Shown here one piece after another: positions 1-64,000 of a stretch of DNA of 64,000 bases. Position 1 is the stretch's first letter; each line of letters begins with the position of its first letter. The notes under the pieces were generated by a model. The model was not told the origin of the DNA. It saw only the letters and a program-made list of their open reading frames with translations, and did not search any database. A program made the position numbers and the translations under genes. The stretch lies in the sequence record PV112478.1; one strand, given 5' to 3'.

Positions 1-1
1 G

Positions 2-1111
2 TTTAAAGATAAAAAGATTCATCACCATTTTGACCTCGAAATCTACGAAGCCGCTGACGAAGCTGATGCGGTACAATGGATCTTTAATATTCTCCACAAT
101 GTCTTAAAACCTGATATGCTATCGATTTGGAACCTGCCTTACGATACCAAAAAGATGATGCAGGCATTAGACCGGAGGAATATCCCACGTGAGTACGTTT
201 TCAATGATCCTTCTATCCCTGACGAGTTTAAGTTCTTTAACCTCAAAGAAGGCGAAGCGAAGATCTTTGACGCGAACGGCGTAGGGGAATCAAAAGACCC
301 ATGTGACCGTTGGCACCGTGTTCAATCTCCAGGGCACTTCTTCTGGGTTGACCAGATGTCTGTTCGTCGTGCTGTTCGTAAACACCTGAACAAAGAACCC
401 TCTTATGCCTTAGGCGACATTCTGTACAAGGAATTGGGTTTTGGTAAGTTGAAAGGCGATAAGGGCGTTCGTTCCACCGGGATCGACTGGCACAAACACA
501 TGCAGCGCGAAGAAAAAGTTTTCTACTGCGTTTACAACATGTTCGATAACATCGGTGCCCAACTCCTCGACGAGAAAACAGAAGACTTACGTTCTACGTT
601 TCCTGCTCAATGCGGATTCAGTGAACTACAGTCGTACGGTTCTCAAGGTCGTAAACTTGCTGATGACTTTTACTTTGATCTCTTAGAGAAAGGGTACGTC
701 TTAACGGGTACGTCCGATAAGATGGAGAAAGAGCTCGACAAGCATCTGGTTCCACTCGATGGTTGGATCTCTACGTTAGCAGCGCATCTTATTCACGAAG
801 AGATGGGGAACAAAGTCCTTAAAGAGCACCCGGGTACATTCACTAAGATCGTTAAGTGGGTATTGGACATCGACGTTAAGTCTTCCTATCCTTCTACTGG
901 GGTATGGATGAACCTGTCGCAAGAAACCACGAAACGAGCGATGTGTAAAATCATTGGGGTCGATTTCGAGGAACAAAGACGGGCAGGGTTGAACTTGTGT
1001 GCAGGGAGGGTCAACTCCGTCGAAATTGTGACAAAGCTCTGTAAAGCGCCTACTCAATTACAGATGCTTCAGCGCTTCTGTAAGGCGAAGGGAATTGAAC
1101 TTGAGGATTGA
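2..1111 (+). CDS. Split family-B DNA polymerase, N-terminal (exonuclease plus motif A) half, phiKZ gp82-like; 5'-truncated by window edge
   Basis: Frame is open from base 2. Contains LDIDVKSSYPS (PolB motif A, DxxSxYPS) near the C-terminus but no motif B or C. Confidence 0.8.
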   Translation, partial: FKDKKIHHHFDLEIYEAADEADAVQWIFNILHNVLKPDMLSIWNLPYDTKKMMQALDRRNIPREYVFNDPSIPDEFKFFNLKEGEAKIFDANGVGESKDPCDRWHRVQSPGHFFWVDQMSVRRAVRKHLNKEPSYALGDILYKELGFGKLKGDKGVRSTGIDWHKHMQREEKVFYCVYNMFDNIGAQLLDEKTEDLRSTFPAQCGFSELQSYGSQGRKLADDFYFDLLEKGYVLTGTSDKMEKELDKHLVPLDGWISTLAAHLIHEEMGNKVLKEHPGTFTKIVKWVLDIDVKSSYPSTGVWMNLSQETTKRAMCKIIGVDFEEQRRAGLNLCAGRVNSVEIVTKLCKAPTQLQMLQRFCKAKGIELED

Positions 1112-1142
1112 TATCAAAAAAGAAAAGTAACGGCACAGAGAG

Positions 1143-1174
1143 GCTACTGGAACCCTTAACGGGGTTCCAGTAGC
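1143..1174. terminator. Bidirectional terminator hairpin
   Basis: 13-bp stem GCTACTGGAACCC/GGGTTCCAGTAGC between convergent genes. Confidence 0.7.
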
Positions 1175-1220
1175 GATTGTGTCTTTAGTATCGACAAAGA
1201 ACCGTCTTTCTATTGCGGGT

Positions 1221-2594
1221 TTACTTCAATGCACTCTTCCAGTCGAACTTCTCCACTTTCAATGACCTTCCATGCATCGCACTCATCTGGATACCCATAA
1301 TTATCGATCCGACCTCCGTAGCCAATGCCCCTAAAGCGGTCTTCGTATTCTCGAAACGTTTCCCGATACACTTCACGCAGAAGTTACCGTCGGTCGTGTG
1401 GCAAAAAAGCGGTGAGCGGAACAAATAACGTTTCCCGTGTGAGGCAGCAGCGATCTCTGGCGTCATGAGAGTGAGTACGTTCTTCTCATCAAAGAAGTAA
1501 GACCAATGAAAACCTTCCTCATTCTCTTTCGTTACCGTGTGCTCCAGCCCAAGTCTGGAACCGCAATCGTCTTCTGCAATAGCCGTGTTCATGAAGAAGC
1601 GACCAATGAACTTAGCGGCCTCGCCCCCTAAGGCGGTCATAGCGCCTCGGTTGAAGGAACCGTCGATAAGGGAGTTCGCCATCTCCGGAAGTTTATTGAT
1701 ATCCCATTGCTCTGACAGCGGGTTTTGAATAACCGTGATTTTGTTTCGGTTTTCAAAATCGTATTCGATAGCGTGGGAGATATAAGCCTTAGCACGGACG
1801 ACATCGAAGTCTTTAGAACCGGGTCTCAGGAATCCTTTCTCGGGGTCTTGTGACTGGAATTCGATATCGTACTTGATCAGTTCGGACATGATTTTGGCGA
1901 CAATCGCAGGATCGTCAAGTTGGTCCTTATACTGTTCGTACAGTGCCGTACGGCGTTTTGCCATGTCAGGAGCAGTAACGATCGTGTAGGGTGTTGCAGC
2001 GGGTGTTGCGAGCTGACACCAGCCCGTTAAAGAGAAAGCGGCCGGATAGTATTTACTTTCCAGTTCATCGGTGTAGATCTTCTGTGGATCGCGTTCACTG
2101 GGGTCTTCCGGGGGTGTTTCTAACAGTTCAGCAATCTTATCTTCAATCTTGCCTATTTTGATCTCACCCGCTATAAAAGGGATACGGTCTTTGAAAGGGT
2201 AACAAAGTACCGTTTGGTTAACCATGACATTCCCTACAAGCGTAGTGACTTTCTCTTTTACGTTGACGAGGTCGCCTGGTTCTAAATCAATTTTGTCTTT
2301 GAACCGGAAGGGGGCGATACCTGGTTCAGCACCTTGAAGGACTTCCCATTCTTTACTGAAGGGATTAAAGAAGACTACCTGACCGTCTTCCTGGAAAAGT
2401 TGAAAGGGGTATTCCTCGAAATCTTCGCGCCGGGGTTCATCTTTAAAGTAAAGCGGGTACTTCCCGTTCGGTCTGCGCTCAGGGTCTTTCTCCGGGTAGT
2501 TGACGATACCAAAAGCATCGATGACCCATCCTTTATAAAGGAAACTGCCGTAGTTCAAAGCAGTTAATAAATAATCGCGTTTAAGCATGGTCAA
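1221..2594 (-). CDS. rpoC: Virion RNA polymerase beta-prime-like subunit (middle part, phiKZ gp80-like)
   Basis: EDDCG, CHTTDGNFCVKCIG and GALATEVG...MSAMHG match the beta-prime Zn-site II and trigger-loop region. Adjacent to the gp82-like gene as in phiKZ. Confidence 0.8.
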   Translation of the reverse strand: MTMLKRDYLLTALNYGSFLYKGWVIDAFGIVNYPEKDPERRPNGKYPLYFKDEPRREDFEEYPFQLFQEDGQVVFFNPFSKEWEVLQGAEPGIAPFRFKDKIDLEPGDLVNVKEKVTTLVGNVMVNQTVLCYPFKDRIPFIAGEIKIGKIEDKIAELLETPPEDPSERDPQKIYTDELESKYYPAAFSLTGWCQLATPAATPYTIVTAPDMAKRRTALYEQYKDQLDDPAIVAKIMSELIKYDIEFQSQDPEKGFLRPGSKDFDVVRAKAYISHAIEYDFENRNKITVIQNPLSEQWDINKLPEMANSLIDGSFNRGAMTALGGEAAKFIGRFFMNTAIAEDDCGSRLGLEHTVTKENEEGFHWSYFFDEKNVLTLMTPEIAAASHGKRYLFRSPLFCHTTDGNFCVKCIGKRFENTKTALGALATEVGSIIMGIQMSAMHGRSLKVEKFDWKSALK

Positions 2595-3420
2595 ACTCCG
2601 GGAGTGGTAATTTAGTCACAATTCTTGAAATTGTTAATAGCGTTTTCGGGTCGATGAAATAATGCGGCAGTTCTTCACCAATACGCTCTTTGATTTTATC
2701 GTTCGGAATACCAGCAGCAATCGCAGAGAAAACTGCTAACTTACCGATAACCTCCGGTGTATTCTTTTCCTCTGAAAAGTAATAATCCAGGAAATTAGTT
2801 AATGGCTCACCTACACTACCGCCGTCTTTGAAGAAACGCACTGCTCGTTCGATCCCGTAGAAATTCAGGGCGTTCTTTGTTCTTTCAACCAGAGCAGTGT
2901 CAATCGAATCGTCTTCGGGGAAACGATAGGTCATTTCGTTGAGATAATCTCGGAGGCGATAAAGTAATGAAGGTGAGACTTCGGCGGTGAGTTCAAGAAT
3001 CTGATTAGGGTCAAGTGTATTGTCCACCACGTGCAGTACTTCGGCGATTTTTTCTTTGGGGTCTTCAGCGATTTCTAATGCGTATTTAACCGACTGAAGA
3101 TCCTCATGCGAATCGACGTGGTATAACGCTTGACAGATCTTTGCGAGGAGCTCGAGTTTACCGTAAAGCGGCTGGTCGTCGCTTAGATATAGACCGAACT
3201 CCTCAATGCCTTCTGCCAACAGGTCGGTGACGATCTGATCGAATTGCGCGACGTTGTCTACCGTCGTAAACTCATCGAGGTAGGTGGTAAACTGGTTAAA
3301 TTGTAGCTCGAACGTACCCGGGTCTAAACGATACAAAAACGGCAGTACAACTTTATATGTTGAAACTCTGGCTTCTGACACCGTACGTGTCAGATAGTTG
3401 AGTAAATTGTCGATCAGCAT
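2581..3420 (-). CDS. Hypothetical protein (279 aa), overlaps the start of the vRNAP gene
   Basis: Long ORF, acidic and helical, 14-nt overlap. Confidence 0.7.
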   Translation of the reverse strand: MLIDNLLNYLTRTVSEARVSTYKVVLPFLYRLDPGTFELQFNQFTTYLDEFTTVDNVAQFDQIVTDLLAEGIEEFGLYLSDDQPLYGKLELLAKICQALYHVDSHEDLQSVKYALEIAEDPKEKIAEVLHVVDNTLDPNQILELTAEVSPSLLYRLRDYLNEMTYRFPEDDSIDTALVERTKNALNFYGIERAVRFFKDGGSVGEPLTNFLDYYFSEEKNTPEVIGKLAVFSAIAAGIPNDKIKERIGEELPHYFIDPKTLLTISRIVTKLPLPEFDHA

Positions 3421-3498
3421 TATTGAGCCCTTATGTAAATTTTAATTCACAGTAAGCGTAATTTGAATGAAAATCTTTTTCTAACTGAGGCAAATGAC

Positions 3499-3927
3499 AT
3501 GTCTAAAGCACGTAAGAAGAAACCCACTAAAAAGCCCGGTTACATGAAGTTACACGGGTTTCAATACATCAATGACATTATTCGGAAATCACCGAAGTTA
3601 CTCTCCGAAGCCGCCACTATAGTAGTGCAGTTCGACGCCTTAGATGAAAAAACTCTTTCTTTAGGGGAAATCCTGAAAGGGAAAGAAGAGATCAAGAAGA
3701 TAGCAGAGAAAGCACCCTCTATTCGAACGACGCTCGAAGAACTGAAAACCGATTTCGAAACGCTGGTTGCGACACCGGGTAAAAAGGAAGAAGAGCACTT
3801 CGCCGATTTGGTTGGACGTGCTGCTGAATTTATTTCAATGATCACTGAAGACGTGATTGCGCCGATGGCAGAGATCGCGGAGATTGTAGAAAAACGCATT
3901 AACCAAAAGGAAACTGTCAATGTCTGA
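3499..3927 (+). CDS. Hypothetical coiled-coil protein
   Basis: ORF track starts at TTG 3463. ATG 3499 with GAGG 8 nt upstream is the more likely start. Confidence 0.65.
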   Translation: MSKARKKKPTKKPGYMKLHGFQYINDIIRKSPKLLSEAATIVVQFDALDEKTLSLGEILKGKEEIKKIAEKAPSIRTTLEELKTDFETLVATPGKKEEEHFADLVGRAAEFISMITEDVIAPMAEIAEIVEKRINQKETVNV

Positions 3928-5644
3928 TTTTGAAAACGAACAGTCCGGTACTGAAGAAACCCCTACTATTCCTACCACGGGTGTAGGTATTCCGGTCACC
4001 AAACACGTTATCACTGACGACGTGTTTGAGGAAGCGCCGGTAGCAGTCTCCGATGAGACTGTTCAGGAAGACACTGTCACTCCGGCGGAAGAAGAAACCA
4101 AACCGGAAGAAGAGACGGAAGAGAAAGAAGAAGAAGAACATCTTCTCTTTGACGTCGAACCGAATAAAATCGTGATTGATCCGACTCGCCCTATCTTTGT
4201 CAGGATCGATCCTAATCAACGCGGCATTGCAGCGTTAAGTGTATTGCCCACGACGCGTGCTGACGCAGAGACGTTTGAAGAAAGTTTGAATAACGTCACT
4301 AACGAAGACCTTGAATGGATTCTCTCGACTCGTAACGCGACGGATTCAGCGTATCCCGGAAACGGTCTTCTGAAAGCGGCGATCCGTAACGGAGCAAAGT
4401 GGAAGACTCAGATCGAGAACCCGGCGACACCGATCCCGCTTTGTGATTACCGCAGTGCGTATAAGATCTTTGATCAACCGGCTACCAAAATTTCGGGTAT
4501 TGATGCAATCGATATGTTCACGGCCGGGACTAACTTGGGTCGTCCTGTCACGGTACCGCTGTGGCACTCTGGTTTCTGGGTGAAACTCCGTGCACCGTCG
4601 GCTGCATTCTTAGCGGATATCGACCGTGCCTTAGCCTTTTCACGTGAAGAGCTCGGACTAGAAGTCTTCGGGGCGATCGGGGCCAATGACCGTTTGATCT
4701 TTGACGAGATTCTCGTTGACGCGGCGTTGAAACTCGTTGTAGAAACCAATATCCCGATTGCGAAATCCCCGATGGAATTAAAAGAGGTTATTGACTTCTT
4801 TGATATCGACAACCTGATCTGGGGTATGGCATTAGCAGCATTCCCGGACGGTTGCGAGATCGCCATTCCGTGCCCGAGCTGTCGCGGTGTGAGTCACGTC
4901 AAAGCAAACCTTCTCCGTATGCGTTTCGTTGATGAGTCGCGTTTGACGCAGGTTCAGATCCGTCAGATGGCCAAAGGGATTAGCCATAAGACAACGCTGG
5001 AAGAATTGAAGAAATATAAGGAAGAGTTCCAAATCCTCAATACTCAGAAATGGGAATGGAACAAACGTACTTTCACCTTCCGTTCACCAACGATCGAAGA
5101 GTACTTAACTTCAGGTCGGGAATATATCACTTCGGTTTCCCGTGCGTTAACAGAAACGCTGCGTGACGACATTACTGACGACTACCGCCGTGGCCAGAGC
5201 ATGAAGTCAATCCTTAACACGGAAGAGACAGCGCGGTTCATGCACTTCATTCGTGAGATTCGTATCCCGAACACCAACGAAAAAGGTAACCCGGATAACT
5301 ACGGGATTGTTACCGATTCCCATGCTATCCTCGATATCATGCGTTATATTTCGGGTGACTTCGAAGCCAGTGACGGTTTAATCGTGGCAATCAATGATTT
5401 CATCAATGACGCCATCTGCACTATCATTGGATTCCCTAACGTCAATTGCCCGGCTTGTGGTAAATTCTATCTCTCGAAGACCGGGGAAGCGACAATTATT
5501 GTTCCGTTTAACCCTGCTGTGGGTTTTTTTATCCTTGCGCAACACAAGATTACGGAAGCGGGGTCGGAGCCACTGACGAATTTAATGACGTTAGGTCTGA
5601 CCGGTTTGCTATCCAAGGTATCGGCCAGCGAGGCTCAGGGTTAA
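3920..5644 (+). CDS. Probable baseplate hub assembly protein (T4 gp26/gp51-like), Zn-finger containing
   Basis: IPCPSC and NCPACG motifs, FTFRSPTIEEY segment and acidic N-terminal linker. Confidence 0.5.
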   Translation: MSDFENEQSGTEETPTIPTTGVGIPVTKHVITDDVFEEAPVAVSDETVQEDTVTPAEEETKPEEETEEKEEEEHLLFDVEPNKIVIDPTRPIFVRIDPNQRGIAALSVLPTTRADAETFEESLNNVTNEDLEWILSTRNATDSAYPGNGLLKAAIRNGAKWKTQIENPATPIPLCDYRSAYKIFDQPATKISGIDAIDMFTAGTNLGRPVTVPLWHSGFWVKLRAPSAAFLADIDRALAFSREELGLEVFGAIGANDRLIFDEILVDAALKLVVETNIPIAKSPMELKEVIDFFDIDNLIWGMALAAFPDGCEIAIPCPSCRGVSHVKANLLRMRFVDESRLTQVQIRQMAKGISHKTTLEELKKYKEEFQILNTQKWEWNKRTFTFRSPTIEEYLTSGREYITSVSRALTETLRDDITDDYRRGQSMKSILNTEETARFMHFIREIRIPNTNEKGNPDNYGIVTDSHAILDIMRYISGDFEASDGLIVAINDFINDAICTIIGFPNVNCPACGKFYLSKTGEATIIVPFNPAVGFFILAQHKITEAGSEPLTNLMTLGLTGLLSKVSASEAQG

Positions 5645-5661
5645 TTGAGAAGACAGGCGGA

Positions 5662-6048
5662 TTGGGGAACCTTTCCGCCAAAGTGGCGTTGCGCAGGGCG
5701 TACGACCTCGATAACGGGATTTACTCTGAAGCAGTAGATGCCAAAGTCCCTTTCTCTCTTATTGCGATGCATGAACCCGAAGCGGCTGCAAACAAAGGGA
5801 AATGGGATGAGTTACTCGAAAAATATCACACGCACCAGATTAAAGATTACTTCAACTTTACGTTTACAGATTGGGTGAGTCAACCTAATGATATGGTTGA
5901 AAAGCAAATCAACACTTCTATTCGGTGGCGTGAACGAGAAGTCAATGCTAAATCAGAAGAAACGAAAGAGTTAGAGGCACAACTTTCCCAACAGGGTATT
6001 ACGGTCCCTAACGTTCAAATGATGAAGGAAAAAGGCCATGGCCAATAA
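5662..6048 (+). CDS. Small protein following the hub-like gene, possible tail/baseplate chaperone partner
   Basis: ORF with TTG start. IKDYFNFTFTDWVSQP resembles C-terminal chaperone segments. Confidence 0.45.
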   Translation: MGNLSAKVALRRAYDLDNGIYSEAVDAKVPFSLIAMHEPEAAANKGKWDELLEKYHTHQIKDYFNFTFTDWVSQPNDMVEKQINTSIRWREREVNAKSEETKELEAQLSQQGITVPNVQMMKEKGHGQ

Positions 6049-6676
6049 GTTTGATAAAATCCAAAAGAAATCTCAGGAACTCTCTGACGCAGCAGATGCG
6101 GTAGCAGAGACGGCTGCTTCGGGTGAGAACGACAACGCTCCTGTTGCAGCAACCGTGGCAACCGAGTCTGCGGTAGGTGGCAGCGTGAAAGTAAGCACAG
6201 TCTCTGAAACTGCGGCTAAAACTTCGGCCGATGTTTACGCCGGGGAAAGTGATGCGGTCAAATTGATCATTGCACACCTCGAAGACTACGTTCTGAAAAT
6301 GGCACCGGAAAAAGCGCAGACTGAATCTTCACTGAAAGAAAATCAGAGTGTGCTCTATCGGACACTGGAGCAACTGGTTAATCTGGACAATGTTGCGGAT
6401 TTTGCGGTCTGCATGAAACGTCTGTTTGCGCTGGTTCGCAAATACGAAGACGGAGCCTTTGCGCCCAATATGCGTTTTCGTCGCCTGAGCCTTTTAGCGA
6501 AGGGTGATAAACAACTCGACAAATACATCGCGTTCGTCGACATGGTTTGCGCCTTTGCTACTCCCGCAGTGCGTAAAACTATCATTCAACGCTACAACCT
6601 GGCACGAGCGGCAGAATTCGCTAAACCGGAATATCGTGAGCGTCTGATTGAATTCGTGAAGGCGATCAGCGGTTAA
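6038..6676 (+). CDS. Hypothetical protein with Ala/Thr/Ser-rich N-terminus
   Basis: 212-aa ORF, AAGG RBS, optimised codons. Confidence 0.7.
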   Translation: MANKFDKIQKKSQELSDAADAVAETAASGENDNAPVAATVATESAVGGSVKVSTVSETAAKTSADVYAGESDAVKLIIAHLEDYVLKMAPEKAQTESSLKENQSVLYRTLEQLVNLDNVADFAVCMKRLFALVRKYEDGAFAPNMRFRRLSLLAKGDKQLDKYIAFVDMVCAFATPAVRKTIIQRYNLARAAEFAKPEYRERLIEFVKAISG

Positions 6677-6687
6677 TTACATAAACA

Positions 6688-6717
6688 CTCCTCTCTCCGC
6701 CTAGGCGGAGAGAGGAG
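6688..6717. terminator. Perfect 30-bp palindrome, bidirectional terminator
   Basis: CTCCTCTCTCCGCCT-AGGCGGAGAGAGGAG between convergent genes. Confidence 0.7.
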
Positions 6718-6724
6718 CTATGTA

Positions 6725-7678
6725 TTATTTTACCCAGACCTTTTCCCAGTTACTAAAGATCTCTCTAGTAATAGCTTCTTTAAGTTCTTTATCCGTTATA
6801 TTACCAAGATAAAAATAAATAAAATCTTCCATCATGACGCGTCTGCCGCTGTCGATTGCAGGGATCTTTTGCGCTGTTTGAACAACGTCAGTTTTAGGGA
6901 GATGTTCGCTTAAACTATTTTCTCCATTGAGGCGAGTAAAAGCTTCTTGTAACTTAGATAATTCTTCGGGATTATCCAAATCGATAATAAGCGTTTGACG
7001 TCCGACTGGGGTAGGCGTGAAATTAGGGTCTTGGCGTTCTGCTGGGTATAACGGTTGAATTGAGTACTGGGGAGCGTGGCGCCGGAAGTGATCTTCACTT
7101 ATGTCTTTATGCACACCAGGAAACATTTCATCTATCCGTTCTTTAATGTCTACGGGTACGTATTCTTCCCCGTCGCCATTATCGTTAAAAAGTAAATCAA
7201 AGCCAATGATAGAAACGGATCCCGGTTGGATTTCTTCACGGTCTGCTTCTGGGTCGAACTGATCATGTGGCTTAGGATATAAATATCGGCCGTTAGATAA
7301 CAACCGAGGTACGAAAGTATATTCCCCTTTGACAATACCTTCTTGGTAACAGAGCAAATGATCACGAGGGGTATTGGTATTTATCAGTGTTATTTTACAG
7401 GAAATAATCGTGCGGGAAATATCTAGTTTGAGTAATCCTGTGTTAGCGGTGAATTTTGCTTCGTTCAGTAATGGGAAGAAGCTATCGTCACGGTCATGCT
7501 TTTTGGCATCACTACGATTGATTACACTGACGTAAGCTAACCCGGATGATGGGCCGGTGATATCCCCGATCGCTTTCATCAGTTCTTTAATGGGAACACC
7601 TGTACTTTGTGACAACTCATGCAATGAAAAGTATACAACGATACTCTCGTTATTGACGATTTTTGCTTGATGATTCAT
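6725..7678 (-). CDS. Hypothetical protein (317 aa)
   Basis: Long ORF with AGGT RBS. Confidence 0.7.
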   Translation of the reverse strand: MNHQAKIVNNESIVVYFSLHELSQSTGVPIKELMKAIGDITGPSSGLAYVSVINRSDAKKHDRDDSFFPLLNEAKFTANTGLLKLDISRTIISCKITLINTNTPRDHLLCYQEGIVKGEYTFVPRLLSNGRYLYPKPHDQFDPEADREEIQPGSVSIIGFDLLFNDNGDGEEYVPVDIKERIDEMFPGVHKDISEDHFRRHAPQYSIQPLYPAERQDPNFTPTPVGRQTLIIDLDNPEELSKLQEAFTRLNGENSLSEHLPKTDVVQTAQKIPAIDSGRRVMMEDFIYFYLGNITDKELKEAITREIFSNWEKVWVK

Positions 7679-7781
7679 CTTCTATTTACCTTTTGTTAGT
7701 TAAGACCTCATGTTGGGTCAATAAGATAAAAGAGAAGCGTATTTTTTGTTATGAGATCAATTTATCACGAAGGGTCAGATT

Positions 7782-9746
7782 ATGTTTAATTTTGCCAAAG
7801 CCGCGTTTGGAATGGTTGAAGTAGAAGAAGCGAACGGAAAGATTAAGATCACCGCTATTCGTTCTAAGGACGCACTGAATGAAATCTATAATACCTGGCG
7901 TACCTCTCGTATCGAACAAAGTATGTTCACTAAGATTACGCCTTACAGTATCGAATTTTACAGTTTCTTCGCGGTAGAGTTTGTTTACATTCTCGATCAG
8001 ATTATCGCCAAACAGGGGCGAAGTATGATTGCGAAGAAAACATTGAAACAAGTGAAAGAAGGTATTCTCACTAATACTTGGATGCGGTCTACTCAGGTAG
8101 ATCACGACCCTATTTTGGATCGCAGTAAACTGAGCCTGTTTACCAAAAGCCCGCTGCGCCATCAAATGGAATTCATCGATCATTACGATACTGTTGTTCC
8201 TAAATGGCAGCTCAGCGGTTACTGTATGGCTATGAATACTGGGTCCGGGAAAACCTTGTCTTCGTTAATGATCGCAGAAATGCTCAATGTTGATATCATT
8301 ATCATGGTATCATTAAAAGCGTCTATTTATCGTGTCTGGGAAGATGCGATGCAAAATGATTACAAAAAGACGCCTGAGTACTGGGTTCAGGCACGAGATG
8401 GATCATTGCCCTCGGGAACATTACCGAAGTATTTAATCTACCATATGGAAGCCATTGGTAAATTACTGGAAGATTCTGGGCGATTCACCGGTAAGAAAAT
8501 TGCATTAATACTCGACGAATCTCACAAACTGAATGAGCTTAGTTCTCAGCGCACTCAAGATATTTTACAATTTTGTAAGCGTATACAACCCGTTACAACG
8601 CTATGGGCTTCCGCAACACCGATCAAAGCGTATGGTTCAGAAGCTATCCCAATGCTGGCGACGTTTGATAAGATGATGACGCTAGAGGCCATGGAAGCCT
8701 TTAAGAAACTATACGGGAAGTCAAGTAAGAAATGTTTTGACATCATACGTCATCGTATGGGTAATGTCATGTTTAAAGTGGAAATTGTTAAAACCAACCC
8801 AATCATCGAGAATGTTCCGATCAAACTGAAAGACCCGGAAAGGTTTTTACTGTCTACGTTGAAAATGGACATGAAAGACTATATTCTGGAGCGGATTGAG
8901 TATTGGAAAAAACTTGAGCCGCAAGTTAAGTTAGGTTACTATTCTGGCGTAGACAAATATGCTCGTACTGTTAAGACTAAAGAACAAGAAGCTCAATTAA
9001 AACAATATCGACGTTTTGTTGAGCAAATCTCTAAAACCACCGATTACCAAATGGTGAAAGAAGAGATGATGTTCTGTAATAAGTTTGAAAAGAATTTAAT
9101 CGAGCCTTTGCTGCGCGGGGAAGAGTTAAAGAATTTCCGCAGTTATAAATCAGTGATCAAATATTTACCGTTAAAAGTTCGTGGTGAGTGTTTAGGTAAC
9201 GTCGTAGGGAAGCGCAGAGAAGAAGTTACACTTGCTTTAATCGCGGAGTGTGATCTTCCTAAATACATTAAAGCGGCAGAGAAGAAAACTATCATTTTTA
9301 CTAGCTACGTGAAAGCGGTAGAAATGACAGAAAACTATCTGGTGTCGAAAGGATTCAAACCTGTAACCGTTTACGGGGAAGGTGAGGATTTAACTAAACA
9401 AGTAAAACGGTTCTTTGATGACAGCGGCATCAACCCATTAATTGCAACCTATCAAAGTTTGTCTACTTCGGTTCCCTTGATCGCAGCGAACGTTATTTTA
9501 GCCATCAACGCGCCATTCCGCGATTACATCATGGAACAGGCTATCGGTCGTATCGACCGTATTAACCAAAGCGCCCAAACCTATGTCTTTAAATTCTATT
9601 TGGAGACATCGGAACCTAACATCAGTAGTCGAACACTTGATATCTTAACCTGGTCGGAAGAACAAGTGAACCAAATACTTGGTGTGAAAGAGGAGGCGGT
9701 AGCCCTGGAAGCTTGGTCACTTGAAGCCATTCCGCAATACACGTAG
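7782..9746 (+). CDS. SF2 (SNF2/DEAD-like) helicase, probably virion-associated
   Basis: Walker A MNTGSGKT, Walker B LILDESH, motif III SAT and motif VI QAIGRIDR. Confidence 0.9.
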   Translation: MFNFAKAAFGMVEVEEANGKIKITAIRSKDALNEIYNTWRTSRIEQSMFTKITPYSIEFYSFFAVEFVYILDQIIAKQGRSMIAKKTLKQVKEGILTNTWMRSTQVDHDPILDRSKLSLFTKSPLRHQMEFIDHYDTVVPKWQLSGYCMAMNTGSGKTLSSLMIAEMLNVDIIIMVSLKASIYRVWEDAMQNDYKKTPEYWVQARDGSLPSGTLPKYLIYHMEAIGKLLEDSGRFTGKKIALILDESHKLNELSSQRTQDILQFCKRIQPVTTLWASATPIKAYGSEAIPMLATFDKMMTLEAMEAFKKLYGKSSKKCFDIIRHRMGNVMFKVEIVKTNPIIENVPIKLKDPERFLLSTLKMDMKDYILERIEYWKKLEPQVKLGYYSGVDKYARTVKTKEQEAQLKQYRRFVEQISKTTDYQMVKEEMMFCNKFEKNLIEPLLRGEELKNFRSYKSVIKYLPLKVRGECLGNVVGKRREEVTLALIAECDLPKYIKAAEKKTIIFTSYVKAVEMTENYLVSKGFKPVTVYGEGEDLTKQVKRFFDDSGINPLIATYQSLSTSVPLIAANVILAINAPFRDYIMEQAIGRIDRINQSAQTYVFKFYLETSEPNISSRTLDILTWSEEQVNQILGVKEEAVALEAWSLEAIPQYT

Positions 9747-9770
9747 CAAAAAAAAGAATATAGCGGATAG

Positions 9771-9800
9771 TTTCCCTACTGCCTAGTGGCAGTAGGGAAA
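9771..9800. terminator. Bidirectional terminator hairpin
   Basis: TTTCCCTACTGCC-TAGT-GGCAGTAGGGAAA. Confidence 0.7.
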
Positions 9801-9806
9801 CTTATA

Positions 9807-10190
9807 TTAGTTTGCGTCTGTCAGATCAAGGAATTCAATTCCCATGAAAACACAGAGAGAAGGGTCAGTGGTCGAAGAGTTAGCGTACATGACCCGTATA
9901 CGCGTATCATTGAATCGTGAGACGGCCGCGGTAAACTCGATAGGGTGAATGTATTGCTCTGGACGAACCGGGTTCTTGAACGCTTTAGGGAACGCTGGGG
10001 GAAGGTTATCAACCTGATCGTAATTCCATTCTCCCATCGCCGCGTATGTCTTGAGCATGATCGCCGCTTTTTGTTTGGCTTCCGCGACACACGGCTTAGC
10101 GTATTTAACATCAGGGGAGTTGTACCCTTCTGCTGCAAAGGAGGTGGCGGAAATGGCGGAGAGAATCAATGCGATAAAAATGTTTTTCAT
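9807..10190 (-). CDS. Secreted/periplasmic protein (127 aa)
   Basis: Signal peptide MKNIFIALILSAISATSFA; two Cys in the mature part. Confidence 0.7.
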   Translation of the reverse strand: MKNIFIALILSAISATSFAAEGYNSPDVKYAKPCVAEAKQKAAIMLKTYAAMGEWNYDQVDNLPPAFPKAFKNPVRPEQYIHPIEFTAAVSRFNDTRIRVMYANSSTTDPSLCVFMGIEFLDLTDAN

Positions 10191-10202
10191 TTTCTTTTCC
10201 TT

Positions 10203-10544
10203 TTAAATGTTTTTGACTGTGCAGTAAAACCCAGGGATGATCTCAACTTTCTCTTCGCTGCGGCTTAGATAGCTGGCGCGCATTGATTTAAAAAATAACT
10301 TTTTAAATTCACTGTGAGAAAGAATAAGATACGACATTTTATTGTCTTCATTCTCTACGTAAGGAATGAAATCAACATCGGTAATTGATTTCAAAGATTT
10401 ATTGATAGATGATTTACTTTCATCGTCAATCTGGGCTTCAAGATTAATTTCAGTGAAGTAATCATTCTTTTTATTTTTAGGGGAGTTTTTGTAGGACAGT
10501 TTATAATGCCTGTCGGTTGTGATTGAACAACGTATTCTTTTCAT
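10203..10544 (-). CDS. Hypothetical protein
   Basis: 113-aa ORF, AAGG RBS. Confidence 0.55.
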   Translation of the reverse strand: MKRIRCSITTDRHYKLSYKNSPKNKKNDYFTEINLEAQIDDESKSSINKSLKSITDVDFIPYVENEDNKMSYLILSHSEFKKLFFKSMRASYLSRSEEKVEIIPGFYCTVKNI

Positions 10545-10569
10545 TTTAATACCTTATTGACAGTATTGT

Positions 10570-11106
10570 TTAAGCGTTGTACTCAATGGAGGTGATACCA
10601 AGATCTCGATAGAGACTGGCCGCTTTAAGCGCTTCAAAATACGTTAAGGTATCAAACCTTTCGCCGAGATCGTGAGCAAATTCGGTCGCAGAAGCGTAGC
10701 GCTGTGGACAGAACTCTTTGTAGAATAACCGTTGCTGTTCTGTGATATCGAAATGACTCGCGGCACAATTACGAAGATACGGTTCGGTGAATAATTCCCG
10801 TATCGTAACTATCGCGGTTGTATTGACTCGATGTGACGGAGCTTCGCTAATGATCGGGCTGATAAAGTAAAGTTCATTGCGGTCAAAACAGTAACTGAAA
10901 CCTTTGACGCCGATGAGATTAAGGTAGTAAAGAAAGTTTTCCCAGGGTGTCTTTTCACCTGGGGTTGGTACAGACGTCGACTGGAACTTAAAGTCGTACA
11001 TGTTGGTGTAATAAAAATTACATGCAGTGACGTTCTCAGATAAAAATCTTTTCGCGGCGAGTTCAACATGTTTCTTAACTTGGTCTTCTGTCAGGACAGT
11101 GTTCAT
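10570..11106 (-). CDS. Hypothetical protein
   Basis: 178-aa ORF, TAATG coupling to upstream gene. Confidence 0.65.
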   Translation of the reverse strand: MNTVLTEDQVKKHVELAAKRFLSENVTACNFYYTNMYDFKFQSTSVPTPGEKTPWENFLYYLNLIGVKGFSYCFDRNELYFISPIISEAPSHRVNTTAIVTIRELFTEPYLRNCAASHFDITEQQRLFYKEFCPQRYASATEFAHDLGERFDTLTYFEALKAASLYRDLGITSIEYNA

Positions 11107-11984
11107 TATTTTACCTCATTTAATTTTTTGAAATAGCTTTTTATCAGGGCGCCTTCTTCGTTCAATTCAGTTTCAGAACATAAACTTTCTTTACGGTTCC
11201 GATTACTGACCTCATTAATTCTTCGTTCGATACCCTTCTCATCGATATAATGCGGATATTTAAAATCTCGGTACCCGAATGCATCCAGTTGGCGAGCACG
11301 TTCATTAGTGATGTCTAAAGCCAATCCGATCTTTGCAAACGTTGCGCCTTTAGCTCTGGCCAGTGTAGCAAACATTCGACGTACTTTCGTAATATCTAAT
11401 TTAACTATATTAGTTATTTCGCCTTTTGCTATAGCTTTCCCAACAGCAGACTTTTTATCATGATAAATCTTTTCCAATTCTTCCATCACTGTAGATTTAT
11501 CGCGTAATTCTTCTTTTGTTTTGCTAAAGGTGTTTGGGGCATTATACATCGGCCAGATGGAATAATAAGCATCCTGATAACCTTTTAACAGTTTCTGGTC
11601 TTCTTTAAACTGTTCCATTGCATCGGAGAGTTGACCCTCTTCGAAATAAACATGTACAGCAATAAGTGCAAAAAAGAGATCTTGTTTTTCTCGGTTTCTC
11701 GGGAACCTTGAATTACAGAAGAACCGCGCGCCTTTCAATGTGCGCTCTCTAACCGCCTGAGGGCCTACGCCCAGTAATCTCCCAGTAAGTCCGTAACTGA
11801 ACCCCCGCAGTCTAACGAGTAATAGATAGTACCATTCTGCTCTCCGTATTGTTATTTGTAATTGTTTCTTATTAACCGATTCTGTCGAACATATACGTGC
11901 TAATAAAAGCTGAGTTTCGATTTCATAGAGCAATTTACTGAACTGCTTGACAAGTATTGTAACGAAATAAATTTTATCGTTCAC
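11106..11984 (-). CDS. Protein with two sigma70 region-4-like HTH motifs
   Basis: LRGFSYGLTGRLLGVGPQAVRE and AKGATFAKIGLALDITNERARQL; GGAGG RBS. Confidence 0.6.
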   Translation of the reverse strand: MNDKIYFVTILVKQFSKLLYEIETQLLLARICSTESVNKKQLQITIRRAEWYYLLLVRLRGFSYGLTGRLLGVGPQAVRERTLKGARFFCNSRFPRNREKQDLFFALIAVHVYFEEGQLSDAMEQFKEDQKLLKGYQDAYYSIWPMYNAPNTFSKTKEELRDKSTVMEELEKIYHDKKSAVGKAIAKGEITNIVKLDITKVRRMFATLARAKGATFAKIGLALDITNERARQLDAFGYRDFKYPHYIDEKGIERRINEVSNRNRKESLCSETELNEEGALIKSYFKKLNEVK

Positions 11985-12017
11985 AATTTAATCCTCCAGA
12001 TTACGTTATTCCTTACA

Positions 12018-12027
12018 GTGATATATG
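12018..12027 (-). promoter_or_regulatory. Putative early promoter core (CATATATCAC)
   Basis: Recurrent ATATAYAC motif upstream of minus-strand units; resembles the phiKZ early TATTAC core. Confidence 0.5.
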
Positions 12028-12033
12028 CATAAA

Positions 12034-12063
12034 ACCGAGTGGAGACCTAGGTCTCCACTCGGT
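12034..12063 (-). terminator. Perfect 30-bp palindrome terminator
   Basis: ACCGAGTGGAGACCT-AGGTCTCCACTCGGT followed by a T run on the minus strand. Confidence 0.7.
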
Positions 12064-12066
12064 AAT

Positions 12067-12339
12067 TCAGTCATCGAAACGAATTGTTGAACCTTTGACA
12101 ATCCCTTTACAAACTGTCCCTGTTACAAATTTACCGGCGGGTGATAACGCTTCGAAGTGAGTGCGATAAATTTCATTTTTGGCGCAGCCTAAAGTAAAGT
12201 CATCCGAAACTTTTACTTCAGTATAGCCATTATTTTCAAGTATTCGTTTAGCCCCGTCGGTATCACGTAAACCCATAAAAGACAATGCGCCCGCACCTAG
12301 TAATAGCACACAAACAATGGTATATAAAATATTTTTCAT
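12067..12339 (-). CDS. Small membrane-anchored protein (90 aa)
   Basis: N-terminal TM helix followed by a two-Cys domain. Confidence 0.7.
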   Translation of the reverse strand: MKNILYTIVCVLLLGAGALSFMGLRDTDGAKRILENNGYTEVKVSDDFTLGCAKNEIYRTHFEALSPAGKFVTGTVCKGIVKGSTIRFDD

Positions 12340-12849
12340 TATTTTCTCTCAAGAAAAGGTTTAACTACAGAAAGTCTTTCTTCTTCTGTTAGTTCGTCTA
12401 AATCACGACTAGTCGACCCTCTGCGGAAGTTACGACTAAACTTCTCACCTGCTTTATCATCGTCCCCCAAACAAACAAATTCGTAAGGGAGTAATAATAG
12501 TTGTTGTTTCAGTTGAGGGGAAAGGTCAGAACCTAATGCGCTCCAGCTATTTAAGTCCAGGACATGAAGACTGGCTGATTTAAAGACAGACTCCGTTAAG
12601 AATACGGGACCGGGTTTCAGTTCTAATTTCTAAACCAAAAACACCAACATTACCAAGAAGTCTCGTGAAATAACGGGCTTCTTTAGGGTTCTTTGTTTTC
12701 TTAGGGGCATCGGGTGTATAAACCTGATAACCGCGCAGTTTATAGTCGAAACCAAACAAAGGTACGGTAAGACTGGTTTCTGTTAACCAATTAGTCGGGT
12801 AGCGGTTTACGTCGTAATGACGTTCGAGCAAGTGTTCGGTTAAGTTCAT
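12339..12849 (-). pseudogene. Frameshifted small TOPRIM (primase-like) gene
   Basis: The N-terminal frame (MNLTEHLLERH...VFGLE) continues in the +1 frame as LELKPGPVFLTESVFKSA...CLGDDDKAG...PFLERK*. That stop overlaps the next ATG (TAATG). Confidence 0.7.
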
Positions 12850-12956
12850 GACTTGGTCTCTCTTTTATCTTGAGCTGAGTATTTTCATACGGGTTTGCAG
12901 TAACTGCGGAAAACAGATTTAATCTTTGCATCCCGATAAAAATAGTAAGTGTGTTC

Positions 12957-13145
12957 TTAGCGAACATAATTCCTCCTTTGGTTTAATTCTGTTCTGGTCG
13001 GTTTTTCAGCATCGATAGGTTCTAGCCAAAAATGTTTACATTCCCTACATTCCCAAGTTATTTCATTGTCGTCCTCATCGTATACTTGAGAACAGTGCAT
13101 AGCTTGGCACATAGGGCAATCCATCCCGGTCCACTGGAACGTCAT
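12957..13145 (-). CDS. Small Zn-ribbon protein
   Basis: CPMC...CREC. Start ATG 13145 overlaps the upstream TGA (ATGA). Confidence 0.65.
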   Translation of the reverse strand: MTFQWTGMDCPMCQAMHCSQVYDEDDNEITWECRECKHFWLEPIDAEKPTRTELNQRRNYVR

Positions 13146-13618
13146 GGTTTTACACACATGTATTTGGTTTGTTCCAGAAAACCCTGCGACTCATAGAATT
13201 TCTGGGCATTTACGTTAGAGACGTGGACAGAGAGACTAACTTGGTCAACTGAGAGGTGCTTAGCAAACATTCTAACTTGTTTTACCAGTGCCTTCCCGTA
13301 GCCCATTTTTCGATAATGTCGTTTGATGTACAGATAATTAATCGACATCCATGTAACACTTCCGTTTACGACAGGTGGTATATACTCAACAAACCCTACG
13401 ACATTCTCTTTATCTATTACCAGAAGAATGTTAGTTTGATCAGTCCAACGATCAATAAGTTTTTCTGTTTTTAACTCGTTAGTGAGGATGTCGAGATTAC
13501 TTCTCGATTTCCATAAAGTCGCTTCATTTTTATCCATGACATGAAACATGTCTAAAAGTTCTTTTTCATACTTGATAGCTTCCGGATCTTCAGGGCCCAG
13601 TAATAAAACAAATTCCAT
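13142..13618 (-). CDS. GNAT-family acetyltransferase
   Basis: Motif A YIKRHYRKMGYGKALV and motif B NVNAQKFYESQGF. Confidence 0.85.
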   Translation of the reverse strand: MEFVLLLGPEDPEAIKYEKELLDMFHVMDKNEATLWKSRSNLDILTNELKTEKLIDRWTDQTNILLVIDKENVVGFVEYIPPVVNGSVTWMSINYLYIKRHYRKMGYGKALVKQVRMFAKHLSVDQVSLSVHVSNVNAQKFYESQGFLEQTKYMCVKP

Positions 13619-13807
13619 AGTTTCTCTCCTGAATTGATGGCATAAAGGGAAGAGCTTCCGCCCTCCCCTTAGCCCGATTATTTGAATGTCTCACGACAAG
13701 CAAAGTCGTATTGTTGCCACGCTGATTTCTCAGACGAAGCTACCGCGCTGGCATCGCGATTCGGTTAACAGGTGGTGCTGTTTACATAATAACTGGCAGC
13801 AACTGTT

Positions 13808-14668
13808 TTATTTGATCGAACTATTCAGCAGGAGAATAAAATCAATAGCAGCGCGTTGTGTACATTGAATCGGGGCCATATAAATAACTTCGGCCTTCAT
13901 CCCATTACCTTCGGCGTCAATATCGGAACTGATTCTACAAATCTCTTCATCTTCAAAGTCTACATCATCGCTCCGCCAAATACCTTCTGACGTATCAATG
14001 CCAGGTGGCCCAAAGAATTCCAAATTATCCCAAGATTCTTCGAATAGAGAACTATCTTTGATAATCTTGAGTGCAACCGTAACACATTGTGCGATCTCTT
14101 CCGGTGACAATGTTGGTCCAGTTACCATGGCTTTAAAATTATCAGTTCTTTCGACTTTTCCATTTTGAGCTACCTGCACTGTACAACCACCGAATAAAGG
14201 TTTAGTATAGCGGAGCCCAGCAGCCGGATCTTTCACTTTTCCATAGGTATCGATAATGGCTTTATTGGGGTCAGTAATCTTACCCTCACTATATGCTTTA
14301 TCGATCTTATTTCGAATGACTCGAAGTGACTCTCCGTGTTGTTTCAGACTCTTTGCACCTTCCTCCGCGAAGTGTTTAGCCTCACTATAAGTCCGTTCTA
14401 GAGCAAGTTTTAAATCGCTAGGTACTTTACCGCCAAGTGTTAATCGAGACCACATTTTATTATTTGCAGAAACGACCAAATGGTCTTTAATCCAATTAAC
14501 GTCACCGAAGGTTTGTTTTATACTAACTTCGTTTTTAAGTAGGAAGGATAAAGCCTTTTTAGTTTCTTCTGGAATTTCTATCTTCTCTTTTTTACCACCG
14601 AAGATTTTTCCGAGAAAACCTTCGTTACTGACACGGGTGCGAGAAAGTATATCCGATCTTAATGGCAT
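13808..14668 (-). CDS. Probable internal head protein with propeptide
   Basis: RVSNE|GFLGKIFG matches the S/A/G-X-E prohead-protease cleavage signature of phiKZ-like head proteins. Confidence 0.55.
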   Translation of the reverse strand: MPLRSDILSRTRVSNEGFLGKIFGGKKEKIEIPEETKKALSFLLKNEVSIKQTFGDVNWIKDHLVVSANNKMWSRLTLGGKVPSDLKLALERTYSEAKHFAEEGAKSLKQHGESLRVIRNKIDKAYSEGKITDPNKAIIDTYGKVKDPAAGLRYTKPLFGGCTVQVAQNGKVERTDNFKAMVTGPTLSPEEIAQCVTVALKIIKDSSLFEESWDNLEFFGPPGIDTSEGIWRSDDVDFEDEEICRISSDIDAEGNGMKAEVIYMAPIQCTQRAAIDFILLLNSSIK

Positions 14669-14670
14669 AA

Positions 14671-14829
14671 TTAGCTACCCAACTTGTCATTGATTTTGTT
14701 TTTGACTTCATCAAACTTATCAGCGACCTTATCCAGGGTCGGATCCATTTTGTCTTTGTGCTTACGGTAGACATAAATCGCAATCAGTGCGATAACAACA
14801 ACGGAAAGAACTGTGGAGATTAAGCTCAT
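14671..14829 (-). CDS. 52-aa membrane-anchored peptide (below ORF-track cutoff)
   Basis: MSLISTVLSVVVIALIAIYVYRKHKDK...; AAGGTG RBS. Confidence 0.65.
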   Translation of the reverse strand: MSLISTVLSVVVIALIAIYVYRKHKDKMDPTLDKVADKFDEVKNKINDKLGS

Positions 14830-15039
14830 GGTAGATCACCTTTTTGACGATTAGTTTATTCATAAAAACAGCATAAAGAGAGGGTCTTTCGACCCTCTCT
14901 CGTACTGACTTATCGTCAAAAGGATCTCAGTGTTTAGCTCATAAATGACTTATCGCACATCATCCTTTTCATGTTAAGGTCGCCACCGAAACATGTTTAT
15001 TCTCGGCTATACGAGTTAGCTTAATTTCCATATTTTTAA

Positions 15040-15575
15040 TACCCGATCCCTTCTACGTTGGAGAAATGGATCGAATAGGGTGACGCCCCCGGACATTTTT
15101 GCCGGCTCCTTGCACCTCTTTCGCCGGAATCCCCGGCTGAGGTCTATGGTCTATGGCCGCCTATTTTCGCTCTAAGGCGTAGGCCGCCTAAAATGACAGG
15201 CGTCATAATTAGTACCCCTCGGCCGATTCCGCGGCGCGTTTAACCGGCGGGTCGCCGAAGTCTTTGTCTCACGAGAGTTACCAATAAGTTATTGCTTATT
15301 GGACAAATCATTCGGATACGATTCCGAACTCCCTTCCTACCGAGCCTCTACTACCGAGCAGGAGTCGAACCTGCACTCTCTGTAAACAATATCACTTGAC
15401 TAGAGCAGTATTGTAAAGGTTACGTGGACTTTAAAAGTGTAGAATGGGTATCAGTTAATTTGTTGCGGCCGCATACCGGTAACTGACTTCTTCTACTAGC
15501 GCCACCACTGACTCCGGTGTCTCGCCTAGTGGCGTTGTGCGACCCATTAACTCGCACTATCTCTTTTAAGTCCAA
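15040..15575 (-). ncRNA. Candidate structured non-coding RNA(s) downstream of the tRNA cluster
   Basis: No ORF. Long stem 15426-15437/15563-15573 enclosing several hairpins, an orphan T-arm at 15358-15374 and a GC-rich 15040-15290 segment. Confidence 0.4.
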
Positions 15576-15578
15576 CTT

Positions 15579-15686
15579 TGGTTGATAGGTACCGAATCGA
15601 ACGGCTATCTCAGGCTCCCATGTTAAGGCGCCCCTCGTATGAGAGGGGGCCTAATGCCCGCGCTTTACCTTTAAGCTAGCCTATCA
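15579..15686 (-). ncRNA. tRNA-like RNA with 40-nt hairpin-containing anticodon loop, CCA end
   Basis: Acceptor TGATAGG/CCTATCA-A-CCA, D arm GCTT/AAGC, stem CGGGC/GCCTG and T loop TTCGATT. Confidence 0.7.
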
Positions 15687-15939
15687 TTGAATAGGTTCCC
15701 TAGCACTCAATGAGTATCATCTACACCAGCAGCGCCCGGTGTTTAGCCGAGATGCAATTATGCTTAAATGGGTCGTATTTAACGGCTCATTTATTCGTCG
15801 ATGATTTACGTAGGGATAACAAGGAGACATCCCCCTCAGCATGCCGAGGTCAACTTTTGCCTTAGGTCAAGATTAACTCTCCGCAACATTAAGTCGCCTG
15901 GTTAACCCCTACCTTTAGTCTAAGCAAGATGTCATTATT

Positions 15940-16029
15940 TGGCAGAGAGTGAGAGATTCGAACTCTCGGTACCCTTTCGGATACACTCCCTTAGCAGGGG
16001 AGCGACTTAAACCGCTCATCCAACTCTCT
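15940..16029 (-). tRNA. tRNA-Ser(GCU)
   Basis: Cloverleaf, CTCCC-CTGCTAA-GGGAG, long variable arm, G73, CCA. Confidence 0.93.
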
Positions 16030-16038
16030 ATTAAAATG

Positions 16039-16112
16039 CGACTCTTCCAGGACTTGAACCTGGGACCTACAGCTTAACAGGCTGCCGTTCTAACCAACTG
16101 AACTAAAGAGTC
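16039..16112 (-). tRNA. tRNA-Asn(GUU), CCA not encoded
   Basis: GCAGC-CTGTTAA-GCTGT; ends G73-CAT. Confidence 0.9.
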
Positions 16113-16118
16113 ATTATT

Positions 16119-16193
16119 TGGCGGTGCTACGGAGAATTGAACTCCGGTCTCCTCCGTGACAGGGAGGTATCCTTTCCACTAGACGATAGCACC
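16119..16193 (-). tRNA. tRNA-Asp(GUC)
   Basis: CCTCC-CTGTCAC-GGAGG, G73, CCA. Confidence 0.93.
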
Positions 16194-16201
16194 TTTTTGT
16201 T

Positions 16202-16302
16202 TGGTTGTTCCCTTCCGGATTTGAACCGGCAACCTCCTGCTAAGCAGTGGGCGGCGCAGTGGCCGCCGATGCAGGCGCTCTACCTAGTTGAGCTACGAGA
16301 AC
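16202..16302 (-). ncRNA. tRNA-like RNA with 30-nt hairpin-containing anticodon loop, CCA end
   Basis: D arm GCTC/GAGC, stem CCTGC/GCAGG, T arm CCGG-TTCAAAT-CCGG and acceptor TGTTCTC/GGGAACA-A-CCA. Confidence 0.7.
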
Positions 16303-16310
16303 ATTGTATC

Positions 16311-16386
16311 TGGAGCAAGCAGCGAGGTTCGAACTCGCGACCTATGACTTGGAAGGACATCGCTCTACCGACTGAGCTATACTTGC
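16311..16386 (-). tRNA. tRNA-Gly(UCC)
   Basis: Loop CTTCCAA, U73, CCA; one T-T mismatch in the anticodon stem. Confidence 0.9.
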
Positions 16387-16391
16387 GCTAA

Positions 16392-16466
16392 TGGCAGAAG
16401 CGCCTAGATTCGAACTAGGGGTACCGAGATCAAAGCCCGGGGCCTTAACCGCTTGGCTACACTTCT
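16392..16466 (-). tRNA. tRNA-Gln(UUG)
   Basis: CCGGG-CTTTGAT-CTCGG, G73, CCA. Confidence 0.9.
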
Positions 16467-16473
16467 ATAAAAC

Positions 16474-16557
16474 TGGTGGGGAAGGGTAGATTCGAACTAC
16501 CGAAGCCGAAGCAGCAGATTTACAGTCTGACCCATTTGACCACTCTGGAACTTCCCC
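16474..16557 (-). tRNA. tRNA-Tyr(GUA)
   Basis: CAGA-CTGTAAA-TCTG, variable arm, A73, CCA. Confidence 0.93.
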
Positions 16558-16754
16558 TGAATTTGGGACCCGATTATTTCAGCGCTGCATTCTTTACTCT
16601 CGGGCCAAGGAGCACTATTAGTTTCTTCTCAGGGCGTATGGTTTCCCTCTGAGACTTGCGCAATATTTGAACAGGTTGATTGTTGTCTTAACATTCCGGA
16701 GAGAAAGTTACAATCTTTGTTCATAATATATTGAATTACTTAAATTTTGATTGC

Positions 16755-17096
16755 CTACCGGAATTTCCCTACAGATAACCAGATATCAGCAACCAAAAGA
16801 ATTTGTCCGCCATATTGGGTGACGGTATTCCAACCATTGCGTTTAGCGGCTGCATTGATCAGTGATAAAAATTGGTCTCTCCAAGGTCCTTGGTAAATCT
16901 GAGAGTGGTGTATTATTCGTATATTATTCGAACTCTCAATCTTATTAAGTTCTTCTGTTCCCCTGATCATATCGAAAACGTCTTTCGACTTAATCAAATA
17001 AGCCGGATCGTTAATCGTTCGATCAGAGGCTAAAGGAAGACGATAAGAAATATGGTCAATGTCTTCTTGACTGTGTGCAAATGTTACGTCATTCAT
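16755..17096 (-). CDS. Hypothetical protein splitting the tRNA cluster
   Basis: 113-aa ORF with AAGGT RBS. Confidence 0.6.
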   Translation of the reverse strand: MNDVTFAHSQEDIDHISYRLPLASDRTINDPAYLIKSKDVFDMIRGTEELNKIESSNNIRIIHHSQIYQGPWRDQFLSLINAAAKRNGWNTVTQYGGQILLVADIWLSVGKFR

Positions 17097-17177
17097 TTTA
17101 CTTTTACCTTATACAAGTTAGCGGTCTAAACCGAAATAGGAAGACCAACAAAAACTGTGGGATGAATAATAATGAAG

Positions 17178-17251
<74 letters not shown>

Positions 17252-17256
17252 GTAGA

Positions 17257-17341
17257 TGGTGCCCAGGGCGGGGTTCGAACCCGCACGCGATAAAGCGAGG
17301 GATTTTAAATCCCTTGTGTCTGCCGATTTCACCACCTGGGC
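17257..17341 (-). tRNA. tRNA-Leu(UAA)
   Basis: AGGGA-TTTAAAA-TCCCT, variable arm, A73, CCA. Confidence 0.93.
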
Positions 17342-17346
17342 AAATA

Positions 17347-17422
17347 TGGTGGGTCCAGCAGGTTTTGAACCTGCGACCAAGCGATTATGAGTCGCCTGCT
17401 CTAACCACTGAGCTATGGACCC
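17347..17422 (-). tRNA. tRNA-Ile2(CAU, lysidine type)
   Basis: GGCGA-CTCATAA-TCGCT; D and anticodon arms match enterobacterial ileX. A73, CCA. Confidence 0.88.
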
Positions 17423-17474
17423 AAAAAACGATCTTTTATTAAGAGCACATAAATGTACCCTTTGTAAAATACCG

Positions 17475-17639
17475 TCAGCTCGATTGTTTCTTTTTCTTTC
17501 TGAAAGCAAGCTGCACATAAATGGCAATTGCACCAGCGAGAATAATAAGCAGGACAATATCAATCAATACACCTACCATTCGAAACAACACCAAAAAGAT
17601 GACGGCCAGTAATATTAACCAGCCGATCTTTTTCAGCAT
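17475..17639 (-). CDS. 54-aa two-TM membrane protein (below ORF-track cutoff)
   Basis: MLKKIGWLILLAVIFLVLFRMVGVLIDIVLLIILAGAIAIYVQLAFRKKKKQSS*; starts 3 nt after the TAXI gene stop. Confidence 0.7.
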   Translation of the reverse strand: MLKKIGWLILLAVIFLVLFRMVGVLIDIVLLIILAGAIAIYVQLAFRKKKKQSS

Positions 17640-17642
17640 AAC

Positions 17643-18500
17643 TTATTTTCCTGACGCTGTACCCTGAACGCGCGCAGAGTTCTTCAGAAGAATTGTAGAG
17701 GCATCTTCAAGGAACTGGTCGCTGTCGCCTGAGGTATTCGCTACCACCAGGGTTTTCGTGCAAGGGACTTTTACGGTCGAATTGAAAAGGATACCCGAGT
17801 CGGTTGTTGCTTTTTCGATCGTGTACACCGCTTTACCGTTCGGCAGTTTTGCATCAGCATTCCAGGAGTTGAAATCAATGATCTCGAGCCCCGAATCTTT
17901 TTGCATGACTGCGTCCAGGAATTTATTATTCCGGTCAGGTGCAGAAACCCAAAGGAACGCGTCGTATTCGCCAGTATTCACTTTAGCCAGGGAACGGATA
18001 CCGCCTTTGGCATACGTTTCAACTTTCGCGTAGTTTTTCTCCAACGTCTGGAGATACTGCCACGAAGCGTAAGATCCAGAGGTAGGTTCACCTACAGCGA
18101 TTTTAGTGCCTTCTTTTAGATCACCTTTACCGGTGACCTTACCGTCTTTCTTGACGGCGACAAAGACGCACTCACTGGCCAGTTCGCCAATGATATCAAC
18201 GTTCTGTGCTTCGTTGGCATGACGCGAACGCCAGAACTGATAAGCATCAGCTTGGGTAAACCCGATAGTGGCTTCTCCAGAGGCTACACGATCAAGGTTA
18301 TCGAGCGAGCCTTTAGAAGGGACAACCGAAGTCTGGTAACCGTACTCGCTTAGAGCACTAGCTAAGTTTACGCCATAAACGGCGTTATAAGTTAAACCTT
18401 GTTGACCGGTGGTAATAACAATTTTGCCATCGGCCGCGGATACGCCAGCACTCATGCAAAGTAACGCTACCGAAAACACGGCAAAAGCAAGTTTCTTCAT
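17643..18500 (-). CDS. TAXI-family TRAP-type periplasmic solute-binding protein
   Basis: Signal peptide MKKLAFAVF...; ITTGQQGLTY and SKGSLDNL...GEATIGFTQAD motifs. ATG 18500 with AAGGGA RBS is preferred over 18602. Confidence 0.75.
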   Translation of the reverse strand: MKKLAFAVFSVALLCMSAGVSAADGKIVITTGQQGLTYNAVYGVNLASALSEYGYQTSVVPSKGSLDNLDRVASGEATIGFTQADAYQFWRSRHANEAQNVDIIGELASECVFVAVKKDGKVTGKGDLKEGTKIAVGEPTSGSYASWQYLQTLEKNYAKVETYAKGGIRSLAKVNTGEYDAFLWVSAPDRNNKFLDAVMQKDSGLEIIDFNSWNADAKLPNGKAVYTIEKATTDSGILFNSTVKVPCTKTLVVANTSGDSDQFLEDASTILLKNSARVQGTASGK

Positions 18501-19035
18501 TTGCATTCCCTTTAAGGAAAGTATGGGTGTCAAGCGGCATAACCGCCACAGTGAATTTGAGAGGCTGACAAGTTGGCCCAACATGTGCATTAATCGTGTC
18601 ACGGAATAAAGAGGCGCCTTTGTTTCGTGCTACCTGTAAGGGTTTAAGATTAAGTTAGTTGCAAGTCAGCCCCTCAAAAGGGGCGATGACATCTACAAAC
18701 TTTCAGCTTTCCTATCTTTGGATTCCGGGCCACAGTAGGAGTAAGTTGAATTATGCCGATTTAAGGTCAGCCTTATCTGTAGATATCATCTATTGTAAAA
18801 AGACAGGCGCCTGAATTAGCTAGGCGCCTGCGTCGGTGAAGAAGTGTCGTCGTCTCTCCATTCATGGAAAGAACCTTGAAAAGGAATCACCTGTTTATCT
18901 TACCAGCCAGCCCGCATTGAGATAAAAGTGTTGTTGTGATTCCCTTGGCGTTCATTCGCAACGACAGGGGGTTTACTACCGTGAAAAGGAACCTGAAGGT
19001 TGGGTTCATAAATGACTGAGCAGAGTATTTTTTGA

Positions 19036-19191
19036 TCAATTCGAGTCTTCAGGTAAAGGAGTTTGCTGGAAATCATCCGATCCGCAATTCTTACAGAGTA
19101 GCGGTTTATCTTGCAGTTTAAATTCTTTTAACTGCTTATCCGTTGGAGAGGTCAAGCAATTTTTGCATTCGTATTCGTGATGCTTTTTCAT
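19036..19191 (-). CDS. 51-aa Zn-ribbon protein (FmdB-like, below cutoff)
   Basis: MKKHHEYECKNC...PLLCKNCGSDDF; AGGT RBS. Confidence 0.65.
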   Translation of the reverse strand: MKKHHEYECKNCLTSPTDKQLKEFKLQDKPLLCKNCGSDDFQQTPLPEDSN

Positions 19192-19213
19192 AACCTGTCC
19201 CTCCTGAAGGGAA

Positions 19214-20101
19214 TTAAATAAAATTCCACTCTGCCCATTCTGGTCTTTTAGAATAGCAACGGGCGTAAACTTCTCTTGGTTGAATAGATTCCCCCTGAGA
19301 GCATTTGAAAGCGTTTTGGTACTCTTTCTTACCTACTTTCACTCTTCGCTTGTAATCAGGGTTATTCGGATTTTTACTTTTTGGCTTCTGACGAGACTCG
19401 GCGAATTTATCACGCCAAACCGGTTTGGTTTTTCTTTCCTGTCCGTAGTCGTCGCTCTGATCTTCAGTAACCGTAGGGTAACCTTGACGAGTGTCTTTCC
19501 ACCACATAGAGAAACCTTTTGAAACTGCCCAGCATTTCTCATGGTCATTCACTAACAAGAATCGTGACGCCAGTAAATTGATAGGGGTAGCATCAAAAGC
19601 GTTCTGAAGGACTTTGCTACTGTGGATACCCAGGCGAAGAAATTCTTCTGTTTGTACTACTGCGTGCCTTGGCATTCGACTGACTTCACTATAATACACC
19701 GCGGAGTCTTTCGGATGATAAACTACAACGCCCTCTATCGTCTTATCATTAACGTCGGGAATCTTCAATCCGTTAATAATAGTCCAATCCGGGAAATGTT
19801 TAGGGTCACGATTTGCAAAGTGTAACCAAACCGTGTCGTCTTTCCATTCTGCTTTTTGTAACCCGTAACCCATCCGAACCTTAAAGAATTCCTCTTCGTG
19901 CTCTTTGAGAAAGCGTTCGTAGAGATCTTTGAAGATAGGGATCAATTCTACCGGTTTACGTGAAACAAATTGTTGCACCGACCATTCCAATAGGCAATGG
20001 GAGAGAATCATCCAATCGCTATTCTCATTAGCCAGTGTAGTCATTGATTTACGGAGCCTATGGCTCAACGTCAAAATAATGACAACGGTTGAGTTATCCA
20101 T
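19214..20101 (-). CDS. Hypothetical protein (start may be 20044)
   Basis: 295-aa ORF with GAGG upstream. Confidence 0.65.
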   Translation of the reverse strand: MDNSTVVIILTLSHRLRKSMTTLANENSDWMILSHCLLEWSVQQFVSRKPVELIPIFKDLYERFLKEHEEEFFKVRMGYGLQKAEWKDDTVWLHFANRDPKHFPDWTIINGLKIPDVNDKTIEGVVVYHPKDSAVYYSEVSRMPRHAVVQTEEFLRLGIHSSKVLQNAFDATPINLLASRFLLVNDHEKCWAVSKGFSMWWKDTRQGYPTVTEDQSDDYGQERKTKPVWRDKFAESRQKPKSKNPNNPDYKRRVKVGKKEYQNAFKCSQGESIQPREVYARCYSKRPEWAEWNFI

Positions 20102-20160
20102 AAATTCCTCAATTAAAAAGTGTCTTCTACATTAAAACAGTTTACCGTAAAAAAGCATAG

Positions 20161-20188
20161 GAGAGAGGAGGGAATTCCCTCCTCTCTC
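20161..20188 (-). terminator. Perfect 28-bp palindrome terminator ending the ncRNA unit
   Basis: GAGAGAGGAGGGAA-TTCCCTCCTCTCTC. Confidence 0.65.
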
Positions 20189-20309
20189 GAATAATTTATT
20201 TATCAAAAAGTGATCTCTTTGAAAAAGAAACTTTTGTGGTAAGAAGGGCGGAGGTAAGGATATAACCATCCCCAACACCGCCCATAGCCATTCAGCTATA
20301 AACAGAATT

Positions 20310-20485
20310 TAGCGCGACCTATCTAAGAATAAGATTGGAAGTTTTATTTTATAATCTAGTGCTCTACCGGCTGAGCTATCTGCCTCCAAGAAACACTCTA
20401 TGAATGTGTCCAGGTAGGCAGAGCGGAATTCGAATCCGCGACCTCTAGAATTCTTTCCGTAAAAGAAAGAAAGTTCAGTCCGCTA
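20310..20485 (-). ncRNA. Circularly permuted tRNA mimic B (YrlA/Y-RNA-like)
   Basis: Core 20355-20449 in the order T arm (GCGGA-TTCGAAT-TCCGC), closed acceptor (TCTGCCT/AGGCAGA), D arm (GCTC/GAGC), closed by TCTAG/CTAGA. Possible outer bulged helix TAGCGGAC/GTCGCGCTA. Confidence 0.7.
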
Positions 20486-20565
20486 TTTTACTGTCTACTC
20501 TTTATCTTTAAGCGTGTGAGGCGATAAGATAAAGTTAACACTAACCATCCGAGTAGCATTATGGG

Positions 20566-20659
20566 TGCATTGATGACTGCGTCTACCAATTCCGCCATTC
20601 TCCCATAGTTTGGTGGGAGAAGAAAGAGTCGAACTTCCAGTGGGGTCATCACACCTGCA
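20566..20659 (-). ncRNA. Circularly permuted tRNA mimic A (YrlA/Y-RNA-like)
   Basis: GATGAC...GGAAG-TTCGACT-CTTTC-TTCTCCCA-CCAAACTA-TGGGAGAA-TG-GCG-GAATTGGTAGA-CGC-A-GTCATC. Confidence 0.7.
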
Positions 20660-20740
20660 ACACGGACTAACAATAAAGATAAGGTTGGCCTCAATCTTTA
20701 TTATCAATGGGCACTCGTGAGAATACCCATTACTAACACA

Positions 20741-21508
20741 TTAAGCAGTGAAGTTTTTCAGAATCACGTTGGTCAGTACTTCGCCGATAGAGCCCTGAAC
20801 AACTTCGGTGCAGTTTGCACGCATACGTGCATTAGTGACTTCAACGATCAGTTCGTCGATATCACGCAGTGCGTTGGCTTTCTGCATCGGGGTGCAGGCG
20901 CCGGAATAGCTTTTACGGGTGAAGCTACCGATTACGACGGTGCTTTCCGATTCTTTCACCTGTGCAGGGTGGTGGTCGGTAGCCGGCGCCAGGATAACCG
21001 GAGTGAGCACTTTCTCGGTTTTCGTCGTGACTTCGTCCGTCACGGTACGGAATCCGTAGGTGCTGTTGCTATCGCGTTCCCATTGTTTGGACGAATCCAG
21101 AGTAGGGGCAGCGGCGATCAGTTTGCGAAGTTCCGCCAGGCGTTTTTCCAGGCCCAGGAGTTCATCTACCGGCACTCCAGAAACGAGGACTTCGCCTTTG
21201 AACATGATGTCTGCTTTTGCTACCTGGTTAGTCAGGGCTTTTTGCAGGCGAAGGTCTTCTGCCGTGGCGAAATATTCGAAGAGGTACTGCAGCGTTTCGG
21301 CTACAGTGGTGATCACTGCCTTGCTGGTACTTTCGCTTTTTTCGATCGCGGCGTTGGCGTCGTTGTCTTCGTGCAGTTTCAGGGTTTTATCAAACCCGCT
21401 GAAATATTCAGCCGATTTATTGAATTTTTTACTGGCGTCTTCGATCAGGACTTGCACTTGTTTGGTGCGAGTGGGTTCTGCTGCCAATACTTCGTGTAAC
21501 TTAGCCAT
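20741..21508 (-). CDS. Conserved 255-aa helical protein upstream of the permuted tRNA mimics
   Basis: AAGGA RBS, strongly optimised codons, coiled-coil-like pattern; function unassigned. Confidence 0.8.
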   Translation of the reverse strand: MAKLHEVLAAEPTRTKQVQVLIEDASKKFNKSAEYFSGFDKTLKLHEDNDANAAIEKSESTSKAVITTVAETLQYLFEYFATAEDLRLQKALTNQVAKADIMFKGEVLVSGVPVDELLGLEKRLAELRKLIAAAPTLDSSKQWERDSNSTYGFRTVTDEVTTKTEKVLTPVILAPATDHHPAQVKESESTVVIGSFTRKSYSGACTPMQKANALRDIDELIVEVTNARMRANCTEVVQGSIGEVLTNVILKNFTA

Positions 21509-21580
21509 TTGATTTCCTTACGATAAGAGTGAAAATAAAGTTTGTTCATAAACTAGTTAACGACGTAAAATAAAAAAAAA

Positions 21581-21598
21581 GAAAGGGCGTACCCTTTC
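21581..21598 (-). terminator. Terminator hairpin
   Basis: GAAAGGG-CGTA-CCCTTTC flanked by A and T runs. Confidence 0.6.
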
Positions 21599-21609
21599 TT
21601 TTTGGCAGA

Positions 21610-22188
21610 TTAATCTACCATAGCCAACCGTAAAACCACCCCGCTGTAATGACCGCCTAAATCCATACGGCTGGCCAAAATCCACTGGAAGCCAAAAGCT
21701 CTCGCAATGTAGCGAAACCCTGCGACATTAACAGCCGGTTCGTACCGATCACCGTCAACATCATCCGGCAGATTACGTTGGTGAACTTGTGCCATTAAAG
21801 AATCGAAATCCGGGAGTAGCTTATAAGCGTACTCGACTAAAATATCTTTCATCCAGGCGACGTACACTTCGCAGTCAAAACTTTCCATTACCGGAGTAAT
21901 AGATAACCGCGTAATATTGCGCTCTTTATCTTCCAGCGTATATGCCTTGATTTGACGCACTCCGGCGGCATAAAGTTCGTCGAGTGTTTCGTTGAGTTCG
22001 TAATTAAAAGGGAGATCAAACCCAAGGATGTTTTTAGCGTCATTCTCTACGTCCAGGTCAACGATGTTCGTTCCAGGGGGCGAGATATGGGTAACCGTGA
22101 TAAGAATGTGTTTGGCAGTGGAAGCAGAAACTTTTCCGGCCAAGTTAAACGCAGCAACAAATTTTCCTAATGAAATTAATTCTGACAT
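21610..22188 (-). CDS. Hypothetical protein
   Basis: 192-aa ORF, GGAG RBS. Confidence 0.7.
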   Translation of the reverse strand: MSELISLGKFVAAFNLAGKVSASTAKHILITVTHISPPGTNIVDLDVENDAKNILGFDLPFNYELNETLDELYAAGVRQIKAYTLEDKERNITRLSITPVMESFDCEVYVAWMKDILVEYAYKLLPDFDSLMAQVHQRNLPDDVDGDRYEPAVNVAGFRYIARAFGFQWILASRMDLGGHYSGVVLRLAMVD

Positions 22189-22245
22189 GTTATTCTCCTA
22201 AAACAAAATAAGGGTAGGTAGGGGTCGAAGCCCCTACCCAGTAAA

Positions 22246-22698
22246 TTATTCGGCCATCAGTACGTTTTTGCAGGAGAACAAATATTCCTGCTGATCAAAA
22301 TGATCCCAGTCAACTTCGACATAGATTTTGATCGCGTTGGTACGGGCTCCAACTTTGCCCTTCATGGCGATGTGAACACGCACTGTACCTAACCCGCATT
22401 TACAAACACGGTCAATTGTTTTTGCGACATCCAGCGCGCGAGCACCTTGACCAAAAAGAGAAACAAACTCTTTTGCATCAAAACGATCACCATGGGAATG
22501 AATGCGATTAGACAAAAGGATACGAGCATTGGCCGCGAAAGCTAACTGTTCGGCTTCTTCCAGGGTCTCAACGAATTTCACTTCGGGGAGATAACCTGTA
22601 CTTTCGGCTAAGCCTTTGGTTTTCAGAATGACGCGTTGAATCTTGATCTTTTGTTCTTCGGTAATCATGTACGTACGAATCCTAATTGAGAGTTGCAC
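22246..22698 (-). CDS. Hypothetical protein (start probably at MITEEQ)
   Basis: ORF; AGGA upstream of the internal ATG. Confidence 0.6.
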   Translation of the reverse strand: MQLSIRIRTYMITEEQKIKIQRVILKTKGLAESTGYLPEVKFVETLEEAEQLAFAANARILLSNRIHSHGDRFDAKEFVSLFGQGARALDVAKTIDRVCKCGLGTVRVHIAMKGKVGARTNAIKIYVEVDWDHFDQQEYLFSCKNVLMAE

Positions 22699-22726
22699 AA
22701 AGAATAATCACAACGTTAAACTTTGA

Positions 22727-23014
22727 TTAACGAAGCGCAGCATTAAAACGCTGTTTAAATAACTTCTGGAAACCCGTTTTCACCATCGGATTAAACCCGG
22801 TTTCGGTACGGTGACGGAATTCAATCGTCGACCCGTTAACGATCAACAGGAGTTTTTGATAGGGTTCCAGGCCGTCTTCTACCGAGAATGACATCGCATC
22901 AACGTTAATAAGATCAATCGCGTGGAACGCGTTATCGGTTTCAATCGTGACGACATTCCCTTTTTCGCTGACCTGGGAATCTACTTTGAAGAGATGTTTG
23001 GTATAAACAATCAT
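22727..23014 (-). CDS. Hypothetical protein
   Basis: 95-aa ORF, GGAGGT RBS. Confidence 0.7.
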   Translation of the reverse strand: MIVYTKHLFKVDSQVSEKGNVVTIETDNAFHAIDLINVDAMSFSVEDGLEPYQKLLLIVNGSTIEFRHRTETGFNPMVKTGFQKLFKQRFNAALR

Positions 23015-23026
23015 TTTACCTCCAAA

Positions 23027-24196
23027 TTAAATAAAACTTGTTTTGATCATACTTTCAGTTTCGATGAAGGTCTCCCAGTTTAATGCTTCCGCCAACGTGA
23101 TTTTCTCACGACCAGCGAAATCTACCGGTTCGAGATCAACCGCGCTCCGCGCCTTCGCAGCTTCAGTTTCATTTAACGTTCTGAATGACAGGGCTTTAAA
23201 CAAACGGCCGGGGCGAATAATTGCATTATCGACTGACTTGAGGTTAAGTAAGTTAGTTGAGATAATGAATTTGACGTTACCGGAAGTGATCCCCTCTGCG
23301 GCGTTTAATAAACCGGACATTAAGCTATTACCGTTTTCGCGACGCTCCAACATAACTAGCTGGTCTTCGGTGACGAGCCAAGTACCGTCATCCAAATCAT
23401 GGATATACGGAACAATAGATGGCGAATTGAGTACGTCCGCAGTATCCGCTACAACGACGTTATCATTTTTTTGTTCATTTTTCCACCGTATCATTTCACG
23501 AATGAACTGGCTCTTACCTAACCCTGGTGCACCGTAAAGGACTAAAACATTGTTGTTTGAATTATCAAACGCTTCCGCCAATTCCGCAGGGGATAATGAG
23601 AAATAAGGCCAGAATCCCTTAAAGTCTTTTATCTCATTTTTATCTTGCAGTCGTTTGTTCCGCGCAACGACATTACCGCCAGCATTCAGCGACAAACGAG
23701 AAACCGTTTCCGGTAAGCGGGCCGTGAAGAACGTACTGATGATTTCCCCAAACCCTTGGCAGAGATCATCAGGCCCGTAACAGAATACAAAGTTTTCTGA
23801 GACACCAGACCCAAAATAGAGCATCCCTACAATCTCTCCTCGTAGGTTAGCGAGAAGGAATGCCCCAGGAATAATTTCGGTGTAAACAAAAGTGTCGAAT
23901 TTCGAGAGGTAATTACGTAACTGATTGGAAAGCAGTTCCTCAACACTTTTCCCTAAGTCGCGTGCATTCCCTGTTAACCAAAACCCTTTCCTTGAGAAAC
24001 CCATAGGGCGATTATTGACCCCCAAGAAAATTTTGATCGCCTTTTTAACAGGGTCGCCGTTACTTCGACCTTCAACATTTATCCGGCAGTAAATATCGAA
24101 AAATTCCATCATTTCTTCTTTGAGCTTACCTGAATCGGCGCGTGCATTTGACGTAAAATCTTTAGTCAAAACATTGTTTTTACTTTCATTAGCCAT
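23027..24196 (-). CDS. AAA+ ATPase, paralog 2
   Basis: Walker A YGAPGLGKS, Walker B WLVTED, sensor-1 IISTN and Arg finger RPGR. Confidence 0.9.
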   Translation of the reverse strand: MANESKNNVLTKDFTSNARADSGKLKEEMMEFFDIYCRINVEGRSNGDPVKKAIKIFLGVNNRPMGFSRKGFWLTGNARDLGKSVEELLSNQLRNYLSKFDTFVYTEIIPGAFLLANLRGEIVGMLYFGSGVSENFVFCYGPDDLCQGFGEIISTFFTARLPETVSRLSLNAGGNVVARNKRLQDKNEIKDFKGFWPYFSLSPAELAEAFDNSNNNVLVLYGAPGLGKSQFIREMIRWKNEQKNDNVVVADTADVLNSPSIVPYIHDLDDGTWLVTEDQLVMLERRENGNSLMSGLLNAAEGITSGNVKFIISTNLLNLKSVDNAIIRPGRLFKALSFRTLNETEAAKARSAVDLEPVDFAGREKITLAEALNWETFIETESMIKTSFI

Positions 24197-24300
24197 TTAG
24201 ATTTCCTTATTAAACAAAGTTAGTTATTGACAAGTACAACCACCAGAGAAAATACTCCCGTAGCACTTTTCGCAGATGACATCTTCAATGGTCAGTATAA

Positions 24301-24645
24301 TCATTTCTTTTTCCTACTTGGGGGTCTCATCCCGGTTTCCAAAATACTGAGTTGTACTTCCATCTCAGCGAGCGCTTTGTCAACCGACGCTAATTCCTTC
24401 ACAAGCGTTTTATCCGACCCTGCACTCACTGCAGCAGTGTGGCGGTCAAATTCAATCACTTTCTCAACGTCTCCTACGGGGCATTCTAAAACATGGGCTA
24501 TTTCTTCATCAGAAAGCCCACGTGCCCTTAAGACTGTAGGAGAGAGCTCTGCACTGAATTCAGGAAATAACCGCTCACGTTCGATCTGGCGACCTAAACG
24601 ATACGTTTGGCGATCGAGACTATTAAACTTCGTTTTGCGTGCCAT
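24301..24645 (-). CDS. Small HTH protein, sigma-region-4-like
   Basis: RGLSDEEIAHVLECPVGDV. ATG 24645 with AAGGAG RBS is preferred; the longer start spans a promoter motif. Confidence 0.65.
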   Translation of the reverse strand: MARKTKFNSLDRQTYRLGRQIERERLFPEFSAELSPTVLRARGLSDEEIAHVLECPVGDVEKVIEFDRHTAAVSAGSDKTLVKELASVDKALAEMEVQLSILETGMRPPSRKKK

Positions 24646-24676
24646 GTCATTTGGACTCCTTAGGGTATCTACGTAA

Positions 24677-24686
24677 GTGATATATA
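24677..24686 (-). promoter_or_regulatory. Putative early promoter core (TATATATCAC)
   Basis: Same motif family; directly after the palindromic terminator at 24700-24719. Confidence 0.45.
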
Positions 24687-24724
24687 CGTAAATAGACATG
24701 GGGCGGGAATTCCCGCCCCTACGG

Positions 24725-25993
24725 TTAACGGCCGATAAAGCCGCCCTGTTTGATCTCGCTTTGCAGCGCCTGATACGCTTCCCAGTTTAATGCTTCCGCT
24801 AAGCTGAGTTTGGACACGTTACCGAAATCAATCGGAGGATGTCCTATCGCAGCGCGAGCGGCATTGGCTTGATCGGCTGTTAACGCTTTGAACGGGATGA
24901 CGCGTAAAGTACGACCTGGGCGATACAGGGCATGATCAACGTCTTTTAACGACGTGATGTTAGTTGAGATAATGAATTTGACGTTACCGGAAGTGATCCC
25001 TTCGGCAGCATTCAGTATCCCAGCCATCAGACTGTTACCCATATCACGTGCTTCGATCATTTCATGGGCGTCTTCAGTCACTAACCAGCTGTTACTTGGC
25101 ATGTCGTGAACGTAAGGTGTAAACCGCGGGGATTTAAATACCGGGTTATCGTCGCAAACAAATACGGTACCGTAAGAGTTCTCGTCTTTCCACTTGATCA
25201 TCTCGGCGATATATTGGCTCTTACCTAACCCTGGCTCGCCGTACAGAATCAGTACGTTCGAGTCACTGGCTTCAAACTCGGCTGCCATCTCACGAGGTGA
25301 TTTGGGTGCGAAGGGCCAAAAGGCTTTTGGATCGGTAACTGTGCGCCGTTGTTTCAGTGTTTTATACTGACTTTGAACATCATTGTTACCTGTTAAACAG
25401 AGCCGACGAATAGTAATATTCTTCTCTTTATTTTGGAAGCTGTTGAAAATATCTTTGAGGATTTTCCCGATCGAAAAGTCACCAACGTAATAAAATTGTT
25501 GTTGGCTACCATTATCTTCCATCTGGCAAGCACCTACAATTTTATCATCACGAAAGATAAAGAAGCTCCTGTGGCTAAATGGTTCAGTATAGATTCCGTA
25601 CTGATTCATTTTGTCCAAGAAAAGTTTCAGTACTTCCATTTCAAATTGAAAGACTGCGTCACCAAAAGGACGTTCGTAGTTAATGAACGTATAAATACGT
25701 ACCGCTTCCCTTTCAAGTAGTTGAAAGAAACGCATTAGTAATACCTGATTATTTAAGTTTTCGCTAATACGTTCTACAGTGGGGTAAAGTCCTTTAAAAA
25801 TCAGGCGGTGGAATTCTTTAATTTCTTCGTACTTTTTAGCGCGAGATGCTTCATTAAGCGGTGGGTAATTCAATAATAGCTCATGAAAAATCGCAGTACG
25901 AGAAGATAATTCAGCATTAGTTTCTTCTTCGACTGCTTCTTCCCAAGGTGCTAGAAGTTCTACTGATTCTTCGCGAAAAGCATGTAAGGACAT
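24725..25993 (-). CDS. AAA+ ATPase, paralog 1
   Basis: YGEPGLGKS, WLVTED, IISTN and RPGR. Confidence 0.9.
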   Translation of the reverse strand: MSLHAFREESVELLAPWEEAVEEETNAELSSRTAIFHELLLNYPPLNEASRAKKYEEIKEFHRLIFKGLYPTVERISENLNNQVLLMRFFQLLEREAVRIYTFINYERPFGDAVFQFEMEVLKLFLDKMNQYGIYTEPFSHRSFFIFRDDKIVGACQMEDNGSQQQFYYVGDFSIGKILKDIFNSFQNKEKNITIRRLCLTGNNDVQSQYKTLKQRRTVTDPKAFWPFAPKSPREMAAEFEASDSNVLILYGEPGLGKSQYIAEMIKWKDENSYGTVFVCDDNPVFKSPRFTPYVHDMPSNSWLVTEDAHEMIEARDMGNSLMAGILNAAEGITSGNVKFIISTNITSLKDVDHALYRPGRTLRVIPFKALTADQANAARAAIGHPPIDFGNVSKLSLAEALNWEAYQALQSEIKQGGFIGR

Positions 25994-26019
25994 TGACTGT
26001 CTCCTTGAACAAAATGGAT

Positions 26020-26658
26020 TTAATTAATGGGAACTAAAACAGGATGATTCTCTGCTTTACTGACTAACTGTGCCTTTGTCTTCTTGTCACCAATCATGGC
26101 GTTTCCTTTCCCTGAAACAAACTTCACAAAACCCTCGCCTTTACCCAATTGGTTGGCTATTACTCTACCTTGTTTTTCAATAAAACGCCGATCTGTCCCT
26201 AAGGCTTTATTCGCCAATTCCCCGTCAACAAAAGCACTTCCGAAATAATTAACGCGAAACACCTTTGTCTTGCCGCCCAACAAGTAAGGAACTTCTATTC
26301 CTTTTTCGGGTAACGCGTCAACGTACTTTAACGAGGAGAAAATAACTCTCGCACTTCGCCCTTTCTCAACTCCTTTGTGAATCAACTTGACGATATCGTC
26401 CGCTAAGGTCTTCCAGCTATAGGGGTATAAGTTCCCGTGGAAATAAATCCCGATCAGTTGCGACAACTCCCCTTGGGTATTAATCGCCATTAACCCGTCG
26501 AAGTCACGCACTTTGTGCATATCGCAGGTTAAGCTCACAATTGCGCGCTCACCAAAGAAGATACTGGCTTTTACCAACTCCCCGTGTTTACCTACTTCAC
26601 CGATAATCGATTGTTTCTTATCCGTGTACCGAAAAGTTGTATTCAACACTCGACTCAT
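26020..26658 (-). CDS. Hypothetical protein
   Basis: 212-aa ORF, GAGG RBS. Confidence 0.7.
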   Translation of the reverse strand: MSRVLNTTFRYTDKKQSIIGEVGKHGELVKASIFFGERAIVSLTCDMHKVRDFDGLMAINTQGELSQLIGIYFHGNLYPYSWKTLADDIVKLIHKGVEKGRSARVIFSSLKYVDALPEKGIEVPYLLGGKTKVFRVNYFGSAFVDGELANKALGTDRRFIEKQGRVIANQLGKGEGFVKFVSGKGNAMIGDKKTKAQLVSKAENHPVLVPIN

Positions 26659-26670
26659 GTCGTCCCCTCT

Positions 26671-27018
26671 TTAGACCAATAACCCTAAAGCAATACCAAA
26701 AAGCGTACCGATGAAAATCCCTAAGACAACGGGTTTAAATGCACTACTCAGCGATCTATTGCGCTCTAAGAGCCGTTCCCTTTCTTTGGCCAGTAATACT
26801 TGTTCTTTCTCGTTTAAAGCGTCAGCGTGGCGCTGAGCGTCTTCTGCGGTCTCATACACCGAGAAAGTCCGACAACCAAATTGATCAGTTTCATGCGTAT
26901 AACGGTATTCATCGTCGTAGCTCGTGACCGTTCTGTCCATGGGCAGGTCGTTAATCGACAACTGATATTTATTGTACATCACGACGTAACCCTTTTTGTA
27001 TCGATTGATTCCGTACAT
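26671..27018 (-). CDS. Hypothetical protein with C-terminal TM helix
   Basis: GGAGG RBS; VVLGIFIGTLFGIALGLLV tail. Confidence 0.7.
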   Translation of the reverse strand: MYGINRYKKGYVVMYNKYQLSINDLPMDRTVTSYDDEYRYTHETDQFGCRTFSVYETAEDAQRHADALNEKEQVLLAKERERLLERNRSLSSAFKPVVLGIFIGTLFGIALGLLV

Positions 27019-27062
27019 TTCATTTCCTCCGTTAAGTAATGAATTTTATCGAGGAGTATTTT

Positions 27063-27404
27063 TTATTTTTCCTGTATATCAAATTCTCGGTAGCGTCTAA
27101 TAAATTCTAACACTCCTTTTGCCCACCGGGCGTTAAAAGTGGCTCTGTCCAGCGAATGGTACAGGATGATACTGTCATCCTGCCAGCCCTCTTTACTTTT
27201 CCGTAGCCAATCGATAAAGAGGCGTAATCCTTCGGCTTTTTCAGATTCTTGAATAAAGCGTGTATACTGGTCGATGTCCTGAGGGTCTTCTTTCTTTAAA
27301 CGTAAGAGATCCTTTTGAAGCTGATTCACGATTAACTCAAAACGAGCAGTGTAATGATCCTCCTGAGTTAATCGGTTAAATTCCAAATAAGGTTCTTTGG
27401 TCAT
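27063..27404 (-). CDS. Hypothetical protein
   Basis: 113-aa ORF. Confidence 0.65.
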   Translation of the reverse strand: MTKEPYLEFNRLTQEDHYTARFELIVNQLQKDLLRLKKEDPQDIDQYTRFIQESEKAEGLRLFIDWLRKSKEGWQDDSIILYHSLDRATFNARWAKGVLEFIRRYREFDIQEK

Positions 27405-27429
27405 TTATTTTCCCTTTGCCCTTCAAAAT

Positions 27430-27780
27430 TCAATTGATTGCCGTAGACTTCTCTACGCTACCGTAACGGTTAATGACTAACTCAGTACCGTCTCGTTCAA
27501 AGTACGGCTGAAGAACCATTACCCCGTTACTGTTATCAATGACCTTGTAAAAGACGGCTGAAACACCGTACTCGTTGTAAACGACGGCTTTAATGCAATG
27601 TTCAAAAGTCTCCTCGTTTAACGTTTGGAAGGGGATCATCATGAAACCATCGCCTTCTTTTTTGTTGATGTAAATAACATTGTCCCCTGGAACGAGTTCT
27701 TCTAACGTACTCGGGTTGTAGAAGTCAAAGTTACCTGCGGGTGTCCCCAGAGTGATATCTTTCGTTCTCACTTTAGTCAT
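27430..27780 (-). CDS. Hypothetical protein
   Basis: 116-aa ORF. Confidence 0.65.
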   Translation of the reverse strand: MTKVRTKDITLGTPAGNFDFYNPSTLEELVPGDNVIYINKKEGDGFMMIPFQTLNEETFEHCIKAVVYNEYGVSAVFYKVIDNSNGVMVLQPYFERDGTELVINRYGSVEKSTAIN

Positions 27781-27874
27781 TTGTCTTTACTCTAATATTT
27801 TTTTCGTTGAAAAAATGTCCTTGGCGTTATAACTACTGAGTTATTAGCGCTAATGGACTTTTAGTGGCGTTTGA

Positions 27875-28609
27875 TCACTCTGTTTCCTTCAATGAAACAT
27901 AAAACATCCATCTTTGAGTGTTGTGAGCAAAATCACCTTTAATCACGACGCTCTCTGCAGGGTCTTTCTCGTCCGAGAACAACCTTTCTGCTGCATCCCT
28001 GATAATCTGGATGTTATCACGGAAAAGGTCGCTCTGTTGTAGACGGTGAGTTTCCCTGAAACCAAATGCCTCAAACGGAATATTTTGGAACTCCTTTAAA
28101 CCCCTTTCGACTAAGAAGTCTTGATCATCCGTATGAAAACCTCCCAGAGCCTTATAGTTTTCTGGGGGAACGATAGCCATCTGCCAATTTCCGGCTGAAT
28201 AACAAGGGAGTTCAGTCAGAATGAATTCTATCTCTTTGTGCTCAGAATCGATAATGTTAGGGCCTTTTAACTCTTTAATAATCTGAGAAATCCTGGCCGA
28301 AGAGAGTTCGTACATCTCCGCTAATTTCTTTTGTGGGATACCGGATAAAAACCCCACGCCAATATTCAGCTTTTTGATCTCTGCTAAGATCGCTTTTGTT
28401 TCCGCAAGCATCTTATCTATCTCAGGGTTAGCTTGACCCAGCTTATGCTGATACTCTAACCTTTCAACAATAGTCTTTGTTAAAGTTAATAAGTCAGTCT
28501 GTGTATTTGTCCATTTCACTAACTCCTCAATGCTCAACGATTTCTTCATCTTTTCCTCCTCAAGAGACATAATCCCAGAGGAGAGTTTTATACTCTCTCT
28601 CCAGGTCAA
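27875..28609 (-). CDS. HTH-containing protein (start probably at MKKSLS)
   Basis: GIPQKKLAEMYELSSARISQII HTH; GAGGAGG before the internal ATG. Confidence 0.65.
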   Translation of the reverse strand: MTWRESIKLSSGIMSLEEEKMKKSLSIEELVKWTNTQTDLLTLTKTIVERLEYQHKLGQANPEIDKMLAETKAILAEIKKLNIGVGFLSGIPQKKLAEMYELSSARISQIIKELKGPNIIDSEHKEIEFILTELPCYSAGNWQMAIVPPENYKALGGFHTDDQDFLVERGLKEFQNIPFEAFGFRETHRLQQSDLFRDNIQIIRDAAERLFSDEKDPAESVVIKGDFAHNTQRWMFYVSLKETE

Positions 28610-28885
28610 TTATTCGTATCGTTAACTACCAGCGTAATCTTCATTTCAATCAGATTACTTGAAGGAGCATTACTCCCTTACGGTACCTCTTTACCTTAAC
28701 CGAGAGCTCACTGTGTTCACTCTCTCTAAGGAAGGTACCTGCAGTACGTAATAGCTAACTGTTTCGGATTGGTGCATTATTTAAAACCACCCCCTTTCCC
28801 CCAAAACTTTATTTTTACCATTACCCTCAAAGTGACCAGTAAAACGACCTTTGATTCACATATAAAGAAAATACGTGGAAAAAGA

Positions 28886-29131
28886 TTAAACTAATTCCTT
28901 TTCCATCGCACGGAGATTAACCAAGACCCCTTTCTCAGTTAAGTCCCGCATACTGGATTGACCAATCATACGCAGGAACGTACGGTTAACGACAGACGCT
29001 GCCCGTAACCCAACCGGTAACATTCTGCTCTCCCGTAAGGCTTCTTTGATACGGGTACGGTAGAGTTTACAACTCTGCTCATCAAACTGTGCAATGGACT
29101 GGAGTTCTTTCTCAATGGCTTTCAGTGACAT
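28886..29131 (-). CDS. Hypothetical protein
   Basis: 81-aa ORF, AAGGA RBS. Confidence 0.6.
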   Translation of the reverse strand: MSLKAIEKELQSIAQFDEQSCKLYRTRIKEALRESRMLPVGLRAASVVNRTFLRMIGQSSMRDLTEKGVLVNLRAMEKELV

Positions 29132-29143
29132 GTTATTTTCCTT

Positions 29144-29509
29144 TTAGTGTTTAATGAGTCTGTTGAAGTATTCGTCAGGGATAGTAGCTAAGGGTTGACT
29201 TTTCCCTTCGCTGAGCAATCCGATCGGAAAACCCTGATCACTGTACCCGATGATTTTCACTAATCGGATATGTTTAAGGTGTCCCGATTGATAAACAACA
29301 TTATTCCGTCGTTTCCATTCTTCGATCAACCGCTTTTCTTCGAAGAAGTCATTAGCGGTCGTTAAATAACCCTCAGGAATCTCTGAGGGCGTTTTCACTG
29401 CAATAAGGTAGTACTTATCTAAAACTAACTGATCGATGCTCAGAGGCGCATTCAGGAACCCTGACATCGGTCGAGTTTGGTTAGCGGTAATATCGATCGT
29501 GACTTTCAT
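29144..29509 (-). CDS. Hypothetical protein
   Basis: 121-aa ORF. Confidence 0.6.
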   Translation of the reverse strand: MKVTIDITANQTRPMSGFLNAPLSIDQLVLDKYYLIAVKTPSEIPEGYLTTANDFFEEKRLIEEWKRRNNVVYQSGHLKHIRLVKIIGYSDQGFPIGLLSEGKSQPLATIPDEYFNRLIKH

Positions 29510-29518
29510 CCTTCGTCC

Positions 29519-29962
29519 TTAAAAATACAAATGAACATCAACTAAGGCTGCACCCAATTCATCGTCTGTCATCCTCCTCACGATGACCGGGTCTAACTTA
29601 CCGTTACCACAGCCCAAATGCGTTAATGCAAGCGTGTTGACCTGTTCCCGTTCTACAAAGACTGCGATCCGTTTTAAACAGGCTTCTACCCACGGGTACC
29701 GAGAGGGGTAACGCCAATGGTCTTTAGTCGCCGCCAGTAACAGTCGCGTCCCGTCGTTCGCTTCCGTATACCAGACGTTCCCTGGTTTCCATTGGGCTTT
29801 ATCGCACTGCGCTCTATACCGCGCGTAGACCTCAGGGTAGCGTTGCTTGCATGTCAAAGCAACTCCAGCACCCATTGCCCCTACGCAATTTACGGTTACG
29901 ACCTTTACGACCTCAGCCTCTTCCTCAAACAAATCCCCTTTCCGCAAATATAAAATACCCAC
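29519..29962 (-). CDS. Macrodomain ADP-ribose hydrolase, DarG/TARG1-like
   Basis: KGDLF, VNCVGAMGAGVA, TKDHWR and LGCGNGKL motifs. Confidence 0.85.
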   Translation of the reverse strand: MGILYLRKGDLFEEEAEVVKVVTVNCVGAMGAGVALTCKQRYPEVYARYRAQCDKAQWKPGNVWYTEANDGTRLLLAATKDHWRYPSRYPWVEACLKRIAVFVEREQVNTLALTHLGCGNGKLDPVIVRRMTDDELGAALVDVHLYF

Positions 29963-30064
29963 TTTCTTCTCCTGTTCTCATTATCGTTAAATGCTTCACA
30001 GAATCCATCCTCAGCGGTTTTCTCTTCAAACCCGACCAAAGATACCTCTAAACAAAGAAAATGG

Positions 30065-30745
30065 TTAACGTTGCCAAATAGGGAGATTTCTTTTCTTCAG
30101 GTCTTTTACCCGTGACATCCAAAACCGATGACTCAGTCGATACGGATACGGTAACAATACCCGACCATTATCCACAGGTTCAATCGAGTCAGTAAAGTAC
30201 GCGTTCGGACTGGAGATCGGATAGGTCGTCACGACGACATTGGTACCTGCCTTCTGTCTCTTTTCTAAACGCCTTTGAAACCGCCGGAGCTTGTAACGGT
30301 TTGCTTTTCGTCTTTGAGGCTCTACCGCCAACCCGTAGTACTGCACAAACGCTTTGAGCGCTACAGTTAAACGAGCATAGGGAGAGAGTGCCACTTTATC
30401 CCAATCCACTACGTGCCCTGAACCATCGTGTTCTACATCCATATTCGGGAACATCTCACCGACCAACCAATACTCGCTGACACTGGTACTATAGCCCAGG
30501 GGTTGGAGCGAATCGAAGGCTTTCCCATCGACCTCAATCCACGCGTGCCAGCCGTGGTCATTCCAGACGGCGCTATAGCCTTTCTTCAGGAGCGCGACAC
30601 TCAACGCTTGTCGAACCTGATAACAGCACCCGTTACTGAGAATGAATCGACTCTCGTCTACGGTTTCGTATTTCGGTCCTGTCAGATGAAATAATGTAAT
30701 CAACGTTTTTAAGCAATCTTGTACGTACAACTGAGCTTCGGTCAT
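30065..30745 (-). CDS. Hypothetical protein
   Basis: 226-aa ORF, GGAGGAG RBS; GCC...HAW motif of unclear meaning. Confidence 0.65.
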   Translation of the reverse strand: MTEAQLYVQDCLKTLITLFHLTGPKYETVDESRFILSNGCCYQVRQALSVALLKKGYSAVWNDHGWHAWIEVDGKAFDSLQPLGYSTSVSEYWLVGEMFPNMDVEHDGSGHVVDWDKVALSPYARLTVALKAFVQYYGLAVEPQRRKANRYKLRRFQRRLEKRQKAGTNVVVTTYPISSPNAYFTDSIEPVDNGRVLLPYPYRLSHRFWMSRVKDLKKRNLPIWQR

Positions 30746-31197
30746 TTCTCCTCCTTTTGGTATTTTAAGAGCATAAAACGAAGTCCCTCACGGACTCCGA
30801 TAAATAGTTAATCAAATAGTATTTAAAAAATGATTACCCTAAAAGAATAGGTCAACCCCAGTAACCGGCAAGGATGTCGTTCAGTCTACTCGATCTCGCT
30901 CCGTTCCGTATCCTCCCCCTCTACGAGTGTGAGTCTACTACACTACTCTCGCTCTCGTTCCCTTCACTCCTCTCTTCTTGCCGGTTTCAATTTTGTTCAT
31001 AATAATAAAAGTAGTAAAAATTTAATTTCCTCTATTCGAACGTTAGAGAGAATAGATTAGGAATATTTATTTCTTAGTTTATTTAATCCTTGAATTAACG
31101 ATACTAAAGAATCTTTTGATAGAAAGAAATAAAACTCTCCCTCCTTCCGTCAGGAGAGAGATTGCCGTTCGGTATAAGTGAATAGGCGGCGGGGCGA

Positions 31198-31680
31198 TCA
31201 GCAGCGGCGAACCAGGTTGGCGGCTTTGAATATGGCCCGCGCCTTGTCGTCGAAGTGCGTCTCGTTTAAAATTCCTTCTCGTTTTAATTTCGTAAAGAAG
31301 CCGCAGCTTTGCAAGTCCCATGGATGCCAATAGACTTCTTTATCCTCTGCCTCTGGCATAATCGCTTTTACCAATTCTACTGCTAAGCCGGTTCCCCGAT
31401 AACCAGACCTCACGTAAAGCATCCCTTCCCAGACTTGTTTGTTCCCTCGCTCCCCTGGTATTAATACCGCAACAGCGTCTTCCCGGTAGAAAATCGCTCG
31501 ACATGGAATCTCTCCCCGTCGTTGGTCGTAGAGCGCCTCTAACATTTTCCCTTTGTACAAATAGAGTTCGTGCTCAAGGCACAAACGATAAATCTCGCTG
31601 CTGTCGTTAATCTGCACGAAAGCCTCTTTAAAACGTTCCGTGATAGTCTCTACGCTTTTTATTAGTTTTGGACGAGTCAT
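31198..31680 (-). CDS. GNAT-like acetyltransferase
   Basis: LYVRSGYRGTGLAVELV acetyl-CoA binding loop; GFFTKL motif B remnant. Confidence 0.7.
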   Translation of the reverse strand: MTRPKLIKSVETITERFKEAFVQINDSSEIYRLCLEHELYLYKGKMLEALYDQRRGEIPCRAIFYREDAVAVLIPGERGNKQVWEGMLYVRSGYRGTGLAVELVKAIMPEAEDKEVYWHPWDLQSCGFFTKLKREGILNETHFDDKARAIFKAANLVRRC

Positions 31681-31734
31681 TTTATTCCCCTGAAAATGAA
31701 ATCGCTTACAGAGCTTCCTGTTAGCTCTATTAAG

Positions 31735-31744
31735 GTAATATATG
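31735..31744 (-). promoter_or_regulatory. Putative early promoter core (CATATATTAC)
   Basis: Exact TATTAC core upstream of the 31680 gene. Confidence 0.55.
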
Positions 31745-31857
31745 TTTTAAACCAACTTCACTGGTTAATTAACTTCTTACTATTTTAACGATAACAAAAT
31801 AATTACACAGGCGCACGACTGAGAGAGGCAAAACCTCTCTCAGTCGATGTGTTTTAC

Positions 31858-34041
31858 TTAGATGATCTGATTCAAGTGTGCGGTACGTGTGCTCAATACC
31901 CTTCCCCGGAAGAGTAGCTCTTTACTCCGCCAGTAGTCGAGATGTTTATCAATGTTCATGCAAACAAAGCAATGATAACTCTGTGGGAATTTCTTCTCCC
32001 CTTTGAGTTCACGTAAACGTCCTAACGCCTGAACGTTCGCGTTCGGTGAGTCAATCGCAACGGTCAGGTAGGCTTGCGTCAAGTTAGGGATATCCACCGC
32101 GGTACCGGATTTACCAATCGTACTGAAAATGATATCCGAATCCAGTAACAATTGATAATCGTCTCCTGATGTAAAGGAGTTGATCACCAGTTCCGGGAGA
32201 CGTTTCCTGAAGAACGTGGCCAGGCGCTGGCACATCTCAATAGTCGCCGAGAAGATTAACAGCTTATGTTCCCTTTTCCTCTTCTCTAACCAGTTATCCT
32301 TGGTGTAGTCAAAAAGCGATTCTTGCCACCGCTGCTCTCGTTGCCTGTCTGCCATGATCCAGGCTTCGTACGTCGTATGACTGTACGACCCTTGACCTCC
32401 GACGACTTTCGCTTTCTGCCAATCCTTCAGATTATACTGGACTTTCACCAGATCGATATACCTACTTGGTTGCCCGCCATTTCGCCGCAGTTTTTTCGGT
32501 AAGAAGGTTTCGTAGATGAAAAGTTGAAAATCCATCTTAGCCAATAACGTAGCGGTCAAGTAGATCTTTTTCGGAACATGCGAATAGAGATCAGAGACAA
32601 AGTTCGCATGGATCTCTTTATGCGCTTCATCAATGATAACCAGACCTATCCCCAGAAACTCCCAGAGATCTCTCGGATTGATATCTTCGCAATCAGTCCC
32701 AACCACTCTCCCATTATTCCAGTTCTTGTAAAAGTCCCTCAACGTGGCTGTGGAAATGAAAATCGCCTTAACATTATCAATGCCGGTGGTCTTCGCTTCC
32801 CGTAATAAACGATAGAGCTTTACACAACCACAACACGATCGAACCTCTTCCGGTTTTAGATTGAGTTTAGCGTAAAACTCCGGTATCCATCTATCCTCGT
32901 AGCCGCCGAGTGTTACCACCGCAAAACGGGTTCCGTTATTCTTTGCCATCGCCAATGAACAAGCCGTGTTATGGGTCACGATATAGTCATCGGTGATGTA
33001 GAGATGTTCAGGGTCATCAATCATGATGCACTGAGTGGCCTCAGGCTCGCGTTCTTCGATTGAAGTAATAGCTAACCGCTCTTGGGTGAAATCGACACGT
33101 AATGTGTCCCTTGCCTCATCTAAGTAGGCAAGGCCACCATAAGCCCGTGCGGTATATTGTATTGCCTCCAACAATTCAAGGCCCCCTAAACTAACCGTAA
33201 ACTCCATTTCGTCCTGCGAGGTCTCTGTTACCATTCGGAAGTCGGCAGGTAAAGTCTGACCGAGAATGAGCGGCACAGAGAAAGAACTTTCCCCTAGCCG
33301 GTCTTTTATTTCGCGTGTCGTGATAACTTTATCTTGCTGCTCCTCGTTTTCCTGTACTGACCAGAGATGTTCCGGGTTAACATCAGTATATCGTCCATCA
33401 GCAAAGTGGATACGCCAGACGTCGGTCACGCCCTGCGGGAAGACCCCGATGACAGAAGCGAGGCGTCCCTTAGGTGTCACGACCTGTTGCCCGACTTTCA
33501 TCTCGCCCATGGTTAGCCAACCGCCAGGGACTCTGATCTTAGAAGAAAGCGTCTGAGCCTTACCAAACCCAGGCTCCGCGGTGATCGCTTTCTGGATACC
33601 GGGGCCCGAACCGAATTCAATAATCGGCACCTGGTTATCCCACGGTGTGAAGTCCATCTCAAACTCAAACTTCACCGGTTCGTACATCGGGACAACATCG
33701 ATTTCAAACGTGCAGCCATTCCATTGGTATTTTTCCGCTTCCTGTTTAAAGCGTTCCAGTGTGTTGATGTGGAAACACGTCTCTTCCGTTTCAAGGTCTC
33801 GGCGTGCGTAAACCTTGGTAGGTTCCATTCGGAATCGCCCACGTTTCTTCACTAAGTTTTTCTCAATAAAGTGCTCAGTGAATTGTCGACGGAATTGTCG
33901 GCCTTTGGCGGTATAGGCAAAAACGGAAAAGTAGTGGCTATATTGCGTGATACGTAGATCCAATGTCTTAGCCCTCACAGGTGATAATCGAATCTCGTAG
34001 ATTCTTTTCTCTAGGTATAGGTCTCTATAGGAATTACTCAC
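31858..34041 (-). CDS. SF2 helicase (phiKZ gp75-like) with intein
   Basis: AEPGFGK|T (after splicing), IIDEAH, LTAT and QALGRLR; follows the nvRNAP beta-prime C gene. Confidence 0.9.
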   Translation of the reverse strand: MSNSYRDLYLEKRIYEIRLSPVRAKTLDLRITQYSHYFSVFAYTAKGRQFRRQFTEHFIEKNLVKKRGRFRMEPTKVYARRDLETEETCFHINTLERFKQEAEKYQWNGCTFEIDVVPMYEPVKFEFEMDFTPWDNQVPIIEFGSGPGIQKAITAEPGFGKAQTLSSKIRVPGGWLTMGEMKVGQQVVTPKGRLASVIGVFPQGVTDVWRIHFADGRYTDVNPEHLWSVQENEEQQDKVITTREIKDRLGESSFSVPLILGQTLPADFRMVTETSQDEMEFTVSLGGLELLEAIQYTARAYGGLAYLDEARDTLRVDFTQERLAITSIEEREPEATQCIMIDDPEHLYITDDYIVTHNTACSLAMAKNNGTRFAVVTLGGYEDRWIPEFYAKLNLKPEEVRSCCGCVKLYRLLREAKTTGIDNVKAIFISTATLRDFYKNWNNGRVVGTDCEDINPRDLWEFLGIGLVIIDEAHKEIHANFVSDLYSHVPKKIYLTATLLAKMDFQLFIYETFLPKKLRRNGGQPSRYIDLVKVQYNLKDWQKAKVVGGQGSYSHTTYEAWIMADRQREQRWQESLFDYTKDNWLEKRKREHKLLIFSATIEMCQRLATFFRKRLPELVINSFTSGDDYQLLLDSDIIFSTIGKSGTAVDIPNLTQAYLTVAIDSPNANVQALGRLRELKGEKKFPQSYHCFVCMNIDKHLDYWRSKELLFRGRVLSTRTAHLNQII
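32968..33558 (-). mobile_element. 197-aa class-3 mini-intein in the helicase Walker A motif
   Basis: Starts Ala (AQTLSSKI), block B EHLW, block F TQCI, ends VTHN followed by Thr+1. No intact LAGLIDADG motifs. Confidence 0.9.
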
Positions 34042-34107
34042 TTAGTGTAAAAATACCGTAGATAAAACAAAAAAAAGAAGGAGGGAATTACCCCTCCTTC
34101 TTTCACC

Positions 34108-36075
34108 TTAGATACGTTTTAAACGCATTTCCTTATCGACATCCAACAACAGATAGTCGAAGGGATGGTTCTCTTTAATCGGGTCATACGAGCCCGGAGA
34201 GAGCATGTTTTGATACTGCTTCTCGTAAGCACATTTCACCGAGAGACTCCGTCCAGACATGATATCGGATTTCGTAGCGAAGTAACGACCCGTCCCTTTC
34301 TTCGGTAAACGGAAATCGCCGTTCTTCGGATCACGCGACATCATGGCGTAAAGGACAATTTCCACAATCGCCAGGTTAACCGAGAACTTACGGTTCGTCA
34401 TTTCCGAAATGTCTTTCAACGCCATCGCCAGAATGTCAGGGTCGGTTAAGTCATACCGTAACCGCTCTTTCGATTCCTTACTCGACATGAAGATATTGGA
34501 TTTTAACTCCATCATCATCTCGAGCGTCGAGCTATGACGTTCCGGGAATTTCAGAATACTTTCTGAAGGGTCCCAGTTTTTCAGATCAACCCGAATCTTA
34601 CGCCCTAAGTTCTGGAAACCGTAATCCTTCATGTGCTGAATAAAGGCAGCGGTTAAGAACGGTTTATAAGACGAATGACTTGTAGCGATCAATTCTTCCT
34701 TGATAGTCCCTTTGACATCGCCTTGGTGAACGATGATCATGACGTCTTCTACGCCTGAAATACGGCGGAGGTCATTTTGACTGAACTCGGTCATCGCATG
34801 AATATCGGAAAGACGTGGCAGATACGCCATATCGATTTCGATTTCCACATGATGATTCCAGATCGCCTCAGACAGCATCAGCTCAGAAATATCCGACGCA
34901 TTGACCATATAGTCCTTATAGAATGGATCGATTTCAAAACCTTCCGTCTCAGCAGAGCGCAGAAGGTGTTTCGTCGAGATAACGTCCTGAGAGACCTTTT
35001 CGTTCTGGGTTACGGTTGCGGCATGTCCCAGGTTAGTGCCTCGTTGCACAGATCGCGCCAACTGGCCCATACAGGTGCTACAGACTACGCCGTCATCAGG
35101 ATGCCAACAACACGCCACATTCCGCAGTTGAATCGTTTTCCCTACCAGGAAGACGTCTCCTGCCTTAATGGCTTTGAGTTGTCCTGTTTCAGTGAGATAA
35201 AACTTACCGGGTAAGATATTATCCAGTTCGTTTTTCTTCACCGTCCACGGGATCGTTTCCGTACTTCCACAATCCCCCATCCAAATGCTCTTCACAACGT
35301 ACGTAAAGAGCTGCAGCTCACGGTTATAATACTCCGTCTGCTTAACAGGATCGTCCGTCGCCTGGAGCGCTTTAGAGGCGTCTCTGGAGATCATGGCGAA
35401 GAAACTGGCCCGATGTATCCCTTCGAAGAAACCCGCATTGACGACGTTAGGGAAGATGCTCTGATCAACTTCAGAACACCACCCTCGTTTCCCGATGACC
35501 TGATGGAACTGCGCCATCTTCGTCTGACCGATGTGACAGGCCAGCGCCATACTGTTCCCTTGTAAGAAGGGGTCAGTGGCAATCACACGGGAAATCACCC
35601 CGTATGCACGGTTGACCCCGCCAGGGCTCGGTTCCATGTTATAGAGCGCATTCTGGATCTCAGGGCGGTCGTAGATATCCAATAACGTCAGAACATCAAC
35701 GGTATCGATATACGCCTCGCCGCGCGTCGTGAAGGCATTGTGTAACCGGTTATTGCCGCGATAGATAGCAGCCTGTAGGTTTTCAATGTCTTCATGCGGA
35801 TACGCTTCGAGAACAACCTCCTTCATGCGGTTGAGGATTTTTAATTCCAACCCCGGCGAATCAAAGTCATCCCAGAGATGATGACGAATACTGATTTGTG
35901 CGTCAGGGTAGTCTCGAAATACCTCCCAGAAATACCAACTAACAATCGTCTGCGACCAATCTGTAATGATCTCGCCATCACTGAAGACTAAACGAAATCG
36001 ATCATGGTCGTGTTCCTTTTTCCAGAGTTCTTCCTCGGTCCAGTGTACGATGTCTTCTGCCCACACAACTTGCAT
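34108..36075 (-). CDS. rpoC: Non-virion RNAP beta-prime C-terminal subunit (gp74-like)
   Basis: DCGS...CCWHPDDGVVCSTCMG, NLGHAA...SQDVISTKH. Confidence 0.88.
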   Translation of the reverse strand: MQVVWAEDIVHWTEEELWKKEHDHDRFRLVFSDGEIITDWSQTIVSWYFWEVFRDYPDAQISIRHHLWDDFDSPGLELKILNRMKEVVLEAYPHEDIENLQAAIYRGNNRLHNAFTTRGEAYIDTVDVLTLLDIYDRPEIQNALYNMEPSPGGVNRAYGVISRVIATDPFLQGNSMALACHIGQTKMAQFHQVIGKRGWCSEVDQSIFPNVVNAGFFEGIHRASFFAMISRDASKALQATDDPVKQTEYYNRELQLFTYVVKSIWMGDCGSTETIPWTVKKNELDNILPGKFYLTETGQLKAIKAGDVFLVGKTIQLRNVACCWHPDDGVVCSTCMGQLARSVQRGTNLGHAATVTQNEKVSQDVISTKHLLRSAETEGFEIDPFYKDYMVNASDISELMLSEAIWNHHVEIEIDMAYLPRLSDIHAMTEFSQNDLRRISGVEDVMIIVHQGDVKGTIKEELIATSHSSYKPFLTAAFIQHMKDYGFQNLGRKIRVDLKNWDPSESILKFPERHSSTLEMMMELKSNIFMSSKESKERLRYDLTDPDILAMALKDISEMTNRKFSVNLAIVEIVLYAMMSRDPKNGDFRLPKKGTGRYFATKSDIMSGRSLSVKCAYEKQYQNMLSPGSYDPIKENHPFDYLLLDVDKEMRLKRI

Positions 36076-38345
36076 TATTCATCCTCTTCGAGCGCGTCGT
36101 TATCTTCTTCTGGAATTTCAAACTCATCTTCCAGTTCCGGGTCTTCATCGTAGTTGATTTCTATTTCAGGAATGTCGGAGAAATCGTCCCTGTAACCAGG
36201 CTTGGTTCGGGTTGCCGCTCGGATTTTCTCTTCTTCCACTGGGGTGATGTTATCCACGTTCATGTACGCCATTTTCACCCCTGAGCAATAGAGTGTATTG
36301 TTCAGATAGTTCAGCGCCATGCTGTTACCCAGCGGGATCTCGTTACGGTCAATACAGAAATCGAGATCAACAGGGTTTTCCGCAGAGATAATCTTACTCC
36401 ATTGGTATTCCTGCGCTTTCGGGTTATTGGCACGATCCAGCATATCAGCCGCCCACTTCCCGCCAACGATACCAACATAGTTTCGAATCTCCGATTCACC
36501 GAAGAGACGGAACGGGATTTTACGGAAAGGTAAGTTGAAACGCTCACGACCAGAAGGCTTGGTAGGAACACCATGCACCTGTCGTTTAGCGATATCCACT
36601 GCACCCCAGTCATGGCCGGTTTTCTCAAGGACAATGACCTTGATTTCCCCGATCATCGTTGGCTTCGTACTGGTAACACGTTCGCCCAGATCATTGATCC
36701 AGGTAACATGCTCAACCGGTTCAGGGAATGCCTCACGTAAGCGACGACATTGTTCTGCCCCAAGACCCGGTGTATACGGCGGCATATAGGCGAAAATCGC
36801 ATCTTCTGCCACGGCATCAACGTGTTGTTTAATTCGATCAAACGACCAGTTTTGCTGATCAATCTTATCGAGATAAACAGGCGTCGCCGCCCGATAATAA
36901 CGACGAAGTAATTCGTAACATTCGAGATACGTCTCCTTACTCTTACTCTCCTTCAGCATGGCACGAATCGGTTTCTCCACCCGCTGCTCTGCGATGTAAT
37001 TACAATACTGCTCGATGAACATACTGGGGTTCATTCGGTTTGCAATACTGAAACCGTCAACGATCAAGTCAGCAGTCGTTCCGTCTTCATAACGCGGCAT
37101 TTTAGCACGAGGTTTCTTCGCGCAGATAACGCCTTTCATGCCATAGTCAGTCGAGAGCTTATAACCGATAGTGGGGGTGATGTCGTACATGAAAGAGATC
37201 TTCACGTACAGCGTGGGGATGCTCTGTTTCTTTAAACGGAAACGTCGTTTCCCTTCCGGGGCCGAAGTGAAGACGATTGCATCGGTGATAAGACGATGGA
37301 GTTTCTTCGACAGCGCGGGTTCCTTTCCTTGCCCTGCTTCACGACGCAGTTGACGATAGACTTTGACGATCGCATCCATGTAACGCAATTTCGCTTTCCA
37401 CAGACGTGTGATCGCATCATCTTCACCGTATTCTTTCCCGGTGAACTCCGGCATGGCATCCAGTTTATCCCCATCAGACATCCACAGGTCGATATCAACG
37501 ACTCGCGCATTCTCAACGCCTGCTTCGATAAAATATTTCTCATCGAAATAGTAGTCGTAATCTTCCATGGCTTCCGCCGTCATTTCGACACAACCTAACA
37601 TGTCGTCATATTCGCGCAGCGCCATTAAGAGTCCGTCTTTACGAATCTGCTCACCTGGTAACGGAAGAGGACGATAACGTTTACTGTTCCCGTAGGTATT
37701 GATCGGATACTTACCTTTAGGAACAATAATCGTGACCTCGCCAAAGCCCGTGGTCTGATTCTCCTTACACCATTCTTCTGACACCAGAAAACCGTCTTCG
37801 GTCACAGCGTGATGACTTTGGAAGGTTGTTTTGGTACGGGTAGCATAAATGTAATCGCCGTCTGGCGTTACCCCCGGAGAACGATTGAGTCGAACTCCTC
37901 GTTGAAGAATCTCGCCAGGCCGCATGAGTTTTTGATTCTCTATGACCGGGACGAATTCAAAGCCGAAGCTAGTGTGATGAGAACAATAGGTATCGTAGTC
38001 CAGGTAGTCGTATTCACGCGTTTCCATGTTACGTACGATAACAATCTTTTTCGGGTTACTTTTAAAACTCTCGGAACCTCGACCCACCTCAAACTTGTCG
38101 ATTACCGCAATCACTTCCGCAGGGAACTGAACGCGACAACCGAAAGTATATTCGGCATACTCTTTCTCAACACCCACGAAAAAGCGGGGTCGATTGATCC
38201 CTTTTGTGATCAGTTTTTGCTGTATCTGCGATGCCAGCATAACCAAACGAGAAGGCGATGTACAAACTGCCCAGGGTCCGAGGTGAGTGGCTGTCCCTAT
38301 CAGATCAACATCCATTTGATGTTCATTAGGTAACTTTTCTCTCAT
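36075..38345 (-). CDS. rpoB: Non-virion RNAP beta C-terminal subunit (gp71-73-like), uninterrupted
   Basis: GYKLSTDYGMKGVI, RMNPSM and RLFGESE; acidic tail. Confidence 0.9.
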   Translation of the reverse strand: MREKLPNEHQMDVDLIGTATHLGPWAVCTSPSRLVMLASQIQQKLITKGINRPRFFVGVEKEYAEYTFGCRVQFPAEVIAVIDKFEVGRGSESFKSNPKKIVIVRNMETREYDYLDYDTYCSHHTSFGFEFVPVIENQKLMRPGEILQRGVRLNRSPGVTPDGDYIYATRTKTTFQSHHAVTEDGFLVSEEWCKENQTTGFGEVTIIVPKGKYPINTYGNSKRYRPLPLPGEQIRKDGLLMALREYDDMLGCVEMTAEAMEDYDYYFDEKYFIEAGVENARVVDIDLWMSDGDKLDAMPEFTGKEYGEDDAITRLWKAKLRYMDAIVKVYRQLRREAGQGKEPALSKKLHRLITDAIVFTSAPEGKRRFRLKKQSIPTLYVKISFMYDITPTIGYKLSTDYGMKGVICAKKPRAKMPRYEDGTTADLIVDGFSIANRMNPSMFIEQYCNYIAEQRVEKPIRAMLKESKSKETYLECYELLRRYYRAATPVYLDKIDQQNWSFDRIKQHVDAVAEDAIFAYMPPYTPGLGAEQCRRLREAFPEPVEHVTWINDLGERVTSTKPTMIGEIKVIVLEKTGHDWGAVDIAKRQVHGVPTKPSGRERFNLPFRKIPFRLFGESEIRNYVGIVGGKWAADMLDRANNPKAQEYQWSKIISAENPVDLDFCIDRNEIPLGNSMALNYLNNTLYCSGVKMAYMNVDNITPVEEEKIRAATRTKPGYRDDFSDIPEIEINYDEDPELEDEFEIPEEDNDALEEDE

Positions 38346-38425
38346 GACAGACTAAACCCCTTTATGCTTCTTTCACGATAGTTAAAAATAGATTTAGACT
38401 CAGTGTCTAAACAGCCTTCAATAGA

Positions 38426-38435
38426 GTGATATATT
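38426..38435 (-). promoter_or_regulatory. Putative early promoter core (AATATATCAC-TCTATTG)
   Basis: Motif family member upstream of the rpoB-like gene. Confidence 0.5.
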
Positions 38436-38462
38436 CTTTAAGTCAGTTGGAGAAACCTTGTT

Positions 38463-38813
38463 ATGGCAGAACCTTTAATAACGAAATTGAGGAACCCAGG
38501 ACAACCTCAATACTACACGGAAAGTTGGTTGAATTGTGTTGAAGATCATTTATTGTTCCTTCAAGACCCAGGGAACGGCGAAACTTACCGTCCCACGGGA
38601 ATGGAGCGGGCACGGTATAAAGGAAGATTCTACGCTTTCCTCCGTGACGTAGCGAAGGTAACGCAACCGCAATACTTTTACCCTTATCTTCGTGCTAACA
38701 ACATGACATCACCTGATCAATTCGGGGAAAAGTTTGATTTGCTCATCTTCCCTTCAATTAATAAAATCGAGCAGATATACACGCGGTATACGTCGTCTCT
38801 GCCGACGAATTAA
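38463..38813 (+). CDS. Small conserved protein, LysM/tail-X-like
   Basis: YKGRFYAFL...YLRANNMTSPDQF pattern; lies opposite to the surrounding operon. Confidence 0.5.
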   Translation: MAEPLITKLRNPGQPQYYTESWLNCVEDHLLFLQDPGNGETYRPTGMERARYKGRFYAFLRDVAKVTQPQYFYPYLRANNMTSPDQFGEKFDLLIFPSINKIEQIYTRYTSSLPTN

Positions 38814-38904
38814 AAGGTTTTCTATATCATTAGACCCAGCCGTTGAAAATGAGAAAACAAAAAATAAAGAGAAGAGGCGAAAACCTCTTCTCGTTTATAA
38901 CGAA

Positions 38905-39135
38905 TTAATTGGGTTCGAAAACATCGGGCGAGTAGCTAAGAAAGTTGTCTACAGCACCGACCGGTATTTCCAGAAACGCAGCAATTTCTTCGTTGAGATA
39001 ACCCCGTTCAGCCGCCGATACCACCAAACGATGTAAGTGATTATCGATCGTTGTTCGGTAGAGATTAACTTGTGCCTCGACGTCGTCGAGGATAAGTTTC
39101 ATCTGCGAATCTTCTTTTGATTGACGCATTTTCAT
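38905..39135 (-). CDS. Small HTH protein, sigma-region-4-like
   Basis: RGYLNEEIAAFLEIPVGAV; AGGAG RBS. Confidence 0.6.
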   Translation of the reverse strand: MKMRQSKEDSQMKLILDDVEAQVNLYRTTIDNHLHRLVVSAAERGYLNEEIAAFLEIPVGAVDNFLSYSPDVFEPN

Positions 39136-39189
39136 CTCCTTAAAAGAACAGATTGAGAGAGGGCATTTGCCCTCTCTCGGTTTTATGTC

Positions 39190-40443
39190 TTAACGACGGA
39201 AACGGTTGCGAGAACCAAACGCGCTTCGTTCTCCGAATCCGCTTCCGCGACGGTCGTAGTCACGATCATCGTAACGGTCGAGCAAGGAACGAGGACGTGA
39301 ACCACGACGGTCATCATCGTAGTCACGATCGTCCCGGTCGTCATGAGAAACACGACGCAGTAAACCACCGCCCCGGCGATCATCATCGTAACGACGATCG
39401 TTACGACTTCCGCCGATTAAACTACGCGGTTCATCACGACGCTCATCCGTTGAACGAAGTACTTGCCGGCGACCAGAGGAAACTTCACGACGTTGTTCGC
39501 GTTCTTCACGAATACGTTCGCGGTTTTCCGCTTTAGCCTTAGGCTTTGCCAGCTCGTCTTCGTTCGCTTCGCCTTCGTTACCTTCCAGCGGCGGAATGTC
39601 ATTACGATACTCCGTCAGCTCCGCCATGTTCTTAACCCAGTTCGTTCCGATCAACAGACCTTTCATTTCTTCAAAGTCTTCCTGGAATACTTTCGTGACC
39701 TTATTCAGATCAAACGCCAGATTTGCAAACGCCATCATCAGCGAATGGAAATTCGGCGCGACCGATGAACGACTACCATAGCTGTATTCGTCAATCGATT
39801 TATCGAAGTTGGGGAAGATGTGACGGAGCAGGTTAAACAGCGCTGCACGGTCACGAACGCGGAAGGTGACATCGAAGATTTTCTTATCTTCGTTATTCTC
39901 CTGGTCCGCAATCGGGAAGGTGGTTACCGCCACGCGAGAATACTCTTCGCCTTTCCATACGCCGCCACGTTTGATGAAGATGTTGATAAACGCGTTATCG
40001 CCTTTAAAGGTCAACTTCGACATCATCAATTTACGGGTATCTTCAACCGTACGTTTATCGGCTTCCGGTAAGAGGCGAAGATAGTCGCGTTGCTCCGGCG
40101 TCAGTTTTGCATGGCGATCTGTGTCCGCGGCCAGTTCGGTCAGGAAACAGATCATCGTTGCCCCAACCTGATAGAGTCGGTTACAAACACAGAGCGTCAA
40201 ACGTTCCAGTACTTCGGACTTTTTCCGTTGGGTGTTTTCGGATAGCGGGTGGAACGGGATAGTATTTTCCCAATCCGGATTTTTCAGCCATTCGTCGGTC
40301 GGAATAACCAACTGACGTTTGTTCATGGTGAAAGGTGCTCTGACGCCCAATGCTTCGAAATAGACGCCGCCATTCTCATCCACCTCAAAACCTAACGCGG
40401 TAAGAATCTCGCGATAGATCGTAGTCAACTTTTTCTTGTTCAT
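39190..40443 (-). CDS. Conserved core protein (gp70-like) with Arg/Asp-rich disordered tail
   Basis: Position after the PicA-like gene; C-terminal ~110 aa are R/D/G/S-rich. Confidence 0.7.
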   Translation of the reverse strand: MNKKKLTTIYREILTALGFEVDENGGVYFEALGVRAPFTMNKRQLVIPTDEWLKNPDWENTIPFHPLSENTQRKKSEVLERLTLCVCNRLYQVGATMICFLTELAADTDRHAKLTPEQRDYLRLLPEADKRTVEDTRKLMMSKLTFKGDNAFINIFIKRGGVWKGEEYSRVAVTTFPIADQENNEDKKIFDVTFRVRDRAALFNLLRHIFPNFDKSIDEYSYGSRSSVAPNFHSLMMAFANLAFDLNKVTKVFQEDFEEMKGLLIGTNWVKNMAELTEYRNDIPPLEGNEGEANEDELAKPKAKAENRERIREEREQRREVSSGRRQVLRSTDERRDEPRSLIGGSRNDRRYDDDRRGGGLLRRVSHDDRDDRDYDDDRRGSRPRSLLDRYDDRDYDRRGSGFGERSAFGSRNRFRR

Positions 40444-40471
40444 TTCTTTTCCTCAAAGAGAATCTTATCGT

Positions 40472-41995
40472 TTAAAAACGGCCGTTCCCGCCCCAACTGA
40501 AACCAGTCAACGCGTCATCGATACGGTTTTCTTCCATGGAGAATTGACTGTCTGCCAATTCGGTGATCGTACTTTGCAAGTCAGTGACGATCTTAGATGC
40601 CAGATCGTAGTCATCGGTTTTCTGCGGTGAGATAAGACCATCGCAATACATCGGAATAACGTAAAGCTCTTCCGGTTGGCCGTCTAACGACAGATTGATT
40701 TTAATGTCCGTGATCGCAGAGCAGTCGATCGTACAGGTAACGATCATCTGACCATTATGGGAAATGGGATTCGCTACTTGATACTCAATCAACTGACGAA
40801 CCGCGTTCACCGCGCCCGAGACGTTCGAACCCGGAATCAACGGACGTTCACCCCAGACCTCAACCTGCATTTCTCCGATATCGTTATCATTACTGAAAGC
40901 GATCATGGCATCAGAGATGTGGTTGGTCATCAGGATAGAAGGTACGGCTTGAGAGATGATACGAACTGCTACTGCATCAACACCTGCACCGCCGAGGTTG
41001 TTCCCACGTCCACGTTCGTAGCTTTTATAACCACGCTCTTCGACCTGTTTCGGATTGATAAACTGCGTGACGGGCTGACCACGATAAGTCTCTGGCCAAT
41101 CTACCATCCGCGCTAAGTCTTCGAGGCGAATGACGCCTTCTTGATAGAAGTCGCATTCTTGCAGGAACTGTGCAAAGAGTGGGTTATCTTCTGTTTTGCT
41201 CAGGTTAACTGCTCCTGCCGCCAGTTCCGATTTTGACATCTCTTCCCCTGCTAACGCAGAGTCGGGGTTCCAGCTCGGCTGCTCCATTGTCTCCGCCAGT
41301 ACACCCGCCTTCAATACCGTCGAGATGTAATCCGCCGCATTATTTTCACGACGAGAACCCATCTTGATATCGCCCACCAGATCAGCACGGGTATCGATAA
41401 TCTGATCGCCGCCAGAATGGTAACGCTGATAATCTTGGATACCTACGTCATTGAAGATATCGTGCGGACGAATTAAACGCTCGCCACGGTCACGGCGAAG
41501 ACCACGTTGGCCTTCGTTACGGCCCCGACCACGGATAACGTACTCAGAGGATTCAATTCGTGGACGCAGAATACGGCCACGGCCCGTATCGAGAACGGTG
41601 TCACGGATGATGATGGAGTTATTGATGAAGAGATCCATTTGGTCATCCAGTTCACCGCTGACCATGCTGACGCCGTTATAATCGGTGAACCCGGTCAGTA
41701 CCTGACGTTGGGTAGATCCCGCATAGTCAGAGATCAGGAACGTGATAATGAAACTCAAACGTTTCTCACCCCAACCCCCGGGGATATCAATAATTGAACC
41801 GCGCTTTGCAGTCATGCTGATCGCATCGTTAACAGCTGCTGATAACGAAATCGAGTTGATGTTTCTGCCGCGATCGGTTGCTTTGACAAGACGGTCTTTC
41901 ACGCCATTGTCGAAATGAGTCGTGAATGAGCTACCGTATTGGTCATCGTAATTAGAAGTAGTGAAGAAGAATGCACTAATTACAGTCGGTTTCAT
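40472..41995 (-). CDS. picA: PicA/Imp1-like nuclear import protein (phiKZ gp69-like)
   Basis: Size and position immediately after the gp68-like gene; synteny-based only. Confidence 0.55.
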   Translation of the reverse strand: MKPTVISAFFFTTSNYDDQYGSSFTTHFDNGVKDRLVKATDRGRNINSISLSAAVNDAISMTAKRGSIIDIPGGWGEKRLSFIITFLISDYAGSTQRQVLTGFTDYNGVSMVSGELDDQMDLFINNSIIIRDTVLDTGRGRILRPRIESSEYVIRGRGRNEGQRGLRRDRGERLIRPHDIFNDVGIQDYQRYHSGGDQIIDTRADLVGDIKMGSRRENNAADYISTVLKAGVLAETMEQPSWNPDSALAGEEMSKSELAAGAVNLSKTEDNPLFAQFLQECDFYQEGVIRLEDLARMVDWPETYRGQPVTQFINPKQVEERGYKSYERGRGNNLGGAGVDAVAVRIISQAVPSILMTNHISDAMIAFSNDNDIGEMQVEVWGERPLIPGSNVSGAVNAVRQLIEYQVANPISHNGQMIVTCTIDCSAITDIKINLSLDGQPEELYVIPMYCDGLISPQKTDDYDLASKIVTDLQSTITELADSQFSMEENRIDDALTGFSWGGNGRF

Positions 41996-42023
41996 TTACA
42001 GGTTCCTTTTCGGTAGTTTGGTA

Positions 42024-43565
42024 TTAAGGTTTAGCAATGGTAGAACGCGTCTTAATGAAGATAATGAACTCAGCCAGTAACTGTTTAAAGTTAGGCGGTA
42101 CCATTAATCCGCGATGATTATCTTCAATCATCGTACTTTCGTTTGCAATCTCAGCAACGACATCGCGTTGCCAATAGTTGTTCGCAAATTCATTATAGAA
42201 GGCGTTAACGGCGATCTCGCCGGGAGTTTTTAGCATGGCTTTAGAGCGGGCAGACCCTAAAGTTGAATAGCGTCGATATGGATAAATTTCATTGAAGACA
42301 TTCAGTTGCTCCTCTTTGATTTGTCCTGCATTGAAGATATTTTGGATTCTTTCTTTCTGCGTAGCACCAATCAAGTCCGCCAGCGCCGCGAACCCGTTTT
42401 GATAAAGATAGACCTGCGCAATAGAGATCAGATCAATCGCTCCGCTGCGCTCCGTATGCGGAATAGAACGCGTAACAACCTGTTGATGTAACGTCACCGC
42501 TACCAACTTCAGTTGCGCTTCGTTCGGGTTGAAAAACTTCCTGGACTTATTACGCGCAATCACCGAGAAAAGTAACGCTTGGTCGTAGTCATCACCGAGA
42601 ATACGACTGGCTTTCGCCCGCAGTTCTTTCGCCCAATAATCAAACGCGATACGTTCGCCGTCAGAAATACTTTCCCTGACTTTATAACTTTCCGCCGTAG
42701 ACAGGTTATCTTCTTCCCCGCCTGAGTCTTTGACCATGGTCTTTGGCCTGACGTCATCTTTGCCGCTCCGTCCGCCGTCACTTGGAAGCTGCGTTTTGAT
42801 CGCGCTCCACATCTTACTGATCAGGTTAACGGTTTCGACTTGATCATCGTCATCATCATGACTCAACTGAATCACTGACAACCGACTCACCACGAGATAC
42901 GCCAACATCCATTCGGGAATATCCGCTGAACCGATCCCAAAGATGATATTTTTCATCCCTGGTGTCGTCCCCGAAACCACCGCATCTACGAACTCACGGA
43001 AACGTTCCATCGCCTGTGATTCATAGATTTCAGTTCGACGTAAAAGCTGTTGCGCGTAGATCTCTTTGTTGGATTCTGCCATTGCGGATTCCAACGCCAA
43101 GAACTCACTCCAGATCGGCACCATTGCTTTCAGAGCAATCGACATCACGGTCAGTTGACGATAATCCGGTTCCAGATATGTTTGCTCTGGACGATCATCT
43201 TCCAGCAAAGACGTTTTCAAATCTGGTGGTAAACGGATATCGCTGTAGTGGCGCATCCAGTGATCGATCAAGGCTAACGGCAAGAACTGATAAAGTTCAA
43301 TGATGTCCTCGTTGACCAATTTACTCGTGGTATTGAATTCGTACGCATTGTCCAGTTTATCACGAATGTTACGATAAACTAAGAAGACCTTTTCCTGAAT
43401 GTCTTCTTCGAGATAAGAGAAGAATCGATTAATGTCACGAAAGGTTGTTTCGTTCCAGGTCAATTTCTTCATCTCCCAAAAGAGCGTGTCGTATTCCCCG
43501 TGACTCATGCAGAGTACACGCGTTTTTGCTCGACCACCTAAACTTTCATCAAAATAAAATTGCAT
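42024..43565 (-). CDS. nvRNAP sigma-like promoter-specificity subunit (gp68-like)
   Basis: 513 aa, helical, between the ChmC-like and PicA-like genes; synteny-based. Confidence 0.65.
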   Translation of the reverse strand: MQFYFDESLGGRAKTRVLCMSHGEYDTLFWEMKKLTWNETTFRDINRFFSYLEEDIQEKVFLVYRNIRDKLDNAYEFNTTSKLVNEDIIELYQFLPLALIDHWMRHYSDIRLPPDLKTSLLEDDRPEQTYLEPDYRQLTVMSIALKAMVPIWSEFLALESAMAESNKEIYAQQLLRRTEIYESQAMERFREFVDAVVSGTTPGMKNIIFGIGSADIPEWMLAYLVVSRLSVIQLSHDDDDDQVETVNLISKMWSAIKTQLPSDGGRSGKDDVRPKTMVKDSGGEEDNLSTAESYKVRESISDGERIAFDYWAKELRAKASRILGDDYDQALLFSVIARNKSRKFFNPNEAQLKLVAVTLHQQVVTRSIPHTERSGAIDLISIAQVYLYQNGFAALADLIGATQKERIQNIFNAGQIKEEQLNVFNEIYPYRRYSTLGSARSKAMLKTPGEIAVNAFYNEFANNYWQRDVVAEIANESTMIEDNHRGLMVPPNFKQLLAEFIIFIKTRSTIAKP

Positions 43566-43597
43566 GGTTTTTCCTCGGGTTTACGGCTATCAATAGA

Positions 43598-43607
43598 GTA
43601 ATATATG
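43598..43607 (-). promoter_or_regulatory. Putative early promoter core (CATATATTAC-TCTATTG)
   Basis: Exact TATTAC core 33 nt upstream of the ATG. Confidence 0.55.
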
Positions 43608-43659
43608 CACGAAAACAAATGGAACCGAGCGAGTCTCACGACTCGCTCGGGTATTCCTG

Positions 43660-44496
43660 TTACCAAGGAACGTCGTTATCAAAGGTGCCTTGCGGCGCCG
43701 CAGGTGCAGCAGGTTGAGAGGACGCTTGGTTGCCGCCGCCCCAACTATTACCGCCGTTACCGCCACCGGAATTGTTGTTCCAGTTACCGCCGCCGTTACC
43801 GCCTTGACGTTTAGCAAAGTTCTGTTGGTTCTGCTGACGGTTACGGTCTTTCGCTTCTTGAACTTCTTGGTCAGACATATAACCCGCTTTCAGAATGGTG
43901 TTAACGTGATCCCACCAGATGTCTGCACGAGCACGGGCCGCCAGAGAGGAAACATAACCGTTAGTCAGGACTTCACCGGAAGAAAGACGCAGCTGCGTCA
44001 TCTTCGGCGGAGTGAAGTAGAACTTCACGTTATCGCGCCCTTTCATCATCAGACCAATGAAAACGCCTTCCTGGTCTTTACCTACAACAACCATGACTTC
44101 GGTTTCAGGGCGATCGAGCTTTTTGCCGAACATGAAAGTTGTCATACTTTCAAGTTTAACGATCGAAACCGGCTGTCCGTTCTCATCCAGTGCGCGACCC
44201 GAAGCAACGTCTTCGATCGCCATCGTGATCATTCTGAACTGCGTCAACGAAGGGTAGAAATCGATTTTCCCGTCACGACCTTGTTTACGCAGGTTCACGC
44301 CCATTTTGATATCACGGACTTTAACGTGATTACCGTCAACTTTGTGGTAACGGAAATCGACGAACAGAAACGGCTCTTTACCGTCACTGCTTTGTGTTGC
44401 GGGCGCGCTCAAACGGCAGTCCCAAGCATCCATCGCGCGAAGAGGACGTCCGAGATCAAATGTATTGTTGTTAGCCATAACTAGCCTTAATTTCAC
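43660..44496 (-). CDS. chmC: ChmC-like nucleus-associated nucleic-acid-binding protein with G/N-rich tail
   Basis: Position upstream of the gp68-like gene; low-complexity GGNGGGNWNNNSGGG tail. Confidence 0.6.
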   Translation of the reverse strand: MKLRLVMANNNTFDLGRPLRAMDAWDCRLSAPATQSSDGKEPFLFVDFRYHKVDGNHVKVRDIKMGVNLRKQGRDGKIDFYPSLTQFRMITMAIEDVASGRALDENGQPVSIVKLESMTTFMFGKKLDRPETEVMVVVGKDQEGVFIGLMMKGRDNVKFYFTPPKMTQLRLSSGEVLTNGYVSSLAARARADIWWDHVNTILKAGYMSDQEVQEAKDRNRQQNQQNFAKRQGGNGGGNWNNNSGGGNGGNSWGGGNQASSQPAAPAAPQGTFDNDVPW

Positions 44497-44548
44497 GGTT
44501 AAGAAAAGGGTATCGTATTAACTCACCCTCGCGTAAAAACTGAGACTC

Positions 44549-45394
44549 TTAGAAAAGTCTTTTTAGCATCTCAGCAGTGTAGCGGTCGTTCATCCAGTTC
44601 AGGTTGAGCCTTATTTTGTCCATCGTTGTCATCGTTGTCCATTTGAAACGTTCTGACAATTCAAGAACAGCCTCCCTCACCGGTTTGGGGTAACGCATAA
44701 AAAGAATATTTCGGTCACCGAAGACCTGAATCGTGAACGTGTTAAACGGAATCCTTGGGTAGAGCTTTCCGTCCGTCAATTTGGTGTTCCACTGACTCTT
44801 CGATTTGATCGCACCTGAATACGATTCAATCAAACGTAATTGCGTAAACTCAGTACGGGAAAGTAAGTCAATGGAGTAATGAGTCATGATCAGAGCTTTG
44901 ATGGGTTCCCCTTTTAATTGAGAACCTTTATCAAAGTCGACATAGCGTCCGATGGGCCGACGTAAAACCTCATCGATAACATTGTCCATTAAATGACGAA
45001 ACGTTTTCTGAAGCGGAGTCTTCGGGTTAAACAAAATCGCGTGACGATAATCCCGTAGCAAGTTGGCGTATTCACGGTGATATAAGGTAACTTTGTCAAG
45101 TTTCCCTTGTCCGTACTGAAGAATTTGATGGAGCTCTTCTTCGAGGGTATCGGCAAATGCTGCGACCACCACTTGATTATTACGCTGGCTTTTATCCTGC
45201 ATCAGAGACCCTACAAGCGCTTTTCTGTCTTCACCGTCTAACGCATCGTAGATGTTACGATAAAGCGTCCGTGTGTTGATCCAGAGCCCTCCGTAACGTT
45301 TGTTTGGTTCAAGGGTCTCCATAGCCAAACTGGTACCGATGCTGAGCGGTAGTTCCCCTACCGCTCTTCTCGCAAGGATGTCGTAGATATTCAT
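44549..45394 (-). CDS. Conserved core protein, function unassigned
   Basis: 281-aa ORF in the core operon. Confidence 0.7.
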   Translation of the reverse strand: MNIYDILARRAVGELPLSIGTSLAMETLEPNKRYGGLWINTRTLYRNIYDALDGEDRKALVGSLMQDKSQRNNQVVVAAFADTLEEELHQILQYGQGKLDKVTLYHREYANLLRDYRHAILFNPKTPLQKTFRHLMDNVIDEVLRRPIGRYVDFDKGSQLKGEPIKALIMTHYSIDLLSRTEFTQLRLIESYSGAIKSKSQWNTKLTDGKLYPRIPFNTFTIQVFGDRNILFMRYPKPVREAVLELSERFKWTTMTTMDKIRLNLNWMNDRYTAEMLKRLF

Positions 45395-45627
45395 TCTGCT
45401 CCTTGGTCGACGTTCTTACTTTTGGTCACCGAGCTTAAAATCGCATAGATGACCCGGGCCAAAATCAATGCGAACAACGCTAATGTCGCATGAGCAGCAA
45501 CATTGTAGTCGTTAGCGTGAAAGAGACTGGCGAAAGAGGACATAAACCAAAATAAAAACCAAAATCCTGATGCCGCAATAATCTCCAGAATAATGTTCGT
45601 CGCCGGCTTATCCATCTTATTCCTCAA
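45391..45627 (-). CDS. Small two-TM membrane protein
   Basis: Two hydrophobic helices; overlaps both neighbours. Confidence 0.65.
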   Translation of the reverse strand: MRNKMDKPATNIILEIIAASGFWFLFWFMSSFASLFHANDYNVAAHATLALFALILARVIYAILSSVTKSKNVDQGAE

Positions 45628-46738
45628 TTAATTCATTCAATAACGAAAGAGTCTTTTCAATTTTACTTGCCGGGATTTGTTCGTTCTCCCAGCGCTGTTT
45701 GAACAGAGGTTGAATACTTGACGGCGTGATAGGGGTAAACTCAAAACGTTTCTGAGTGAACGTGCTCCCCGCCACCGTTTGGGTTTTCTTCCCTCTTCTG
45801 ATCTCACTGAGTTCATAATCAGGGAAAGTAGATTTAAGAATTTCCATCCACGCCGTCACCGGGTCATCGGACATAAACTCTAACCTTATCGCCGAGCCTT
45901 TCGGGAGATCACTCTGCCTGTCGATGAGATCGATAATTTCCGGGAAATCTAAACCGATAGCAGAAAGCGTACGGTATATTTTCGCCTGCTGATTAATCCG
46001 GCGTTTAAAGTCGACCTCTTTCCCGTTTAAGAACGTCAGTTCGATCACACCTTTAGGTTCTTCTTCCCCGTGACCAAGTCGCTCCAGCGAACCCACAGAG
46101 ACCCATTTCAGATACCGACTGTGGTTATGGATATGCCCAGAGAGAATGACCAGGGAGACAAGATCACTCCATTTCACCGCATCGTGTAACGCAGGGGAAT
46201 GAATCCCAGGCAACTGATAAGTACAGCCCCCATGAACAATAGCGATATCGACTTTTTCCAGCCCGCGAGAATGAATCAAATCCTTAACCTGCTGGAGCGT
46301 TAGTTCCGCGTTATGAGTCCATTCATCGGGAAGGTAAAGTACGTTGATATCCCACGCCTCAAAATATTCGATACTCAACGTATCAACGTATTTCAGTTGC
46401 GCGTCAATCCCCTCGCCGTCGTTGATAAAATCGAAAATCTGATTCTGTCGACGGTCATGAGAGTTGGTTCCTTCTAATACACGGAGTAAAATGTTCCATT
46501 TTTTACAATAACGCAAGAGGTGACGAACACCTTCAATTGCGTAGTAGATATCGGGTTCATTGAAACTGACCAAATGATCGAAGTAATCCCCTGACACCGT
46601 GAGGATGTCTAAATCGGGTTTTTCTTCCATCGGGTAAAGTCGCCTTAACCCCGCAAGCATTCGCGGGGATTTGGTTCGCTTATGGAAGAAGTGAATATCG
46701 CTGACAGCACCTATTGTGAGTTTTTTGTCAGAAATCAT
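45617..46738 (-). CDS. sbcD: SbcD/Mre11-like metallophosphoesterase nuclease
   Basis: SDIH, GDYFD, GTNSHD and SGHIH motifs. Confidence 0.85.
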   Translation of the reverse strand: MISDKKLTIGAVSDIHFFHKRTKSPRMLAGLRRLYPMEEKPDLDILTVSGDYFDHLVSFNEPDIYYAIEGVRHLLRYCKKWNILLRVLEGTNSHDRRQNQIFDFINDGEGIDAQLKYVDTLSIEYFEAWDINVLYLPDEWTHNAELTLQQVKDLIHSRGLEKVDIAIVHGGCTYQLPGIHSPALHDAVKWSDLVSLVILSGHIHNHSRYLKWVSVGSLERLGHGEEEPKGVIELTFLNGKEVDFKRRINQQAKIYRTLSAIGLDFPEIIDLIDRQSDLPKGSAIRLEFMSDDPVTAWMEILKSTFPDYELSEIRRGKKTQTVAGSTFTQKRFEFTPITPSSIQPLFKQRWENEQIPASKIEKTLSLLNELIEE

Positions 46739-47285
46739 AATCGTCCGGTTGACTCAGTGAAGAGGGAGTTACAGGAGCAGCGTTCCCTTTACCTGTCGTT
46801 ATTGTCGTTTGGCCAGGATAAGGGTAACCACAGTACATCCTGATTTCGTGGAGGTGACGTTGCCACATTTCTTTATCGGCTGTTTCAAGCGCGAGTGAGG
46901 AGTAGATCTTCTCGCTCATGGCTTCGCCCTGTTTACGCATCCGATTCATAACCGTTTTTATCTCCATCCCGATGGAAAATAACGAATTATGTTCGCCGGT
47001 GTAACGAGGTTGGAAATCGCCGAGAATAGGCGGGAAAACCCATTTAATCGTTCTATCCTCATCGAAGAGGAAAACCGGTTTATTCCGCCCAAACGCAATC
47101 AGGCGCTCCCATTCCTCTAACGCTTGTGTTTGGACAGCGGGTTCGGTGTTAAAGAAACGCGGCGCCCAATTGGCTGCAAAATACCGCATACTGAGCTTAC
47201 TGATCATCTCTGCGGAATATTGCATAACGTCGCTCAGATCGCGTTCCAAGTCTTCTCGTGTTAATTTAGGCGTTGCATCAGTCAT
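46728..47285 (-). CDS. Conserved hypothetical protein
   Basis: 185-aa ORF, coupled overlaps. Confidence 0.7.
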   Translation of the reverse strand: MTDATPKLTREDLERDLSDVMQYSAEMISKLSMRYFAANWAPRFFNTEPAVQTQALEEWERLIAFGRNKPVFLFDEDRTIKWVFPPILGDFQPRYTGEHNSLFSIGMEIKTVMNRMRKQGEAMSEKIYSSLALETADKEMWQRHLHEIRMYCGYPYPGQTTITTGKGNAAPVTPSSLSQPDDYDF

Positions 47286-47676
47286 TGTTTAAAACCCCCA
47301 AAACATTTTTAATCACACCGTTGTAATACTCAATGATTCGTGAGAAGTCGTAACTTTTCCCTTCTCGCGTAAAACGCACTTTGAAGATTACACCGAAGGT
47401 ATCTTTTGTCTCGTCGATTTCAGGCGTAACCAGGACTTTTACGTCGGAAAAATGCGTACTGAATAAAGTAGTGTATTGTTCCGTCATTTCCGTACAAAGG
47501 CTATTCGGGTCATCCGAGTACCTTTGTATCATCATGTCAAGGGAAATGATTTGACCGTGATACAGTTCAGACTGACTGTCCTTTGCCCAAATAGAGGAAG
47601 CGAATAATTCATCGGCAATCACAAAAGGATTTTTCGTATAACCGTGACCGTTTAAACTGGGGTGTACAGTGGCCAT
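47278..47676 (-). CDS. Conserved hypothetical protein
   Basis: 132-aa ORF, AGGAG RBS. Confidence 0.7.
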   Translation of the reverse strand: MATVHPSLNGHGYTKNPFVIADELFASSIWAKDSQSELYHGQIISLDMMIQRYSDDPNSLCTEMTEQYTTLFSTHFSDVKVLVTPEIDETKDTFGVIFKVRFTREGKSYDFSRIIEYYNGVIKNVLGVLNND

Positions 47677-47730
47677 TTTTTACTCCTAGTTATTAAGTTT
47701 GGTCTACAGAAATACAGAACAGAAACAAAA

Positions 47731-47754
47731 AAGAAAGGGGCGAACCCCTTTCTT
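47731..47754 (-). terminator. UUCG-loop terminator
   Basis: AAGAAAGGGG-CGAA-CCCCTTTCTT with T run on the minus strand. Confidence 0.7.
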
Positions 47755-47762
47755 TTATTATT

Positions 47763-48383
47763 TTACAGTTTCTCACCTAACGGACTGAAGGGGTCAATGC
47801 CTTCATCAATCGCGTTATTGATCACGTCAAAGGTCGCGCAAAGCTCCATCTGCTGTTCCAACGTCAGATGTTCTTCGCCCTCAACATCACAAGCGCCATA
47901 GGTGTATTCCACCCACCACTCCCCTTTACTGTTTTTCTCTGCGACTCCATTGCGAATCGCTTTCCAGTAAGGGTCGTTTTCCGGCGTAGTCTCAAACACA
48001 AAGGCGTCGCGTTTAGAACCCCAGCCGTGCGTACTCTGGCGATCCCAAAGTGAACGGGTTCTCGGACTACTGAGTAACCAACGTCGCATCTTCAACGGTG
48101 CACTGGCCACTTCCTCAGGACTGTCCAAGAACTGAATGATGTTATCACGATAGAGACCGCGTTTACTGCTGTTCAAACGCTTGAGCTGACTTCTGACTGT
48201 GTCATCATAAAGCGATGAAATCATTGTCTTCGCCGAGTTAAGCATTCCTTTCGCCCGGTCAGACAGATTGGAACTAAAACGCTCCAGTCTATCGTAAGAG
48301 CGCTGAATGTCCTCACGATCGGGAAGACCGAAGGCCGCTGCCCTAAAAACAGACTCACCGCCATCGATAATTGCAATTTTCAA
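47763..48383 (-). CDS. Conserved hypothetical protein
   Basis: 206-aa ORF with TTG start overlapping the upstream TGA. Confidence 0.7.
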   Translation of the reverse strand: MKIAIIDGGESVFRAAAFGLPDREDIQRSYDRLERFSSNLSDRAKGMLNSAKTMISSLYDDTVRSQLKRLNSSKRGLYRDNIIQFLDSPEEVASAPLKMRRWLLSSPRTRSLWDRQSTHGWGSKRDAFVFETTPENDPYWKAIRNGVAEKNSKGEWWVEYTYGACDVEGEEHLTLEQQMELCATFDVINNAIDEGIDPFSPLGEKL

Positions 48384-49834
48384 AAGTGTCTCCCGTATAA
48401 GAAATTGTTGATTGTGGAACGCACAGGTTTCCCAATCTCCATGTTGCTATTCAAACTCAGAGGTTTATTGAGATCGAAAGTCCCCGTGTGCGGAGAAAGC
48501 TTCCGTATAGCAATAAAGTCCTCACGTGAAAGAATAGGCATTCCCGCGAGCTGGTCCCCATCGAAATCGCAGTTGGGGGCTCGGAGCACGAGTAAGCTTA
48601 GGCCGATGGTATTGTCGTGAGGGTCTGTCTTGAAGCGTGTAACGAACAGAGACTGTACTGAACGCAGGTTTAAGGTCGGGTTACGACCCAAGATCTGCGG
48701 TAAGCCACGTTTACCCTGAAGCGTTTCGTAAGGAGAACGATCAATCAGACGATTGAGAAGATCGTGCATGTACGGGTCGTATTGCCCTACACAATCCAAA
48801 ATGAACCGCTCACTCTGCGCCAAGGTTAATCCGTCACGCATTAACATCCCAAGAAGATGCGTGTGATACAAGGTTATACCCATACCCCAAGGCATGTGCA
48901 TTTCTTCGTAGTCATGTGCACCGGACAACGAACTCACCACGCCACGATAAGTCGGCCCTGTACGGGAACCGAAGATTTGTTTACGATACCAACCAGGTTT
49001 CGAACCCAAAACATTCTTATCGACAAACTCACGATACGCAATCAGCATTGTTAATGCTTTAAACGTATTATGCTCACGGGTGTTTTGATAACGGGGTTCC
49101 TCTTTCCCAACGAGCCCGTAAATGGCCCTTGCTGCGTCAACCACATTGACATAGCCCTCCGCGCAAAAGCGCGTTTTGTTTGAGAGTTCTGTAATGATAC
49201 TACGCCGACTGGGTAACGGGATATATTGCGAAAAGAGGAGATGACGATTGTTGCGCATGAAGTCATAAACTTCGGTTCGCTTCTGGTCGGGTTTGAAGAC
49301 AGGGGCCGTCATCAATAATTCCAGAATTTCGTCGAAGTGATCAATGAAGTGGTTATACCCTCTTGGTATCCCTAACTTCTTGAATCGTTCATAGACTATG
49401 CTGTTGCGATTCTTAGGCTCATACCGCGTATTACAGAGCCATTCTATCGCACTAAAATCGTCTTGCTTAAAAGCCCGCATTAACATATCGAGCGCATTAA
49501 CGCGTATAAAGGCTCTAACGCCATGAGGGACTTTCATCCAAACACTGGACTCAAAACCTCGGTCAATCGGTGACATCACTTCAGTGTCACAATACGGACA
49601 CACGGTATTGGCGGTGCCAGGTTTGGTTGAGGTATTATAACGACCAGTGGTCATCCCACATTCACACGAGGGTAACGTATCGATCACGTCGCCTTCATAC
49701 TCTGTCATGGTTAATTCACGGACAGGGTCAATGAGTTCATATTCGTCGGAACGAATTTCATTGAGAATAATAGGAGGACGTTTGAGCCGTTGTATGTCTT
49801 TGTCGTAGTCAGGTAACGCGTAATAAATGCCCAT
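48380..49834 (-). CDS. rpoC: Non-virion RNAP beta-prime N/M subunit with catalytic loop (gp55-56.1-like), uninterrupted
   Basis: CECG...CPYC Zn site, GRNPTL and NCDFDGDQ. Confidence 0.92.
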   Translation of the reverse strand: MGIYYALPDYDKDIQRLKRPPIILNEIRSDEYELIDPVRELTMTEYEGDVIDTLPSCECGMTTGRYNTSTKPGTANTVCPYCDTEVMSPIDRGFESSVWMKVPHGVRAFIRVNALDMLMRAFKQDDFSAIEWLCNTRYEPKNRNSIVYERFKKLGIPRGYNHFIDHFDEILELLMTAPVFKPDQKRTEVYDFMRNNRHLLFSQYIPLPSRRSIITELSNKTRFCAEGYVNVVDAARAIYGLVGKEEPRYQNTREHNTFKALTMLIAYREFVDKNVLGSKPGWYRKQIFGSRTGPTYRGVVSSLSGAHDYEEMHMPWGMGITLYHTHLLGMLMRDGLTLAQSERFILDCVGQYDPYMHDLLNRLIDRSPYETLQGKRGLPQILGRNPTLNLRSVQSLFVTRFKTDPHDNTIGLSLLVLRAPNCDFDGDQLAGMPILSREDFIAIRKLSPHTGTFDLNKPLSLNSNMEIGKPVRSTINNFLYGRHF

Positions 49835-49870
49835 GATTCCCCTCTAAGCATTAAAAGTCAAGACAAAAAA

Positions 49871-49892
49871 AGAAAGGACCGAAGTCCTTTCT
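49871..49892 (-). terminator. UUCG-loop terminator after chimallin
   Basis: AGAAAGGAC-CGAA-GTCCTTTCT. Confidence 0.72.
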
Positions 49893-49917
49893 TTTTAGAG
49901 TATTACCAAACTACGAA

Positions 49918-51819
49918 TTAACGACCGCCGAAACCGTAAGAAGAACGGGCACGAGAACGGAAACCTGCACCGTCGTAGCCGTTGGATTCGTAACGAGAAG
50001 TATAACCACGACGGCTGGTACGGCCATCCTGAGTAATACCATCAGCGGTAACCACCATGCCTGCTGCAGACAGTGCGCGGGTCAGGCCGAACAGCCAGTT
50101 GGCGTTCACTTCGATGACGTCTGCACGGTCGGTGATCTGATACTGACCGCCGGTGTAGTCTTCGATGATTTTTTCCATCTGGTCCATACGGACTTGCAGA
50201 TCGATCGAATCGTCGTTCAGGCAACGATCGTAATCAGCAACCACCTGCGGAGATTTCAGACCGAAGTTGGTCAGAATTTCGTAGTAACCGATTTCACGCA
50301 GGTCACGTTTATGACCCTGTTCGTCGATCCAAGTGCCCAGCAGTTGCGGCATGTCGCGGATGATACCCACGTCGTACAGATCTGAGGTGTTCATGATGGT
50401 AGAGAAACGATCGCCGGAGATGTTGTCGGCGGCTTCGATCAGCACGTCAACAGCTTCTTTACGGTTCGGGTTCGTTTCGTCGCACGCATCAACCAGCAGC
50501 TGCAGCAGCGGGGTGTTGATGGAAGAACGCGGGATCTGGATCTGAACGATCTGGCTGTTCTCACGAACAACGTTAGCCACCAGGCCGGCCCATTCGTCGT
50601 CGTTCAGAACTTCCGGGAGTTTTTCAAACTCGCCTTTCAGTTCGTAGGTCAGAGCTTCAGCGGTACGCAGCGCGCCTTTGGTGTTCAGCGGACGCAGACC
50701 CTGAATCAGAGCCGGTTCAGTCATCAGTGCAGATACCTGTGCCAGAGAGAACATCAGGTATTCAGGAATCGCCACGCATTTCAGATCGCTGATCACCAGA
50801 GCGATACCGTAGATACGGGTATCGAAGTCTTCCGCTTTCTTTTTGCGCAGTGCAAAGAAACTGTTGGACTGCTCTTCTTCGCCTTTGTAATACAGGTCGA
50901 CGTGGGAGATCAGACCGGCCAGCTGAGTGGACTCACGCTCGGACAATACGTTAACAATACCGCCACGACGTTCGTCACGCGGCGCCACCATCAGATCAAC
51001 AACGATATCGGCGCGATGCGGCATTTCGGTGATGTCGTCAGCAACGTCACCTTGATGGAATGCGATGTTCGCCAGCAGATCGTTATTTTTCAGGTCCAGC
51101 GCCGCAATGCTGAACTCGTTAGTGGTCAGGATCGCGTTAACGGAATAGATGATCTGGTTGATCACCGCAGAAGCGATACGCTCCAGTTCTGCGTCGGTCG
51201 GTTTGTCCAGGAAGATCGGGGACGCCGCCAGATGCTGAACCTGGCCGGTGAATGCCGGGTTGGACAGGGCAATCAGATCGTCCAGGGACTCTTTATAGCC
51301 GATCGCTTCGTACTGGTCGTTAGCGGTGGTAGTGAAACGCACGGTGTGGTCACGACCAACCTGCACGGCCTGTTTCGGCATCACGGTGTTACCCACGAAG
51401 ATCACGGTAGACGCGAAGATCATGCCGTTGTCTTTCAGACGGGCAGCGATGACCGCAGCGTCCAGTTTCATTTGGGTATCTTTGCCTGTTGCCGGCGTTA
51501 CCGTCCATTCCAGGACACCGTTCAGGCTGATCGCGGCGCTGTGCTGTTTCTGGATTTCTTTGGTCAGTTCGACGAATTTGGCTACGTCGCCTGCCGCAGA
51601 GTTCAGGGACAGTACTGGCGCATCTTTACGGAAGTTATAGGATGAAGTCACTTTTTTCTCCTGACGGGAATCATTTTCGTTGGAACGGGTGTAAAAGGAA
51701 CGGCGGCGTGCAGAGGATTCTTCCTGGCGACCTTCGTCGCGAGAAGTTTCCTGCGCACCAGTTTCTACTGCTGCTTCTTCTGCTTTGTTTTTGTTGTGAT
51801 CGTCATCACGTAAGGCCAT
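49918..51819 (-). CDS. chmA: Chimallin, major phage nuclear shell protein
   Basis: 633 aa, directly upstream of the nvRNAP beta-prime gene and near the DNA polymerase. Strongest host-optimal codon bias in the window; disordered N- and C-terminal segments; AGGAG RBS. Confidence 0.8.
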   Translation of the reverse strand: MALRDDDHNKNKAEEAAVETGAQETSRDEGRQEESSARRRSFYTRSNENDSRQEKKVTSSYNFRKDAPVLSLNSAAGDVAKFVELTKEIQKQHSAAISLNGVLEWTVTPATGKDTQMKLDAAVIAARLKDNGMIFASTVIFVGNTVMPKQAVQVGRDHTVRFTTTANDQYEAIGYKESLDDLIALSNPAFTGQVQHLAASPIFLDKPTDAELERIASAVINQIIYSVNAILTTNEFSIAALDLKNNDLLANIAFHQGDVADDITEMPHRADIVVDLMVAPRDERRGGIVNVLSERESTQLAGLISHVDLYYKGEEEQSNSFFALRKKKAEDFDTRIYGIALVISDLKCVAIPEYLMFSLAQVSALMTEPALIQGLRPLNTKGALRTAEALTYELKGEFEKLPEVLNDDEWAGLVANVVRENSQIVQIQIPRSSINTPLLQLLVDACDETNPNRKEAVDVLIEAADNISGDRFSTIMNTSDLYDVGIIRDMPQLLGTWIDEQGHKRDLREIGYYEILTNFGLKSPQVVADYDRCLNDDSIDLQVRMDQMEKIIEDYTGGQYQITDRADVIEVNANWLFGLTRALSAAGMVVTADGITQDGRTSRRGYTSRYESNGYDGAGFRSRARSSYGFGGR

Positions 51820-51890
51820 CTTTAAATCTCCTAGGAGTTAAAACAATTTTTATCGCGATTCTGAAGGTACTCATTACCTTCTTCACTATT

Positions 51891-51900
51891 GTGATATAGA
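51891..51900 (-). promoter_or_regulatory. Putative early promoter core (TCTATATCAC)
   Basis: Variant motif upstream of chmA. Confidence 0.45.
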
Positions 51901-52103
51901 TGTGAAAAAAGTTTGAAATGGGTCTTTTATAGCGATGAGATATAATAGACCTCACTCAATAGAGAGTCAATCGGGTTTCCGATTAGAACTTTCTACATAT
52001 AATAGTCATTATGCCCATTTAGGGCTAGTCCTTCGTTATGAAGGAGTTCTTTCATAATATAGCAGATGCACTTTAAAAATGATTAGTCGCTCGGAGAAAA
52101 CTA

Positions 52104-53198
52104 ATGATCTCAGCTTTCGAATTTCTAAACCATCAATCCGTGAAGACGTTTTTTCCGGGACAACTCACCTTGCTGCGCAACAATGCCGACATTAATTTAA
52201 AGAACATTAAACAACATTACCGTAATAGCATCCGTGCTGTTGAGAGTGATCATATACTGATTCAGATACTTCAACATTTACCGTCGCGGGTAGACATGAA
52301 CGATGAACAGTATTATCGATTCTGTCACTCCGCCAGTAAACTGACACACAGGGCGTTGAACCTCAATACGGAAACCGTGCTTTCTGGTAAAGCCAGTAAA
52401 CCATGGTTTTACGGTCAAGGTATGACCGAGTTCTACATCGTTGAGGAAAAAGATCTCCCTTATCGATTCGACGCAAAGAACTACTGGCAAGAACTTATTC
52501 CAGTACGCCCAATTTCGCATAATCTGACAGGGCTTTCTTTTAACGCCCGTGACGGGCAGCACTTTAGTCACTATAAAGGAAACGCTTTCCTGTCTATCGA
52601 CATCGGTCTTCTGGCAGTCCAGTATCGGCACTGGTCGCAGTTTAACGTCGGTACAGAAGCGAACCCGCATCCCGTTTCTATCAACCAATTTGTTTATCAG
52701 TACCCTTTAGTCAACATGATCGAAGAGGACATGAATTTTTGTTTCTTCAATCGTCTTCGGTTGTCGACAGGGTATATCCCGGTTAACGATGACGCCGCGC
52801 GACACGGCTTGGCAATCTACGATTTACGTCCACTGGCGGATAAAGTCTGGGAACAGTGGTTACAACGCGCCAGAAGCGCTCCACGGCGCTTCATTGACCT
52901 TCCGGCACAAATCCCCGGGTTATTTACAGAAACACTTCTTGAAGCGATTACGATCCCGGATATCTTTTTCAACCGTCAGAACCTCGGTCTTTACACATTG
53001 GCAAATTTACCGTACTTAAGTACCCTGTCCCGTCTTTCTGGTGAAACAGGGTCTAAAGACAACGGCAGTGTAAAAACTCAACTGGAACGCTGGTACGCGC
53101 GTTTTGTTAACGGAGGTTACCTGACACCGATAACGGGGATTAATCCTCAAGATACTCTACAGGTTCTGTTGGACGAAGTGCTGATTCCACTTCGTTAA
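52104..53198 (+). CDS. Conserved core protein (phiKZ gp52-like position), 3' overlap with DNA polymerase
   Basis: 364-aa ORF convergent with the pol gene, 59-nt overlap. Confidence 0.7.
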   Translation: MISAFEFLNHQSVKTFFPGQLTLLRNNADINLKNIKQHYRNSIRAVESDHILIQILQHLPSRVDMNDEQYYRFCHSASKLTHRALNLNTETVLSGKASKPWFYGQGMTEFYIVEEKDLPYRFDAKNYWQELIPVRPISHNLTGLSFNARDGQHFSHYKGNAFLSIDIGLLAVQYRHWSQFNVGTEANPHPVSINQFVYQYPLVNMIEEDMNFCFFNRLRLSTGYIPVNDDAARHGLAIYDLRPLADKVWEQWLQRARSAPRRFIDLPAQIPGLFTETLLEAITIPDIFFNRQNLGLYTLANLPYLSTLSRLSGETGSKDNGSVKTQLERWYARFVNGGYLTPITGINPQDTLQVLLDEVLIPLR

Positions 53199-55356
53199 AG
53201 TCAGAGAAAGCATCCTCACGAGAAATTTGATCAAAAACCAGTTTAGATTGGTCTTTATCAAAGAGGTAGTATTCCAGTGACTCAAGAACCAAGTAGAAAG
53301 GTGACATGGCACTGCCGATAATTTTACGAATGTTTGTCGCCTCAAGGATATCCTCTGGAATCCCGATTGACATGACAATACTTTCTGGCAGCAGGATACG
53401 GCCCAAATAAGTCTTATTCTTCGCTGCCAGGAATTGTCGCATTCGTTTCGCCATTTCCTGATCTTTCCAGTTCGCTAACCATTTCTCCGTTTTGGTTTTC
53501 GTATCGTGAATAATGCTGAACGACAACGCAGAGTATGGCGGCGGTTCAATAAGACCAAACTTCGGCGCAAAGACTTCTTGCCACAGTTCGTAGTTCAGAT
53601 ACGGCGTATTCTGTTCTTCGGTCTTCTTAGTGTACCCTTCCTCTTCTTTAACACGTGCGGCTTTAAGGTACGTGGTCTCCCCTTTACGAATCGATTCGTA
53701 AATCGTATACTCCCACCGGGCTACCCACCGTAAGTAACGGCTCAATTCCAACATTTTCCCTTCCGTAACACTGTCGACAATCTCTTCGATCATCAAGTCA
53801 AGGTCTTTACGTACCCCGGCCGGTGAGTTGGAAGCAATGAGCTCTACGCCTTTCTTCTCTCGGTCTTCGATATAGACCCCTTCTTGTACGCGTTTGTTTG
53901 CCGCATAGTGCTTAGCACGGCTGGTCAACATGAACACCGGGAAAAGGAATTCGTTCTTCATTGCCAGACGGAAGACTTCTTTCTCGTCCTGAACGCCCAT
54001 GTTTACGGTCATGGTAGCAAGGTTATGCGTGGTCGTCTGCGAGACAAGGAACGCAATCCCTTCAGCCAGAATGATGTTTTCTTTCGTTAGCAAGTCATTA
54101 TCAGAGTACCAACGAATCCAATCCTGAACCGTAAAGATAGCGGAGTCGGTATCAGACCCTACACCACTACGTCTAACTGCGTGAGGGAAGTCAGAAATCA
54201 GGAACGGGATGTTTCTTGACATCAGGAACGTATCAATGATTTCTTTATATTTGTCCAGCGTCTGGTAAATGAGCGCACAGGTGGAACCTAAACGCCAGTA
54301 ATCGGGTTTAGCAATAACTTCTTCGTGGAATGGGTTTTTATCGCCAATGATTTCCGGGAACATAACCGTGATCTGTGCGATGGTGTCTTCATCGACAAAC
54401 TTCATCCATCCTTCGTAGTCAGGTACCGGCGTTTCTGCTGGGGTGACTAAACCATGAATCAGATCCCTTACAATCGCCTCGTTGAATTGACGAATATGAT
54501 AAAGGTCGCCCATGTAAACGAACGCTGCTCGTTCGTAATCGCTACAGCCTTTCAGGAAACGTTTTAAATTGCGGTCTCCCCCTTCTGATCGCCAGTAGAG
54601 GTCAGACGAATACGACAGTACCGCTAACGTTTCTTCAACCGACGGGATATGCAAATTAAACTTCTTAACGGTATTTTCTACTTTTGCCCAATCGGTCAGT
54701 TCAAGGATACTGGTCAGGTTAGCGTAGACAACGTCAGGTCGCCAGTAGTGACGAGAGCCAGACAATAAACGGTCATTGTTGGAGTTGGCAATACCGTTGG
54801 CTATACGACAGCAACTTGTCAATACCGGGTGCGTTGAGCGGTCGTAAAGCGGTGAGTGCTCAGAACGGTGGTTACCAGAGATGGCGTTGTTCAGAATCTT
54901 TTTGTTGTTCTGATTGTTGTTGTGGAAAGTTGCCTTAATAAAGTTACCGACTTTCTTCGCTTCAAACATTTCATATTTTTCGGCGGAGCGCTTTTTCAAG
55001 TTACCTTTGATATATTCAGAGAGTAACGATAACTTTTGGTGCGGCGGTAACACGGTCGTGAACGTAGGTGCCATTAACCATTCGTTATCGAGAATGTCTT
55101 TGAGGTACTGTGAGAAAGGTACCATAATCGGTTTTTGATCCAGATTCTCATCGCGTTCCAACATGCAAAAAACAGGGTCGATCACGCCGTTATCCGGGTT
55201 TTTCAGTTCCTCGACAACAAAGTCACGACATTCTTCGAAAGGTCTTCCAGTGCTGCGTTGTATGAATAAAGCAGTTTGAATAATGTACGACTCGTGCACG
55301 CCAAGGTCTCGATGGTAATCCTTAGCGGTGCGCGTAAACGGGTTAGAAACTTTCAC
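53140..55356 (-). CDS. Split family-B DNA polymerase, catalytic half (gp50-like)
   Basis: Motif B KKILNNAISG, motif C SDTDSAIF and KKGVE; motif A absent. GTG start. Confidence 0.88.
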   Translation of the reverse strand: MKVSNPFTRTAKDYHRDLGVHESYIIQTALFIQRSTGRPFEECRDFVVEELKNPDNGVIDPVFCMLERDENLDQKPIMVPFSQYLKDILDNEWLMAPTFTTVLPPHQKLSLLSEYIKGNLKKRSAEKYEMFEAKKVGNFIKATFHNNNQNNKKILNNAISGNHRSEHSPLYDRSTHPVLTSCCRIANGIANSNNDRLLSGSRHYWRPDVVYANLTSILELTDWAKVENTVKKFNLHIPSVEETLAVLSYSSDLYWRSEGGDRNLKRFLKGCSDYERAAFVYMGDLYHIRQFNEAIVRDLIHGLVTPAETPVPDYEGWMKFVDEDTIAQITVMFPEIIGDKNPFHEEVIAKPDYWRLGSTCALIYQTLDKYKEIIDTFLMSRNIPFLISDFPHAVRRSGVGSDTDSAIFTVQDWIRWYSDNDLLTKENIILAEGIAFLVSQTTTHNLATMTVNMGVQDEKEVFRLAMKNEFLFPVFMLTSRAKHYAANKRVQEGVYIEDREKKGVELIASNSPAGVRKDLDLMIEEIVDSVTEGKMLELSRYLRWVARWEYTIYESIRKGETTYLKAARVKEEEGYTKKTEEQNTPYLNYELWQEVFAPKFGLIEPPPYSALSFSIIHDTKTKTEKWLANWKDQEMAKRMRQFLAAKNKTYLGRILLPESIVMSIGIPEDILEATNIRKIIGSAMSPFYLVLESLEYYLFDKDQSKLVFDQISREDAFSDFNEVESALRPTEPVEYLED

Positions 55357-55429
55357 GCTATCGTCCTATGTAATCGGTCTTCTACAGGAATAGTACGGTC
55401 ACTGAAAAAAGAAAAAAAGAAAAGATAAC

Positions 55430-55461
55430 CTTCTCCTGTAACCTTTCGGTTACAGGAGAAG
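55430..55461 (-). terminator. Terminator hairpin
   Basis: CTTCTCCTGTAACC-TTTC-GGTTACAGGAGAAG with long T run on the minus strand. Confidence 0.7.
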
Positions 55462-55468
55462 AGAATAG

Positions 55469-55891
55469 TTAACTGGTGACGATGGTGAAATTGTTGAAGC
55501 CTGCGCTGTTAATCGCCAGCCGGATCTTTTCAATATCGCCTGTACCAATCCCGGGAATAGTGACAAGGGCATTCACTGTCTCAACAACGTTGATCGTATC
55601 AACTTTGATCCAGGGTAATCCGATGACGCGTTCTGTGCCGTCTTCTAAGGTCAATACCAACCAGTTGTAAGAACGGGCATTGTCTTCAACGCTGCCCGAT
55701 GGCAGAAGAGGATAAACCTTCGCGTGCTCTGCTTCCGGGTCAATACCGAATTTAGCAGCACCTCTGGCCGACACGACGTCAGTCGGAACCGCGTTACGGA
55801 AAACATCCCCGTAAAGCGCAGACGGATAAACCTGAAAGGTCACCGTGGAGTTCAGTGTAAATTTACCGAGGATGAGGTCTGAAGACGCCAT
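55469..55891 (-). CDS. Conserved beta-rich hypothetical protein
   Basis: 140-aa ORF. Confidence 0.7.
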   Translation of the reverse strand: MASSDLILGKFTLNSTVTFQVYPSALYGDVFRNAVPTDVVSARGAAKFGIDPEAEHAKVYPLLPSGSVEDNARSYNWLVLTLEDGTERVIGLPWIKVDTINVVETVNALVTIPGIGTGDIEKIRLAINSAGFNNFTIVTS

Positions 55892-58800
55892 TTAATTTTC
55901 TCCCGATTCGAAAAGCAACATTAACGTAGTAGAGTCGAAGTACTCGAGGTCTACATAACGAAAGGTTGTTTTACTGGTGATTTCTTCCACTCGTTCTTTC
56001 AAGGTTTCGTGGGTGAGAAAAAGATGACCAGCAATCTCACCGTGTTCAATAGAAGGAGCAGTAGTTTTCAATCCGCTGTCAATGACTTCCAATACGAGCT
56101 TCCTGGTCGAGTCCTTTAGGTATTCGATGTCAATAACCGTATCATCATCTTCATCGCATTGGACTTCGTCTAAAAGACCCTGATAAAAATAACTAAAGAT
56201 TAAAGGGAGTCGTACAAGGGAAGTAAGAACTTTTATTTTCATGTTCTTCAATCCTTAAACCAAGAGAATAACTTCCCGTGTACAGGAATAAGTTCTCAAG
56301 ATGATAACGTTTCTCTAATAGGAAGGGATGTACTTTCTCCATCTCACGGTAAAGTCGAGTATGGAGACAATCGTAGTTTTCCAGAATGATTTCCATGCCG
56401 TACTCGAGTAAACCAGGATCACTCGCAATAAAGAATCCTTTTAAGACCTCGGGGTGCATCGCCATTTTTTCCGGTTCCAAAATATCTTCGACAAAAAGCG
56501 ACGAAAGATCACGTGCTTTTATCCAGACATCTCTTGGCATATTATCTAGGAGCGTCGATAAACCGGAATAAAAAGACTGGCAGGGTAAAACAACCAACGT
56601 TGCATTTTTGTTTTTCACCATACCTCCCGACTAAGGTCCTCCACTACAAATGAGATTGCGTTGTTTCGTAAGAGTACGTCGCCGATATCGATATCTTCGT
56701 GATATCGGAGTTGACTCCTCTCGAAGGACAACAGTAAATCGGTCGCAATCACTTCAGCCATATCTTCAATGTAACAAAGCAATCGGTGTCGAGTACCCCT
56801 ATCTAACCGTAACTGATCGCTGGGATCATCTGCATCAGGGACAAAGAAAAGATCAATCGTGTCATCGAGTCTTTCCGATGCCTCCTGCTGACCGAAGTGC
56901 TTAACGTCCAATACATAAGCGATGGTACAGCCGATAAAGTCAGTCACTTCAAAACGAATTTTGTTTCGGGGAATATAACGATTAAACCCATCGATATATC
57001 GACTGAAGAAAAGGTGGAAGTTTGACGTTGGCCAATCCTTCACCGTAAAGATTAAGATGGTACGAAAGAAACGGGACATTAAGATCCTCTGCGAACAGTC
57101 AGTTGGAAGGCGATGCCGTGGTGGCGTAATTCTACAAAATCAATACGGGGGGAACGTGAAAAGTTACTTCGTATCTCCCGTCGATAATCACGATAAAACG
57201 AGACGAAGAGTTCTTCCGCTGTCTCTATCAACTCTTCCGTTGTAACATCCGGCATCTTAGCGTGCGGATACGAACGTAAGAAATTCTCGATTTCAACTCT
57301 GATACGCCGCGTACCTGATGACGATAGATTTTCTTCGTCGGTGCCGATAATGAAGTCGAATATCATTTGCAGAACAAGTCGGCGATAGAGTAAATCGCAA
57401 TACATCAGTTCGTGCAGTATGGCAGCGGTTTCTCTTCGATAAGGCAAAACAAAAAGACGGGTCGTAGTTTCAGTCACTGACGGTAACATAGAGGTCTCCT
57501 CTAACGAATCTTACGTTTCTGATTTGATCAGGACTCAAAACGATATCTTTCATGGCTAAAGTCTTCCTTGATATCTTCGAGCCTAATAATTGAATATCGA
57601 TGTAGAATTTTCGCTCGAGTTCTTCTTTGAGCTTATCGTCCAGATGTTCCATTCCGTCGGAGCACAATAAGTTATCTAAGACCTTTTCCGCTTCTTCATT
57701 AGCCTTGAAAAAGAAGGGCATGGAGAAGGTTGTTTGGTAACGTGATAAAGAAAATAGAAAAGCCGGGAGAATAATCTCCCGGCTCTGTATTGAGTATAGG
57801 TTTTCTATTTTCTTTATTTCTGACGCGTCCCAATGCAGGTCATAGATGAAGGTTTGTAAATAATCTAATCGACCGTTGGTCACGTGAGATCTCCCATCCA
57901 TAATAGTCAATGATACGTTCTTCGCTTGTTTTTTCAAGAAACGTTTTGATTTCTTGTAGCGACAATTCCAGAAGTGCGTCAGTATCAGATAAATTTAGTT
58001 CAGGCGTAGAAAAAACAGAAAGAAGTCGTTGCTCCATCGTAGAGTAACCATAGATCAGTTTCTCCAGACTAAAGAGCAAAAGTAAACCATACGCCTCGCC
58101 AAACGTCACCGGCTCTAAAGTGTCAGAGAAAAAGCAACGGTAGATCTTCTCGAGGCGAGGCCGTAATAACGCGATGTCAATAATCTCTATTTTGTTCTTC
58201 AGATTGTTCTTCACGTTTTTCTCGTTGTATCCTTTCCCAATCCCGAATTCGCCAATCGCCAAGGTTCTCGACAATTAATGCGTTGTTTCTGACTTCGACC
58301 ACCACAATTTCATCCCAGAACCTATTTTTTCGTATCCCCATGTCACGAAAATATTCTACCGCGAACACGATAAAGATATCGATGACTTCGCGGTAGAGTT
58401 CTTGGGACGGCTCATCTACGATCTCTTCGTTGTACGGATTAAAACCAATAGGCTCTAACGTGTAACCTTTAAACCAACCACGAATAGCAGCATCGTCGTC
58501 CCAACATTCCCAAGGATATTTAGCGTCTTTATTGATGGCATTCCAAAAGAGACGGAGGGCAGTTTCCTTAAGATCTTCTACACGAAGGTTCTTGTCAGCG
58601 TACCGGTCGATAACACTGTGTTGGCGACGGACTGAATAGAGAATGGACGATAGTCGTCTGGCGAGATAATCAATATCAATAACATAACGCATAATAGAGA
58701 CCTTATCGATAAACAAGATAGGTACGTGAGTTCATCCGTTCCGTGTAGCATTCACCGTAAATACCGTATCGATCCCATTGAGAACGAAGATCGCTAAGGA

Positions 58801-59848
58801 TTTTTTCTAATACGCCTGTATTTTTCATTTTTTCAATTTCTTCCTGAAGAGACATGTAAAACGATAACTGGTCCCGATAATAAGGATCATCGGGAATCGT
58901 TTCAAAATCGCTTTCCAGCGGGTCAATGTTATTCGAGTAATAAATCTCAATGAACAGTTTGTTATAATCTTTGGTTTTTCCTTTTTCCCAGTGGTACGCG
59001 GTAGAAAGGAAAGCGTCTATAATTTGATCCCGCCAGAGACCCTTATAGCCATCGGTGAAGACTTTAAGCGCCGGGGGGATTTCGAAGAGATATTTTTGCA
59101 CTGCCATAAATCAGGATTCCTCTGACGAAACTCTTCATCATCTACCCAAACCATTAATGCGTTCCGTTGTATATCGAGCGATTCGATATGAAGCAGATTA
59201 ACCGGAAGTTTCAATGGTACGCCACCGTACTCCTTTTCCAATACCCTGGCTACTTGCCATATCTTTTCTGTCTCCCAACGGTCATTATCAGTAATTAAAT
59301 AATCAGGCGGAATCGTGTTATACGTCCGGTCTAACCAGTGGGCTAAAATCCTTAACCGATAGAACCGATCCATTGTCGGTGTCATATCGAGAAAATGCTT
59401 AATATCGATGACAATCAACATGGTCTTCAGTTCCCAGTGTAATTTCAAAATGATTGTGTTGGAAAGAAAAGTCGAGGACACGATAATGACGCGGGACACC
59501 TTCCAATTGAAAGAGCGCGGTGAGTTCCTTTTCTTTTTCATTAACCCGATTGAAGATCGTTTCGATCATTGCGTTAAAATCACGTTTATCTCTACCCGGT
59601 AACATTTTACTGGGTTCTACCTTATCGGTTAACAAATAGATCCCTTGCGCCCAATGCTTTCGTTCCCGGAAATGAAACCACGTCATCCAGGTCGCGTAGA
59701 AAATTTCTTTCACGGTGAAAATACCGTGATAGGGTGAATTAATCCAGTAAAAGATCTTTGGGATCTCGCCTTTAACTATCATGACGTCACCAGACTTCCT
59801 GTAAGTCATTCTAAGCCTCTTTTTACTGTCAGTAGTACTATCTATCAA
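55892..59848 (-). other. Run of ten small overlapping CDSs (55892-56251, 56193-56621, 56615-57079, 57079-57489, 57470-57937, 57840-58274, 58177-58716, 58703-59107, 59017-59541, 59399-59848); several true starts are internal
   Basis: Contiguous same-strand ORFs of similar size and composition. Confidence 0.7.
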
Positions 59849-59895
59849 ATAAATTGATAAACCCGTACAAAGCGATTACAGCTATGTTCAATAGG

Positions 59896-59905
59896 GTAAT
59901 ATATG
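59896..59905 (-). promoter_or_regulatory. Putative early promoter core (CATATATTAC-CCTATTG)
   Basis: Exact TATTAC core heading the small-gene run. Confidence 0.55.
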
Positions 59906-59940
59906 TCCTATTTCTTTTCCAACAAAACAAAATAAAAAAG

Positions 59941-59965
59941 ACGGAGCGGGAAAACCCCGCTCCGT
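59941..59965 (-). terminator. Terminator after phuZ
   Basis: ACGGAGCGGG-AAAAC-CCCGCTCCGT with T run. Confidence 0.7.
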
Positions 59966-60013
59966 TGATGATCTTAAATGATTGAAGCAGATAAAAGTCC
60001 TACATACTAACGA

Positions 60014-60982
60014 CTAGAGTTCCATCCCGTCGCCCTGAACATCGCCACGGATAAAGTTTTGTGCAGCCTTGGACTTCTTATCGCGTGCAGCGCGACGTTG
60101 TTCGTAATCGTCAAACGTTTGGCGAAGTTCCATTAAGATCTCATTCAGCCCATCTGTATGAATGACAAAATAAAGTGAATCTTCCCCTGTACGTTTACGG
60201 GTGCCGAACGTGTTATAGTCCGCTGGGATAGTACCGGCTACCGGCTTGTTGTCGCCGTAGAGTTCCGCAACTGAAATAGGTGCGTTAACGCTCACCGCGT
60301 CATCACGATCCTGGAAGACGTCAAGGAGACCGAGTTCCGGACTTACGCCTGCACCAAGAACGGGTTTCGCCCAGGTCAGTACGTCCGCAGAATCCAGTCC
60401 GTGATGTTTCCCGGAATAAAGATCCAGAACGGCGCGGATGGTAGCGATCATGATCGCATCGACTTCGGCGTTGCGCAGGTTGTTCTCATTGCTCTCGTAA
60501 CAGACGTTACAGAACTGATTGTTCTTGATCGCAATGTTACGCAGCGACGAAATGGTCTTCATGGTGTTTTCGGTAGTATTACCCGATTCTGTCGAACCGA
60601 CTAAAAAGACCAGCACCGCTTTATTCTGCGCATAAAGCGCTTCGATCAGTTTCGGACCAATGACCGAACCGCTGCCGCCGGAGGCGGAGAAGATCAGAAT
60701 GTTGAGATCGGACGGCTTCAGCTTAAAGAGAATGTCGCTGATGCTTCGGTTCGTGACGTCGTAGTTGGTTTTACGGATTTTCCCTGCGCCGTCTACGCCC
60801 TCGAGGAAATACCATTTGTCAGGGTCTTGAACAGACCGCTCGGAAACGTTGGAACGGCTACCGTCAACATACGCTTCTTTGACGTTAGCGAGCTCAGAAA
60901 GATCAGTACGCATGAGTTTAGTGAGGATGTCGATACCCGCACCACCTGCGCCGTAAATAGTTACTGTGTTATTCGATGACAT
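60014..60982 (-). CDS. phuZ: PhuZ phage tubulin
   Basis: YGAGGAG, GVDGAGK and tubulin signature SASGGSGS; short C-terminal tail. Confidence 0.93.
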   Translation of the reverse strand: MSSNNTVTIYGAGGAGIDILTKLMRTDLSELANVKEAYVDGSRSNVSERSVQDPDKWYFLEGVDGAGKIRKTNYDVTNRSISDILFKLKPSDLNILIFSASGGSGSVIGPKLIEALYAQNKAVLVFLVGSTESGNTTENTMKTISSLRNIAIKNNQFCNVCYESNENNLRNAEVDAIMIATIRAVLDLYSGKHHGLDSADVLTWAKPVLGAGVSPELGLLDVFQDRDDAVSVNAPISVAELYGDNKPVAGTIPADYNTFGTRKRTGEDSLYFVIHTDGLNEILMELRQTFDDYEQRRAARDKKSKAAQNFIRGDVQGDGMEL

Positions 60983-61068
60983 AATACGGTCGCTCCTTAT
61001 GTTGGACCAAAAGTCGTATCATAGTACTTTATAACAAGACGTAAAATAATCGATGGAGGATCTCAAAG

Positions 61069-61899
61069 ATGGTGTTACAGAAAGTGATTTCTGATATTCG
61101 TTTTATCATTCCTAAAGAGGTACTCGAAGTTGCCTTTTTAGGTGACGTCGGGTTGGAAAGAAAACGACCCGGTTCATTGGATTGGGAAATTCGTAACAAA
61201 GTGATCGACGCGAAAGTCAGACCCGATTGTAATTTACTGGGTGCGCTGGAAATGAACATTCCGCTGGCAAACGCAGAAGTAACTTACGATACCAGCGGTC
61301 TTTACCGCAACACGGTAAGAATTCCTAAGTCATTAACCGGCGGACGTTCTATCGTGCTCCCCACTTACTTTAACTATTACTACTACACCGGGGCGATCGG
61401 TCAAGTTGGTGGCTACATGGCCAACAACTACTCGAGCAACACGTGTGGTAACTCACCGTTAATGGCACAGGCCAGTCGAATCCTACAATCCTCCGCGAAC
61501 TCCGATGCTACCGGTACCGCGGCAGTAAGATTGATCGGTGAAAACACGGTAACGATTAACGACTATATCGGCTCGATTACACAAGGTTCATTGGTTTGTT
61601 TAGTGAGCCATGATTCCGAGATGAATTCTATCGGTCCCCGTGCAGTTCCACAGTTCTCCAAACTCTGTCAACTGGCTTGTAAAGCGTACATCTACAACAC
61701 GTTAAAAGTTAAGTTGAACGGCGGGTATCTTTCAGGTGGGACCGAACTGGGAGAGATCCAGAATGTCGTGGACAGCTACTCTGATGCTGCTGAACAGTAT
61801 TCTGAGTATTACGAGAACGAATGGCAGATGGTTCAGTTCAGTAACGACGATACACGTAACTCGTGGTATCTCCGTAATTTGATTGGCGGTGGCGCATAA
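61069..61899 (+). CDS. Conserved protein divergent from phuZ, probably virion structural
   Basis: 276-aa ORF, GGAGG RBS, TATG motif upstream. Confidence 0.7.
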   Translation: MVLQKVISDIRFIIPKEVLEVAFLGDVGLERKRPGSLDWEIRNKVIDAKVRPDCNLLGALEMNIPLANAEVTYDTSGLYRNTVRIPKSLTGGRSIVLPTYFNYYYYTGAIGQVGGYMANNYSSNTCGNSPLMAQASRILQSSANSDATGTAAVRLIGENTVTINDYIGSITQGSLVCLVSHDSEMNSIGPRAVPQFSKLCQLACKAYIYNTLKVKLNGGYLSGGTELGEIQNVVDSYSDAAEQYSEYYENEWQMVQFSNDDTRNSWYLRNLIGGGA

Positions 61900-61933
61900 C
61901 GGGTAGGAGGGGTAAACCCTCCTACCTCTATGT

Positions 61934-62755
61934 TTAGTGTAGTCGTAATACGACGCAACTGGCGTCGAGATCAATCGCAGTGACCCCTTCGTTTTCTTTA
62001 TCGGAGATAGCAAGGCGGTAAAAGTTGACCTCGTTCACTGCGCCCATTAATCGATCGCTGTAAACGGTTTCTTCAATCTCGGTTTTTCCGCTGGCAAACG
62101 TATAACCTTCGACCGTCCCGTAGCACATCGCAAGCATGGAACCGATAACGTAGTTCCATTCTGATTCCTGCCACGTTTCTCCCTGAAAGACAGAGAACAG
62201 GATTCTGGCGTTGGTTCTCTCTTCGATGAGTAAGAGCGCATCTTTACCAATGAAGTGCGGGTTATTCTGGTCAGCGTATTGATAGACCAACAAAGTTTTG
62301 CTGGTCTTGCTGTCCTTTATTTCAAAACCTTCTTCGATATTCCAAAAGATGAAATAATCTTCATTGTTCTTCGCCATCAGTTCGTAGAAATCTAAAATAC
62401 CGTCAGCGTCAAAGGTGGGCCTGGCGTACACTCCACCATTGACGTAAGGGAACGGTGAACCTTCGTTAAGTTCCTTTATCTGGAACACTGCAGCGACTAC
62501 CGCGTCGTCCGGTATCGCATCGACATCCGACAGCAACAAAGAAACTTCCAGTAACGATAGCGAAGGTGTCTCGGTTTCAGGGACGCCGGTAAACGATATC
62601 GCCCAAACCGTGTGACCACCGGTAGGGAACGTCATTGTGACGAGAATCGTCCCAATACCGATGTCACTCTTTTTAGGAAGCGGATGTATACTGACAGTAC
62701 CCTTCGATTTCTCTGATGTAGACAAGCCCACTGCATTTTCAACTACCGTCTCCAT
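61934..62755 (-). CDS. Hypothetical protein
   Basis: 273-aa ORF. Confidence 0.7.
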   Translation of the reverse strand: METVVENAVGLSTSEKSKGTVSIHPLPKKSDIGIGTILVTMTFPTGGHTVWAISFTGVPETETPSLSLLEVSLLLSDVDAIPDDAVVAAVFQIKELNEGSPFPYVNGGVYARPTFDADGILDFYELMAKNNEDYFIFWNIEEGFEIKDSKTSKTLLVYQYADQNNPHFIGKDALLLIEERTNARILFSVFQGETWQESEWNYVIGSMLAMCYGTVEGYTFASGKTEIEETVYSDRLMGAVNEVNFYRLAISDKENEGVTAIDLDASCVVLRLH

Positions 62756-62775
62756 TCCTACCCCCAGGTATAAAC

Positions 62776-63237
62776 TCAGTTTGTTTCTAATCTTTTAAAC
62801 ACAGCCGTATTTCTAACGCTATTAAAATATTGGAGCAACTGCGTCTTATCGGTAACAACAATGTTATACTTGTCTAAAATTTCCTGGAATAAAGCAGATA
62901 AGTTACCCAACTCATCAATGATTGGGATTTCGTTTAAGAGCCACCACCATCGCCCTTTGATCCGGGTGATTGCAGGCTGCCCCCAGACTAACCCTTTCAT
63001 CTCGAAATGATAATGCGAAGAAAGGTTCTCTTCTACCTGATTTAACAGGCTTCTAATCGGACCAGCTTCTTTACTCTTCCTGAGAATACGGTAAACAACG
63101 AGTGTTCCGTCAATGGCAACTACCACGCTATGTCGAATTGTCTTCGAGGAAAGCGAAAGGGTTAAAAGACAATCCGTGTCGTTCATTAAAGTGAGATCAA
63201 GAAGATGGCCATCGGTAAAACGAACTGTAGTACTCAT
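62776..63237 (-). CDS. Hypothetical protein
   Basis: 153-aa ORF, GGAGG RBS. Confidence 0.7.
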   Translation of the reverse strand: MSTTVRFTDGHLLDLTLMNDTDCLLTLSLSSKTIRHSVVVAIDGTLVVYRILRKSKEAGPIRSLLNQVEENLSSHYHFEMKGLVWGQPAITRIKGRWWWLLNEIPIIDELGNLSALFQEILDKYNIVVTDKTQLLQYFNSVRNTAVFKRLETN

Positions 63238-63267
63238 TCAACGCCTCCCGTGGCCAGTGTGTATTTA

Positions 63268-63885
63268 TTAGAGTAAATTCCAACGTTTTTCCATTAATTC
63301 GCTAATGCGATCTTTGATTCGCGGACTGGTGATCCATGGCGGGTTGATCAGTTCAGAAATGACAATCCCGAGATCAGGGAGTTTTTTCAACAGCGCCGTA
63401 ATCTGTCCGGTAGTGAATCCCTCTGGTGGCGTATTGATGTCGAGTTTACAATAGCGACCAAAGTCATTCTCTTCTTTATCGAAGTACCAGTCCAGTTCCC
63501 CAATTATCCCGTTACCCAGATCAATCAGTGAGCGTCTTTTTTGGTAGAGACGCTCGCCGAACGGTAATGCCATTTCATACTCTTCTGGTGTAATGACCTT
63601 TTCAAGTTCAATGCATCGAGATGTCTGAGTTTTAGCATCGTAAGGTAAACGATACTTCGTCGCCGCTTCATAAACCACTTGACCAGCAACGTCTTTGCTC
63701 TCGGAAAAAACTTCAGTTCGTCTAACCCGAACGGTAATGCGGGTATTGTTTGTTGTTAACGCATTCGTTTCTGATTGCGTTATTTGGTAATAGTCGCCTG
63801 TACTTTCTTTTAGTCTTCGGAAACTCGCCTCATCGACCTTAAAGAAAATGGCTACTTCATTTTCGTTACTCTTTTTATTACCCAT
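63268..63885 (-). CDS. CYTH-like (triphosphate tunnel) protein
   Basis: N-terminal ENE, VRVRR, K-ELE-QKRR and GELDWY pattern; ATG 63885 preferred. Confidence 0.6.
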   Translation of the reverse strand: MGNKKSNENEVAIFFKVDEASFRRLKESTGDYYQITQSETNALTTNNTRITVRVRRTEVFSESKDVAGQVVYEAATKYRLPYDAKTQTSRCIELEKVITPEEYEMALPFGERLYQKRRSLIDLGNGIIGELDWYFDKEENDFGRYCKLDINTPPEGFTTGQITALLKKLPDLGIVISELINPPWITSPRIKDRISELMEKRWNLL

Positions 63886-64000
63886 GAAGAAGCTCGTTAT
63901 TCTGTAGTTAATTTGGACGGTAGGGAACCACTGGTCATTTCGCCTACCTTGCATAAGTAACGTCCGAAGGCCAAAAAAGAAACAGAAAAAATAAAAAAAA

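What the first reader, a model, noticed from the sequence alone, without database searches (positions are those of the whole stretch)
20500..20700. Circularly permuted tRNA mimic A (Leu-type D arm, internal CCA)
T arm, then an 8-bp acceptor TTCTCCCA/TGGGAGAA closed by an 8-nt loop that still carries CCA in register, then a Leu-like D arm, all closed by GATGAC/GTCATC. Flanking TTATCTTTA/TAAAGATAA could form an outer helix. Its sequence is unrelated to element B, yet the permutation is the same. Cleavage in the loop could release a CCA-ended half or allow religation to a permuted tRNA.
Basis: partly seen in the sequence, partly recalled or inferred. Interest (0 to 1): 0.82.

Follow-up and report, generated by a model that had tools for sequence, protein, structure and literature searches.

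The report
Phage tRNA mimic linked to DUF7873
The reported element is a real, conserved RNA shaped like a tRNA with its ends moved to the anticodon side, and it is one of a pair that sits directly after one uncharacterised gene (DUF7873) in about 150 phage and bacterial loci examined here, which points to an RNA-protein module I could not find described.

Summary
On the minus strand (20650→20572) lie a closing helix GATGAC/GTCATC, a T arm, a 7-8 bp acceptor-like hairpin whose loop starts A-CCA, and a tRNA-Leu-type D arm. A strict scan found only this element and element B in the window, and none in 200 shuffles.

It is not a one-off. Both elements lie directly 3' of a DUF7873 gene (20741-21508, minus). 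Of the DUF7873 loci with usable coordinates, 122 of 140 carry one or two such elements in the same place and on the same strand. These loci span phages, Actinomycetes, Cyanobacteria, Chloroflexi and Myxococcota. Usually a Leu-like "A-type" element precedes a "B-type" element.

Covariation is very strong: 96.5% of cells are paired, all 20 pairs show double changes, and the 15:48 tertiary pair covaries.

The architecture matches YrlA-type Y RNAs, which are known circularly permuted tRNA mimics. It fails YrlA membership: it scores below the Rfam threshold, has no Ro60-binding motif, and has no TROVE gene nearby.

DUF7873 has no detectable fold or family relatives. The most likely role is a protein-binding tRNA mimic that forms an RNP with DUF7873.

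The internal CCA is not conserved across the family. Loop cleavage or charging is therefore a lineage-specific possibility, not the core function.

The parts
20741..21508 (-). DUF7873 gene (255 aa), the conserved protein partner or neighbour of the RNA module
   Evidence: Pfam PF25283 at E 2.7e-72. Homologues in phages and bacteria are followed by the same RNA elements. AF2 model pLDDT 92 with no fold match.
20681..20730 (-). Two small hairpins between the DUF7873 stop codon and element A: ATGGGTA..TGCCCAT at 20730-20707, and AAGATTG-AGGC-CAACCTT at 20698-20681 followed by a U-rich stretch
   Evidence: MFE fold. Sequence is conserved in L094 and L095. The loop AGGC/AGAC changes together with GCCUCA/GUCUCA in the linker (one event; my reading).
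20539..20675 (-). Element A as a whole: a long imperfect outer stem (20675-20651 with 20571-20539) carrying the tRNA-like head
   Evidence: MFE -57 kcal/mol, z = -2.8. The same architecture appears with different sequences in L094 and L095.
20572..20650 (-). Element A core: closing helix, 6-nt variable region, T arm, 7-bp acceptor-like hairpin with loop ACCAAACTAT, U8 G9, tRNA-Leu-type D arm
   Evidence: CM R1 gives 52.6 bits, E about 5e-14. Covariation. Compensatory changes in L094 and L095.
20498..20531 (-).
   Evidence: Nearly invariant across window, FBKp24, L094 and L095. A related motif, AUUCUC(G/C)C(U/A)C, follows module 1 in other phages and in actinomycetes.
20310..20485 (-). Element B as a whole: outer stem TAGCGGACT / AGGTCGCGCTA, a side hairpin, and the tRNA-like core 20449-20355 with a 30-nt acceptor loop hairpin
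   Evidence: Rfam YrlA 37.6 bits, below the threshold of 69. CM R1 gives 52.3 bits.
20247..20283 (-). Conserved 3' hairpin GGGCGG...CCGCCC with loop motif GATGGTTATATC
   Evidence: Conserved in L094 and L095. It overlaps a small annotated ORF.
20161..20188 (-). The only terminator-like site downstream; a possible 3' end of a DUF7873 + A + B transcript
   Evidence: Consensus scan. That it ends this transcript is inference only.

Best explanation
Element A is the first ('A-type') of two tandem tRNA-mimic modules in a conserved, structured noncoding region of about 480 nt. The region is encoded on the same strand immediately after a DUF7873 gene.

Each module folds like the upper half and core of a tRNA: T arm, 7-bp acceptor-like hairpin, D arm, U8-A14 and the 15:48 Levitt pair. 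The acceptor end is closed by a loop. The anticodon arm is replaced by a helix that extends into a long imperfect stem formed by the module's own 5' and 3' flanks. This is the Y-RNA/YrlA design.

I infer that the RNA works as a protein-binding scaffold. The stems and conserved linkers would be held by DUF7873, in the way Ro60 holds Y RNA. The tRNA-shaped head would recruit or occupy enzymes that recognise tRNA shape, such as RNase P, the CCA-adding enzyme, TruB/Dus, synthetases or tRNA-targeting nucleases. In this nucleus-forming Klebsiella jumbo phage the module lies a few kb upstream of the tRNA gene cluster.

Shown: the fold, its conservation, and its linkage to DUF7873.
Inferred: co-transcription, physical binding to DUF7873, and the effect on tRNA-handling enzymes.
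For: Not chance: 0 strict hits in 200 shuffles against 2 adjacent real hits.

Family and linkage:
- tblastn finds DUF7873 in 75 phage records.
- All five further loci fetched via the DUF7873 protein (one uncultured viral contig and four of the 75 phage records) have a permuted tRNA-like element just downstream of the gene.
- 66 of 79 viral-contig loci have one.
- In 80 bacterial loci there are 99 CM hits, all on the gene's strand, all 60-700 nt downstream of the gene.
- 166 of 174 scanner hits fall in the 1-kb downstream zone, which is 8.1% of the searched bases. 122 of 140 loci are positive. A-type precedes B-type in 28 of 37 loci with exactly two elements.
- L098 shows the gene plus A-type plus B-type alone in a bacterial-looking context with no tRNA genes nearby.
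- Serratia phage Moabite, a relative with no DUF7873 hit, has no element at the syntenic region.

Structure:
- 52 elements: 96.5% of cells paired against 58% in shuffles; 20 of 20 pairs with changes on both sides; covariation score 0.94 against 0.21 shuffled and at most 0.175 when slid.
- Features not imposed by the scanner: U8 in 173/182, A14 in 170/182, 15:48 compatible in 163/182 against 90.8 expected.
- Unconstrained RNAalifold on 14 actinomycete loci recovers both modules sitting on long outer stems.
- Divergent syntenic homologues L094 and L095 (62% protein identity) keep A with compensatory changes, e.g. GATGAC/GTCATC becomes GATAAC/GTTATC, and T and acceptor stems are re-paired.

Context: one phage has a CCA-adding-type nucleotidyltransferase and an RNA ligase directly upstream of DUF7873. 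The YrlA model is the only Rfam family that resembles the module over its whole length, and it scores below threshold; the one other recurring weak match, a two-piece tmRNA model, covers only the T arm, acceptor strands and loop.
Against: - There are no transcription or binding data. DUF7873 has no recognisable RNA-binding fold or any relative in PDB, BFVD, PHROGs, PADLOC or NCBIfam, so the RNP is inferred from synteny alone.
- Some DUF7873 loci show no element by either method. Herpetosiphon loci have an ADP-ribosylglycohydrolase gene directly downstream instead.
- The covariation alignment was fitted to the model, which inflates paired percentages somewhat.
- Constant same-strand adjacency fits a cis-acting 3'-UTR role equally well.
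Confidence: 0.55

Rival explanations
1. A is a processed, split, chargeable tRNA mimic. RNase P cuts the acceptor loop 5' of G+1, and the 3' trailer AACUAU is trimmed back to the encoded CCA. The resulting two-piece tRNA-like RNA, held together by the acceptor and outer stems, is leucylated by host LeuRS and acts as an amino-acid carrier or a synthetase sponge.
For: - A has a 7-bp acceptor plus T arm with U-1/G+1 and A73-CCA in register.
- M. smegmatis YrlA, which has a 7-bp acceptor stem, is cut by RNase P and receives CCA in vivo.
- The E. coli LeuRS identity elements are A73, A15-U48, G18G19 and A20a; the anticodon arm and long variable arm are dispensable. A has A73 and A15:U48, and its D arm and the adjoining bases match E. 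coli tRNA-Leu genes at 21 of 23.
- N-CCA is strongly enriched at the start of the loop: 35 of about 100 bacterial elements against about 1.6% expected.
- Discriminator A occurs in 67 of 80 elements with a 3-bp D stem.
Against: - CCA is missing in the nearest divergent homologue L095, which has ACTT.
- Most bacterial A-type loops are only 4-9 nt, e.g. ACGC and ACACGC, so a free CCA end is not the conserved feature.
- No cleavage or charging data exist.
Confidence: 0.15
2. The modules act in cis as tRNA-shaped 3'-end processing or stability signals for the DUF7873 mRNA, like tRNA punctuation or the MALAT1-mascRNA arrangement, and have no role of their own in trans.
For: The elements are always on the same strand, with a median of 124 nt after the stop codon. 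No convincing promoter lies between gene and RNA, and the only terminator-like site is downstream of B.
Against: - Two different modules with type-specific conserved D arms and discriminators are kept in a fixed order across phyla.
- Long outer stems and conserved linker motifs are more than a processing signal would need.
- Full tertiary tRNA mimicry, including the D arm and Levitt pair, is retained.
Confidence: 0.15
3. A and B are ordinary YrlA/YrlB Y RNAs that bind a Ro60 (Rsr) protein encoded elsewhere in the phage genome or by the host.
For: The topology is the same. B and its homologues are the best sub-threshold hits of Rfam YrlA, at 31-38 bits. Y RNAs often come in pairs. Some jumbo phages encode TROVE proteins.
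Against: - A gets no YrlA hit even at E<=10, and B is far below the threshold of 69 bits.
- The Ro60-binding motif GNCGAAN0-1G is absent from 20300-20760.
- There is no TROVE domain in the 20 largest ORFs of the window, nor within +/-6-10 kb in L094-L099.
- The conserved neighbour is DUF7873, whose model matches no Ro60 structure in the PDB.
Confidence: 0.07
4. A is a true circularly permuted tRNA gene, of the Cyanidioschyzon type, that matures into a functional tRNA by circularisation and re-opening. Alternatively, it is a decaying relic of tandem tRNA genes.
For: The 3' half precedes the 5' half with fully complementary acceptor and closing stems. YrlA-like RNAs are thought to descend from dimeric tRNAs.
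Against: - There is no anticodon loop. The closing helix continues into a long imperfect stem, and no 7-nt loop with U33 can be assembled from the flanks.
- Bacteria are not known to have the splicing endonuclease this needs.
- A relic is excluded by conservation with compensatory changes across phyla.
Confidence: 0.03

Closest known systems
YrlA (Y RNA-like A; Rfam RF02553), the tRNA-mimicking Y RNAs of bacteria and some phages
   Same: Same connectivity: stem formed by the RNA's two ends, a short anticodon-stem-like helix, variable region, T arm, closed acceptor-like stem-loop, D arm. Same tertiary signature (U8-A14, 15:48 covariation). Often found in pairs. The literature describes YrlA as resembling circularly permuted tRNAs, and M. 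smegmatis YrlA with a 7-bp acceptor stem is cut by RNase P and gets CCA.
   Different: Scores are below the Rfam threshold: no hit for A, 37.6 of 69 bits for B. There is no GNCGAAN0-1G Ro60-binding motif and no adjacent Ro60/TROVE gene. The conserved neighbour is instead DUF7873, a 250-aa protein with no detectable fold relatives. The arrangement is a fixed two-module one, with a tRNA-Leu-like 3-bp D stem module first.
Two-piece (circularly permuted) tmRNA genes, e.g. Rfam RF01850 beta_tmRNA
   Same: The order is T arm, acceptor 3' strand, N-CCA, intervening loop, acceptor 5' strand. B-type loops carry a hairpin, CAUUC...GAGUG, that aligns to the intervening segment of the beta_tmRNA model.
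   Different: Only 20-25 bits against a threshold of 84. A full D arm is present. There are no pseudoknots and no tag reading frame. ARAGORN calls no tmRNA. Each module is closed by its own flanks within about 140-180 nt.
Circularly permuted tRNA genes of red and green algae and Thermofilum
   Same: [quoted passage not shown]
   Different: Those mature into complete tRNAs with anticodon loops, using a BHB-specific endonuclease and a ligase. Here there is no anticodon loop, and the hosts are bacteria.
Other bacterial tRNA mimics (skipping-rope, DUF2693-FD, salivarius-1 RNAs)
   Same: They share an acceptor/T-arm-like core that forms a tRNA elbow, and they are presumed protein-binding scaffolds.
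   Different: They have different connectivity and are separate Rfam families. None matched this region even at permissive thresholds.

Membership tests
YrlA / bacterial Y RNA (RF02553) | tRNA-like module in permuted order (T arm, closed acceptor-like stem-loop, D arm) closed by a helix formed from the flanks | tested here: met
   Sequence parse. Covariation on 52 elements. Tertiary 15:48, U8 and A14.
YrlA / bacterial Y RNA (RF02553) | Reaches the Rfam gathering score (69 bits) | tested here: not met
   A: no hit at E<=10. B: 37.6 bits. Homologues score 31-36 bits. No hit at gathering threshold in 20 bacterial loci.
YrlA / bacterial Y RNA (RF02553) | Conserved Ro60-binding motif GNCGAAN0-1G on the 5' strand of the terminal stem | tested here: not met
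   No exact match on the minus strand of 20300-20760. The only one-mismatch matches lie inside the tRNA-like cores or in hairpin 2, upstream of A's stem, none on the 5' strand of a terminal stem.
YrlA / bacterial Y RNA (RF02553) | Encoded next to a Ro60/Rsr (TROVE) gene | tested here: not met
   Flanking genes are DUF7873 and a 295-aa ORF with no family hit. No TROVE domain in 20 window ORFs or in the Pfam-annotated neighbours of L094-L099. The remaining ~236 kb of the phage genome was not scanned.
YrlA / bacterial Y RNA (RF02553) | Bound by Ro60 in vivo | not testable with these tools
   Needs immunoprecipitation.
Two-piece tmRNA | Permuted tRNA-like domain with an encoded CCA followed by an excised intervening segment | tested here: inconclusive
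   The order and the CCA are present in A. CCA is not conserved across the family. Excision is untested.
Two-piece tmRNA | mRNA-like region with tag ORF and pseudoknots; recognised by tmRNA finders | tested here: not met
   ARAGORN finds no tmRNA. beta_tmRNA scores 24 bits against 84 and covers only model positions 86-150.
Circularly permuted tRNA gene (functional tRNA after maturation) | 3' half upstream of 5' half, with a complementary acceptor | tested here: met
Circularly permuted tRNA gene (functional tRNA after maturation) | Flanks supply an anticodon loop and a BHB processing motif so that a complete tRNA results | tested here: not met
   The flanks form a long imperfect helix in the window, L094 and L095, with no 7-nt loop with U33.
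DUF7873-linked tandem tRNA-mimic module (family proposed here) | Lies within 1 kb downstream of a DUF7873 gene on the same strand | tested here: met
   The A core starts 91 nt after the stop codon. This holds for 166 of 174 elements in 140 loci.
DUF7873-linked tandem tRNA-mimic module (family proposed here) | A-type signature: U8 G9/A9, 3-bp D stem with 11-nt loop, A14 A15, variable region ending in U48, discriminator A; followed by a B-type element with a 4-bp D stem | tested here: met
   Window A and B parse. Type statistics. CM R1 gives 52.6 and 52.3 bits.

The most novel reading that the evidence does not exclude
DUF7873 and its two tandem tRNA-mimic RNAs form a widespread ribonucleoprotein system of bacteria and phages that I could not find described. 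It would be a second, Ro60-independent class of Y-RNA-like particles. DUF7873 has more than 2,000 clusters at 50% identity.

In phages the system would manipulate or protect the tRNA-handling machinery during infection. In this phage lineage the A module would additionally be opened by RNase P to give an anticodon-less, CCA-ended, leucine-accepting split tRNA mimic.
Probability: 0.35. Interest if true: 0.9.

Novelty: new variant of a known kind. Interest (0 to 1): 0.8.

Why it matters
tRNA mimicry by Y-like RNAs has so far been tied to Ro60. This work shows the same RNA design fixed to a different protein, one with no known function or recognisable fold, across phages and at least four bacterial phyla. 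That gives DUF7873 (more than 2,000 sequence clusters) its first functional lead, and it defines two RNA families absent from Rfam 15.

In phages the module often lies within or beside the tRNA gene cluster. In one case it sits next to a CCA-adding-type enzyme and an RNA ligase. It may therefore bear on how phages keep translation going when hosts attack tRNAs.

There is also an annotation consequence. The 'suppressor tRNA (TTA)' annotated in phiKp24-like jumbo phages, and discussed in the literature, overlaps element B and is very probably a mis-call.

Tried and rejected
- blastn (distant mode) of the 511-nt region found only 13 near-identical Klebsiella jumbo phages at 95-100% identity. That is too little variation for covariation, so I switched to protein-anchored synteny.
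- Rfam at gathering threshold gave only tRNAs. Permissive searches gave sub-threshold YrlA and beta_tmRNA hits only.
- DUF7873 function: nothing from a PDB profile search (47), PHROGs, Foldseek against PDB and BFVD (57, 58), PADLOC, NCBIfam or the literature (53).
- Conserved protein neighbours in 80 bacterial loci: none beyond lineage-specific ones (Ser/Thr kinases, TIR, ADP-ribosylglycohydrolase).
- The 295-aa downstream gene has only 21%-identical relatives in Serratia phages, which lack the module.
- TROVE/Ro60: absent from 20 window ORFs. I had no TROVE sequence with which to tblastn the rest of the phage genome, and the Ro60 review (PMC10870794) is not held.
- The mixed A+B MAFFT alignments (A5, A6) were out of register in the variable region and D arm. 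I built the CM from 8 in-register A-type sequences instead.
- Reading ARAGORN's tRNA-Stop(tta) as a real suppressor tRNA was rejected. It has a 5/7 acceptor and no proper D arm (my reading), and it is not called in L094 or L095.

Full report
**What the window is.** The 511-nt region around the finding is 100% identical to Klebsiella phage LPKP23 and 95-99.8% identical to 12 other records of ~300-kb Klebsiella jumbo phages, including vB_KpM_FBKp24 (phiKp24). The window also encodes a chimallin homologue, a divergent family-B DNA polymerase and multisubunit RNA polymerase pieces. It is therefore a nucleus-forming jumbo phage, as published for phiKp24. Nearly all local genes, and a cluster of nine tRNA genes at 15940-17422, are on the minus strand.

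**The observation.** On the minus strand the sequence reads as follows:
- GATGAC | CCCACT | GGAAG-TTCGACT-CTTTC | TTCTCCC | A-CCA-AACTAT | GGGAGAA | TG | GCG-GAATTGGTAGA-CGC | A | GTCATC
- This spans 20650 to 20572.

In tRNA terms the order is: 3' strand of an anticodon-stem-like helix, variable region, T arm, 3' acceptor strand, discriminator A plus CCA, a short loop, 5' acceptor strand, U8 G9, a class-II (Leu-type) D arm, position 26, and the 5' strand of the closing helix.

A strict pattern scan of my own found exactly two such objects in the 64-kb window, element A and element B (20449-20355). Both are on the minus strand, 200 nt apart. The scan found none in 200 dinucleotide-preserving shuffles. 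Element A's 5' half matches annotated tRNA-Leu genes in all 5426 E. coli genomes at 21 of 23 bases. The phage's own tRNA-Leu(UAA) has a different D arm.

The single-sequence MFE fold reproduces the three-way head. It places the head on a long imperfect stem, 20675-20651 with 20571-20539 (z = -2.8). However, the fold prefers local hairpins, and the helix loses two pairs without compensation in the nearest divergent relatives (my reading).

**What it resembles.** A permissive Rfam search gave one informative hit. Element B matches YrlA (RF02553) end to end at 37.6 bits (E 1.3e-6), below the family threshold of 69. Its T-arm/acceptor/loop segment also matches positions 86-150 of the two-piece beta-proteobacterial tmRNA model. 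Element A gave no YrlA hit even at E<=10.

The YrlA consensus structure has the same connectivity as A and B. [quoted passage not shown] It also reports that M. smegmatis YrlA, which has a 7-bp acceptor stem, is cut by RNase P and receives CCA in vivo. The kind of RNA is therefore known.

**Why it is not simply YrlA.** YrlA is defined by three things: its Rfam model, a GNCGAAN0-1G Ro60-binding motif on the 5' strand of the terminal stem, and adjacency to a Ro60/Rsr (TROVE) gene. None is met here.
- The motif is absent from 20300-20760.
- None of the 20 largest ORFs of the window has a TROVE domain.
- The gene immediately upstream of A (20741-21508, minus strand) is a DUF7873 protein (PF25283, E 2.7e-72).

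**The key result: linkage to DUF7873.**
- tblastn finds DUF7873 in 75 phage records, from Klebsiella, Ralstonia phiRSL1, Rhizobium, Vibrio, Gordonia, Arthrobacter and cyanophages.
- I fetched five further loci through the DUF7873 protein: one uncultured viral contig and four of the 75 phage records. In all five my scanner found a permuted tRNA-like element just downstream of the gene on the same strand. phiRSL1 has two, the first with a Leu-type D arm like A and the second like B.
- Among 79 IMG/VR loci, 66 had at least one element. All of these were on the gene's strand.
- I built a covariance model from eight in-register A-type sequences (R1). It scores window A at 52.6 bits and window B at 52.3 bits (E about 5e-14). 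It finds elements in most remaining loci. Its only false-positive class is junctions of tandem tRNA genes, e.g. window 17302-17392 at 34 bits.
- DUF7873 is also common in bacterial genomes. More than 563 loci were found, the best 80 of them mostly in Actinomycetes and Cyanobacteria with some Chloroflexi and Myxococcota. An exhaustive search counts 2,339 clusters at 50% identity; the 150 best matches listed are all single-domain proteins, nearly all about 250 aa.
- In the 80 bacterial loci, R1 gives 99 hits. All are on the gene's strand, 60-700 nt after the gene, and they usually come as a tandem pair.
- Pooled over 140 loci, 166 of 174 scanner hits lie in the 1-kb same-strand zone downstream of the gene, which is 8.1% of the bases searched. 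122 loci are positive. The median distance from the stop codon to the first element is 124 nt. In 28 of the 37 loci with exactly two elements, the 3-bp-D-stem (A) type comes before the 4-bp-D-stem (B) type.
- One locus (L098) shows DUF7873 plus an A-type and a B-type element alone among ordinary-looking bacterial genes, with no tRNA gene nearby.
- In Serratia phage Moabite, a relative with no DUF7873 hit, the region next to the homologue of the 295-aa neighbour gene carries no element.

**Structure support.**
- On 52 CM-aligned elements, 96.5% of cells form standard pairs, against 58% in shuffles. All 20 pairs show changes on both sides. The covariation score is 0.94, against 0.21 in shuffles (0 of 500 reach it) and at most 0.175 when partners are slid by 1-3 columns. 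The alignment was fitted to the model, so the paired percentage is somewhat flattering. The slid controls share that bias.
- Features that neither the scanner nor the model's pairs impose also behave like tRNA. U8 is present in 173 of 182 distinct elements and A14 in 170 of 182. The Levitt pair is compatible (G15-C48 or A15-U48) in 163 of 182, against 90.8 expected if the two positions were independent.
- RNAalifold, run without constraints on 14 actinomycete loci, recovers both modules, each on a long outer helix. It also shows a conserved motif (CUCAGAUUCUCGCUC) after module 1, which recalls the phage linker.
- For element A itself, two divergent syntenic homologues keep the element with re-paired stems. 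These are L094, a 264-kb contig, and L095; DUF7873 is 62% identical in both. T stem: GGAAG/CTTTC becomes GTAGG/CCTAC or GGAGG/CCTCC. Acceptor: GGGAGAA becomes GGGGAGA. Closing helix: GATGAC/GTCATC becomes GATAAC/GTTATC. The long outer stem keeps its shape with an unrelated sequence.

**The protein.** The AF2 model of DUF7873 is confident (pLDDT 92): long helices plus two long beta-hairpins. It has no significant match in PDB or BFVD, including Ro60 structures. There is no hit in a PDB sequence-profile search, PHROGs, PADLOC or NCBIfam. No paper in the library mentions it.

Bacterial neighbours are variable: Ser/Thr kinases, a TIR protein, an ADP-ribosylglycohydrolase. In phages the gene usually sits inside or beside tRNA clusters. 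In one phage it sits directly after a CCA-adding-type nucleotidyltransferase and an RNA ligase.

**Mechanism.**
- Shown: A is a conserved, structured, tRNA-shaped RNA element with a closed acceptor end. It is one of a fixed pair, and it is genetically coupled to DUF7873.
- Inferred: the pair is co-transcribed with DUF7873. No convincing promoter lies between them, and the only terminator-like site is at 20188-20161.
- Inferred: the RNAs are bound by DUF7873 through the stems and conserved linkers, as Ro60 binds Y RNA.
- Inferred: the tRNA-shaped heads engage tRNA-recognising enzymes.

In this phage lineage, A also has everything RNase P needs: a 7-bp acceptor plus T arm, and A73-CCA in register. 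It also has the E. coli LeuRS identity set, which does not include the anticodon. Loop cleavage and leucylation are therefore a testable lineage-specific possibility.

Against this being the conserved function: CCA is absent in L095, and most bacterial A-type loops are only 4-9 nt, even though N-CCA is strongly enriched overall. A purely cis-acting 3'-UTR processing role cannot be excluded.

**Novelty.** The RNA architecture is a known kind (YrlA). The features below did not turn up in Rfam 15 or in the literature I could search, including a 2026 preprint that adds three other tRNA-mimic families:
- the DUF7873 partnership
- the A-type/B-type tandem design
- the absence of Ro60 features
- the breadth of distribution

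I therefore rate it a new variant of a known kind. I cannot exclude a description in papers outside the held library.

Noticed in passing
window 20413-20496 (-): ARAGORN calls a tRNA-Stop(tta) here. The phiKp24 genome and preprint annotate and discuss it as a suppressor tRNA-Sup-TTA. It re-uses element B's T arm and 3' acceptor strand with a 5/7 acceptor and no proper D arm, and no such tRNA is called at the homologous place in L094 or L095. It is very probably an artefact of the permuted element.
   Followed up: partly
window 16206-16302 (-): A tRNA-like sequence (Rfam tRNA 38.9 bits) carries 28 nt where the model expects 5 in the anticodon loop. ARAGORN misses it. It could be an intron-containing or otherwise expanded tRNA in the phage tRNA cluster. 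Similar over-long 'tRNAs' sit near the module in phiRSL1 (L011 4566-4689) and Vibrio phage K479 (L013 2162-2287).
   Followed up: no
window 20414-20385 (-), acceptor loop of element B; also L013 3952-4044, L019, L021, L023, L094 7053-7146: Long acceptor loops of many phage elements form a hairpin with a conserved stem sequence, (R)CAUUC...GAGUG(Y), and the CCA is paired to UGG. The same pattern aligns to the intervening segment of the two-piece beta-proteobacterial tmRNA model RF01850. This suggests a shared processing signal.
   Followed up: partly
window 20247-20283 (-) and small ORF 20132-20278 (-): A hairpin GGGCGG...CCGCCC with loop motif GATGGTTATATC is conserved in L094 and L095 downstream of element B. 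It overlaps a short ORF annotated as a hypothetical protein in relatives. The ORF may not be real, and the hairpin may be a third part of the RNA.
   Followed up: no
L096 5760-9392 (+), upstream of DUF7873 at 10001-10765: In this uncultured phage, DUF7873 follows a PolyA_pol/CCA-adding-type nucleotidyltransferase, an RNA ligase (PF09414) and a zinc-ribbon protein. The region lies inside a tRNA cluster, which looks like a tRNA maintenance or repair neighbourhood.
   Followed up: no
L166, L174, L175 (Herpetosiphon) around 3735-4823: These DUF7873 loci give no CM hit at E<=0.001. In L166 an ADP-ribosylglycohydrolase gene starts about 90 nt after DUF7873. They are exceptions to the gene-RNA linkage.
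   Followed up: no
window 20681-20698 and 20516-20521 (-): The loop of the hairpin upstream of A (AGGC) and the linker motif GCCUCA change together to AGAC and GUCUCA in L094 and L095. This could be a long-range or pseudoknot contact that brackets element A. It rests on a single evolutionary event.
   Followed up: no
window 49918-51819 (-), 53140-55356 (-), 36075-38345 (-), 48380-49834 (-): Chimallin homologue, divergent family-B DNA polymerase and RNA-polymerase beta/beta'-like fragments. These are consistent with a nucleus-forming (chimallivirus-type) jumbo phage.
   Followed up: partly
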